This document shows positions 1 through 64,000 of a stretch of DNA of 64,000 nt, piece after piece. Origin of the DNA: Azolla caroliniana (Eukaryota > Plantae > Polypodiophyta); contig JBHGNT010000013.1 in assembly GCA_043228905.1 (NCBI GenBank), positions 12,462,001 through 12,526,000 of the forward strand, read 5' to 3'. Every line of letters begins with the position of its first letter. Position 1 is the stretch's first letter. The position numbers and the translations under genes are program-made. The notes under the pieces were generated by a model. The model did not search any database. It saw only the letters and a list, made by a program, of their open reading frames with translations, and was not told the DNA's origin.

Positions 1-97
1 CTGTACCAGGACGTGCATCAGTTGGTAACGACTTGCGAAAGCTGTCAGATGCACTCCGTTACACCCGACTTACCCGCTTGCGGTCCATTTCAAGTGG

Positions 98-1039
98 ATG
101 GTGGACTTGGTGACGATGCCGATGGGAGTAGGACAGATGCGATACCTGGTGCTTGCGCGGGAAGACTTAATGAACCAGGTGGAAGGTCGTGCACTGCAGA
201 ACAAGACAACCACAGCGGTATGCCGATTCCTGATCGAAGAGGTGGTGTGTCGGTACGGGTGCGTCAGGAGGATCGTGGCGGACCGGGGAGAGCTGGATGC
301 GCGGGAAGCCAAGGAGCTGTTGGACCAGCTAGGGGTCAAACTCTCCCTCACTACGGCGTACAATCCAGAGGGGAACGGGAAGGTAGAACGTGGGCACGGG
401 CCGATCGTAAAGGCGTTCGTGTGTACATGCAGAGGGCAGGTCGGCAATTGGTCGTGGCTCCTTCCATACGCACTATGGGCGGACCGAACTACGCATAGTT
501 AAGTGACAGGGTTTATGCCGGCTGAGCTGATGTACCGACAGAAACTGATCATGCCGGTGGAACGGACGGTTTCTTCATGGGCGGCGGTAGATTGGAAGGA
601 CGAGATGAGCCAGGAGGGGTTGCTAGCGGCGTGGATTCAGCAACTTGAGCGGAGGCCGGAGGATGTGAAACGAGCGAAGGAAAAGCTGCAAGCAGCAAGG
701 GAGCGGAACAAGACCCGGTTCAACCGGACGCACCGGTTGCGACCAAAGAAGATCGAGGAAGGCGACTGGGTCTTGGTATACGACAACAGCCTCGACAATC
801 AGCACAAGGCGGTGCGAAAGTTCGCTAAGAGATGGTTCGGGTCCTACACGGTGACGAGCGCGAATGACAACGGCACGTACTACCTCGCGGAACTCGATGG
901 GACACGATTAGCAGTACCAATGGTCGGGAAGCAGATCAAAGCGTTCAAGAAGCGGTTCGAAGACGAGCCGGCGCCGGCGAGCGAGAGCGACGACGACGAT
1001 CGGTTCGGGCCCGACGGAGAATCGGAGAGTGACGAGTGA
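98..1039 (+). pseudogene. Gypsy integrase C-terminal half, interrupted by an in-frame stop at 500-502
   Basis: VADRGEL, AYNPEGNGKVERGH and KRWFGSY (GPY/F-like) motifs; TAA replaces a Ser codon relative to copies I and L. Confidence 0.85.
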
Positions 1040-1108
1040 GGCCGGTTTTCTTCGGTATCTACCCGTCTCTGGCGCATGCCGGTGGATGCGCGGTTTGGTG
1101 GGGGTGGA

Positions 1109-1803
1109 TGTCATGAAGAAAACCGGCCATAGGCGGAATCGGAGAGAAAGGCGCATGAACCGGCGCTCACATAGGTGGACGCGAGTATTGATATTGTGGT
1201 CATAATTCATAATTAGGTCGGTTGATGTAAATACAAGGTAGTACATATTTATTAGAAGATTGGTGCGTATCTCTGTAAAAAGGGACAGGGAATAAAGCAA
1301 TTTGACTAGGGGAAGAACGATCCCCTTTTTGTGAACTATTTAAGGAGGAAGAGAGGGAAGAAAGGGGATCGCGCGTTGGCGAGGACGAAGTGCTAGTGCA
1401 GAACTGAGTGCCGAGCTCTCTCTTCTCCTCCGATCGTCAGTCTCTATGGGTGTCGGGAGTTCGCTGCCTCTGCTTCGTTGACAGCCCGTGTGCTTCCAGC
1501 AGAGGCTCTCCCCTTTTTGTTTCTTTGAGAGCAGTGTGTTCTGTTTGTGTGCGTGAGTAGGATCCCCGTGTTGGGTCCATCGCCGCCTTGCCAGTTGTAA
1601 TCGTCAGAGTTTGTAATCTCCTGATATTGTAATCGACGGTTACTGTAATTAAGTGTTTCGTTTCTTTTTCTTTCCTTCTCCCTTCTGCGTATCTGCAAAT
1701 CTCTTCCCCTCTCCTCTTCTCTCTCTCTCTCTCTCTCTCGCTCCTTGGTTCAAGGCCCCTGTGGTCCGCCTCTTTCTACACACACGAGCGTAACAACGCG
1801 ACA
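1109..1803 (+). repeat. 3' LTR of Gypsy A (~695 bp)
   Basis: TG...CA ends; both termini resemble those of the element L LTRs (TGTCGTGGAGAAAACCG ... CGTAACAACGCGACA). Confidence 0.85.
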
Positions 1804-4000
1804 ACGCATTGTCGGCCTTTGCCCGGCCAGATCGTGCATCGTCTTCCTCTCTGCTTACCGGTGTCCTCTGTGTCCGAGGAACACCCTGTAGTAGCCCGCT
1901 TGGCCCCCTTTCGTTTCGCGCCACTGCGACCGGTCTGAAGCCTTCTGCTTGCCATCGTCCTCTCGCCCCCACCGGCTTGTCATCTCAATCTTGGCTTGCC
2001 ACGCCAATCGTTGCCACTCCGACTGAGCCATCGAGATCTCCAAAGCGAGTGTGGAGGATCCTTCTCCAGCTCTTGATACCGTCTCCGATCTTCAACCGTG
2101 CAGTTTGTTGTGCACCCATGTTACCTCGTTCTCGGCACCGCCGTGTGCTGTCTTCCGCCGTCCTTATTCGGCACCACCCGTGCCGAACACCGTCCCGTAC
2201 TCGTGCTTCAAACCGGCCCTTAATGGCCACATGCATGTCTCTCGATCCACTCCCGGCTGTGCCTTTCTGGCTTGGCACACCACTCACTTTCCCTGACCGG
2301 CTCCTTCCGAAACCATAACCGGCCGGTAAGGATTCACCCCTTCTTCAATTCGAGTCTTGCAGGCTCCTTTTTCTTGATCCCGTTCACCTGCCGCCACCAT
2401 CCTTCTCACTCGGTCTCACATTTCCACGTCGGCTTGAACTGCCGGTGTCTCCGAATCGGTGTGAGGATCGCCGTAGGATCGCCCATCCGCACTTCCTTCA
2501 TCACCGGTTCCCATTTCCTGCCGCCACCATCCTTCTCACTTGGTCTCACGTTGCCACGTCGGCTTGAACTGCTAGTGTCTCTGGATTGGTGTGAGGAACC
2601 CATAGGACCGGTCTTTCGCAGCCTTCTACCATCATCCCCTCGTCGCCACCATCAGTCTCTTAGTCTTATGTCGAATCCGTTGCCGACCGCCGAAATCTCT
2701 AGATCCAGTGTGAAGGATCCTCCTTGGGCCTCTCGTCTTCCCGACCCTTTCCAGGGTCTTCCTTCTCCGCATGTCAAGAGGGTGGCTTGCTCCACACCCT
2801 CCCTCGTGGTACCGTCGTACCGTGTTCCCGGCCTCTTTGTAGGTCTGCCTCTTCCTCCCTTCCGGATCGGTTATCCGGAAGTCCGCTCCGCCCGGTTCTC
2901 GTCTGGGTCCATTCATCACTCCGCATTGCCGGGTCCCGTTCTCCTACCGCCACCGTCAATATCATGGTCTTATGTTGGATCCGATGCCGACCGCCGCAGT
3001 CTATAGCTCGGTGTCAGGTGACCCATAGGACCGGTCTTCGTTCTCCGCTTCCCGCCGCGAATGCCTCCAATTAGGCCCCTGGTCACTCCAGTTGTACGCC
3101 AGATTCTTCCCTTTGTGTGCCGCGTGTGTTCCATTTCCGGCTCCATTTGGCCTTCTTGGCCCCGCTTTTCCGTCTTCCCACACCAGATGGCCGCTTTGGT
3201 AACCGACTCGTTGCTGCCACCCATCATCTCTCCGGTCTTACGTTGATTCGCAACCACTGAAGTCTCTAAAAAAGGTGTGGAGGGTCCCTCTCGTTTTTGG
3301 TCTTCCACCGAACCATAGTTGTTGTTCTCGCTTGGCCTCCTTCTCACGCTTGATTTTTTCGGCAACCGTGCCCCAAATTCTCCGCCAACTCTCAAAGCTA
3401 TTCCCGTTCCGTAGTCACCGGTCTCATCCATGGCCGTCCCCTTTCCGCTTAGATGAGAGGGTCGCTAGCTCCGCACCCTCCCCCACGTCGCCATCGCATG
3501 CTCTTCCGGCCTCCACGTGTAGGGAGACGTATTCCTCCGCAAGTTGAAAGGGTGACTTGTTCCACACCTTCCCCATAATGGCACCATCGTACCGAACTTG
3601 GACCCCTACACGGCCTCATCATTATTCCGCATCCATCAAGAAGGTGGCTTCCTTCTCGACCTCTATTTGCCTCCTCGACCGCCCATGCCCGTGCATCTTC
3701 GATAACTCCCTCGAAGGACCCCAAACCATGACCTTCTTGAAGCTCTTTGTCCTCTTCACACCATATGGCTACCACCACCCGGCAAACACTTTAGCCTCGT
3801 TGCCTCTCAATCCGAGCATTGTGGGCTTTAAAATTTTTGGGACCCTATCCCCACTCCAATGGTCGACTTCTTCGACCGCACTCTCAACGGCTTCCAAACC
3901 GTTTCTTGTCCAACCTTCTTCCGTGTATGTTCATCATCGGCTACGATATTGCCTTCACCACGAAGCCTTCTTCATCCACCTCCATTCTCCCTTGCCGCCT

Positions 4001-4018
4001 TTCACGTCGGGTTCACCA
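4001..4018 (-). promoter_or_regulatory. Primer-binding site complementary to the tRNA-Trp 3' end
   Basis: The + strand reads TTCACGTCGGGTTCACCA, matching the 3'-terminal 18 nt of plant cytosolic tRNA-Trp(CCA) as recalled; 4 nt from the LTR. Confidence 0.8.
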
Positions 4019-4666
4019 AAGATGTCGCGGTATTCCGTGGGTATGTGTAGGATCTTAGGCGGGACCGCGGGGGTCTTGGACTAGGGAGACGGATGGTGGA
4101 GTCCTTAAGCTTTGTAGGCTTCGGTCCGGAATCGGCATCCGACTCCAATGAATGTAGGGTTTCACAAAAGATGGTTCACCGCAAATATGGACCCGAATCA
4201 AATATGCTACAAGGGAGATAGATATACACTAACATGAATACATACTACAAGAGTCTTACAACAAGATGGTTACATGCCCCGAATCCGGTGGCTATTACAA
4301 ACAATCGGATAATACCATAGTTCTAGCCATACGTCTCAAATGTGTCATACTCATACGTGAATATTTGTATCATACTCATACATGAAATGGCTCCAAGTAT
4401 GATTGGAATCCATTCGTCTATATTTTTATTTTTATTTATTTTTATTACTCTAAATTTATTTTTAAAATATGAAAAATAAAAAATAATCAAGATTTTTAAA
4501 AAATATGAAAAATTGGACAACTCGGTAAGGTGGCAGGTTGTAGGCGGCCTGCGGGTGAGCGGGAATCAGGAATCAAAAATTAGAAATTAGAAATCAACTC
4601 CCTGTTCGTTTCGTCCTTCACAGAAATCTGATTTTCACGATTTTGTCCTCACAAAAATCTGATTTT

Positions 4667-4789
4667 CACTCAGAGCTCTTGATTCTCTATAGTCCACTCT
4701 CAGTTACAACTCACGAACACTCAGAGCTCTTGATTCTCTATAGTCCACTCTCAGTTACAACTCACGAACACTCAGAGCTCTTGATTCTC
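4667..4789. repeat. 51-bp tandem repeat (~2.4 copies) inside LTR B
   Basis: CACTCAGAGCTCTTGATTCTCTATAGTCCACTCTCAGTTACAACTCACGAA starts at 4667, 4718 and (partially) 4769. Confidence 0.9.
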
Positions 4790-5167
4790 AGTTCAGATTC
4801 ATGATCACTCAGAACTCTCGACTCTCAGACTCTTAGAGACTCAGACTCGTCACTCCTCACAACGCCATAGCTGCCGCCCGAGTACTCGAGAAGGAGAAGA
4901 AGAAGAAGAGACTAACCATAAACTAACGGTATACCCTCTAATACGAAATGGGCAACCCCCCTCGAAGAGGGGCGCTCCCTTCCTTTTATAGAACAAGGAG
5001 AGGGATGCGTTACAATGTGGGATAAATCTCGACTTAACTACTGTTCGGCGCCATAAAGGCGCCGTCGTTATTCACACTAAATGTACAAGGGTGAGCGCAC
5101 ACGCTGCACCCGGCCGATGTAGCCAACATTTCCCGGTTTCCGCCTCTGGCTGAAATTCTTCACGACA

Positions 5168-5650
5168 ACGTGCATGTGCCGAAGGAGAAACGAAGGAAGT
5201 TGGACGCCAAAGCTGAAAAGTGCATCTTAGTTGGGCATTCAAATGAACAAAAGGGGTATAACTGCTATAATCCCCGAACGAAGGAAGTTCGCGTAAACCG
5301 AGATGTCGTGTTCGACGAGTCCGCTTCGTGGTACTTGCCTTCACCTCCAACCCCTAATGACTCCATTCCGAATTCTGAAGAAGAGGTCAACGACGCTGAG
5401 ATGCTTTCATGTGATGAGGATATCGGAGCTTTGAGAGAGAGTCTGATCTCACTTCGGCTAAGCGGGCCGCATGAGGGGTTGAGCCGATATGCCCAACCAA
5501 ATGAAGAGCCGACGAGTAGTGGAGACTCAGTCGTGTTGTCCCCACGTAAAGAACCGAGGAGACGGTTTACACGTAAAGAAAAAAGGACTTCAGAAGAAAA
5601 TGTCAGAATACGAGTTTGGCACTGCTAAGTCTGATTGGAGCGAGTCTGAT
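5168..5650 (+). pseudogene. Copia C fragment (integrase C-terminus), same family as J and K
   Basis: HVPKEKRRKLDAKAEKCILVG...RDVVFDESASWY is nearly identical to 38130-38300 and 42950-43110. Confidence 0.85.
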
Positions 5651-5708
5651 TTCAGCTTCTTCTGTTGTCTGTTGTCGTCGAACAACAAAGATTCGGCTCT
5701 GATACTAG

Positions 5709-8700
5709 TTTTGAGAACGAATGCTCTATGCGGAAATGTATATGGATCTGTAGTCGGTACTAGACAACAAACAACACATACAGAAAATAGAATAGGCATG
5801 AAGACTTACACAGATGGAGCTTTAATGGAAAGCTTCTTATTATTTCGTTCTTTCTCAGAGATACTATCTTTTGCTTACCATCCTCTCTCATTACAATGTT
5901 AGGTATTCGCTTATATACTAAGCCCTAACTTATTACCGAGTTCACACTCGGACGGATACAATTTGGAAGGAGTCGGTCTTTTATGCCAACAAACTCCCCC
6001 ATAAAAGAACTACTCTTTCTTGCATGTACAAGTGCTTGGGGTTATCCCCCCCGTAAACCTAGATTACAAATTTAACTAGATCTTATGTTACAAGTCTCTC
6101 GGCAAGTAGCCCAGTCGGCAGAGGTATAATATGAGTGTCAGTCAGCTCTTTCCTTCTGCTCCTTGTTTGGCTTTCTTCTGCTTAGTCGCTTGTCGTAGCC
6201 CCATGTTCGTCCTTAGGGTTCTGAAGCGTTGATCTGGGAGTGGCTTCATCAAGCAATCGGCGATGTTCACCTCGGTGTCGATCTTCCGGACTTTGAGTTT
6301 CTTCTCGGTCACGAGCTCCCGGATATGATGATACCGCACCTCAATGTGCTTTGTCTTCGCATGGTAGACGGGATTGTGGATGAGGTGTATTGCGCTCTGT
6401 GAGTCGCAATAGATAGTCAGCACTGGTCGGATTATTCGGTTTGCAGTTCCGAAGTCGGCAGTCAGTCGATGCAGCCAAATCGCTTCCTTCGCTGCTTCCG
6501 ATGCTGCTATATACTCGGCTTCTATGGTAGATAGAGCCATGCACTCTTGAAGTTTCGACCTCCATGATATCGCACCACCACCATAGGTGAATATGTAGCC
6601 AAATGTCGATTTCCGATTATTTGTATTTCCAGCATAGTCGGAATCGGTGTAGCCTTCGACTTCGGCTGAGGTTGTCAGTCCGAAAGTCAGTTGTGCATCC
6701 ATGGTTCCTTTCACATACCTAAGGATGTGCTTGACGGCCTCCCAATGCTTCTTTCCTAGGTTTGACATGTACCGGCTGACCACCCCTACAGCATAGGCTA
6801 GGTTGGGTCAGGTCGCCACCATTGCGTACATGATACTTCCTATATCTGATGCATAGGGTATCTTTCCATTAAGCTCTCTCTCCTTGTCTGTTGCAGGAGA
6901 GTCTCTATCCGATAGTCTGATCAACGTCGGAAGCGGTGTCGGTGTTGGCTTCGCGTTCTCCATGTTGAAGCGCTTCAGCACCTTGCGGATGTATTTGGAC
7001 AGGGAGAGTCAGAGAGTTTTGGTCGTCCGATTTTGCTCTATCCTCATGCCCAGTATATGTCGAGCTTGTTCGAGTCCCTTCATCACGAACTTTGCGTGAA
7101 GGCTCCGCTTCAGCTTACCGATCTCTGCTTGATTGCTCCCTACAATCAACATGTCGTCGACGTATAGGATCAGATAGATCCTTGACTTGCCGGCCAGTTG
7201 CCGAACATACATGCATGGTCATAGTATCCAAGTTGTTGTATGTTGGAGTCAAACTTCTAGTACCACATTCTGGGCACTTTTTTTAGGCCATATAGACTTT
7301 TCTTTAGTCCACATACAAGGTGGCTGACCACTCCCGTCGCCGTGAAGCCTGCCGGTTGAGACATGTATATGTCTTCTTCCAGATCTCCGTGTAGAAATGT
7401 CGTCTTTACGTCCATCTGCTCGAGCTCTAGATCTTCTATCGCCACGACTCCTAGTAGGAGTCGGAGGGTGGTCATCTTGACTACTAGTGAGAATATCTTG
7501 TCGTAGTCAACCACGTCTTCCTATTTGAATCCTTTCGCGACAAGCCGAGCTTTGTACTTGGGTTTCTCTAAGTCAGATATATACTTGTATCGGAACACCC
7601 ATTTGCAAGCTAGCGGCTTTCTTCCTGTTGGTAGTTTGACCAAATCCCATGTCTGATTCTGATGAATCGAGTCCATTTCGGATTTCATGGCCTGCAGCCA
7701 TGTTTCCGCGTCCGGTGCGGCCATAGCTTCGTCATACATGTGTGGTTCGCCTGCATCCGTGTAGTGGACATAGTTGAGGCCCGGTTAATAAAACTCTGTT
7801 GGCCTTCAAGCTCGTCTAGATCTCCTGGGTGCTGTAATATCTGGTTTGGATTCTTCGAGCGGTTTAGATTGACAATCGGTATTTGTTGAACCAGTTGTGT
7901 CAGGAGTCTTGTTAGGTGTCTGGTTGTTCTCCCCTGTGGTTGTTGTCAATTCGGTTCTGACTGGCCTCCTAGAGACTTTGCCTTTGTCGACTCTTGACGA
8001 TTTGGCTGTGTCTTTGATTGTTTGGTCTTTGAGTTCGACATTAGGACTTGTAGTTGATTCGGTGTCAGCAGGGAAGTTGGCAGTTTGTTGGAGTTTGACT
8101 GTTTGTCGAGTCTCCGATTCGGCCCGTTGGGTCAGTCCTTCTACGTCAGTGCTATTATCTTTGCAGGATACCTTCTTACCAACTGTTTTCTGTTGGTTCC
8201 GTTGAGAGAAGATAGAGTCTTCATTGAAGACTACGTCGCTGCTCCGGATCAATTTCTGGTTCTCAAGGTCCCATAGCCGGTAGCCGAAATCCCCATCAGT
8301 TCCATAACCGAGAAATATGCACTTTGTTGCATGGGGTGCCAACTTCGTCCTTTTGTCCCTAGGGATGAACGCGTAGGATTCACATCCGAATATACAGAGC
8401 CTATTGTAGGTTAGTTGTTTGCCTGACCATAGTGCATGTGGCACTTCGAGCCTGATTTCTCTTGACGGCACCAGATTTATCAGGTACACTGTCATATGCA
8501 ATGCTTCGGCCCAGAATTCCAGCTTCAGTGCAGCTTGCTGGAGCATTGTCTTCACCCTCTCCTGGATCGTTCGGTTGATCCGTTCAGCCACCCCATTCTG
8601 CATGGGTGTGTAAGGAATGGTTTTTTGATGCTAGATCCCTTTTTCGGACAGGTACTGTTTGAAGGCTTTGGAGGTGTACTCACCTCCATTGTCGGATTGT

Positions 8701-10763
8701 AGTGTCTTCACTATGTGTCCCGACCGGTTCTCCACTTCAGATATCCATCGAGTGAAGACCTCGAGCGCTTCATCTTTGGACTTGATGGAGTATGCATCTA
8801 CGAATGTGATGAAGTACCGGGAGCCTCCTAGTGATCGCTCTAGCATGGTCCCACATATATCTGTGTGCACGAGCTGTAGGGGTTGTCGTACCATCTCGTA
8901 GTGGAGAGAGTGCGGACTTCAGGTCTGTTTCCCATATTAGCAATGCTCGTTGAAGTCCGTCTTTGCCTAGAGTTTCGGGATGTCGCCAACCGACATCAGT
9001 CGATCAAGTCCGGCTTGAGACATGTGGCCAAGTCGGCCATGCCATAAGTTCAGGTCGGTTTTCTCGGCTACATTCACGGCCCCTTCAGGTTTGATCACCA
9101 TCAATGGGTATAGATTATTATACTTATGCCCACTACCAATTTTGAGGTTTCCTCAGTTCATCACCCATGTCGACTCATGTAGAGTCGTTCGATACCCGTC
9201 TTCGGTTAACATGCCGATGGAGACCAGACTCCTCTTTAGATCAGGTACGTGCCGAACTCGGTGCACGGTTATTGTGTTGCCCTTTGGCAATTTGATGGGA
9301 ACCTCCCCGGTTCCGACTATCTTGCACTCCTGCCCGTTTCCCAGTCGAACTGTGCCGTTGGCGTCGGCTAAATAGTTCGAGAACCATTCAATGTTGGGGG
9401 TCACATGAAATGTGGCACTAGAGTCTAGTAGCCACATGTGTGCAACTTGTGCACTGTAGACGACTTCTCCGATCATCAAATCCTCTAGGGAGAGGATTTC
9501 TCCGGATCGGGTGTCGGCAGCATTGATCTGGTAGCCGACTAGAGAGTGGTCTGAGTCGGAACGTCCTCGATTCCGCTTGAATCTCCGACCACTCTCTTTT
9601 CTTTTTATTGACAAGCAGTCAGAAACATTGTGGCCAGTTTTCCTACAGTGTGTGCAATACTCACTTGTTCGGCCCGTTCTTGACTTCGACCGTTGTCGGT
9701 CACCCATTGTTTTCGATCGGCTGTAGCGTCGACCGGTTCTGTCGGCTTATTCTTTTGTTCGACTCTGACGGTCGAGTGATGGGCTTCTGTCGACTCATCG
9801 ATGGTTAGTTCCATCGATTTTCGCCTGATGTCCTCTGTGAGGACTTGGTTGGTTGTTCCATCCAAATTTAAGATCAATCGGCTATTGAAGTAAGTCATAC
9901 AGAATACCTCCCAACTCGTCGGCAAGCTCGATAGGAGGGCAAGGGCTTTCACTTCTTCTTCGAAGTTGATCCCTTGTAACTAGAGCTCTGACAACACCCG
10001 GCTAAAGGTGTTGATGTGGGAGGTTGCTGGATCAGTCTCTTTCATCTTCGTGTTGAACAATTGTTTGATCAAGATCAGTTTCGAATAAAAGGACTTCTTC
10101 TCATAGGCGGTCTGTAGCTTCTCCCACAATGAGAATGTTGTCGTCTCTTTTGCCATCGGGAAATTGATGTTTTCGGCCAGATGCATTCGGATGGTAGAGC
10201 GCGTGATTTCATCCGTTGATCTCCACTCCTTCGTTGTCATTGAAGCAGGTTTTTCGTTGTGCCGAATGGCTTCGACCTGTCTTCGAATGATTAACACATC
10301 CTGCATCATCTCCTTCCACAAGGCAAAGTTTTTACCATCGAATTTTCTTATTTCAACTCCTGTTCCGAATGTTGAAGCCATATTCTATTTGTGAACTTGA
10401 GATTTCTGGCCTAGTCTTTTCTTTCAGCTTCTTCTGTTGTCTGTTGCCGTCGAACAGCAAAGATTCAACTCTGATACTAGTGTTGAGAACGAATGTTATG
10501 TGCGGAAACGTATATGGATCTGTAGTCGGTACTAGACAACAAACAAAACATACAGAAAATAGAATAGGCATGAAGACTTACACAGTTGGAGCTTTAATCG
10601 AAAGCTTCTTATTACTTCGTTCTTTCTCAGAGATACTATCTTCTGCTCATTATCCTCTCTCATTACAATGTTAGGTATTCGCTTATATACTAAGCCCTAA
10701 CTTATTAACGAGTTCACACTTGAACGGATACAATTTGGAAGGAGTCGGCCTTTTATGCCAACA
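5709..10763 (-). mobile_element. Ty1/Copia element D, decayed; LTRs 5709-5991 and 10481-10763 (283 bp each)
   Basis: Two similar 283-bp direct repeats; PPT (AACTCCCCC on +) at 5992; mutated Met-i PBS (CTCTGATACTA on +) next to 10481; domain order gag-PR-IN-RT-RH. Confidence 0.9.
6142..10381 (-). pseudogene. Copia D gag-pol, fragmented by stops and frameshifts
   Basis: FDGKNFALWK gag, CTHCRKTGHNVSDC knuckle, WLLDSSATFH protease, LQSDNGGEY integrase, EQMDVKTTFLHG and LYVDDML RT, GYTDSDYAG...TKHIEVRYH RNase H. Confidence 0.9.
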
Positions 10764-11346
10764 TATTCCACGCCTGGACAAAGCAAATTGAGGTGCACTA
10801 TCATTTTGTCCGGTGAAGTTGAACTTGCGTATGTTCCGACGGGTCGGCAGATTGCCGACATCTTCACCATTTCTCCTCAACATGCAGAACTTGAGGGGGA
10901 GACAGGAACAGGAGCGTGGAAGGAGTGGTAGTGACCGCAATGCCGAGACGGATGAAGAATTCGATTTCGGGCCGGCTAAAGAGGCCGAAGAAGAAAACAT
11001 GGGCCATAATCGAAAGGAAGGACCGAAGACAGTCGAACAAAGGGGAAATCAGCCAAGAAGGGCGTAAAGACCAAGACCACGACGTGGTCTGATGTTGTCA
11101 AGGGCCTCAAAATAGAAGACGAATTGGAGACAGCCAATTTGGGCGCAAGTGGAATTGAATCGGAAGTGACTGATTCAATCGAACTGTTCGATTCAGACAT
11201 TACGAATCGACTGAGGGCTAAGTGGAGGAAAGGGCAGCGAAAGAGGCACCAACACCACAACATCAAGGGAGCTGAGAAGGGCCACATGAGTAGACAAGCC
11301 GACCGGAATGGTCAAAGCGCGCGGAATCGAACGGGTCGAGGAGCGT
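10764..11346 (+). pseudogene. Copia C fragment (RNase H end and C-terminal extension)
   Basis: FHA.TKQIEVHYHFV and a downstream extension homologous to 39105-39810. Confidence 0.8.
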
Positions 11347-11582
11347 TGTCGTGAAAATCCGTCACTATGTGCGGATCGTGAGGCGGAACCGCCGGTGTTA
11401 TGGACGGGAAGGAAATAGGGCTTACACGCACAAGGAAGGCTTACACAAACAAGGCACAATTATTAGACTGTGTTTGTGAAAAGGAGAGGTGCATGGGCAA
11501 GCCCGAATCAACCCCTAGTCACAAGGCGAACGAAGGCACGTGAGGAAGGCTTACACACAGACACACAAGGAAAAGGCTTACT

Positions 11583-12180
11583 TGTTGGGAATCAACGCTT
11601 GGATTCACCTTCACCACTCGGCCACAACCGATTAATCGCGGATCAATGTAGCAGTAAATAGGAAATACAGAGAAAGACACGATACACAGGGATTAACGTG
11701 GAAAACCCTATACGGGAAAAACCACGGGAGTGCGAGACTCCAAACCAAACTATGCACAGAGAAATATACAATGGCGAGCTGCAAGGCAACGACCTTGAGC
11801 TCGCTGTCCTCGCCACAGGCGGCGGAAATACACAGAGGCGTCTACCTCTTCGTCTCTCTCGCGCTCTATCTCTCTCTCTCTCTCGGCTGCTCTCTCTTCA
11901 CTCCTCTTGAGTGGAAAAACAGAAAAACAATAGGCAACACTAAAACAGTTTGCCCTAAGTCATATTTATACTTATATGACTTTGGGCTATTTACAACTAT
12001 AGCCTCAGGGGCCCATAGCGAACATATTACGGGTATGTCCCTGCATCCGAATCGCTCTCCGGGTCTTCATCATCCGGTTCCGTAACCGGGGTCTTCATCA
12101 TCCGGTTCCGTAACCGGGGTCTTCATCATCCGATTCCCGGATATCCGACCATCCCATCCGGAGGGACCGTAATCCCAACA
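11583..12180 (-). repeat. 3' LTR of Copia F (598 bp)
   Basis: Matches 16294-16919 apart from one substitution seen and one fewer 28-bp repeat unit. Confidence 0.95.
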
Positions 12181-12190
12181 AACTCCCCCT

Positions 12191-15100
12191 TCACTTCGGC
12201 ATGGGATGTCTTTCCAGTCCGATCCTTCTTCGGCATGCTTCCAGCTTGTCGGGTGTGAGTACCTTGGTCAGCATATCCGACCCGTTCTCGTCCGTGTGGA
12301 TCTTCGTCAGCATGAACTCCTTGTCTTCTATCCTTTCCCGGATCCAGTGATATCTTCGCTGGATGTGCTTCGTCCGGGAGTGATAGGCCGCGTTCTTCGC
12401 AAGGTGGATTGCACTCTGACTGTCGCAGTAGAGTCGGTACTCCTCCTGCCGGATACCGAGTTCTCTAATGAAGTCTTTCATCCATATTACTTCCTTGCCG
12501 GCTTCAACAGCCGCCATGTACTCCGCCTCCGTGGTTGACAACGCAACCGTCTTCTGCAGCCTCGACTGCCACGAAACGGCTCCCCCTGCATAGGTCATCA
12601 CATACCCTGATGTGGACCGGCTGGTATCTGCATCAGCCGACATATCCGAATCGGTGAAGCCGTCGAGTTGGGGCTTACCGGAGCCGAATCGGAGGCACAA
12701 GTTTGCCGTGCCCTTCAGGTATCGGAGTATCCACTTGACCGCGTTCCAATGCTCTTTGCCGGGATTGCTCATGTACCGGCTCACCACTCCGACTGCATAT
12801 CCTATGTCCGGTCTCGTACACACCATGGCGTACATCAAGCTCCCGACGGCTGAGGCATACGGCACTTTCATCATATCCTCCTTTTCAGCCTTTGTCTTGG
12901 GACTTTGCTTGCCGGACAGCTTGCAGTTTGCCGGAAGGGTCGATCCGACCGGTCTTGCTTCCGACATGTTGAACCGGTGAAGCACCTTCGTCACGTACTT
13001 CTCTTGTGACAGCCACAACTGCTTCTTCTTCCGGTCCCGAATGATGTGCATCCCTAGTATTTGTCTCGCCGGACCCAGGTCCTTCATTGAGAAGGTTCGG
13101 TGAAGAGCCTTCTTCAGCATCCGTATCTTGACCTGGTCCCGTCCGACGATCAACATGTCGTCCACGTACAGGAGGAGTATTAGAAAGTCTCCTCCTTCGA
13201 ACTTCTTCACAAACACGCAGTGGTCGGACTGCGTTTTGAGGTACCCTTCGTCGGTCATGAAGGAGTCGAACTTCCGGTACCATTGCCGGGGAGCCTGCTT
13301 CAGTCCGTAAAGGCTCTTCTTCAATCGGCATACCAGGTGCTCCTTCCCTTTCTTCTCGAATCCTTCCGGTTGCTGCATGTAGATCTCTTCATCGAGGTCA
13401 CCGTGAAGGAATGCCGTCTTCACGTCCATCTGTTCTACCTCGAGGTCCATGCTTGCCGCTATGCTCAGCACCGTCCGGATGGAGGTCATCTTCACTACCG
13501 GGGCAAATATCTCGTCGAAGTCGACGCCCTTCTTCTGCTGAAACCCCTTCACCACGATCCTGGCTTTGTATCTAGGGGGGTTTCCGGCATCTCCCGGTTT
13601 CAGCTTGAACACCCACTTGTTACGGAGTGCCCGTTTTCCTTTCGGCAACTCCACAAGTTCATATGTGTGGTTCTCATGCAGGGAATCCATCTCCTCCTGC
13701 ATGGCACTTAACCACCTGCGGCTCTGGGTGTCGTGCTTTGCTTCTTCAAAGCTCTCCGGCTCCCCCTCGTCGGTTAGCAGTACGTGCTCTGGTTCCGGAA
13801 ATCTCCGGGGGGCCCTTCTCTCTCTTAGAGGGTATCTCCGTTCCGGAGCTTCGGTAACCGGTTCTTCCGATTCTTCTTCATCCGAATCCATTTCGGGATC
13901 GGGGCCGGTTCCGGTATCATTTTCATCTTCTTCGGCCGGTTCTGTTTCTTCACCGTCTTCGGCCGGATCCTCGAGTGTTAACCGGTCCCTTGCCGGTCGG
14001 GACTGCTCCTCGTAGAGTTTATCCTCACCGGTCGACTTGGAGCTCTTCATCTTCTTCTCCGACTCCCAGTCGGCGAGCGTCTTGTCCTCCATGAAGATGA
14101 TATCTCGACTCCTGAATATCTTCTTGTCGACCGGGTCCCATACCCGGTAGCCGAACTCGTCGTCGCCGTAACCGAGGAATATGCATGGCCGGGTCTTTGG
14201 ATCTAACTTTCCTCTCCGGTCCTTTGCCACATGCACGTATGTGAGACACCCGAACACCTTCAGATGCCGGTAGGACACTTCCTTGCTGGTCCACACTTTC
14301 TGCGGCGTGTCTCCGTCCAAAGGTACTGAGGGTGATCTGTTTATCACGTACGTCGCCGTCGACATTGCCTCAGCCCAAAATCCCTTGGGTAATTTCGCAT
14401 GCGCCAGCATACTCCGGACCCTCTCCATTATGGTCCGGTTCATCCTCTCGGCCAGCCCGTTCAGTTCCGGCGTCTTCGGCACAGTAAACTCGAGCCGGAT
14501 TCCCATCGAACGGCAATACTCCTCAAATTGCCCTCGGTATTCTCCTCCGTTATCCGCTCGTATCGCTTTCAGCTTCTTGCCGGATTCTCTTTCCACTCTC
14601 GCGTGGAGTTCTTTGAAGACGGACAATACTTGGTCCTTTGTCTTCAACGGTGCCGTCCACAGCTTCCGGCTGTGATCATCTATGAATGTTACGAAGTACT
14701 GGGCTCCGCCATGTGACTTCGTTTCTACCTGACACACATCAGTGTGTACCAACTCCAATGGTACACTACGTCTCGTCGGTGGCCTTGAGTGGAAGGAGGT
14801 TCGGTTCTGCTTACCGGCCAGGCAATCGGTGCACTTCTCCAGGTGCACATGCTTCACTGGGATAAGGTTGTCTTCTGCAAGCCTCTTCATCCCCTTCTCA
14901 CTCATGTGGCACAGTCTCTTGTGCCACAGCTCACCGGCAGTGTCGGCTGCCACATTCAACTCTTCCGGACATAACCGGGCATTCATCAGGTACAGTGTGT
15001 TGTCTTTCCGGGCCCGAGCCACTATCAGGTTCCCCTTGCTGAACTTCATGACACCGTTCCGGATGCTACCCGTGTAGCCTTCATCATCTAGCCTCCCGGC

Positions 15101-16264
15101 TGAAATCAGGTTCAGTCGGACCTCCGGAACGTGTCGGACATTCTTCAGCAGCATTTTGCATCCGGTCGGGGTTGTCAACCATACGTCTCCTATGCCGGCA
15201 ATCCGGCACGTACCTTCATTTCCCATCCGGACACAGCCATGCTCACCGGCTGTGTAGGATGAGAAGTATCTTCTCTCCGGGGTCAGGTGGAACGATGCTC
15301 CGGAATCGACCACCCAGGTCGTCTCATCGCCGGCAACGTTTAGCTCACCTTCTTCGGTGATGAGCATGATTTCTTCCTCACTTGCCGCGAGTGCCGTTGT
15401 TCCTTTCCGGTCCTGCCCTCGCCGATCCGAACCTCTCCGGTCCGTGGCTCCCCGGTATGCACCGTTTCTCTCCGGTGACTTCTTCGAGTCGGTGTCGTCG
15501 GCTCCGTTGTCTTTTCGGTAATGCCGACAATTCTTTCGGAAGTGCCCCGGCTTCCCACAGTGGAAGCATGTGGGTCTTCCTCTTGACTGCGACCGGGTCC
15601 CCGACTTCTCCCGTCTTTGCGGACTCCGGTTCCATTGTCTTCCCCGATCCGATTCGGTAAACAGCATCTTCGGGTCGGAGGCCGGTTCCTTATCTCTCCG
15701 ACGCGCTTCTTCATTCAGAATACTTGTCTTTACAGTTTGTAAGGACAAGTTATCTTCGGTGCACGAGGTGCTGAGAGTCACCACCAAGTTCTCCCAGCTT
15801 TCCGGCAATGTACACATCAGAATGATGGCTTGCATTGCATCCTCCAGCGGGAACTTGATCGCCGCAAGCTGGTTCACGAATCCCATGAACGTGCTTACGT
15901 GTTCCACCATACTCTCGCCGTCCCGGTACTTGAGATTCACTATCTTCCTCATCAGGGAGGTCCGGTTCAACGCATTCTTCCTCTCATAGAGGCCCGACAG
16001 CTTCTTCCACATCTCGTATGCGTTGGTGTCGTTCGCCACATGTTGTAGGACGCTTACATCGACGTATTGTCGGATCGTCGCTACGGCTTTCCGGTTCAGG
16101 AGCTTCCACTCCGACTCAAGTACCCCTTTCGGTATTTCCGACCTGTCAATCGGTTCGTACAGGTCCCGAACAATCAGAAGATCCTCCATCTTGATCTTCC
16201 AGTCGGCGTAATTCTGTGCATTCAGCACCATCATCATCGGCTGCCCGCTGCCGCCGCCTTCCAT
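12191..16264 (-). CDS. Copia Gag-Pol polyprotein (~1357 aa from ATG 16264)
   Basis: CFHCGKPGHFRKNC knuckle, WVVDSGASFH protease, WHKRLCH..C..C and DNGGEY/ELNGLAER integrase, QMDVKTAFLHG and YVDDML RT, FTDSD..EAEY..CDSQSA RNase H. Confidence 0.95.
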   Translation of the reverse strand: MEGGGSGQPMMMVLNAQNYADWKIKMEDLLIVRDLYEPIDRSEIPKGVLESEWKLLNRKAVATIRQYVDVSVLQHVANDTNAYEMWKKLSGLYERKNALNRTSLMRKIVNLKYRDGESMVEHVSTFMGFVNQLAAIKFPLEDAMQAIILMCTLPESWENLVVTLSTSCTEDNLSLQTVKTSILNEEARRRDKEPASDPKMLFTESDRGRQWNRSPQRREKSGTRSQSRGRPTCFHCGKPGHFRKNCRHYRKDNGADDTDSKKSPERNGAYRGATDRRGSDRRGQDRKGTTALAASEEEIMLITEEGELNVAGDETTWVVDSGASFHLTPERRYFSSYTAGEHGCVRMGNEGTCRIAGIGDVWLTTPTGCKMLLKNVRHVPEVRLNLISAGRLDDEGYTGSIRNGVMKFSKGNLIVARARKDNTLYLMNARLCPEELNVAADTAGELWHKRLCHMSEKGMKRLAEDNLIPVKHVHLEKCTDCLAGKQNRTSFHSRPPTRRSVPLELVHTDVCQVETKSHGGAQYFVTFIDDHSRKLWTAPLKTKDQVLSVFKELHARVERESGKKLKAIRADNGGEYRGQFEEYCRSMGIRLEFTVPKTPELNGLAERMNRTIMERVRSMLAHAKLPKGFWAEAMSTATYVINRSPSVPLDGDTPQKVWTSKEVSYRHLKVFGCLTYVHVAKDRRGKLDPKTRPCIFLGYGDDEFGYRVWDPVDKKIFRSRDIIFMEDKTLADWESEKKMKSSKSTGEDKLYEEQSRPARDRLTLEDPAEDGEETEPAEEDENDTGTGPDPEMDSDEEESEEPVTEAPERRYPLRERRAPRRFPEPEHVLLTDEGEPESFEEAKHDTQSRRWLSAMQEEMDSLHENHTYELVELPKGKRALRNKWVFKLKPGDAGNPPRYKARIVVKGFQQKKGVDFDEIFAPVVKMTSIRTVLSIAASMDLEVEQMDVKTAFLHGDLDEEIYMQQPEGFEKKGKEHLVCRLKKSLYGLKQAPRQWYRKFDSFMTDEGYLKTQSDHCVFVKKFEGGDFLILLLYVDDMLIVGRDQVKIRMLKKALHRTFSMKDLGPARQILGMHIIRDRKKKQLWLSQEKYVTKVLHRFNMSEARPVGSTLPANCKLSGKQSPKTKAEKEDMMKVPYASAVGSLMYAMVCTRPDIGYAVGVVSRYMSNPGKEHWNAVKWILRYLKGTANLCLRFGSGKPQLDGFTDSDMSADADTSRSTSGYVMTYAGGAVSWQSRLQKTVALSTTEAEYMAAVEAGKEVIWMKDFIRELGIRQEEYRLYCDSQSAIHLAKNAAYHSRTKHIQRRYHWIRERIEDKEFMLTKIHTDENGSDMLTKVLTPDKLEACRRRIGLERHPMPK

Positions 16265-16293
16265 TTTCCGCAACAGTCGCTCTGATACCACTT

Positions 16294-16919
16294 TGTTGGG
16301 AATCAACGCTTGGATTCACCTTCACCACTCGGCCACAACCGATTAATCGCGGATCAATGTAGCAGTAAATAGGAAATACAGAGAAAGACACGATACACAG
16401 GGATTAACGTGGAAAACCCTATACGGGAAAAACCACGGGAGTGCGAGACTCCAAACCAAACTATGCACAGAGAAATATACAATGGCGAGCTGCAAGGCAA
16501 CGACCTTGAGCTCGCTGTCCTCGCCACAGGCGGCTGAAATACACAGAGGCGTCTACCTCTTCGTCTCTCTCGCGCTCTATCTCTCTCTCTCTCTCGGCTG
16601 CTCTCTCTTCACTCCTCTTGAGTGGAAAAACAGAAAAACAATAGGCAACACTAAAACAGTTTGCCCTAAGTCATATTTATACTTATATGACTTTGGGCTA
16701 TTTACAACTATAGCCTCAGGGGCCCATAGCGAACATATTACGGGTATGTCCCTGCATCCGAATCGCTCTCCGGGTCTTCATCATCCGGTTCCGTAACCGG
16801 GGTCTTCATCATCCGGTTCCGTAACCGGGGTCTTCATCATCCGGTTCCGTAACCGGGGTCTTCATCATCCGATTCCCGGATATCCGACCATCCCATCCGG
16901 AGGGACCGTAATCCCAACA
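16294..16919 (-). repeat. 5' LTR of Copia F (626 bp)
   Basis: Adjacent to the PBS; three full copies of the 28-bp unit GGGTCTTCATCATCCGGTTCCGTAACCG. Confidence 0.95.
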
Positions 16920-16952
16920 TTACTGACACACACGAAAGACAGAGTTTCAAAT

Positions 16953-17439
16953 GCCTTTGTGAAAAGAGAGGTGCATGGGCAAGCCCAAACGCTCCCTTGT
17001 TACAAAACATGTGAACACACAAGCAAGGTTTATACACGGGAGACACAAATTTCGAACGCCTTTGTGAAAGGAGAGGTGCAAGCCCAAACTCTCCCTTGCC
17101 ACAAGTCGCACGAACACACAAGCAAGATTTACACTAACACGCAAGACACGTAAGTTTGAATGCCTTTGTGAAAGGAGAGGTGCATGGGCAAGCCCGAAAC
17201 ACTCCCTTGTCACAAGGCACACAAACATATAAGCACAAATGACAATAACATATAAGACACGTAAGTTTGAATGCCTTTGTGAAAGGAGAGGTGCATGGGC
17301 AAGCCCGAAACGATCCCTTGTCACAAGGCACACAAATAGATAAGCACAAATGACAATAACATATAAGACACATAAGTTTGAATGCCTCTATGAAAGGAGA
17401 GGAGCATGGGCAAGCCCAAAACGATCCCTTGTCACAAGA
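16953..17439. repeat. 104-111-bp tandem array inside LTR E (5 units here, another near 11470)
   Basis: Core GCCTTTGTGAAAGGAGAGGTGCATGGGCAAGCCC at 16953, 17058, 17162, 17273 and 17384. Confidence 0.85.
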
Positions 17440-18001
17440 TGACGGGATCTCAATACTCCTTATGTCCAACGCTCGGCCACAACCGAGATTCTTTTCATAC
17501 ACAGAAAACGGGAAACAAATGCACGACACAAAGGAGAGAAAAAGGTAGATAGGATGTTTACGTGGAAAACCCAAACTGAGGGAAAAACCACGGCAGCCCA
17601 CAGGCTGCAAACTATCACTATATTGGAATGTACAAACAGTGAGTTCACGGAGGCAACAACCTCGTGCTCACGATCTTCACCACAGGCGGCGGTTACAACA
17701 GAGGCAACGACCTCGTTCTCTCTCTCTCTCAACCTATACACTGTTACACGCTCTCTCTTCTTGCACCAACAAGAAAATGACAACAACTACAACTCATACT
17801 AAAAGTTTGCCCTAAGTCATATTTATACTAATATGACTTTTCGGCTATTTACAAATATAGTCTCTTCATCCGGTTCATACCGGGTCTGCACCATCCGGCT
17901 CTCCGTAGTCGGGTACTCCTCATACGGTTTCGGCCTCGGCCGAGCTTGTTCATTAGCACTGTTCTTCTCCCTTCCCATCCGGAGGGACCTGTCTCCCAAC
18001 A
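17440..18001 (-). mobile_element. Copia solo LTR (562 bp), related to the F LTR
   Basis: TG...CA; TSD CAAGA (17435-17439 / 18002-18006); shares CCATCCGGAGGGACC and GTTTGCCCTAAGTCATATTTATAC with the F LTR. Confidence 0.9.
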
Positions 18002-18715
18002 CAAGACACACAAACAAATAAGCACAAACGATAATAACATATAAGATAGGAAGGTGAAACCAAACATTAGTTTATTGCAATATAACAGATTCTTTTATAA
18101 AATAAGAATCAATTTTACAACGGGTTTGATATGAATATGAGAGATAATTTATAAAGGAAGGCGGAAGAGAGGTAGAGGAAAGAAGAGAGTGGAGTATAAA
18201 AGAAGGTGATTCTTTGTTGATGATGCCTCTCGATGTTCTTGATCCTTCTTCTTTTGCATTCCAATTGAGTAGAGCTTCCACATTCCTTCTCCCTCCCCCC
18301 CTTCTTCTTAAGAATAAGTTCTTATTTATAGGTTTAGCATTGGTTGCCTTTTTTTCCCCTAAAAGTTTGTCTATATGAGTCGAGTTTTCTTTTCATCACT
18401 ATTTCTGTTACGTAATGTCAAATCTGACATGCAAGCTATTCTTGGAAATTTCTTTGTGTTAGCTTTCTTATGCATCTGTCCTTTTCTAATTTGGACATCG
18501 GACGAGAAAATTACGAGCTTTTGACTCTACCTTGCTCCTCATATCCACGCCTAGCTTTTCTATTCCCATCTTTTTCTCTACTTTCGAAAACCGCTTGTAA
18601 CTTTTTATCCTTTCATGTATTAATATAGTTGACTTAACAACATTAGTTTATTTGGACTACTATTTTATTCTCTTTTGAGGGTGGTTTCGCACTATGTGTC
18701 AAAAACATCACGACA

Positions 18716-21357
18716 TCGGGCTCGACCGGTTCGACCTCCAGTTGAGTCGGATTAGCTTCTTTCCGGATCGGTCTTGTCCGATCGGCTTCCGGCTGGAACG
18801 ATTTCTGTCTGGGTCGAGTGCGACCGATCAGATTTCAGCCGAATCCACTTCCACTTGGTTCGTCTTTCGTTTAGGCTAGAATTTTGGCCGAATCATCTTC
18901 CGTCTGAACCCACTCCCGGCTCTACATTCCTTGCTGCCACCTCTCGTCTCTTCGGTCTCACGTTGGTTCTCGAAGACAGCCGCCGATGTCTGTAGAATCC
19001 TTGGTATTACCGTCCTCCATTGTTTCTCCCATAGCCACCTTCTCGGCTATCTCTCCATCGTAGGCATCGACTTTGACCTTTTTTTTCTCTCAGCCACCTT
19101 CTGTCTCTTTGGTCTCACGTTGCCTTTCAGACACAATTGCCAAAGTCTATGGAATTAGAGAGGTGGGAAAGTCTCGACACGGCCATTCGCCATTGACTCA
19201 TCCATAGCCACCTTCAACTTGATGTCTTTTTTCATGGCTACCTCCTCAATCACGTCCGTCGGGCACTCTTTATGTTTGTTGATGCAAGCTTTGATTAGGC
19301 TTGCTCCATCATCCGATGTTTTGAACATGACGCGTGTTCCGAAACATTCGTCCTCTCTCGAAGTGGCCTTCGCCGTCCTCGAATGATCATCAATCTTCTT
19401 TTCATCCAAGTTGCTTTGTTTAGGCGGCTCGACTTCTTTAGATGGTCTTGTTTTTTCTACGCTTGACCTTCCCAAGTCAATATCATCAAGCCATTGACGA
19501 CGCCTATCGAACTTGTTGTACGCTCTCTTTACCACAACCTAGTTTGCCAGAAGCCCGTTCACTTGGGTATCATTTTCAAGGAGAGTCCCCAATTCTCGTC
19601 TATCCTTCATATCCACAGCCTTTCAGGAAGTACAAAGTCTTGTCCTCAAGCAACACTTGGTCCGTGGCGGGGAGACAACTAAACATCTAATCAAACTCAT
19701 CGTATACCCTCGAGGCGCTCATCTTCTTATTTTTCTTCTCTATCCACTTCATCAACTCATGTCGCGTCATCCTCGACAAATCTTCCGTCACGAACTCTGC
19801 TAATATTGCTTTCTCGAACTCGGTCCATGTTGTCTTCCCTTTTTGAAGCTCGATGACCCATCTTTGGATGTTGTTTGCGACAACTCTCTTGAAACTTGAG
19901 ATTTGACATGCTTCAGACACGTCCCTCTGATTCATCTCCCTTTTGTATGCATCAAGGAACTTCGTAATGTTCCTTCCATCAAATTGACCCTCAATCTCCA
20001 CAACATGGTGTTGTGTTGTTACGCTCTCACGTGTGAAATGAGGCGGGACCGCGGGGGCCCTAAACCAAGGAGCGTGGGAAAGAAGAGGGAGAGCGACTCA
20101 CAGAAACGCAGAGATAGAGATGGAACAGAAGATTTAATTACGATGTCAATCAACGATTACAACTAGCAAACCGGCAACAGACCCTAAACGGAGGTCCCAC
20201 ACACACACACACGGACGACACAGAGAACGCACGGTGGAGCCTCTGCTAGAAGCACACGGGCTTACACGCAACAGAGGTAACCGACACAGAAACGTAGTGG
20301 AGAGCAACGGTGGAGGAGGAGAGAGCTTGGTCCCAGTCCGACAACACTTCGTCCTTGCCAAAACACGATATTATATTATTCTTCTCCCCTCCCTTTTATA
20401 GGTCGCCGAGGAGACCGTTACATCAAAACATATCAACTTTATTCTCTGTCCTTTCGGACAGAGATACGCATCGATTCCCTAGACAATTAATACTCTTCCT
20501 AGTACATATGTACATCAGCCGATCTATTCCTAGCTATGCTCAATTCATAAACACACACACACGCGAAAAGGATTGGGTCACGCCTCCTCCCCTTGATTCC
20601 TCCTAGGGGCGGTTTTCTCCACGACAACTTGAGATTTGACGTGCTTCAGACACATCCCTCTGATTCATCTCCCTTTTGTATGCATCAAGGAACTTCGTAA
20701 TGTTCCTTCCATCAAATTGACCCTCGATCTCCACAACATGGTCGACGGCCTTCTCCACGCTCACATCGTTGTCCCGAGATCTCATCATTTGTTCGACGAT
20801 TACCATCATCCTTTCGAACTCTCCCACTTGATTGCTTCAGGATGCCATCTCCAAGTATCGGTCGATCCTCATCTTGATCCTTCTTACCACTTCTTCACGT
20901 CTGGTTCACCAAGAAATATGTGAAGGAAATCCTCGTGTGTTCACAAAATGAAGCAGAACCACTAGGGTTTCTGGACCAGAAGGATTCGATGTTTTCAACA
21001 GCATAAGCGAGGAAGTATTGAAGATAGATAGATGGAGGGAGGGAGGGAGAAAGAGATTGAGATAAAGATTGAACCCTGGAATTTAGTTTTACGAGCAGTT
21101 GGTAGTAGCTTTAGTGGTAAGTTAATTTCCTCCCATCTTGGAGGTGCAAGGTTAAAGCCTTGCTTGCACCCCTCTGTATGCACTACACATGTTTAACTTT
21201 GCATCTAGATTTTCTTTTATGATTCTCAATTCAGTCCTATTTACAACATGCTAGCATATGCGTGTGGCCTTCATCCCTTTCGCACATGCACATTGCACCT
21301 TCTCGATTTCATTCATTGCACAGAATTTTCACACCATTGCCGAAGATCTTCACGACA
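18716..21357 (-). mobile_element. Degenerate Gypsy M (gag remnant, tRNA-Trp PBS 20894-20911, LTR ~20919-21357), inserted in the 5' LTR of Copia G
   Basis: gag fragments (FDGRNITKFLDAYKREMNQRDVSEA) closely match gag of I; PBS TTCACGTCTGGTTCACCA; LTR end ATCTTCACGACA. Confidence 0.8.
20009..20626 (-). mobile_element. Gypsy solo LTR (A/L-like) inside gag of M
   Basis: Minus strand starts TGTCGTGGAGAAAACCG and ends CGTAACAACACAACA; flanked by a 115-bp direct duplication. Confidence 0.85.
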
Positions 21358-24300
21358 TCGAATTGGATGGATCCGGTGTGAACCAGATCCAGGGACATAT
21401 CTATAAATATGTTTCTAGTGTGCCTATCATGGCCATATTTGTAAATAGTCCTAAAGTCATATAAGTATAAATATGACTTAGGGAAAGCACTTTGTAGAGG
21501 GTTTCTGTCATTATTGTAGTATAGACACACACACACACACACACGACGAGATACAGAAAGTTTTTCTATTGTAACCACAAGTTGGCGAAGACATAGGGCT
21601 TAAGGCCGTCGCCTCTGAGTCACACATTGTATCCTCTTCTTATGGTGATAGTTGGATTCTTTGGGCTCCCGTGGTTTTTCCCTAATAGGGTTTTCCACGT
21701 TAACATCTTGTTTCCTCTCTGTTGTCTATGTAAGTGTATTAACCTCCATTTATGTTCTAGATCTTCCATTGAGTGTTTAAGACTCAGTTGTGGCTGAGCC
21801 CAATTTCACACACTCTTGTATCAGAGCAAGGTTCTAAACCTTGAAAAAAATGGAAGAGTCATTCAGAAGCATGTTCAAGCTCACCGGCTCCAACTACCCA
21901 GTGTGGAAGTCAAAGATGAGGTACATGCTCGTGGTCAAAGATCTCTGGCTGCCGGTACAGTTCAAGGACAAGAAACCAATAAAGATCGATGCCACGACGT
22001 GGAAGGTGATGCATATGAAGACGACGGCATACATTAGATGCTTCATCGACATGAGCCTATACAACAACTTCACAGAAGAAAGCAAGGCTCATGTACTTTG
22101 GGAGAAAATCAATACCATATTGGAGAGTAAAAATGTCGTAAATCGGGGTTCGGTATTGCGGAAGTTACTGAGACTCCGGTACCAGGACGGATCCAGCATA
22201 GCAGAGCACATGAATGCATTCCAAGGGCTCATAAATAAAACAACCTCGCTGGAAGTACCTCTAGCCGACGAGGTACTTGCGTTGCTCCTGCTCGGTTCCC
22301 TCCCGAATAGTTGGGAAACGCTAGTTGTCATTTTCAGCAATGCCAGGCCGGAAGGAAAACAGTTGTCCCTCACAAGGGTAAAATCAAGCTTGCTAGATGA
22401 AGAAGCTTGTCGGAAGGACCGGGAGTCCAAACTGATCCAAAGGCCTTGGTTACGGAAGACGACCATAATCGGGGAAGAGGCCGAAATCAGAGTCCCCAGA
22501 ACCGGGACAAATAAGGGACGAGGTGGAAGTTAAGGGGGAGGCCCACTTGCTTTTATTGCGGAAAATCGGGGCACTTCCAGAAAAACTGCTGACACATTCG
22601 GAAACCAAAGGGGGAGCCGACGTTCCGAAACTGAAGAAGATTTCAGAAAGCAGAGGAACGTCGGCAATCGCGACAACTGAAGAAGAACTATTGCTAATCA
22701 CCGAGGAGAGTGAGTTGCATCTTGTTAGCGATGAAACGACATGGGTGGTCAACTCTGGACTGTCATTCCACCTAACTCCCGACAAGAAGTCCTTCTCATC
22801 GTACAGAGCCAGAGATCACAATTCTGTTTGGATGGGAAATGAAGGTGCATGAAGAATTGTTGGCATAGGAGATGTGTGGTTGACAACATCAACTAGGTGC
22901 AAGTTGCTGTTGAAGGATGTCTGGCATGTTCCGGAGATTCGATTGAACCTGATATCAGCCGGTCGGCGAGATGATGAAGGCTACACAAGTAGCATCCGAA
23001 ACGGAGTCATGAAATTTTGCAAAGGGAGCCTGATCGTGGCTCGAGCCCGAAAGATCAACACACTATACCTGATGCATGCTTGAATCTGTCGGGAGGAAGT
23101 GAATGTGGCATCCAAAAATGCCGGTGAGTTGTAGCACAAGAGGTTGTGCCACATGAGCCAGAACGGGATGAGAAGACTTGCTGAATAGAGTCATGAAGTG
23201 AGCCTGATCGTGGCTCAAGCCCGAAAGATCAACACATTGTACTTGATGCATGCCTGGATCTGCCAGGAGGAAGTGAGCGTGGCATCCAAAAATGCTGGTG
23301 AGTTGTAGCACAAGAGGTTGTGCCACATGAGCTAGAACGGGATGAGAAGACTTGTCAAAGATAACCTCATTCTGTAGGTGAAAGACGTGCATCTTGAGAA
23401 GTGCACCGATTGCTTGGCCGGTAGGTAGAACCAAACCTCTTTCCAGTCGAGACCACCATCGAGATGGAATGCACCATTGATTGGAACTTGTGCATACCGA
23501 TGTATGCCAAGTGGACACAAAGTAACATACCGGATCGCAATACTTCATGACATTCATAGACAAACACAGTCGGGATTTGTGGGTCTGATCGCTGAAGACG
23601 AAGGACCAGGTGTTATCCGTCTTCAAGGAATTCCAAGCGAGGGTGCAAAGGGAAACCAGCTGGAAATTGAAGGTGGTTCGAGCAGACGACGAAGGAGAAT
23701 GTGGGGGGCAGTTCGTGGAGTACTGTCGGTCGAAGGGAATCTGGCTCGAATTTATCGTGTTGAAGATGCCGAAACTAAATAGATTAGCCGAAAGGATGAA
23801 CTGAACCCTGACAGAGAGAATCTAGAGCATGTTGGCACATGCTAAGCTGCCCAAGATGTTTTGGAAACTAAATGGATTAGCCGAAAGGATGAACTGAACC
23901 CTGACAGAGAGAATCTGGAGCATGTTGGCACATGCTAAGCTGCCCAAGATGTTTTGGGTTGAGGCGCTAATGACAGCGACGTACATGATAAACAAATCAT
24001 CCTCAACACCTTTGGAAGGAAACTCGCGCAGAAAGTATGGACAGATAAAGATGTGTCTTACGGTTCTCTGAAGGTGTTCGGATGTCTCGCTTACGTGCAT
24101 GTTGCAAAGGACAAGAGGTCAAAGTTGGATCTGAAGTCCCAACCATGCATATTCCTTGGAAATGGTGATGATGAGTTCGGCTACCGAGTGTGGGACATGG
24201 TCAACAAGAAGGTCTTCCGGAGTCGAGACATAGTATTCATGGAAGACAAGAACATTGCCGGATGAGAGTCAAAGAAGAAGATAATGGACTCTGGGCCGAC

Positions 24301-26631
24301 CGACAGAGATCGGTTGAAGGATATAAGGACCCATCCGGCTGGAAGCCGGATGACACTCAAAGAACTGGCCGGAGTCGGACAAGAAACCGAACTGACCAAA
24401 GAAGAAGAAGAAGAATTAGACACCGAAACCGGACAAGACCCCGAATCGGATTCAAATGAAGAACAAACGGAGCAGTCGGTGGCCAAAGACCAAAGAAGAA
24501 GATATCCTCTCAAGGGGAGAAGAGCCCCCAGAGATTTCCGGATGCAGAGCATCTGTTGCTAACCGACGAGGGGGAGCCGGAAAGCTTCAAAGAAGCAAAG
24601 AAAGACACCCACATCCGCAAGTGGTTAAGTGCCATGCAGGATGAGATGGATTCCCTTCATGAGAACCACACATATGAATTGACGAAGTTGCCGAAAGGAA
24701 AGAGTGCACTCCAGGACAATTGGGTGTACAAGCTTAAACCGGGAGACGCCAGAAATCCACCAAGGTACAAGGCCCGCATTGTGGTGAAGGGCTTCGAGCA
24801 GAAGAAAGAAGTGGATTTCGATGAGATCTTCACCCCGGTAGTAAAGATGACATCCATCCAGACTATGTTGAGCATAACGGCAAGCATGGACCTCGAGGTA
24901 GAGCAAATAGACGTCAAGACGGCGTTCCTACATGACAACCTCGAAGAAGAGATCTACATGGAACAGCCAGAAGGATTCATCAAGAAAGGGTATGAGCACC
25001 TGGTATGCCGGTTGAAGAAGAGCTTATACGGACTAAAGCAAGATCCTTGGCAATGACACCAGAAGTTCAACTCCTTCATGACCGACCAAGGATACCACAA
25101 GATGCAGGCCGACCACTTCGTATTTATGAAGAAGTTCGATGAAGGAGACTTCTTGATACTACTGCTGTATGTGGACAACATGCTAATCGTCAGACGGGAC
25201 CGTATCAAAATCGGAATGCTGAAGAAGGCTTTGAGCCAGTCATTCGCAATGAAAGATATGGTTCCGGCGAGACAGATCCTAGGGATGCACATAATCTGGG
25301 ACTGGTCAAAGAAGCTATTGTGGTTGTCATAGGAGAAGTACGTGAAAAGGGTGCATCAACGGTTCAACATGTGGGATGCCAAACCGGTCGTGTCGACACT
25401 TCCAAGAAACTGCACGTTGTCCAGGAAGCAGAGCCCAAAGACAAAGGGAGAGAAGTCGGAGATAACAAAGATACCATATGCCTCTTCCATCAGGAGGTTG
25501 ATGTACGCAATGGTGTGTACCCGGACGAATATCGGATATGCTATCAGAGTGATCAGCCGGTTAATGAGCAATCCGGGAAGAGAACATTGGACCACGATCA
25601 AGTGGATACTCCGGTACTTGAAAGGCACCTCGAATATGTGCCTCCGATTCGGCTCAAGAAAACCCCAACTTGAAGGATTCACAAATTCGGATATGTCAGC
25701 TGATGCGGATACCAGCTGGCCTACATCCGAACATGTCATGACTTATGTAGGGTAAGTCGTATCATGGCAGTCGAGGTTGCAGAAGTCCATTGCACTATCG
25801 ACTACGGAAGCGGAGTACATGGCGGCTATAGTAGCTTGTAAAGAGGTAATTTGAATAAAGGATTTCATCGGAGAGCTAGGGATCCGGCAAGAGGAATTCC
25901 AGCTCTACTGCGACAATCAAAGTGCCATCCACCTCACGAAGAACGCGGCCTACCATTCCCGGACCAAGCACATCCAAAGAAGATATCACTAGCTCCGAGA
26001 GAAGGTAGAAGACAAAGAATTATTGCTGACAAAGATCCATACAAAGGAGAACAGGTCAGACATACTGACCAAGGTGTTGTCAGTCGACAAGCTGGACGTG
26101 TGCAGGAGACAGATCGGATTCCCATGCCGGAGTGAAGGGGGAGTTTGTTGGGAATTTGGTTCCTCCGGATGAGAACCGAAAACCGGATTGGATGGATCTG
26201 GTGTGAACCATATCCAGGGACATATCTATAAATATGTTTCTAGTGTGCCTATCATGGCCATATTTGTAAATAGTCCTAAAGTCATATAAGTATAAATATG
26301 ACTTAGGGCAATCACTTTGTAGAGGGTTGTTGTCATTATTTTGGTATAGACACACACACATACACACAAATACAAAAAGTTTTTCTGTTGTAACCGCCGG
26401 TTGGCGAAGACATAGGGCTCGAGGTCATTGCCTTTGAGTCTCGCATTGTATCCTCTTCTTATAGTGATAGTTGGAGTCTGTGGGCTCCCATGGTTTTTCC
26501 CTATTAGGGTTTTCCACGTTAACATCTTGTGTCCTCTCTGTTGTGTGTGTAAGTGTATTAATCTCCATTCCTGTTCTAGATCTTCCATTGAGTGTTTAAG
26601 ACTCGGTTGTGGCTGAGCCCATTTCCACACA
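21358..26631 (+). mobile_element. Decayed Copia G (relative of F); truncated 5' LTR 21358-21812, 3' LTR 26146-26631
   Basis: Two similar LTRs; mutated PBS TTGTATCAGAGC at 21816; PPT TGAAGGGGGAGTT at 26133-26145; pol fragments highly similar to F. Confidence 0.9.
21850..26135 (+). pseudogene. Copia G gag-pol with many stops, frameshifts and two tandem duplications
   Basis: ORF fragments 21841-26135 align in order with the F polyprotein. Confidence 0.9.
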
Positions 26632-27343
26632 AGAAGTCTATGGCTGTGTCGACCACAGAGGCAGAGTACATGGTTGTGGTAGAGGTTGGTAAAGAACTGA
26701 TTTGGATGAAGAATTTCCTTAGTGAACTAGGAATGAAGCAAGAGACATTCCTACTCCACCGTGATCATCAGAGTGCCATACATCTAGCCAAGAATCTTGT
26801 GTACCACTCCCGGACGAAGCACATATAGAGGAGGTATCACTGGTTGCAGGAGAAAGTGGATGATGGGGAGTTTACCCTTGTGAAGATCCATACTGACAAC
26901 AATGGATCCAACATGCTCATGAAGAACCTACTGATGGACAGACTCAGCGTTGTCGTGAAGATCCGTCACTACGCGCGGATCGTGAGGCGGAACCGCCGGG
27001 GTTCTGGACCAAAAGGATTTAGAGTCGATACAAGCTTTGGCGAGAAAGTACTTAAGATAGATTGGGAAAGAGAGAAGTTGAGATTACACGATTGATTTGA
27101 AAACGAATTTCTTCCTCTTAATTTTCATAAAAAAAACCGTGTTTTTCTCCTCCCCCTTCCCTCTTTTATAGATGCTCTCATGCATATGATGCATGTGAGG
27201 GTACAAGACATGCATAAATTGCATGTTTGCCATTTGGCGCTTAAGTATTACATGTGGTGCATGCTAACCATGTCACTCATTTTAGCACTCATGGATGAGA
27301 ATTTACATGTAAAAGTACAATGATAGAAATATAATTTCAACTA

Positions 27344-27414
27344 AATACTATGGCTTAATGGTAAGCCATTTCACTCCTAACTTGGAGGTGCAAGGTTCGA
27401 ATCCATACTTGCCC
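27344..27414 (+). other. tRNA-like / Pol III promoter cassette inside LTR I (second copy ~34215-34285; diverged copy ~21099-21170)
   Basis: A-box TGGCTTAATGG (27351-27361) with D-stem GGCT/AGCC; anticodon-loop-like CTCCTAA; B-box GGTTCGAATCC (27394-27404) at tRNA spacing. The acceptor stem does not pair. Confidence 0.65.
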
Positions 27415-28071
27415 TCCTTATATATGTATATATTTTTATATATTTATTTTATCTAGTCGCCGGTTCGCCGGATGCCGCCGCCAGATGCCGCCGCCGGATG
27501 CCGACACCGGATACCGGTGCCGCCGCCGCCGCCGGATACGGATGCCGCCGCCAGATACCGGTGCCGCATGCCGCCGCCGGATTGCGGTCGGATGCCGTCG
27601 GATCACCGGCTCCATCGCCGGTCCGGTTTTGGTTGGCCAAAACCCTTTTCGAGTAGCTAGCCACCTCCACTCTAAGTTCAAGTTACCTTGACCTCTCTAT
27701 GCTCCACACATAGACACAAAGATAATATCTTTTGCTCCACCTTATATATGATGAGAGCCGTATTTGTCGTGCCTATGTGGGATATCTCACAATTTTCTCT
27801 TTTCTTTTCACAAACTTTATACCCTCATATCTTGACATTTAGTTGTCCATTTCTCGTGTAATAAAGTGCATTCGAAACCTCCATCATTTTGTACTTAGAT
27901 ATTAAAAATGTTATCTCACAATTATTGTATTACATGATTCATACTCGATTTTGTACGTTTTATGGGATTTTCACACTATTGCCGAAAATCTTCACGACAT
28001 CCACCCCCACCAAACCGCACGTCCTCCGGTACGTGCCAAGAAGAGAAGAAGTGAGATTTCGGCTACGATGA

Positions 28072-31000
28072 TCAATTAGATTCCTCCATGTCTTCATTTT
28101 CATCCGGCCTATTATGTTCATCGTCGAGGTAATCGAGGTCAGGATCCTTGTCTTGTCTTTTCTTGAAAAGCTTTACTCTTTTTCCCGCAATGGGTACGGC
28201 CAACCTTGATCCGTCTAGTTCCGCAAGGTGGTATGTGGCATTATCGTTGGCACTTGTCACCACATACGGCCCGAACCATCTTCTTGCAAACTTCCTTGTT
28301 GTACTATGTTGATTGTCAAGGGTGCTGTCGTAGACCAAAACCCAATCCCCTTCTTCAATCTTCTTGGGACGAAGTCGATGCGTGTTGTCGAACCGAACTT
28401 TGTTCTTTACTCGAGCTGCCTTCATCATCTTTCGCGCTTTTTCTAAATCTTCAGGTCTTCTTTCAAGTTGCCTTATCTGCGCCGCTAATAACTCTTCTCG
28501 GCTCATCTCGTTCTCCCACGGTATCTCTACCCATGAGGCGATCGTCCTTTCGATGGGCATAATCGGCTTTGTCCATACATAAGCTCCGTCGGCATATACC
28601 CTGTCACCGAGCTATGTGTCGTTCTATCGGCCCACAAGGCATAGGGTAATAGTCGTGGCCAATTCCCGACTCGACCGTTGCATGCCCGTACGATGGCTTT
28701 AACGATAGGTCCATGCCCTCGCTCGATCTTCCCATTTGCTTTCGGATTGTAGGCAGTCGTGAGGGAGAGCTTCACGCCTAGTCTTTCGAAGAGCTCCGTC
28801 GCTTCGTGCGCGTCCAACTCCCCTCGTTCGGCCACTATCTTCCCTACACATCCATATCGGCAAACAACATCTTCAAGTAAAAATTTACAAACGGCTGAAG
28901 TCGTCTTATTTGTCAAGGCTCGTCCTTCCACTTGATTTGTCAAGTCTTCCCTTGCGAGCGCTAAGTACTTCATTTGTCCCACTCCCATTGGCATCGAGAC
29001 CAGATCCACCATCCATTTGAAGTGAATGGTGAGTGGGTATGTCGGCTTTAACTCATCACGATGACGTATATTTGAATATACTTGGCAAGTTTCGCATGTG
29101 GACACGAAATGGAGTACATCTTTGTACATGCTTGGCCACCAGTACTTCTCCTTCAACTTTTCGAACGTCGCCCATGTCCCTCTATGACCTGCCCAAGCAC
29201 TCTCGTGGAATTCGGTCATCAGCGTCTCTTGCTCTTCTTTCTTTACCACCACTCGACGTGGTATTCCTGTCCTTCTTTTTGGATGTCGCCAAAGGAATCC
29301 TCCCTTCAAGAAGTATCGATAAGCTTTCTTCCGGATTCGTAGGGCCTCCTCCTTTGTCAACGAAGCATCGGTCGTCAATGTTCTTAGGAATCTACCGATG
29401 AGTAACCACTCTCCTTCGTACTCGTTCTCATTGAAGGCGTGGAGGGTTTGCGTGTCCTGGTCTTCCGCCGACAAACGAGCCATCTTGAAGAAGTCGAGGG
29501 CGACATCTTCATCTTCCGAAACCATGTTACTTCCATTTGAAAATCTTGCCCTCGACAGCATGTCAGCCATGGCGTTCTTCGTCCCTGCGATGTGACGGAT
29601 CTCTGGGTTTAAAGACTTGATGTAGGCGATCCACCTTAGCATAGCAAGATCTGGGGTCGCACATCCCGAGACCATTCCGAGAATTGGGAGACAATCTGTC
29701 TCTATTATCACTTCTGATCCGATCAGGTAATCTTTGTCCGTCTTCACTGCCGACACAATACCCCAAAGTTCCCGCTTGACTTGGGCATATCTTTGTTGCC
29801 GTTCGCTGAGAACCTTTGCTCCGAACCGGAGGGCATATCGCGCACTATCTTCACCTTCTTGATTGATGACCCACCCGATTCCGGTTGGGCTCGTATCTAC
29901 GGTCACGTAAATTGGTTTCCCTTCGGCATAGTCGGCCTTCCTTAGTGCCGGAGCTTCAAGAAGCAGTTTCTTTAATCTTCGCATCGCCTCTGTGTGCTCG
30001 TCTCGCCATTCAAACTTTATTCTTTTCTTTAGTAGTCCATATAACGGTTCGGCGACATGAGCGTAGTGAGGAATCCATATATGATAAAACGTGCACGCTC
30101 CAAGGAACCTTCGAACCTCCGTTTGGTTTTCGCATTCTTCTTTCATGTCTTGGATTGCGTTCACTTTGGATGGCGAGGGCTTCCGGCCGTATGCTCCACA
30201 CAAGTGACCTACCACCAAGATCTCCGGTTGCCCGAATGCGGATTTTTCTCCCGAAAATGTCAAATTCGCATCTTCGAGCCTTTGAAGCACCTTCTCGCAA
30301 TCTTTCATATGATCCGCAACGAACTTTCTACAACCTTCCTTATCTTTCGATTCATCTTTCTCCTCATCCGAACATCCTTTTATCGGAATATCATCCAAGA
30401 ATGGCATCGTGATGTCCGGAATGCAATCCTTCAAGACTTTATTCATGGCATTCACCATATGAGCCACCGAGTTCGTTGCGCCTTGGGGTAAGGTACACAT
30501 CCGCACAAGCCCGATCGGAGTCCTCATGGTTGTAATGTCCCGACTGTCGATCGCCAACTGGAATTGGTCATATCCGGAGTAGAGATCGCCAATGGAGTAG
30601 ATGGACCGGCCCGCAAACGCTTCGGCAAATTCGTCCACGCTCGGACCGATTCCGGCATTTCGAATTGTCACCTTGTTGACGGGTTGAAGATCTTGGATGA
30701 ATCGCAATGATCCATTCTTTTTCGGCACCATGAACCACCTATTGGAATAAGGAGCATTCGACGGTTCTAGAATTCCCATACTCACCTTCTCCTTTAAGAG
30801 CTCGATCAACTTCGGAAGGTGTGCTCTCGGAACCGGTATCGGTTTCAAATTCCAAGGCACATGAGGCACCATGAAGATCACCATTGGCTCTATAACCTTT
30901 GGGTCGGCGCATCCGATTTCTCGTGGGAAGAATGCGAAAGCCTTCCCATGTCTCTCAAGCATATCACGAAACATTCGCTCCTCTTCAGGGAGAAGGAAAT

Positions 31001-31565
31001 CCTCCTTTCCAACTCGTAGCTTCCCCTTCGTCTCTTTGGTGAAGTCATGACCTATCTTCTTCGGATCTCTTAAGCTTGGATCGTTAGCGACTTCCTTCAT
31101 CTTTTGCCAGCTATCTTCCGGTAGCAGAACCGCAACTGGCTTGATCTTCTTATCCACTGTTTTATATTTCGTGTTGATGTTAGCTTCCTTCATCGAGATG
31201 CCACGACGGTATTCATCGATGATAGCGTACATGTTGACGGAGTTAACCGAAATCACACGTTGGTTGTGAAGATAGCTCAAGTCCACGACGTCCTTGATTT
31301 CGCCGATGGTGTCGTTAAATGAGGCTTCTTCCATAATATGAGTCACGAACTCCCCTTCTTCTATTATGTTCTCTTCTTTCAGCATCTTCTCAAATTCTTG
31401 TATCCGGTGCTTGTGCTTCTTGTCGGGTAGTACTAGTTTACATGCGCCACTAGGTGTGACACATGTTGCTTCTCCTTGCAATCCACGCACTCTTCTTTCT
31501 TGTGGGGTCTTGTGATTGCTCGGACTATTTGTGCCCCATGCTTCAATAGTCCGCTCAAAAAATCC
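28072..31565 (-). pseudogene. Pol (RT-RNase H-integrase) of Gypsy I, in the -1 frame; single 1-nt deletion near 28568
   Basis: DLYSGYDQF, LPQGATNS and FLDD RT; VDTSPTGIG RNase H; H..H..C..C, AYNPKANGKIER integrase. MYGQ|KPIMP is broken by a missing A, and the C-terminus (RWFGPY) continues in ORF 28072-28560. Confidence 0.9.
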
Positions 31566-33754
31566 GAGGATTCGCCTCCGAGACTATCTCGATTCCTTTC
31601 ATGATTGGCTCGCACCGTTAGGAATTGGACCGATCTTTGGTTGTCAAGACTCTTTATTCGTGCGAAGGCTGCTCCATTATCGAACACTTTGGTCTCCATC
31701 CGAGATGATGTGATATAAGGTTGCCCTAGGATGACAGGATGCGATGCCGATTCTTGTACGAAGAAGTGTTGATCCATCTCCACATCCCCGATCGTGACTT
31801 TGACATTGGGACAAGCTCCGTACAAGTCCTCCGTAGACTTTGTTGCCACGCGAATCTTCCATCCGTGGTTTGTATTGATTGGCCATCTTCCCTTTTTGTA
31901 GAAGTCGGTTGACATGAGGTTGATCTCCGAGCCGTGGTCGATCAAGGCTACGACGGTCTCTTTCTTCTCCCCGATCTTCACCGGCGTCTCCGTTGTCGCT
32001 CGTGCCCAATGAGGTCGAGTGTAGTGGTTGTCCACCATATCTTCATCGATTTCGTCTCTTGCCATCGTTATGGCATTCGTTTTTGCTTTTTGCGGCTTCT
32101 CTTCTTCCTCGTCCGATTGTTGTCTCTTTCTCTTTACAAGGTCCATGATCGTGTCATGGAACTCCTTCTTCCTAATGCCAAGCAATTCCCTCAAGGACAA
32201 AGTTACGTGGCTATCAAGAACTCGTTCTTCGAGAATCTTCTTTAGGTCCGTCGTCTGCTCTATGTCCGACCTTAGCTTATAGGTAGGTATGGTCCTTGTC
32301 CTCCGAGCGGGGTCTTCGACACCAACCTTCACGGGCCGAACCGTTTCTTCAACTCGTATGCTTGGCTCCCCTTTTCGGCTTGATTCTCGTTCCTCCGTTT
32401 GTAAAGGTCGACTCGTCTCCGCATCGTCCTTCTTTTTCACGTTCCTTGTTTCATGTCTTTTAGATGGGCCTTGCTCTTCTATTCTCTTTCTCTTTTCTTC
32501 GACGAACACCTCGTGGTTGTCGCACATCACCTCTGCGAGTATGGTGTTGTCATCCACCGGATCCAACCACCCGGTTATGCTTTGAACGCTTCGGTCTGCA
32601 AGCTCTACCTCGTTCGATGTGACTTTTCCCTTCTTCTCATATTCGAGAACGGAAGTCCAAAACTTTGCTCCCGCTCTAGCAGCTTCAGTCTTGTCTTTCC
32701 CGACTCTTATTCCGGCCGACGCAGCATAGTGCATCGCATCCACATGAGTCGCATCGGCATCCTCCATAGATTTCTTCATTCCTCCTCTTCCGAAATTCGC
32801 CCGTAGGGGTCTTCTAGTCTCGCTTGAGCAGATCATGTTGTCCTCTATGTATACGATATTTTGTCGAATCGCCTCTCGAAGGCTCGCACAATCCCTTCTC
32901 ATGTGGTCCATGCTATCGCACCACACGCATCTAAAGGGTTCTTTTCCTTTAGGGCCCCGACGATTCATGTTGGCTAGAGTGACCTTCTCGAACTTCTTCG
33001 CTAACTCTTCAATGATGTCGTCATCAATCTTCTTTTCTTCCACGTTACTTTGTCTTGGCGGCTCAGCTACTTTCGGCGGTCTTGCTTTCTCCGTGGTAGT
33101 CGGTCCCGTCAAGTCGGTGTCATCAACCCATTGGCGACGCTTGTCGAGCCTATTGCATGCCCGCTTCACCGCGATCCAGTCCGCTACGAGCCCATTTGCT
33201 TGGGTATCATCTTCGAGAAGAGTCCCCAACTCCCGTCTATCCTTTATGTCCACGGCCTTCAAGAAGTACAAAGTCTTGTCCTCTTCAAGCAATACTTGGT
33301 CCATATTGGGGAGACGACTAAACATCTGGTCGAATTCGTCGTACACCCTCGAGACGCTCATCTTCTTATTCTTCTTCTCTATCCACTTCATCAGGGCATG
33401 TCGAGTCATCCTCGTTGAGTCTTCAGTCACGAACTCCGCTAGTATCGTTTTCTCGAACTCGGACCATGTTGTCTTTCCTTCTTGAAGCTCGATGACGTGT
33501 CTTTGGATGTTGTTGGCGACAACTCTCTTGAAGCTTGCGATTTGACGTGCCTCGGACACGTCCCTTTGATTCATCTCCCTCTTATATGCATCAAGGAACT
33601 TCGTAACGTTCCTTCCATCGAATTGGCCCTCGAGCTCTACGACACGATCGACAGCCTTCTCCACGCTCGCGTCGTTGTCCCGAGATCTCATCATTTGCTC
33701 GACGATTAGCATCATCCTTTCGAGCTCTCCCGCTTGGTTGCTTGAGGACGCCAT
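31433..33754 (-). CDS. Gag-protease polyprotein of Gypsy I
   Basis: Open ~773-aa ORF with CVWCDSMDHMRRDC zinc knuckle and ALIDHGSEINLM...ILGQPY aspartic protease. Confidence 0.9.
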   Translation of the reverse strand: MASSSNQAGELERMMLIVEQMMRSRDNDASVEKAVDRVVELEGQFDGRNVTKFLDAYKREMNQRDVSEARQIASFKRVVANNIQRHVIELQEGKTTWSEFEKTILAEFVTEDSTRMTRHALMKWIEKKNKKMSVSRVYDEFDQMFSRLPNMDQVLLEEDKTLYFLKAVDIKDRRELGTLLEDDTQANGLVADWIAVKRACNRLDKRRQWVDDTDLTGPTTTEKARPPKVAEPPRQSNVEEKKIDDDIIEELAKKFEKVTLANMNRRGPKGKEPFRCVWCDSMDHMRRDCASLREAIRQNIVYIEDNMICSSETRRPLRANFGRGGMKKSMEDADATHVDAMHYAASAGIRVGKDKTEAARAGAKFWTSVLEYEKKGKVTSNEVELADRSVQSITGWLDPVDDNTILAEVMCDNHEVFVEEKRKRIEEQGPSKRHETRNVKKKDDAETSRPLQTEERESSRKGEPSIRVEETVRPVKVGVEDPARRTRTIPTYKLRSDIEQTTDLKKILEERVLDSHVTLSLRELLGIRKKEFHDTIMDLVKRKRQQSDEEEEKPQKAKTNAITMARDEIDEDMVDNHYTRPHWARATTETPVKIGEKKETVVALIDHGSEINLMSTDFYKKGRWPINTNHGWKIRVATKSTEDLYGACPNVKVTIGDVEMDQHFFVQESASHPVILGQPYITSSRMETKVFDNGAAFARIKSLDNQRSVQFLTVRANHERNRDSLGGESSDFLSGLLKHGAQIVRAITRPHKKEECVDCKEKQHVSHLVAHVN

Positions 33755-33795
33755 CTCCAAGTATTAATCTCGACTTGATCCTTCCTACCGCCTCC

Positions 33796-33813
33796 TTCAC
33801 GTCGGGTTCACCA
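33796..33813 (-). promoter_or_regulatory. tRNA-Trp primer-binding site of Gypsy I
   Basis: TGGTGAACCCGACGTGAA on the minus strand, 8 nt downstream of the 5' LTR. Confidence 0.85.
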
Positions 33814-35530
33814 CTTAATTATGTCGTGAAGATCCGTCACTATGCGCGGATCGTGAGGCGGAACCGCCGAGGTTCTGGACCAAAAGGATTTAGAGTCGAT
33901 ACAAGCTTTGGCGAGAAAGTACTTAAGATAGATTGGGAAAGAGAGAAGTTGAGATTGCACGATTGATTTGCAAACGAATTTCTTCCTCTTAATTTTCATA
34001 AAAAAAACCGTGTTTTTCTCCTCCCCCTTCCCTCTTTTATAGATGCTCTCATGCATATGATGCATGTGAGGGTACAAGACATGCATAAATTGCATGTTTG
34101 CCATTTGGCGCTTAAGTATTACATGTGGTGCATGCTAACCATGTCACTCATTTTAGCACTCATGGATGAGAATTTACATGTAAAAGTACAATGATAGAAA
34201 TATAATTTCAACTAAATACTATGGCTTAATGGTAAGCCATTTCACTCCTAACTTGGAGGTGCAAGGTTCGAATCCATACTTGCCCTCCTTATATATGTAA
34301 ATATGTATATATTTTTATATATTTATTTTATCTAGTCGTCGGTTCGCCGGATACCGTCGCCGGATGCCGGTGCCGCCGCCAGATGCCGCCGCCGCCGCCG
34401 CATGCCGCCGCTAGATTGCGGTCGGATGCCGTCGGATCACCGGCTCCATCGCCGGTCCGGTTTTGGTTGGCCAAAACCCTTTTCGAGTAGCTAGCCACCT
34501 CCACTCTAAGTTCAAGTTACCTTGACCTCTCTATGCTCCACACATAGACACAAAGATAATATCTTTTGCTCCACCTTATATATGATGAGAGCCGTATTTG
34601 TCGTGCCTATGTGGGATATCTCACAATTTTCTCTTTTCTTTTCACAAACTTTATACCCTCATATCTTGACATTTAGTTGTCCATTTCTCGTGTAATAAAG
34701 TGCATTCGAAACCTCCATCATTTTGTACTTAGATATTAAAAATGTTATCTTCACAATTATTGTATTACATGATTCATACTCGATTTTGTACGTTTTATGG
34801 GATTTTCACACTATGGCCGAAAATCTTCACGACAGCGTTTGTCGACAAAAGACAAGACTAGTTGACTTCCTCCCACAAGAGTGAAGAGGGATTTTGTTAG
34901 GAATATGTCTCTCTTGTGGGAGGAACCAACTATTCGAGCCGACAGTCAAAGACAAGGAGTAGCCGACTGGTCGGGCTGAGAGCTGACAATCGATGACAAG
35001 GAGAGTCGACTGAGAGAGTCGACAACATTGTATAAGTGATCCAAGTCGAAGACACGACTGACTAATCGGGCCAACTGGATGGTCAACAACAAGGCCGACT
35101 AGTCGGGCCGATTGGACAGTCGACATAGGAGTCGACTAGTCGACCAGTCATTTGATTAATTGTTACTATTATTACTATAGTTTATAATAATAGTAATAAT
35201 AGTAGTAAAGGTTATATTTGTAAATAGCCCATATGATGTATAATTATAATTTCTACACTTAATAGGGCAAACACAGAGTGTTGAACAGAAGTTAGAGTTG
35301 AATAGAAACTGCAGAGTATAGTGAAGTGTTGTGCATGCAGTCAAGAGTGTAATAGAGAGTGTGTGTGAGCGGCGTCATAGCTGAGTACGGTTAGACGCTA
35401 AAAGCCCTGCTTGGCTAAATCTCTATTCCCGTGGTTTCCCCCGTTTAGAGCTTCCACATAAAACTATGTGCACTGTACATTTGTCCATTTTGTTGTTTTC
35501 GCGTTCTGTCTGTACATCTAAGCCTATCTT

Positions 35531-38500
35531 TGTCGAGAGATAAGCTCAACATCGGCCGGATCGGCTGAAGAAGCCGAGGACCGGATCGGTTGGGACCGAT
35601 CGGTTAGGCCGAACGCGTAAACCGGTACGCAGACCGGTGCGTAGGTAGGGCCGGATCGGTGCGTAAACCGAGAGGCCGTTAGGAAAGATATTCTGTGAGG
35701 AATATATTTGGGAGTTAGTGTAGGAGCTCTTAATGAGCATTGAAGTATTGTCAGTACTTCGGTCAGTCCTTCTAGGACTTGTACAAAGTGTTCATTGAAC
35801 ACATATATGTATTGTTGTTTTTTTTTTTCTTGAATATATTTTCTTGTGTTTTCTCTCCGTCTCTCCCACGTATACTGTGTAAGCTCAAGCTCTTCATTAA
35901 ACCTGAGTTTCCTTCCTTCTGTTCGGTCTTCATACTTGCTTCCGCACGCTACTTTTTACATGGTATCAGAGTGCGAGGGTTGAGAACCTCTCTGCAGCCG
36001 ATACAGCTTGACGAAGAAGAACAAGAAGAACGATGGATAGAGGCATGGCGAGCTCGTTTCCAACAGAGAAGCTCGACAAAACCAACTACGCGTCTTGGTC
36101 CTACAAGATGCACCAGTACCTGCTCGGGCACAGCTACTGGAGTTATGTCGAAGGAGCTAATGACGCGGCACCCAAATCGACACACAGAGACTTCCCATCG
36201 TGGGAGCAATCGGCGAGCAGGGTATTATACTACTTCGCGTCATGTGTGGGCGAACAGCTATTGAGCTATGTTCGGGATGCAAAGACGCCGAAGGGTGCGT
36301 GGGAAAATCTGAAGAAGATTTTCGCCGCGAGCACCACAGCCAGGAAGCTTCAGCTCCGACAGGAGTTGAACAACCTACGACAACGTGACTTGTCGGTGGC
36401 GGACTATACCTTGAAGATCAAGGATATCTGCGACTCCCTCGCCTCCATAGAGGTGAACATCGAGGAGAGTGAGATGGTCCAGATCTGTCTCGGAGGTTTG
36501 GCGTCAAAGTTCGGAGCGTTCCGAACGGCTGTGTGTACCCAGGAGAATACGCCGTCCTTTTTTTACTTATAGTCAATGCTCTTGGTAGAGGAGAACCACG
36601 CGGGTGCGTCTACAAGCACGCACACCGACAGTAGAATGTTGTACACGGAGGGAGATAGGCCCCGTGAACGTGGAGGACGACGTGAGTCGGCGCGCAATGG
36701 AGACGGCCGACGAGATCAAGGAAGAAGGCACCGAAGTGATGCCGACAGCAACTCCGGACCCTCCGGAAATAGGGGGAGTTGAAGCGATGAGAACCGTCAA
36801 GGGAAGGCCATCGCGGAGTGCTGGTACTGTGGCAAGAAAGGCCACAGGGAAAGTGAGTGTTGGAAGAAGCGCCCCGATTTGGAGAGAACCGGAAACGGAA
36901 ACGGCTCCGGACATACCGACAAGGGAAATCGGCAGCGATCGCACTACGCCGAAGACTTCGGGAGAGCCGGAGAAGGGTCTGCCTTCGTGACGAGACACAA
37001 AGAAAACTCAATGAAACAGAGCACCCCGAGATCGGACGAGGTGTGGTACGTAGACTCCGGCGCGGCAAACCACATGACGAGCCATAAGGAGTGGTTCTCG
37101 TACCTTGAAAAACCGATACAACCTGGAGTAGTCGCAACTGGAGACGACACTCCGCATCCAATCGCGAATGTCGGAGAAGTTCCCTTTAGCCATGTCGGGA
37201 AGAAAGGGAAACTCATAAACGTGTTGCACGTTCCGACAATCACGAAAAACTTGGTCTCACTCGGACAGATCGTCGACCAAGGGATGGAGGTTCGGTTTAC
37301 ACACCTCGGGTGCTTCATTGAGGAAGAAGGCCATGTGATTGCACAAGGGCGCAGAGACGGGAGGATGTTCATCCTCGACTCCACTGACGGCGGCACCGAA
37401 ATGTTCGCGAAGGGACGAAAATCCGAGTCGGACATCGACTTGTGGCACAAGCGGATAGGCCACGTCAACTACCAGTGGCTTCAAGATCTGCAATCGAAAC
37501 AGGTAGTGTTCGGATTGCCCAAATTTAGTGGCCGAAAGGCACAAATTTGTGAAGCCTGCCCGCTCGGGAAGCAACACAGACTTCCTTTCCCCAACGAGCG
37601 AAACCGGAGCCGGAACAAGCGCGACCTTATACACTCCGATGTATGGGGGCCAACACAAAACGTTAGTCTTGGCGGGAGCCGATATTTCGTCTCCTTCATC
37701 GACGACCACACGCGGCACACGTGGATCTACCTCATTGAGAGGAAGAGCGAAGTCTTCGACTGCTTTCGGGACCTCAAAGGGTTCGTGGAAATGGAAACGG
37801 GACGAAAGATCAAGTGCCTGCGGTCGTGGCGGGAAAGAGTACTTCTCTGGTCAATTCAACGGTTATCTACAACAAATGGGAATTCGGCGCGAATTCAGTT
37901 GTAGATACACGCCGGAGCAGAACGGCATGGCCGAGAGGAAGAATCGGTCAGTTCTGGAAGCGGCACGGGCAATGCTAGAGGAGAAGAGCTTGCCCAAGTT
38001 CTACTGGGCCGAGGCGGTAAGGACCGCGGTATACATCCAGAACCGGATCGGAGACAAAGTGTCGGCGCACGAGCTATATTTCGAAACGAAGCCGAACTTG
38101 CAACACTTGAGGGTGTTCGGTAGCATTGCGTATGTGCATGTACCAAAAGAGAAAAGGAGGAAGTTGGACGCAAAGGCTGAGAAATGCATCTTGGTCAGTT
38201 ACTCGGATGAGCAGAAGGGTTATAAGTGCTATAACCCTTGCACCAAACAAGCGCGTGTTAGCCGCGACGTTGTGTTTGACGAGTCCGCGTCCTGGTACCA
38301 GCCCCCGACTCCGAACCTCGACTCCAATCCGAGTTTTGACGATGAGGTCAGCGAGGCCGGGATGCCTCCGGATGAGCCCGAAATCGAGACCCGCCAAGAG
38401 AGTCTGATTTCACTCCGCTTAAGTGGACCGATTGGACGACTGAGTCGGTACGATCAGTCCGATGAAGAGCCAGCGAGTAGTGGAGACTCGGTCGTGCGTT

Positions 38501-40278
38501 CCCCACGCAGGAAGCCGAGGAGACGGCTTACGCGCAAAGAGAAAGGGAAGAAGTAGGTGTCGGATTCCGGCACAGATAGGAACGAGTCAAACCGACGCGA
38601 GTCCGACTCCGAGGGAACCGTTGACGGGTCTTTAAAAGTGAAGTCCGCGTGGACCGAGAAGGCCTCGACATCGGCTAATGTGAGATTACGCCGATCTACC
38701 TGCCAGAAGAATCTTGTTTTGCGGTTCGGATACAACGAGTACATGGCGCATCATTATGCGTACATGACCCATGTAGCGGAAGTGCGTGAGCCGGAGAGCT
38801 ACGCAGAAGCGGCAAAAGACGCGACTTGGCGTGCCGCGATGGAGGAAGAGATGCACGCATTGGCGGAGAACGAGACCTGGGACCTGGTTGACGCACCGAA
38901 GGGTGTGAAGCCGATCGAGTGTAGGTGGGTGTACAAGGTCAAGTACAACACCGATGGCTCGGCTGAGTACCGAGGAGCGGTTGTCGCGACATGCGAAGCC
39001 ATATGGTTGAAGCGGCTACTTAAGGACCTGCAAGAGGAGGTGTCAGATCCGACAACGATCTACTGCGACAACCTCAGCAGCATCCAGCTCGCGAAAAACC
39101 CCGTTTTCCACGCACGGACCAAGCACATTGAGGTGCACTACCATTTCGTCCGTGAGCGTGTCCTTTCTGGTGAGGTCGAACTTCAGTACGTTCCGACGGA
39201 TCGGCAGACTGCCGACATCTTCACCAAGCCTCTTGGTCTGGACAAGTTGCGGCAATTCTCAGGTGCGCTCGGATTGCGTCACCTTGACGTGCCAAACTTG
39301 AGGGGGAGAACAGTCCCGAACGACCAAGCAAGGCAACAGGAAAGGAGCGGAGACCACGACACCGAGTCGGTTGACTCGGTTGTCGAGTTCGACTTCGGAT
39401 CGGCTGAAGAAGCCGAGGGCGGACCCGCGGAAAAGTCCGGAAGCGGACAGAAGGGGAGCAACCAAAGGAGAGAGCCGAAGCCAACCACGCATGGGGAAGA
39501 TGACGCCATCGAGGGCGAGAAGACCAAAGACAAGTTGGAGACAGCCAACTCGGACGCCATTGAGGGCGAGAAGACCGAAGACAAGTTGGAGACAGCCAAC
39601 TCGGACGAGAGCGAAAACCGATCGGAGGTAGCCGAGTCGGTTCGGATGTTTGATTCAGATACATTGAATCAATTGAGGCCCAAGCGGAAGAAAAGGCAGC
39701 AGGAGAAGCGTCAACACCGCAACAACAGAAGAGCTAATAAGGGCCACATGAGCAGACAAGCCAACTGGAAGGGTCGAAGTGCGCGGAGTCGAACAGGTCG
39801 AGGAGCGCGAGCGAGGCGTGAAGCCAGGAGGAACCGGAGCTGTGAGCCCAAAGATCCCGAAGAGCCTCAAGTTGAGCTTGAGGGGAAGTGTTGAGAGACA
39901 AGCTCAACATCGGCCGGATCGGCTGAAGAAGCCGAGGACTGGATCGGTTCGGACCGATCGGTTAGGCCGAATGCGTAAACCGGTACGCAGACCGGTGCAT
40001 AGGTAGGGCCGGATCGGTGCGTAAACCGGGAGGCCGTGAGGAATATATTTGGGAGTTAGTGTAGGAGCTCTTAATGAGCATTGAAGTACTGTCAGTACTT
40101 CGGTCAGTCCTTCTTGGACTTGTACAAAGTGTTCATTGAACACATATATGTATAGTTGTTTTTTTTTTCTTGAATATATTTTCTTGTGTATACTGTGTAA
40201 GCTCAAGCTCTCCATTAAACCTGAGTTTCCTTCCTTCTGTTCGGTCTTCATACTTGCTTCCGCACGCTACTTTTTACA
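35531..40278 (+). mobile_element. Copia J, RT-deleted; LTRs 35531-35960 and 39889-40278
   Basis: TSD ATCTT (35526-35530 / 40279-40283); PBS TGGTATCAGAG directly at 35961; PPT TGAGGGGAAG; gag, CWYCGKKGHRESEC knuckle, WYVDSGA protease, integrase and RNase H end. Confidence 0.93.
36033..39894 (+). pseudogene. Copia J gag-pol with stops, a frameshift and an internal RT deletion
   Basis: VKYNTDGS|AEYRGAVVATCEAIWL joins the RT N-terminus directly to RNase H near 38960. Confidence 0.9.
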
Positions 40279-43200
40279 ATCTTCCTCACTGATCTACGAT
40301 TCGATCCCATCAACATCAACAATACCAAGGAAGATGATGCCATATGAAATGTTTTTAAGTTTTGTTGAGAGACAAGCTCAACGTTCGTGCGTAATACGAT
40401 GCGTAACCCAGTGCATAGACTGGGTGTGTAAATCGGTATGCATAACATGGTCATATCGGTGCATAAACCGGAAGGCCGTTAGTATAATATTCCTCGTAAG
40501 GAATAATTTTGGGAGTTAGTGTAGATCTCACTTATGAGCATTGAAGTACATGTTAGTACTTCTGTCAATCCATATGGACTTGTATAAAAGTGCTCACTGA
40601 GCACATCGTATGTACAAATTGAGTATTATTTTGAATCGAGTTTTTTTCTATGTGTTCTCTCTCTTTGTCTCTCCCACGTACTGTGCATATACAAGCTCTC
40701 CATTAAACCTGCGTATTTTCAGTGTTCGGTTTCCTATTGCTTCCGCACATAATCTTTTTCATGGTATCAGAGCGCGAGGGTTGAGAACCTCTGCAGCCGA
40801 CATAGCTTGAAAGGAAACTAACCAAGAAGAATCGGTAAAACCGATGGATAGAGGCATGGCTAGATCGCTTCCTACCGAGAAGCTCGACAGAAACAACTAT
40901 GCGTCTTGGTCCTACAAGATGCACCAGTACCTACTCGGGCATGGTTACTAGAGCTATGTCAACGAAGCAAATGACATAGCACCCGAATCGACACACAAAG
41001 ATTTCCTAGCGTGGGAACAGTCGACGAGCAGAGTATTGTACTGCTTCGCGTCTTGTGTGGGCGAACAGCTCCTGAGCTATATTCGGGATGCAAAAACGCC
41101 AAAGGATGCTTGGGGAAATCTGAAGAAGATCTTCGCCGCAAGCACCAGAGCCAAGAAGCTTCAACTCCGATAGGAGCTGAGCAATTTACAACAACGCAAC
41201 TTGTCGGTGGCTGATTACACCTTGAAGATCAAAGATATATGTGACTCCTTAGCCTCTATCGATGTGAACATCGAGGAAGGCAAGATGGTGCAGATCTCTC
41301 TCGGGGGACTGGCGTCGAAGTTCGGAGCATTCCGAATTGCTGTGTGTACACGGGAGAATACGTCGTCGTTTTTCGACTCACAATCGATGCTCCTTATAGA
41401 GGAGAACCACGTGGGTGCCTCGACGAGCACGCATGCCAACAACAAGATGTTGTACACGGAGGGAGATAGGCCTCGTGGTCGTGGCGGACGAGGCGAGTCG
41501 GTGTGCTATGGAGGCGGCCGACGGGATCAAGCAAGAAGGCACCGAAGTGATGACGACAGCAATTCTAAACCCTCCGGAAACAGGGGCAGTCGAGGCGATG
41601 AGAACTAGCAAGGGAAATCTGCCACGGAATGTTGGTACTGTGGCAAGAAAGGCCACAGGGAGAGCGAGTGCTGGAAAAAGTGCGCCGATTCGGAAAGAAC
41701 CGGTCCAGATTAGGCTCCGAACAGATCGACAAAGGAAATCGGCAGCGATCGCACTACGCCGAAGAATCCGGAAAAACCGGAAAAGGGTGTCAATCTTCGT
41801 GACGAGACACGAAGCGAACTCGATGAAGATGTCCACCCCAAAATCGGACGAGGTCTGGTACGTCGACTCCGGTGCGTCAAACCACATGATGTGCCACAAG
41901 GAGTGGTTCTCATACCTTGAGAAACCGATGCAACCGGGAGTAGTTGCAACCGGAGACGACACTCCGCATCTGATCGCGAATGTCGGTGAGGTTCCCCTAA
42001 GCCATGTCGGGTAGAAAGGGAAACTCATGAACGTATTACATGTCCCCACAATCACGAAGAATCTGGTGTTGGTCGGGCATCTCATCGACCAGGGGATGCA
42101 AGTCCGGTTCACGCATCTCGGGTGCTTCATCGTGGAAGAAGGCCAAGTTATTGCGGAAGGGCGCAAAGACGGGAGGATGTTTATCCTCGACTCTAGTGAC
42201 GGTGGCACCGCAATGTTCACGAAAAGACAAAAAGTCGAGTTGGATATCGACTTATGGAACAAGCGGATAGGCCACGTCAACTATCAATGGCTTCAGGACC
42301 TGCAATCAAAATAGGTGGTGTTCGGATTGCCCAAATTTAGTGGCTGGAAGGCACGAATTTGTGAAGCCTGCCAACTCAAGAAGCAACACCGACTTCCTTT
42401 CCCTAACGAGCGTAACCGGAGCCGGAACAAGCTCGACTTGATACATTCCGATGTATGGGGGCCGGCACAGAACGTTCGACTTGGCGGGAGTCGATATTTT
42501 GTCTCCTTCATCGACGACTATACGCGGCACACATGGATCTATCTCATCAAGAAGAAGAGTGAAGTCTTCGACTGTTTCCGGAACCTCAAAGGGTTCGTGG
42601 AAACGGAAAAAGGACGGAAGATCAAGTGCTTGCGGTCGGATGGCGGAAAAGAGTACTTTTCCGGTCAATGCAACGGTTATCTGCAACATATGGGAATTCG
42701 GCGTGAATTCAGTTGTAGATACACGCCGGAGCAAAACGGCGTGGCCGAGAGGAAGAACCGGTCAATTGTGGAAACGGCACGGGCAATTCTAGAGGAAAAG
42801 AGCTTGCCCAAGTTCTATTGGGCCGAGGTGGTACAAACCGCGGTGTACATTCAGAATTGGATCGAAGAAAAAGTGTCAGCGCATGAGCTGTATTTCGGAC
42901 AGAAGCCGAATCTGCGACACTTGAGAGTTTTCGATAGCATTGCGTATGTACATGTGCCAAAGGAGAAACGGAGGAAGTTGGACGCGAAAGCTAAGAAGTG
43001 TATCTGTGTCGGCTATTCGGACGAGCAAAAGAGTTATAAGTGTTATAACCCTCGCACCAAACAAGCGCGCATGAGCCGCGATGTTGTGTTTGACGAGTCC
43101 GCATCCTGGTACTTGCCTCCGACTCCGGACCTCACCTCCACTCTGAGTTCTGACGATGAGGTCAGCGAGGCCGAGATGCCTCCGAAAGAGCCTGAAATCA

Positions 43201-43586
43201 GGACCCGCAAAGAGAGTCCGATTTCATTTCGGTTAAGCGGACCAAATGGACGACTGAGTCGGTTTGACCAGTCTGATGAAGAGTCGGCGAGTAGTGGAGA
43301 CTCGGCCGTGCATTCCCCACGCAGGAAGCCGAGGAGACAGCTTACGCGCAAAGAAAAAGGGAAGAAGAAGGTGTCAGATTACGGCACGGATAGGAACGAG
43401 TTGGATCGACGCGAGTCCGACTCCGAGGGAAGTGACGACGGGTCTTCGAGACTGAAGTCCGCATCGGCCAAGAAAGCCTCAACTTTGGCTAATGAGCAAT
43501 TACGCCGATCAACCCGCCAAAAGAACCTTGTCGTGCGGTTCGGTTACAACAAGTACATGGCGCATCACTATGCGTACATGGCGCAT

Positions 43587-46500
43587 TGTCGTGGAGAAAA
43601 CCGTCCCTAGGCGAAAACCGGGTATAACGTGCGTAAACCAGCCCTTACACATGGGCACAAGTTTTGTTGTATAGTACGCAGATAGGTACAAGTCGGCTGA
43701 GGTGAAATCCTAGGTAGCCCGCATTCATTAGGGAGAAAATCAAGGCATATCCCTGTCTGAAAGGACAGGGAATAAACATGATGTAATGGGCGGTAACAGC
43801 CTCCCTCCTTGGGCTATAAAAGAGAGGGAGAGGTATTGTAAAGATATCACGTTCTGTGGAGGACGAAGTGCTGCCAGACTGGAACCGCGCTCTTCTCCTC
43901 TGTCTTCTCCATAGTTGTTCTGTGCAGGTTTTTAGGAGGCCGACTCTGCTCCGCAGAACGCCCGAGTGCTTCCGGCAGAGTCTCCATCTCGCGTTCTGTG
44001 TGTGTGGGTGTGTGTGCAAGTGTCAGAGCCTATCACTCGCCGGCTTACCGGTTGTAACTCCTTGATTTATATATACATATACATTCGTTCTGTCTCCATT
44101 GTTCAGAGTTAGTTGGAACTCCTGTGAATCTATGTGTCGGTGCGCATGTGAAGTACATCTGTAGTTTCCTTCCCCTCTTCTCATTCGGTTATTTCTCAGT
44201 CCAAGGCCCCCGTGGTTCCGCCTCGTTCTCCACGCACGCGCGTAACAACGCGACATATTTGGTGAACCTGATGTGAACAGGCGGCAGAGGAATAGAAAGA
44301 TGAGAGGGTCGGATCTTGCAAAAGCCATGGCTTCAGTTGTGGATCGGATAGTGAGTGTGCGCGAAGGCACAGGCGCCCTCGATAGGGCTATTGAGGCAGT
44401 CGTCGGCACGATAGGCCGGTTCGGTGGGAAGGACACCACAAGCTATTTGGAGGCTTACCGAGCCGAAATGGTGATGAGGGACATCCCAGAGGATAGGCGA
44501 CTAGCTAGATTCCCTCAAGTGGCGATGTCGGGCATCCACGCGGAGGTGCTTGAGGTACGAGCTGAGAGTCGGACCTAGGAAGAGTTTGAAGGCCGGCTCC
44601 TTGAAAAATACGAGCTTGATGACGTGCTTTGGCTATTGAAGTGATACTTCATGGAATGGGTGGAGACCCCCGAAAAGGGGAGAAACGCGTCTGTGCTCCT
44701 TCGGGAATTTGAAGAATGCTTCGCACGTCTTTCGGCGCTGGACCGGACCGTACTGGACACAAGTCGTGTCCTATTGTTCGTTAGATCGGTGGACATATGG
44801 AACCGGGAGCAAGTGGGCTTCCTACTGGAGACCGATGACGGCCTAACAACCGACTGGGCCGTGGTAAAGAGAGTATGCGGCCATTTTGACAAATGGCATG
44901 AGTGGGTCGATAAAGGCTTGACAAGGGCGGGCTCGGTTGCGACAAGGAAGGTCGAGGTACCCCCACTGGCGCGAAGGGAAGAGACCCGAGACTGGCTCGT
45001 GACCGGCTCGACTTCAACTGGCATGGTCAAAGGCTCGTCTGGAGGAGTGGCTCTGGAGGAGCTGACTCAGATGGTGAGGAACCTCCAGATTGCACAAGCA
45101 AGGAGGGACGGTGGCAAACAAGTCCGTGACCGAAGGCCTCCGGCTGGGAACCGGTGCTTGTGGTGCGACGTAGTCGGCCACGCCCGAAAGGACTGCGGGG
45201 ACTTCACCGAAGCGATAAGAGCTAACGTGGTGTACCTATGGAACGGTCGGTGCACGCTAGCGAGACCCGAAGGGCCTTGGATCTGAATGTCAGACGAGGG
45301 GGTATGAAATGGCTGATGGAAGAAGCGGCGGCGGCTCGCCACGCGGAAACCGTCCACTACTCGGCGTCGGTTGGAATCCGGGCCGGAAGTGATGAAGTCC
45401 AAAAAACGAAGGACTTCGGGTTCTGGCCGTTGATGCTAGAAGGCCTAGCCGGCATACGGCTAAGGAAAGAGGAAGCGGACCGCGCGGAAAGATGGGTCCG
45501 GGAGGTAACCGGGTGGAGTGACCCGGTCGAAGAGAAGACGGGCTTCGTGGAAGCCACGTGTCAGAACTATGAGGTTCTGGTGGAAGACAAACACGCGGGA
45601 AAGACCGGGGGGGGCGGACCCTCACAACGGTATGAGACCCGGTTCAGGCCGAAGTAGAATGATGTTGGTGCATCCGGCGCACCGAACAAGGCCAAGAAGG
45701 CCGGTTATCGGTTGAGCACAGAGATCGAAAGGTCCTGGAGGAACGGATCCTCAACAACAAAGTGGAGTTGTTGTTGAGGGAAGTGCTTGGTATCACCAAG
45801 AAGGAGTTCCACGCCTCCATCGTAGACTTGGTGAAGCGGAAAAGGCTTTCAACGGAGCCGGAGCCGGAGAAGCCGGTGGAGGTGCGAACAACGCACCTAG
45901 AAGACATGGCCCTGGAGGACGAATTGGTGGAAAGCCACTACTCGAGGCTACATTGGGCTAGGGCCACTACGGAAACCCCTGTTCGGATCGGGGACGTCCA
46001 GGAGCCAGTGATGGCGTTGGTAGACCACGGTTCGGAGATCAACTTGATGTCCATGGACTTCTACAAGAAGGGAAAGTGGCTGATCAACACCAAGCATGGG
46101 TGGAAGATACGGGCGGTAACGCGCGCCACGGAGGAGCTACACGGAGCCTGCCCGAATGTACAAGTGAAAATCGGTGATGTCGAGATCGATGAACACTTTT
46201 TCGTGCAGGAGACATCCTCACATCCGGTGATACTCGGAGAACCGTACATCATGGTGGCGCGCATGGAGACAAAGGTGTTGGACAACGGTTCAGCATATGC
46301 ACGAGTCAAGAGCCAGGATGGGCGTTACTCAGTCCAGTTCCTGACGGTGCGACCGAACCATGAGCGTAACCGCGAGACCCTTAGTGGCGAAAACTGAGGG
46401 GATTTTTAGAGAGGGCTATCAAGGCGTGGGGCCGCGATAGTTCGGACACCCCGGAAAAACCCCACAGATGTACTATAGGCAAAAAGACATGTACCATAGG

Positions 46501-49500
46501 TAGGAGAGTTTGGTTCTCCGATAGCGGAGGTTGTACGATAGCCGACGTAGTTGGCCGGGAATAGAAGCGGGCGGAGGAGCGACTTCGGGCATGCGGAGTC
46601 CTCGGCCCTCGAGAAGAAATCAACAGAGCCATGGAGGCGGTCTCTTTCGACGACACCTTAGGGAAGTTACGGGAGGTGTTGGAGAAGGCCTTAATGAGGA
46701 CCGGACGATTCCGGTATGTTCAGAAAGGATGTACGAAGTCATCGCCGACTTCGGTAATGGACTCGAGTCGGATCGGACGGCCCGAGTGGATATGAAGTAC
46801 AAGACTGTGGACCTGAAGGTGAGGCCAGTCGCGGCACCCTTGCCGGAGGGCAGCAAGTTACGGATAAAAGGGGTCACGTCGGACCCAAGTTTACGAGATC
46901 CAGCCAGCATAGAACACACGTTCACCGACATAACGCTACGGGAGCTCAAGATCGGTGGGGGTGGCTTTCTACTGCCGGCGGAAGAGGACCGGTTTCGAAG
47001 AATGCACGGGAGGCACGGGAAGGCTTCCACATTCTCACCGGAGGAGATCGGGTGCATAGACTCGACGGTTGTGGAACCAATGGTGATCTTCACAGTACCG
47101 CATGTGTCGTGGAATCTCAAACAGATTCCGATATCCAGAGCTCACATCCCGAAGCTGATGGAGCTGCTGAAACAAAACGTGGAGATGGGCATCCTCGAAC
47201 CATTGAGTGCCCCATACTCGAATCGGTGGTTTACTGTGCCAAAGAAGAACGCCACGTTGCGCTTTATTCAAGACCTGTAGCCGGTCAACAAGGTGACCAT
47301 TCGGAACGCTGGAATCGGACCGACCACAGACGAGTTCGCGGAGGCCTTCGCCGGAAGGTCGATTTACTCAGTCGGTGATCTGTACTCGGGGTACAATCAG
47401 TTCCAACTAGCCGTGGAGAGCAGGGACATTACGACGATGCGAACTCCTCTCGGCCTAGTGCGGATGTGTACCTTCCCGCAACAAGGGACGAACTTGGTAG
47501 CCTACATGATGAACGCAATGAACAAAGTGTTGAGGGATTGTATCCCAAACATCACCATGTCATTTCTGGACGACATCCCAATCAAAGGATGTCTGGTGGA
47601 GGACAAGGACGAGTCTTTCGGGCCCGACGGTTGCCGGAGGTTCGTGACGGATCACATCCGCGACTGCGAGAAGGTGTTACATAGACTCGAGAGCATGCGG
47701 CTCACCTTCTCCGGAGAAAAATCAGCCTTCGGACAGCCGGAGATCCTGGTAGTCGGACACCTGTGCGGGCCTTACGGCCGAAAGCCGTCCCCGGCGAAGG
47801 TAGAAGCCATCTCTGCGATGAAGGATGATTGCAGGCCAGTTACAGAGATCCAAAGGATCCTGGGGGCATGTGCGTTCTGCTATATCTAGATCCCGCATTA
47901 CACCCACGTCGCGGAGCCGCTCTATGGGTTGCTGAAAAAAGGGCGTAAATTCGAATGGAGAGACAAGCATACAGAGTCGGTCCGGAAGATGAAAGAAGCA
48001 CTTGCCGCGGCACCAGCGCTCCGAAAGGTTGTCTACGGCAAAGACACTCCAATTTACGTGACGGTAGACACGAGACCGATCGGGATCGGATGGGTGATCA
48101 ACCAAGAGGATAACGATGGCGCGAGGTTCCCCATCCGGTTCGGCGCGAAAGTCCTCAGTGAGTGACAGCGAGGATACGCCCAAGTTAAACGCGAACTCTG
48201 GGGTATCGTTTCGATGGTCAAGGCCAATAAAGACTACCTGATCGGGACAGAGGTGATAATCGAGACGGACTGCCTGCTGATTCTCGGCATGGTTTCCGGA
48301 TGCACGACGCTGGACTTGGCAATGCTCAGGTGGATAGCGTACATCAAGTCCCTGAATCCGGAAAAGACAATGCCATGGCCGACATGCTTTCGAGAGCGAG
48401 GTTCGATGACGAAAACGGCATGGTTTTGGAGGACGAGGAAGTCGGCGTGGACTTCTTCGAGGCGGCTTACGTAACAACAAGGAAGGGGAGCACTCCGGCA
48501 CTTAACGAATTCGACGAGAGCAAGTACGATGGGGAGTGGCTCCAGATCGGCAGGTGCTTGAAGACAAGGACACCGGACACGGCGTGGACGAAGGAAGAGA
48601 CCAACCGTATTCAGAAGAAAGCATATCGATTCTTCCTACAGGACGGGAGCATATGGAAGCACCCGACGAAGAGAAACGGCATCCCGCTCCGAGTGGTGGC
48701 GAGGAAAGAGGAACAGGAAGAATTGTTGATGGCATACAACGAGAGTCCCTAGGCCGGACACCACGGGACGTGGGCCACATTCGAGAAGCTAAAGGGGAAG
48801 TACTGGTGGCCGGGACGTGCATCGGTTCGTGACGACGTGCGAAAGTTGTCAGGTGCACTCCATAGTCCGACATCGAGACGAGCTTCACCCAACCTACCCT
48901 CCGACCGTCCACTTCAAGTGGATGGTGGATCTGGTGACGATGCTGATGGGGGTAGGGCAGATGCGGTATCTGGTGCTAGCTCAGGAGGACCTGACGAACC
49001 AGGTGGAAGGTCGAGCGTTGCAGAACAAAACGACCGCGGTCGTGTGCCGATTTTTTATCAAAGAAGTGGTATGCCGGTACAGGTGCGTAGGTAAGATCGT
49101 GGCCGACCGCGGAGAATTGGACACGCAAGAGGCAGAAGAGTTGTTTGACCGACTAGGGATTAAACTCTCGCTCACCACAGCGTACAATCCGGAGGCTAAC
49201 GGGAAGGTGGAACGCGGACACGGGCCGATCGTCAAAGCGTTAGTACGGGCATGTGGAGGCCAAGTCGGGAACAAGCCGCGGCTCTTACCCTATGCATTGT
49301 GGGCGGACCGAACTACACACAGTTCGGTAACCGGGTTCATGCCGGCAGAGCTAATGTTCGGCCAAAAGCCGATCATGCCAACAGAGTAGACAATCTCCTC
49401 ATGGGCCGCGGTGGACTAGAAAGACGAGATGAGCCGGGAGGAGCTGTTAGTGGCACGGATTCAACAGCTGGAGCGAAGACCGGAGGATGTGGACCGAACC

Positions 49501-50609
49501 GCGGAGAAGTTACGGGTGGCGAGGGTAAAGAACAAAGGACAGTTCGACCGGACTCACCGACTGAGACCGAAGAAGATCGAGGAAGGCGATTGGGTTCTAG
49601 TGTATGACAGCAGCCTCGACAACCAGCACAAGGCAATGCGGAAGTTTGCAAGAAGGTGGTTCGGGCCTTATGTGGTGACAAGCGCCAACAACAATGGGAC
49701 CTACCATCTCGCGGAGCTCGACGGGACAAGGATGGCGGTGCCGGTGGTGGGGAAAAGGATCAAAGCATTCAAAAAGCAGCACGAGGCTGAACCGAACCCG
49801 GATGACCTAGATGGCGACAACGACCGGCTCAGAACGGATGTCGATCCGGAAGATGAAGGATAAGCGTGGGCCAGTCTTCTCCGGCAAGAGTCTAATTTTG
49901 GCACATACCGGTGGATGCGCGGTTAGGTGGGGGCGGATGTCGTGGAGAAAACCGTCCCTAGGTGGAAACCAGGTATAACGTGCGTAAACCAGCCCTTACA
50001 CGTGGGCACAAGTTTTGTTGTATAGTACGCAAATAGGTACAAGTCGGCTGAGGTGAAATCCTAGGTAGCACGCATTCATTAGGGAGAAAATCGAGGCGTA
50101 TCCCTATCCGAAAGGACAGGGAATAAACATGATGTAACGGGTGGTAACGGCCTCCCTCCTTGGGCTATAAAAGAGAGGGAGAGGTATTGTAAAGATATCG
50201 CATTTTGTGGAGGACGAAGTGTTGCCGAACTAGAACCGAGCTTTTCTCCTCTGTCTTCTCCATAGTCGTTCTGTGCAGGTTTTCGGGAGGTTGACTCTGC
50301 TTCGTGGAACGCTGGAGTGCTTCCGGCAGAGTCTCCATCTCGTGTTCTGTGTGTGTGGGTGTGTGTGCAGGCGTCGGAGCCTATCACTCGCCGGCTTACC
50401 GGTTGTAACTCCTTGATTTATATATACATAAACATTCGTTCTATCTCCATTGTTCAGAGTTAGTTGCAACTCATGTGAATCTGTGTGTCGGTGCGCATGT
50501 GAAGTACATAATATGTAGTTTCCTTCCCCTCTTCTCATTCGGTTATTTCTCGGTCCAAGGCCCCCATGGTCCCGCCTTGTTCTCCACGCGCACACGTAAC
50601 AACGGGACA
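43587..50609 (+). mobile_element. Full-length decayed Gypsy L; LTRs 43587-44255 and 49938-50609
   Basis: TG...CA LTRs; 4-bp TSD GCAT/ACAT; PBS TGGTGAACCTGATGTGAA at 44260-44277; PPT GGTTAGGTGGGGGCGGA; gag-PR-RT-RH-IN fragments at 44300-49863. Confidence 0.93.
44300..49863 (+). pseudogene. Gypsy L gag-pol, multiple stops and frameshifts
   Basis: CLWCDVVGHARKDC knuckle, ALVDHGSEINLM protease, SFLDDIPIKG RT, AYNPEANGKVER integrase, RWFGPY. Confidence 0.9.
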
Positions 50610-52067
50610 ACATGTAGTAGAAGTGCATGAGCCGGAGAGCTATGCAGAAGCGGCGAAGGACGTGAATTGGCGTGCCGCAATGGAGGAAGAGATGCGCGCA
50701 TTGGCAGAGAATGAAACTTGGGACCTAGTCAACGCACCGAAGGGTGTGAAGCCGATCGGATGCAGGTGGGTGTACAAGGTCAAGTACAACACCGACGGCT
50801 CAGTCAACCGATACAAGGCCTGGTTAGACAATCTACTGCGACAACCTCAGCAGCATCCAGTTAGCTAAGAACCCCATCTTCCACACCCGGACTAAGCACA
50901 TTGAGGTGCACTACCATTTTGTTTGTGCGCGTGTCCTCTCCGGTGACGTCGAACTTCAGTATGTTCCGACGGATCGGCAGAACACCGACATCTTCACCAA
51001 GCCTCTTGGTCTGGACAAGTTGCGGCAATTCTCGGTTGTGCTTGGGTTGCATCACCTCGACGTGCCGAACTTGAGGGGGAGAGACGTCCCGAATGACCAT
51101 AGAAGAGGGAGAGAAGTTCTGGAAGACGACGCCGAGTCGGCTGAAGAAGCCGAGGGCGGACCTGCGGAAGATTCCGAAAGCAGTCATAAGGGGAGCAGTC
51201 GAAAGAAAGAGCCAAAGCCAACCAAGGGCGAGAAGATCGAAGATGAGTTGGAGACAGCCAACTCGGACGAGAACGAAAACCGATTGGAGGAAGCCGAGTC
51301 GGTTCGGATGTTTGATTCGGATACGCTGAATCAACCAAGGACCAAGCAGAAGAGAAGGCAACAGAAGAGGCGCCAACACCGCAACAACAAGGAAGCTGAG
51401 AAGGGCCATGTAAGCAAACAAGCCGACCAAAAGAGTCGAGGCGCGCAGAATCGAACGGGTCGAGGAGCGCGAGCGAGGCGTGAAGCCAGAAGGAACCGGA
51501 GCGTAGATCCGGCGGAGCAGGTTGAACCTCAAGTTGAGCTTGAGGGGGAGTGTTGAGAGACAAGCTCAACATTCGTGCGTAATACGATGCGTAACCCAGT
51601 GCGTAGACTGGGTGCGTAAATCGGTACACATAACATGGTCATATCAGTGCGTAAACCGGAAGGCCGTTAGTATTATATTCCTCGTAAGGAATAATTTTGG
51701 GAGTTAGTGTAGAGCTCACTTATGAGCATTGAAGTACGTGTCAGTACTTCTGTCAGTCCGTATGGACTTGTATAAAAGTGCTCACTGAGCACATCCTATG
51801 TACAGATTGAGTATTTTTTTGAATTGAGTTTTTTTCTGTGTGTTCTCTCTCTCTGTCTCTCCCGCGTATTGTGCATATACAAGCTCTCCATTAAACCTGC
51901 GTATTTTCGGTGTTCGGTTTCCTATTGCTTCCGCACATAATCTTTTTCAATTTGAATGGAATAAATATATAGAACTTGAAGGGATGTTTGCAACAAGATA
52001 TGCTACGATTTTTGTGTGAATGCAACATTCTGATAGGCAAAGAATTACAAGCATTGGCCCTTAAAAT

Positions 52068-52674
52068 TGTTGAGGATCTTACCGGCCACAACCGGTTAAC
52101 ACAATTACGTATGCAGGTGCAAAGATCAAGAGGATAGTACACAGGCAACAAAATAACAAAAATACACAGACACATTGTTGTTTACATGAAAAACCCGAAA
52201 TGGGAAAAACCACAAGAGACTAGAGACTCTGAACTATCACACTATATGAGTAAGAGGAATACAATAGGAACCTACAAGGTGTCGACCTTGGGTTCTTCTT
52301 CGTCTAAACAGACAGCTATGGAGAAGTTACTCACTCTCACTCTCTTACACTCACTTAGTTATAGAGGCAACTACCAACTATAACATTTTAGCAACTATAC
52401 AACTATGATAATCCTCATCACATAATGATTGCCCTAGGTGTATTAATACTGATACAAATTTAAGGGCTATTTACAAATATAGCCCTCAAGGGCACATTAA
52501 CTCTATTTACAGATATAGCCCCGAGTTGGTTTTGACCAATTCGGTTATTAGCTGAATCGATTCGTATTCAATTTTCGGCCACAACCGAAGCGAACAACCG
52601 GTTTGACCGATTCGGTTCTCCCTTTTCTTCGACTCATGCTCCTCTTCCCATCCGGAGGGACCTGTTACCTAACA
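52068..52674 (-). mobile_element. Copia solo LTR (607 bp), F-related
   Basis: TGTTG...AACA; TSD AAAAT (52063-52067 / 52675-52679); shares CCATCCGGAGGGACC and GGGCTATTTACAA with the F LTR. Confidence 0.88.
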
Positions 52675-52880
52675 AAAATTCTGTCACAATCTTGTAGACC
52701 TTCATAGATGGAAGATTGTTTAGCACAATGGTCACATTGCAACCAAAAGGAGCAATCAATTGGCACTAAAAAACCAATGACATAGCTTTTGTGGTAATAA
52801 ATATGTGCTTGATAAGTTGATTGAGGTTTCTTCTATGCTTTGTAATGCAAGTAAAAAGTTTATAGGCTTACACAGAGAGT

Positions 52881-53447
52881 TAGCAATCGGCAACGATTCG
52901 GTTTGAACCATGAAACCATGGCTTAATGACTTAACGGTTTGAACGGTTCAGTTCGGTTTGGTTCAAGTTCAGGTGTTTTTTAATTGTTTGGTTTTGGTTC
53001 GATTAAGTTTAGGGGGGTCAAGAGTTTGGTTTGGTTTGGTTCAAACGGTTCAAGCGGTTTAAATGGTTTAAGGTTGTCACTTGATTATTTTTCTAAACAA
53101 CCTTTCATTTTAAGTCTAATTCTGACATTTTAGGGAAAAAATTAAAATTTTGAAAGATTTAAAATTTTAAAATTTTAATTTGAAATTTGACCTAACTTGA
53201 AAATTGAAACCGAATCGCGAAACGGTGGTTTTAACTGTGTAATGATTTTATGGTTTGAAAAGCTTTAAAACTATTTGGTTTGAGTTTGGATTTTCTTTAA
53301 CGGTTCGGTTTGAACGGTTTTGGTTTAAATGGTTTTTTGGTTTGGTTTGGTTTAAGTTTCAATTTTCCTAAAGAGTTTGGTTTTAAACAATTTGAGTTTG
53401 ACATCCTCAAATCAAACTGAATCAAACCAAATCATTGCCAATTGCTA
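52881..53447. mobile_element. hAT-type MITE / non-autonomous DNA transposon
   Basis: 26-bp TIRs TAGCAATYGGCAAYGATTYGGTTTGA (3 transition mismatches); 8-bp TSD CAGAGAGT/CACAGAGT; many internal AACGGTT and GGTTT motifs. Confidence 0.8.
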
Positions 53448-55312
53448 CACAGAGTATTCCACCTATAGTTGGCAAGGATGATGGAAAAGGAGGAGTCTAA
53501 TCACGAGAGGATGTAGAAGACAAAAGATATTTGAGGACATTAATGGAGTTAGGGAGGAACAAAACAAAGGTAATGTGCGCATATATATTATTATTATTTA
53601 TATATGCTAGTGCATATGTATATATTACAGGACATGTATTTAAGAATATTGACACACACAAGGACATGCCAAATGTGAATATTATAACTATACACATATC
53701 CAAAAAGACCTTCCATAAATATAAAAAAATTAACATAGAATCATGAGTAGGAAAACAATTACATAATTGGATGTGTAATAATTCACAATAAAATCTAAAA
53801 TTTCTCATGGAGGCACTACAATCTCCTTTCATGTGGTAGGTAATGGTTTCTCCAAATAGAAATTGCGCAAGATCCTATTTGTATACAATGCATGCCATTG
53901 TAGAAGGCAAATGCATGAAACCTTGCATTGGTATTCTTAATGATCGTGAGATTCAGTGCAAACTTTTTATCGATCTCTTGGATCTTGCTCCGTCTTCCGG
54001 GTAACATTTACCCAATAATGTATTGCCTATAGGGATTCGCCTTTTCTAGACCTCTTGGATCTTGCCAAATCTTTTTTAAAGAATGTAACAAATTCTCTTC
54101 TATAAATTGAATATCTCTTGAATTCTTATATATTCATTACATTTTATTGATCTTCCCCATCAGTCAAGGAAAAGTCCTTTGTTAACAACAAAAAAATGTT
54201 GTTTCAAAAAATGTAGCTTGATCTTTGGTACATACATATAGATCTCTTTTTCTGTTTTCTTTTTATCAATCCCATATGCAACTTGCCTAGCATTTTGGGG
54301 AAATAAATGGCGACTCTGCGAATAAAGAAATGATTCCCGAATCGTTAAGACTCCTGCATTCACCATCCCTTTGAGTTTTCAACACTTCTAGTTGCCTCCT
54401 CTTTTCTCTTTTTCCTCTTTCTTAGATACTTAAGTTTGGATTGACATAACTCAAGTAGACAAACATGCATGGAGTAGCCCTTCTATCATCAAATCAACAT
54501 GTCATTAGATGTTCAAAAATTATCATGTCAGTATCCCCTATGGCAAAAATTATCATGTTCAAAAATTATCGTGCCTATATATTATGTGGCAAATGGCACA
54601 TCATCCACAGTTTGCACTCAAATTACTCGAAACAATCATAATTGCAGTCTTCAGCAACCTATGGCGATTAGAGCATAGAAACCTTACTAGACCAATGGGA
54701 GTAGACCTTCAAGCATTGATTGTGTCATTTACCATGTTGACATCCATCATGCAGCAAATGCATCGTCAAGTTTGTCTAATTGAGCACTCCAAACCATCAA
54801 TATAAAATTGCACACTTGAGTACCTATGGTGATGATGATTGGGAAGTATCAAAGCCTTATTAGAGCAGCCAATGTATGATTTTGACATGAGTGGTGTCAA
54901 GTAGTAGGCTTAACATATATGTATCTCAAAGTATGCTAACACTTCGTTAGTTTTTGCCCCTAAGGTGTTGTCAAACCTACCTAGAAAATGTATGGTTGCA
55001 CGTCGTTGTGCGGATTTGCATGTATGATTGTTTACACACCCTTTCATAGGGGATAGATAACAAAGGAATAAATGTATGATTGGTTGTTTGTGGATGGGGT
55101 GTTTTGAGCCGTTGTAAAAATGAAAGTAGTGCACTAGGAAATGGCTTCAAACAATAGGCAAAAAAGAGATAGCGGGCTCCCTCCTGTTCAGAGTAAAAAA
55201 ATGTCGGTTAATCTTGTATGTAAATATTAGTTGTACCTCGGTCAAGCATGCAATGTAGATGTAGTTTGATGATGATCTCAAGTGGTTTAGTCAAATTTCT
55301 CTATCTCCTTCA

Positions 55313-55315
<3 letters not shown>

Positions 55316-55382
<67 letters not shown>
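55316..55382. repeat. (CT)n microsatellite, ~33 units
   Basis: Direct inspection. Confidence 0.95.
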
Positions 55383-55385
<3 letters not shown>

Positions 55386-56525
55386 TTTCAGCATCACGTG
55401 CATATCAGTTCGAAATAATCATCACACCCTCACATCTCTCTCGCATGGGTACACATCCCATTATTGTAATCATTTGTCTCACGGGCCAATGTTGGTCTTA
55501 GAAGACATTAATATATATACATATACCTTTCTTTCTCTCTCAGCCGCTCTACGAGATATCATAATTTTGATTTTTTAATCTTGGTGACATTTATCATTGA
55601 ACTAAAAGCTAGTAAATTATTACATGTTTAGGGTAAGATACATATTTCTAAATATTCACAAGGGTAGTTGTGACCTTTTAACCCCTCCAATATGAGCACA
55701 AATTCTCCATATTTTTCCCCAAAACAATATGTTTCCTTTTGGACAATGTACCAATGTTTTTGTTGTGTTATGTTTTCAACCAATCTAAGGAACCACCTCT
55801 AGAGCCATATATGTTTCCTTCTAGAATTAGCTAGGGTTGGTCATTCTTTGGTGCCTCTCTACGGTTATCTTGTTTCCTGTGTTGTAATGGACAAATGAAC
55901 TATTGACATGCTCCCCAACACACACACACACATGCACGCCATCTGCATAGGAAATTAGATTTCTAAGTTTTTCTACACAAGCTAACTAATTTATCGGATG
56001 TACGTTCATAAATTGATTTCGATCTACCTCACCTAAATTTCTCGTGCTTCATTCATGACACAAGTATGAAAGAACTTTTTTGTGTCCAAGATACAGAGTG
56101 CATAACTTAGCCTGAAGGATTAAGCAAGGCCATAGGTGTTAGGTTCACCATTCAACCATGAATATTTGTCATGAAGCGGGGTGGGGTGTAGCCAAGTAAG
56201 GCTATCTATCGTACTACACAACATAATAGGCTTGCAAGTTAGCACAACATTATGTAGTTCGATACAATAGTACCCCATTACGACATTTTAACCACCTTGG
56301 AATGAGTAAGTATTTCATTGGCAAGCACATTGTGTGCGGTTGAATAAATCAATGGGGACAATATTACCAAGAACTTACATCTTTTTGAAAATTATGTGGA
56401 TGTGACATAAAAGAAAGAAAAGAAAAAGGGTATTTTATGCGCGTGCCCCTCATTTTCATGAAGTCCAATATGAAATAGCCTTACTTCCTTCACTTCCCCT
56501 TCTCTATAGTTCGTTGGGCACACGA

Positions 56526-56647
56526 CACATGAAAATGGTTCAATAGATGAATGTGACAATCCAGCCACTAATAGTATGCACTCCACATGAAAATGGTTTA
56601 ATGGATGAATGTGACAATCCAGCCACTAATGGTATGTGCTCCACATG
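56526..56647. repeat. 59-bp tandem duplication
   Basis: CACATGAAAATGGTT.AAT.GATGAATGTGACAATCCAGCCACTAAT occurs twice. Confidence 0.85.
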
Positions 56648-57060
56648 CACTAAATCTTGCCATAAAAGAGCCAATTGTAGGTGACTCAATGAAAATCCCA
56701 AGAATAGCAATTCCCAATACATATTGTTACATCCACATAAACCCAATATTTGGGGACATCTATAAGGAAATACATAATGAACACCTTATCTCTATGAATT
56801 TTCCCCTTATCTCTTATAAGGTTGTACATGCCATATTTTGGCCTTGAGAGCATAATTCTCTCTCAAATATACAATGTTGTCAAGTGAACATATACATTTT
56901 TGTCAACGGAATTGGCTTTTAAATGAATCTATCAATGATGACTTCAAAAAGTAATGGCAGTTTGAGACATTTAAGAATGCTACTAGTAATTTGGAGAATG
57001 TCTAAAAAATGAGGTTATTCCACAAAAATATGACAACAAAGGAAATCAAATTAGAATTAT

Positions 57061-57207
57061 GCATAATTGAGCCCACCTAAGGAGTCAGCCTTTAGAAGAC
57101 ATGGATAGTAGTTGAGTCCACCACTAAACACCTGCATAATTGAGCCCACCTCAGGAGTTAGCCTTTAGAAGACATGGATAGTAGTTGAGCCCACCACTAA
57201 AAACCTA
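57061..57207. repeat. 73-bp tandem duplication
   Basis: GCATAATTGAGCCCACCT.AGGAGT.AGCCTTTAGAAGACATGGATAGTAGTTGAG at 57061 and 57134. Confidence 0.85.
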
Positions 57208-59924
57208 CATAGTTCCATATGTAATAATTTATGTTAGGTTAATTCCTTTGGCAAGATGGGCCAATTAGCCTATATATATAAGATAATGCATATGCCCACA
57301 TATAGGTAAATAAGCATTTGGCCTAAAGATGGTTTGTTGTCCTTGTGTATGAGATTGAGAGACATCTTCCATTGAATGTTGAAATGCATCGAAGACCATG
57401 GGTTGTCATGTTTTGTTTGCATGTACATGTGTAATAGAAAATAAAGAACAACCAACTAAAAACCTTTGATGATCAACCTAACATGCATCAGACAAATGTA
57501 ATCCCAATCCACTAGTCGCCCTAGTTAATTTCACCCAATGAAAATGTTTCTCCTTGTGTGAGCTTCGTAAAGTTGTAGTCGGAAATGAAATGCACTACTT
57601 TGTCACGACATGTATGGTGGGTGGCAAGAAGAATTCCAAATTCAGCGAATCACAAGGAGTTATTTTGCCCCAAATTGTTGGAATAAGATTAGAAATGCTC
57701 ACACACTTTTCACTTAAGAGAACCTCACCAAATAGGCTTACAATAGGTTTCCCTCAAGAAGTCAAGGAAATTTAGGGGGTTATATGCCAAGTAGGTGTGG
57801 TGTGGATGTTAGTTAAGTCAATAGCCAATAAAGAAATCCCAAAGTCGCAATAACCTTGATCTGACCCATTGCAAGCACAAGTAATATCCGCAACAATGAA
57901 CATCATTACTCCCTTGTAAGGAATTGGTGCAAGTGACAAGGAAACTAATTGACTATCATGTTTTGGCCTCAAAAAAGTTCCAAACCTTAGATGCTACACG
58001 TTCGGTCACATTCGCTTTCTTTCCCCTACACGTGTTTTTTTTCTTTATTTCAGTCACAACTACAAATCTTGAACTTCTAAGAGTTCGTTACCAACTGGTC
58101 GACACAGTACACGCGATTGCTTCTCTTTGTTCCAAACATCGTATTTGGCAACAATGAATGCATTGTAGATTTTCTTTTGCAAGAAATAATTGGGAGGGGA
58201 GTAACATTCTTTTGGAAGAGTGGATTTCTCGATTCACAACTCTAAGCAGTGAACTACATAACGTATCTGAAAGCCACCCACATTGTATTGCAAAGGCGAA
58301 AACTTAACTCTAGTTTTATGTATCTAGATTGAGGGGGTAGCCCAAGAGACTTTTACCGCAAGGGGCAAACAATATATATATATAGTGGGTTCTGCCCACA
58401 CTTAGTTGGTTATACGGTTTCTAGATAATGGGTAGTTATGATTGGCGAAGACAATGAAAGCAACCCTTATCTACCGAGTGCTTGGTCGAGCAAGTCATGT
58501 AGCCTGCCAATACCTCGCAGGCGGATGTACCATTTGGAAAGCGACGTATTTGCGAACTAGTTGTACGAGGCGGGCGGGTGGGCGGACGGACAAGACAGAA
58601 CGCATCTAGATGGATTCGTGACACGAGCCCGAAAGCCACTACATATGAGATATAACTATATGTGGAGAGGTGTGTCGGTGTGTAACCCCTCTTAGAGACC
58701 TCAGTTTTTAACAGTGAACCGCCATTTAAACAAAGCCAAACAAATTCCTCTGTTCTTTTTTCATATATCTCTTGCTTTTTTTTTGCTTTTGTTTTTTGAT
58801 TTTTCCTGTTTTTGATTTTTACTGTAGATTTTTGTTTCGTAAATAAATCTCTGAGTTCCTTCTGTCCTCTGAGTTCAGCCCTGCATACAGGGGAATGAAT
58901 GGTGGGTGAGTCAATCAATCATCTCTTCCCTTCAGTCAGATCGATTTGCGCCATTGGCAGAGAAATGGATCTTCTCCGATCAGAACACCATATCCAGACT
59001 CCAGACTCTTTCCGGCAGCCAAAATCTCTGTCAAAAACCTTTCTAATTTCTGCAAAATCAATCAAAAACATCGCCATATTTATTTAATGGTAATATTTTT
59101 TTTCACCCATTTTAATGGCATCCTTCATTCTGTCTGCTGCCATGCATCTGCATCAAACAAATATCATATCAAATCACATATATCGTTTTCTTTTTTTCTG
59201 ATCAGGACGATGATCCCCATGTATAAATATTCTACCCAGCCCCCTCTAAAATCCATTCCTCTGCATCAAATTTACTGCGTTAAAATCCATGCTTCTTCAT
59301 GAGCTTCCATAGCCAAATACCAAAACCTGCAATACACATACAGGTCACATCAGATAAAATCTTCATACCAAAGTAAGAATTAAATCTAGATCTATCGAGA
59401 TCTATCTATATATAGACAGATAGATAGGTAGGTATAGATACAGATATGTATGCATCATCCTTCACTATGCGGACGGAGATAGTAACGATCAGGCACTAGT
59501 TTTCTCGTTTCCCTTCACTATGCGGATGGAGATAGTAATAAAGGTCGCCATAGCCTGCTTTTTTCCCTTTCTGCTTCTACCTTTTCCACTGTCTTACTCG
59601 TACTTTTTCCCTGAACTCATGACGAAACTCATGCTTTCTTTCTTGTTTTCTTTCTTTCTTTCTTTCTAAGTTCTTGTTTTCTTTCTTTCTTGCTTTCTTT
59701 CTGTCTTTCTTCAGACCTAATGTTTCTCCATCGCTCGTGCACTTGGGGATGGGGATGGGGGGGGGGGCTGTGCGATGGTATCCACTTTGCCAGCTGCTAC
59801 TTTCTGAGAATTACTTCCACAGCATAGCAACAAAAATCGCCATTAATTGAATCTGAGCTGTCCACTGCCATAGCTACCAAAGACAATTGTACTCAGAAGA
59901 TTAGGCCCACAGGCCTTCATTCTG

Positions 59925-60012
59925 CTCCTCCTCCTCCTCCTCCTCCTCCTCATCATCACCACTATCACTACCACCAGCATTATCATCATCATCATCACCA
60001 CCACCACTATCA
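59925..60012. repeat. Compound (TCC)n/(CAT)n/(CAC)n microsatellite upstream of the host ATG
   Basis: Direct inspection. Confidence 0.8.
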
Positions 60013-60061
60013 TCTTCTTCACATAGTGCTCTTCGGTTGCAGTGTCTTTTCTGATTCAGCT

Positions 60062-61856
60062 ATGTCCTGTCCACGAGACAAACATCATGATATTCGCCAC
60101 TTTCCACCACAGCCTAGACAGTTAATACACCGGATGGATGGAAACCTGCAGAAGCTCCGTTGCCTCTTCTCTCACTTCTTCCATCGGATTAGTACTCATG
60201 ATCGCAATTGTACCAAGTATCTCGCTCCTGGATCTGGTAACTTCTACAAATCGAATCAATTGGCTTAAGTATATGTATATCGTTCGTTCTGTATGTAAGG
60301 TTCCATGGAAGCTGGGGATCCTAACGAGCGCTCAATATAACTGTTGCTTCATCATGTCTTTGCAGGATCCCAAAGAGTCAATTTTAAGGAAAAGCCAATG
60401 GTCCAGAGGAGCGTGTCATTATCGGTAAGTAAGCTCCTTTCGCAATGAAGATTACGTATTGGGAAATGTATTTTTAGGAAACCTGAATCTAGATTAATGA
60501 CGAGTTGTGTACTTGTGTTTGATTATGCAGAGAGCTCGCAATACCTATAGATCAAATGTTTTCGCAGAATCATGTGATCAATCAGAGATGGTCGCTTCTT
60601 CGTCTACGGCTAGTAATTATAATACGAGATCGAGGAAAACTGATGAAACGTATTATTCATCAGTATCTGTGGGTAAAGATCATGGTTTGGCTATGGTGAT
60701 GGAGCTGCATAAGCTCCTTGATGCTAAGGAGGAGCCTTTCGTGCTCCAAGATTCCATCCGAGATAAGATACATCCTGTGAGAAGTAAGAGCAGCCGGGGT
60801 CTGATGGGGATGATGACTCCGACGGTTATCAGAGATTCGCGAGATGAAGAAGACTCACTAGAAGAGGTGATTCATGGAAGACGAAAATCAGTAGAATCAG
60901 TAGAAGACTGCCACGAATTAGCTCCCTGCGATGCTTCTGATCTCTGCACAGATCAGATTTATAAGGTGGAAATTACAGATTGTGAGAGCAATGATGGTTA
61001 TGGACAGTTAACCCAGAGAATAGCTTCTGACGATGGTGAGGCCAGGGCGGTAGATACGATTGAGCTGATTAATGGAGCTGAAGTAGATGAATCAGGTGAA
61101 TCTACTCTGATTCACGTGAATGTTCCATTTCATAATGAAGATGAAAGGAATCATCATGGCCCCCTTGATCTCTCTGCTAAATTAGATCAATCAAGTATTC
61201 TGCAGCAATCCAGCCCCGTTTCTGTCCTCGATAGAGTATCCCTCGAAGAAGACGAAGAAGAAGACGAAGACAGATCGAGTTCTACATATGTAATGAATCC
61301 TCTTCCCCCAGATTGTTGCTTCCTTCCTGCAGACAACCATACCAGCACAATCTCGGAAGCGTCTAAGCCGATTAGGTCAGGATCAATCGTATACGATCTA
61401 GAATTAGACTGTCCTTATCGACCAAACAATGCAGCTCGTGGTCATGGTGGCATCCTTAATTCGATCGAGAGTTTCAAAGATGGAAGCCGAAACCAAGCTT
61501 TAATGGCGAGCTCAATAGATTTAGGCGAGGGTAATAGCAATAATATAACTAGTTCGGATGAACCACCAGATCATGATCAAATCCATTTGAGGAGGGAGAT
61601 GATATGGCTTCGTGTTCCTGAAGAAATCCTGCAGGAGCTGGGGAGGCCGGCCATAACTTCCTTCGTTTCTGTGATAGATACCATGTTATCACCATCGCTG
61701 AGAGGTAGTACACGCCTTCAGAAACAAGAAGCCTTTGGAGCAGATGATGAATACGAAGCAGTACGTGAAGGGTTAGGGCTGGAAGTGGAGAGAAGTCTGT
61801 TCACAGTGCTTCTCCATGACCTTCTAGCGGAACTAATACTGCATCGAAATGATTGA
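60062..61856 (+). CDS. TRM/LONGIFOLIA-like (TON1-recruiting motif, DUF4378) protein; predicted exons 60062-60236, 60366-60424, 60531-61856 (~519 aa)
   Basis: QSSPVSVLD motif and C-terminal LGLEVERSLFTVLLHDLLAEL are typical of TRM/DUF4378 proteins. GT-AG introns keep the frame (175+59+1326 = 1560 nt). The 5' exons are inferred. Confidence 0.75.
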
Positions 61857-61994
61857 TTGATGGCCATTGAAAAACCCTAATCACAGGGAGTTTCTTCGAT
61901 GGAAGAACGAGCTTCCAAACTCTAAGCAGGGGGAGGGAATCAAGGATCACCACTCAAACTCGAACAGCTCTGAGAGACCAAGCAAATCGGAATG

Positions 61995-62455
61995 AAGCAT
62001 GGCATGGCACGGAATGGGAGACAGACACAGAGATGCAAGATGAGTTAGCAAGGCATGGCATGAGATGGAGATGGAGGTGGAGATGGACATAGACATGGAC
62101 ATGGACATGGACATGGACATGGACATGGACATGGACATGGAGATAAAGCAGGGGAGGGCATGAGATGGAGATGGAGATGGATATGGAGATGGACATAGAT
62201 ATAGATATAGAGATGGACATGGACATGGAGATAAAGCAGGGGAGGGCATGAGATGGAGATGGAGATGAAGCAATATGGCATGGCATTGCATGCCATGACA
62301 TGGTGATGGAGATGGAGATGAAGCAGTAAGGCATGGCATGACCTGGATATGGAACTGAAGCAGAGCAAGGCATGGCATGAGATAGAGATATTGGATGATA
62401 CACATGGCATGACATGAGAAAGAGATGGAGATAATGAAGCATGGCATGTCATGAG
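61995..62455. repeat. ATGGA(C/G)/ATGGC low-complexity satellite downstream of the host gene
   Basis: (ATGGAC)n run at ~62090-62140 and repeated GGAGATAAAGCAGGGGAGGGCATGAGATGGAG. Confidence 0.85.
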
Positions 62456-64000
62456 ATAAATGTGATTCCTTCATCCAATGCATGTATGCATGTATGCATG
62501 ATCTTCTCCGGACTAACTCGATTCACACGTAGATGCCATAATGTTGCTCGGCCGGCCTCAAGGGGGACACCCCATCCCTTGGAATCTTGCTTTCGCCCTT
62601 CACTTCAATTACTAAAAGCTTGTTCGATACACTCGTGTTTCGAGTACTAGATCCTTGTGGATTGATTAAGACATATATGATTCTCCATGCAAGGCTACTT
62701 ATGTACGAGATCACCTCGCAAAAGTCTTGATCACAAGGAATGCCAAATGCTAATGAGAGAATATCAATCTTCGCCCAATTGATCACTAGGTCGTTAACAT
62801 TGCTCTAAGAAAGTAATGTATCATATATAAAGGCTTCTGTTATCTCAATGAGAATAAGCCACATGTACAACAAATGTTGTTTGGATAAATCAAGAGCAAT
62901 GTTGTGAAATGCCCAATAATGGTTTAATTCATCATTTTTTTCGAGCACTTCTTCAATGAATTGTTCTTGTTGCTCAATACATAGATAAGATACGATGGAT
63001 GTCCTTATTTCATGTACCATTGGGTCTTCACTTGGGTACTCCAAGAAGTAATCAAGGAGCATGCAAGATGGATATGCATGACATATCCTTTTTTGCACAA
63101 GTGAGATATGAGTCATGTAACATCTTAAGTAGAAAATGTGGAACCTCTAGGGTGGGTTTTGGCATTTGTCTGCTCCTAATACTTAGGTCGTGATAACACT
63201 GAATTATTAATACCTAAAGATGTAACGTCCCTGGAAAAAACGTCAATAATTGGAAAAAAGGGGAGCACTCTCCTATCCATTAGTGATGTAACTTAAAATA
63301 AACAGGGTTTTATGCAAACGCTTGATAGCTAAAGTCAAGTAGTGCAAATTCTAACCTTTCTAAAAGAGATGCTAAAGATTGGAAATAAGGAAAGAAACTA
63401 CTCTTGCTCATGTGAAGAATGATGCGACTTTAAAATAAATCGTGGGTTGTGTTAACAACACATGGTTATTGATACATATTAAGGTCAAGATGTTTTAACT
63501 TCTAACATGAACAAGACGTACACATGATTATTGATGTGAAGATCAAAATGTTTTAACTTTTAACATACATTGATGTCTCTAGTAACACTTCAATGTTAAC
63601 AACTTAACATGACGATGTAAATAGTCTTGGAAAAGTAGTCACTTACTAGATAGAGGGATCTCATATGAGTGGTGCAACTTTAAGGAACACAAAGAGCAAA
63701 TCTTTGTCACCACAAATACCCAAAGAGCATTACTATTTCATCTCCATTTGCAGTAAAAGCAATTCTCACTACACAATGCACATGCTTTACACACCGGAAT
63801 TTGGGACCATTGTCACATTTAATATGCTTGATGGATTTGGCCAATGATTCATTACCATCCATCACTTTATGTTGCATATTTAGGTTACATGTAAGCTTTT
63901 GACATCCTGTGGTTTTGGTTTAATTGGGTTGTCATGAACAAGTTGTTTTCATGTCACCGTTGTCCTATCAATATTACAAACTAGTTTTCTTCCTACTAAC

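Follow-up and report, generated by a model that had tools for sequence, protein, structure and literature searches.

A probable −1 frameshift cassette after the protease of a Phygy-like Ty3/gypsy lineage of seed-free plants, with a candidate −2 variant in one branch

How a retrotransposon makes its reverse transcriptase (RT), RNase H and integrase when these lie out of frame with the gag-protease gene in front of them is the question raised by this window, a stretch of 64,000 nucleotides of Azolla caroliniana DNA. In plants, an excess of Gag over Pol has mostly been explained by splicing, and here is a plant lineage with what has the form of a classical −1 cassette. Our analysis makes it very probable that this Phygy-like lineage relies on programmed −1 frameshifting, in which a slippery heptamer and a pseudoknot would together produce a Gag-PR-RT-RH-IN fusion. 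The observations behind this reading are the anatomy of the elements and their reading frames, the conservation of the heptamer, covariation in the stems, the fold of the protease and selection on the linker between the heptamer and RT.

The window holds two copies that include the junction, and element I, on the minus strand, has the following features.

26951–34834, minus strand: element I, a full-length Phygy-like Ty3/gypsy LTR retrotransposon, delimited by LTR alignment and flanks
33822–34834, minus strand: 5′ LTR
33796–33813, minus strand: primer-binding site, TGGTGAACCCGACGTGAA
31433–33754, minus strand: ORF1, gag-protease (DUF4100 region; protease D-H-G-S motif at about 31939)
31559–31565, minus strand: slippery heptamer G_GAU_UUU in the ORF1 frame (GGATTTT, context TCG GAT TTT)
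31556–31558, minus strand: post-heptamer codon, TTG (63 of 69 related loci, among the best 80 of 171 matches, have a stop here)
31521–31553, minus strand: stem 1 (9 bp) with its 15-nt loop
31503–31538, minus strand: stem 2 of the predicted H-type pseudoknot (UGGGG, 31538–31534, with CCCCA, 31507–31503)
28527–31565, minus strand: ORF2, in the −1 frame (a linker of about 129 codons, RT, RNase H, integrase)
about 30728–30204, about 30008–29619 and about 29246 onward, minus strand: RT, RNase H and integrase domains of ORF2
26951–27999, minus strand: 3′ LTR, from the LTR alignment

Element I measures 7884 bp, has TG...CA ends and is flanked on both sides by the 4-bp target-site duplication ACGC; its LTRs align with 995 matches and 9 mismatches (995 of 1004 aligned bases). 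The primer-binding site, which we take to be a match to tRNA-Trp, is identical or near-identical in 17 of the 27 representatives of the family introduced below and absent from the sequences of the remaining 10 loci. Together the two ORFs run from 33754 to 28527. Between 31583 and 28527 the −1 frame has no stop, and it enters pol as GFFERTIEAWG, just as the first-pass annotation had read it; the integrase undergoes a frame change near 28570, and a Pfam search of ORF2 up to that point found no chromodomain and no archaeal RNase H. Judged by duplication type, size and coding layout, the element appears Phygy-like.

The cassette that had been described in element I is present in every part: the heptamer GGATTTT in the gag-PR frame, a spacer of 5 nt (TTGAG), a 9-bp stem in which CGGACTATT (31553–31545) pairs with AATAGTCCG (31529–31521), a 15-nt loop and, inside that loop, the UGGGG of stem 2, whose pairing with CCCCA would close a pseudoknot with a loop 3 of 13 nt. 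The 64 nt 3′ of the heptamer fold with z = −3.74, and 1 of 200 shuffles is equally good. The TTG after the heptamer is private to element I: at 31557 the letter that would make it TAG accounts for a depth of 26878.8 out of 26883.3 in run X1, 28 out of 28 in X2 and 3.2 out of 3.2 in X3. Since the family has a stop at 31558–31556, ORF1 of element I extends 41 codons beyond that of its relatives. Four contig-only runs over this junction contain single-contig joints only and have no bearing on splicing or expression. U_UUU_UUG was considered as the slip site of element I and rejected, because it exists solely through the private TTG. The transframe peptide SSDFFERTIEAW proposed in the first-pass annotation can indeed be read in element I and is specific to that copy; locus L001 would read SSDFLKRTIEAW.

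The second copy, element L, lies on the plus strand.

43587–50609, plus strand: element L, an older, degraded member of the same lineage as element I (LTRs with 624 matches and 51 mismatches)
46395–46397, plus strand: premature TGA in the gag-PR frame, CGA in five close relatives
46400–46465, plus strand: cassette consisting of heptamer, TAG, stem 1 and stem 2

Element L is 7023 bp long, and its flanks, GCAT and ACAT, are one base apart. A homologous cassette had been claimed for it too, and this claim holds: GGATTTT (46400–46406) is followed by TAG (46407–46409), by stem 1 (46413–46443; GGGCTATC, 46413–46420, paired with GATAGTTC, 46436–46443), which carries the reported compensatory change from T-A in element I to C-G, by stem 2 (GTGGGG, 46426–46431, with CCCCAC, 46460–46465), and the −1 frame reads GFLERAIKAWG. 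The first-pass annotation missed that the gag-PR frame is already stopped by the TGA two codons upstream of the heptamer; the −1 frame, too, meets a stop 54 codons in, and element L was rejected as an intact second witness. Taken alone, its cassette folds no better than shuffles (z = −0.17, with 80 of 200 shuffles equally good), and it is the family tests that carry the case. In element I the private TTG and the frame change in the integrase had likewise been overlooked. Both window copies are damaged and neither is intact, so the case must rest on relatives.

Other features of the window are recorded here for completeness. Element L appears to have been inserted into degraded copia sequence (35531–43586 and 50611–51949), in which a 3.1-kb stretch is repeated at a distance of 4.8 kb with 83% identity. 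A Ty1/copia element at 11582–16919 (minus strand), with an intact 1374-aa ORF (12191–16315) and near-identical LTRs, is a young insertion. Fragments of the same gypsy lineage as elements I and L lie at 19386–20857 (minus strand, gag) and 59–556 (plus strand, integrase), and neither includes the junction. The stretch 60501–61856 (plus strand) is an open frame of 451 codons with no Pfam hit, possibly a host exon, and holds SSPVSVLD, a motif of plant TRM/LONGIFOLIA proteins. At 62050–62454, 6-nt units (GACATG/GAGATG) are arrayed in blocks that measure about 88 nt.

Relatives were taken from one metagenome scan as the best 80 of 171 confirmed matches, five of which end before the protease end, leaving 75 to be scored. 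Since a single record-name series accounts for 75 of the 80 loci, which are probably collapsed repeat assemblies, the loci cannot be treated as independent, and the evidence is the diversity of the family, represented by 27 sequences under 85% identity (the two window copies included), and not the number of loci. Among these best 80 of 171, an in-frame G-G-[A/G/T]-T-T-T-[T/C] is found in 69 of the 75 loci that reach the protease end (60 GGATTTT, 5 GGATTTC, 2 GGGTTTT and 2 GGTTTTT); a stop stands directly 3′ of it in 63 of the 69 (27 TAA, 24 TAG and 12 TGA), and the codon whose last letter is the first G of the heptamer takes 13 forms. The six loci in which the heptamer is missing (L042, L060, L064, L065, L066 and L072) have no RT placed and appear rearranged. 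Within the same best 80 of 171, 56 of the 59 loci with RT placed have pol at −1, the exceptions being L062, which is degraded, and L052 and L058, to which we return. In intact loci the pol frame opens 10–121 nt before the ORF1 stop and never 3′ of the heptamer. Intact copies with gag and pol in one frame, or without heptamer or stem, were looked for as evidence against a frameshift, and close relatives supplied none. The frequency of the heptamer and of the −1 pol frame in this set, combined with the covarying stems and the protease fold described below, supports the −1 reading and the placement of the site after the protease that the first-pass annotation had put forward.

The site has left a mark on protein databases as well. 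Named homologs come from Physcomitrium, Riccia and Adiantum, those from P. patens for the protease region only, and scans of IMG/VR found no relative. Among the matches listed, 120 ORF1 homologs divide into 53 that end in DF, 3 in GF and 23 in DF/GF plus a short tail ending PL/PF, the remainder being 2 with VF[DY], 6 with other endings, 18 long gene models and 15 without the anchor motif. Residues whose codons cannot end in G make up 31% of the linker but precede the terminal DF/GF in 0 of 79 cases, even though the tail measured from the QFLTV motif varies from 22 to 33 aa. In a more distant set (133 listed), 26 of the 65 hits that reach the domain end have a DF/GF/VF ending by pattern. One distant protein, P0105 (1374 aa), has protease and RT in one frame, with GFF following the protease in that frame, as at the beginning of the pol-frame peptide; it is either a single-ORF subfamily or one copy with an indel, and has one member. 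In a clade comprising L048, L063, L068 and L069 together with Adiantum and P. patens proteins, the stop falls 5 codons past the heptamer, inside stem 1, and two loci of this clade have G_GGU_UUU.

The linker to RT bears on two alternatives. It spans 120–156 codons. In 22 of the 27 representatives (the count omits element L and L062, which have stops, and three without RT) not one of its 2856 codons is a stop, while the other frames have 8.6%; in 9 of 9 pairs dN is lower than dS. A stop-free, selected linker argues against an intron and against internal initiation. According to the first alternative, pol would come from a spliced transcript from which the ORF1 stop is removed, as in Ogre elements, and the hairpin would serve splicing or packaging. 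Ogre elements have a functional intron (excerpt of PMC12786077) and keep GAG-PROT apart from RT (excerpt of PMC6317226), ORF1 is joined to pol in database gene models of P. patens, Riccia and Adiantum, and some copies offer an acceptor-like TTTTTAG. However, AG is present in only 8 of the 27 representatives (TAA, TGA or a sense codon stands in the rest), and TTTTTAG was rejected as a conserved acceptor on that count; from the heptamer onward the linker is stop-free and under purifying selection, neither of which is required of an intron; the bridging gene models use many different joints, as expected of automatic predictions; and splicing leaves unexplained both the fixed G before GAU and the fixed distance from heptamer to stem. 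Splicing is thus very unlikely. The models that join ORF1 to pol-frame sequence (P0123, P0171, P0172, P0177, P0203, P0211 and others, at differing points) are probably gene-prediction artefacts around a frameshift.

According to the second alternative, even less likely in our judgement, pol would be translated separately, by internal initiation or by reinitiation after the ORF1 stop, with the knot as entry signal. The stop does stand directly before a structured element and the linker does contain Met codons, but the first of these varies in position between codon 6 and codon 103 and shows no conservation, and 1016 of the 2856 linker codons precede it and are stop-free. Free Pol would, in addition, miss the link to Gag that is normally used for packaging. 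Transcriptional slippage was also considered and rejected, the T-run being only 4–6 long, which is too short for it.

The structure downstream of the heptamer was analysed in an alignment of 34 out of 52 distinct cassettes, from which near-duplicates, degraded copies and clades with other stems were omitted. In these 34 cassettes stem 1 is 85% paired and 6 of its 10 pairs change on both sides; its covariation score is matched by 0 of 500 shuffles, and partners slid out of register are 21–44% paired. A de novo search for H-type pseudoknots finds one with a stacking energy of −21.5 kcal/mol or better, a threshold set by the weakest real value, in 27 of 27 representatives; the corresponding counts are 36 of 1080 for random positions, 4 of 64 for other heptamers and 14 of 810 for shuffled sequences. 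G-C pairs make up most of stem 2, and within the main clade swapped partners are often equally good; A-U replaces G-C at two columns, in three representatives each, and in fixed windows the own partners outscore permuted ones in 10000 of 10000 permutations, a control that, like the shuffles, ignores relatedness. Both stems covary across related cassettes by alignment, shuffles and permutations, and an H-type pseudoknot is predicted in every one of the divergent cassettes, as the first-pass annotation had anticipated on both counts. The spacer between heptamer and stem is 4–8 nt across the family, mostly 5–6. The same knot topology is built from different sequence in L048, L063, L068–L070 and L079, and in L081 (1113–1190), outside the alignment, the arrangement recurs; L081 sits on a contig of a cyanobacterial genome assembly and is probably plant DNA carried into the bin. 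No Rfam family covers the cassette (best match E 1.6). The prediction, backed by covariation, is of a 3′ stimulatory structure 5–6 nt downstream of the heptamer.

These data also bear on the least probable of the alternatives, namely that the cassette has been kept for a protein constraint, RNA dimerisation or packaging and that the frame break is mutational decay. There are lesions in both window copies, and the stems overlap a conserved pol-frame peptide (RTI...WG...SP). Decay would not, however, be expected to leave an identical offset and an identical site in 56 of 59 loci (best 80 of 171); compensatory pairs alter the encoded residue (U-A to C-G turns Asn into Asp), which speaks against a protein constraint; and the divergent clades, L081 among them, rebuild the knot from different sequence.

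What precedes the site is most likely a protease. When the last 150 residues of ORF1 were modelled (pLDDT 66), Foldseek matched them to Ddi1 and retroviral proteases at E 8e-6, and the model has the fold of a retroviral-type, putatively active protease. Alignment with the Ty3 protease is weak (E 0.07), 24 of the 29 members match Pfam Asp_protease_2 with E values up to 0.1, with member 1 below the curated cut-off, and a whole-ORF1 profile against the PDB found nothing useful. The D and G of the active-site motif are invariant, with H where Ty3 has S (D-S-G). The full motif (31939–31928, minus strand) is D-H-G-S in 28 of 29 sequences and D-Q-G-S in L048, the usual form being D-T/S-G.

Programmed −1 frameshifting at this site could proceed as follows. 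A ribosome held at the knot would be decoding GAU UUU, and tRNA-Asp and tRNA-Phe would re-pair on GGA UUU; a minority of ribosomes would slip by −1 and continue into Gag-PR-RT-RH-IN, and most would stop at once and release Gag-PR. Since most would release Gag-PR, the supply of protease would equal that of Gag, one to one, and rationing would apply to RT, RNase H and integrase alone. A shift placed after the protease implies protease at Gag levels, and one may speculate whether the odd D-H-G site keeps the enzyme quiet until assembly. The adjacent stop may assist the slip, in which case the sense codon of element I would weaken its shift; a nearby stop matters for frameshifting at the G_GAU_UUU of pea enation mosaic virus (excerpt of PMC5009743). 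Dozens of natural variants of one small pseudoknot are now at hand for testing on plant ribosomes, and Physcomitrium is a tractable host.

The most surprising part of the finding is the pairing of −1 with a candidate −2 shift in a sister branch, which the first-pass annotation had not noticed. L052 (2834–2900) and L058 (2496–2560) carry AG_GUU_UUU and the family pseudoknot, with pol in the −2/+1 frame; the junction reads CAG GTT TTT (G/T)AC TAG, the −2 frame is open for 1152 and 1099 codons, respectively, and the −1 frame closes after 0 and 5. The two loci form a clade supported at 100/100 and 100/99 in two trees (midpoint root, no clade test). They differ by a dS of about 1.1 and a dN of 0.08–0.10 in protease and RT, both ORFs being under purifying selection, and six members of the protein cluster of L052 end in NQVFD. 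This divergence, the low dN and the six shared endings make a chance deletion or an assembly error unlikely, and because all other intact loci are −1, the −2 state is probably derived. The branch rests on two loci, and a third protein search, with 120 listed of 220, found no further cluster near it beyond P0145 and P0149. A distant protease, P0379 (124 aa), ends KEKVFY, like the QVFY of the −2 branch, and could be a second, independent switch. The predicted knot of L052 and L058 has a stem 1 of 10–11 bp and a stem 2 of 7–8 bp and sits closer to the heptamer, by one base, than the homologous GG of main-family members; the spacer to the first paired base is 5 nt, equal to that of main-family members with an extra stem pair.

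We consider −2 frameshifting the probable state of this branch. For these two loci alone, pol might instead be reached by a +1 shift, or the branch might be non-autonomous or a mis-assembled relic, which we regard as possible but rather doubtful. A +1 and a −2 shift reach the identical frame, and DNA cannot tell them apart; the split-frame plant elements of a 2003 survey were +1 (excerpt of PMC5009743); L058 has UUU_U; and with two loci only, the L058 junction is without cover in runs X1–X4. Against +1, L052 offers no re-pairing (UUU to UUG, GAC to ACU); a −2 slip, by contrast, lets the A-site re-pair on UUU in L052 and L058 alike, and the site matches the −2 sequence of PRRSV (excerpt of PMC7618472). 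A relic or misassembly, for its part, is at odds with an intact pol, with purifying selection across a dS of about 1.1 and with an ORF1 end common to six cluster members.

If the −2 reading is right, the slip would place the A-site on the same three U's as the −1 slip of the main family does, and equally far from stem 1. An identical landing register in both branches would mean, as seems likely, that the knot acts as a ruler fixing the register. Consistent with the nearer knot of this branch, −2 shifts are favoured by spacers 1–2 nt shorter (excerpt of PMC3458567). On balance we lean towards a single pseudoknot inherited across seed-free plants, which would drive −1 slips in most families and −2 slips in one branch, in each case onto the same three U's. 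A retroelement would then have a −2 frameshift driven by RNA structure, and evolution would have paralleled the laboratory result that the size of a slip depends on spacer length and mRNA tension. With the two branches, natural sequences can be used to test the spacer/tension model of slip direction. Full-text searches of the open-access literature found no −2 shift described for a retrotransposon.

Among known systems, Rous sarcoma virus has a gag-pol −1 shift with the protease as part of Gag. The wording of a review places that protease in pol, and the same source describes a pro-pol −1 frameshift after the protease in MMTV and HTLV (excerpt of PMC5009743). The likeness to such retroviral shifts lies in a heptamer and 3′ structure between protease and RT, such that only RT and integrase would be rationed; the difference is that here we have a plant LTR element without env, with one shift and not two, and with G_GAU_UUU and a stop directly behind it. 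G_GAU_UUU sites are known from plant umbra- and dianthoviruses, for example PEMV RNA2, G_GA being a known variant of X_XX (excerpt of PMC5009743). These viruses use the identical heptamer on plant ribosomes, but theirs is aided by long-range pairing kilobases away, whereas a compact local knot is predicted here. For L052 and L058 the parallel is PRRSV, whose −2/−1 site is AG_GUU_UUU (excerpt of PMC7618472): the 8-nt site is identical, and the −1 frame is a short dead end in both. PRRSV, however, has no RNA structure at the site and needs nsp1beta and PCBP, according to the same excerpt, unlike L052 and L058 with their predicted pseudoknot 5 nt downstream. A difference between −1 and −2 among relatives, as between the main family and L052/L058, also has a precedent in Trichomonas vaginalis viruses, where virus 1 is −2 and viruses 2–4 are −1 (excerpt of PMC5009743).

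Among retroelements, −1 shifts are well known in animals and fungi, as they are after retroviral proteases, and a 2016 review citing a 2003 survey (Gao et al. 2003) gives only two split-frame plant types, both +1 (excerpt of PMC5009743). Sireviruses are +1. Several other plant elements are split: Ogre is spliced, Retand has GAG-PROT, a stop and then RT, and Tcn1 and Selgy have GAG overlapping PROT (excerpt of PMC6317226). Ogre and Retand are likewise split after the protease, and a −1 heptamer with a pseudoknot after the protease is not described for Ogre, Retand, Tcn1, Selgy or sireviruses in the available portions of these sources. Nor did full-text searches of the open-access literature find a frameshift cassette described for Phygy or for gypsy elements of mosses, liverworts or ferns. 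Phygy is the closest comparison. It is a plant non-chromovirus Ty3/gypsy lineage with a 4-bp NCGN duplication, a size of 7656–9968 bp and an interior filled by the coding region (excerpt of PMC6317226); its ORF organisation is listed as "not determined", and both uses of "frameshift" in the available part of the text refer to mutations (Neumann et al. 2019, PMC6317226). Element L, at 7023 bp, is below this size range. Element I resembles Phygy in its ACGC duplication, which fits NCGN, in its 7884 bp, which are within range, in a coding interior without an extra ORF and in having Physcomitrium relatives. It differs in that GAG-PROT overlaps RT-RH-INT at −1 and in that relatives also occur in Riccia and Adiantum. 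The GAG-PROT / −1 RT-RH-INT layout would settle the ORF organisation of Phygy and points to gene-prediction artefacts as the origin of the database models that span the junction.
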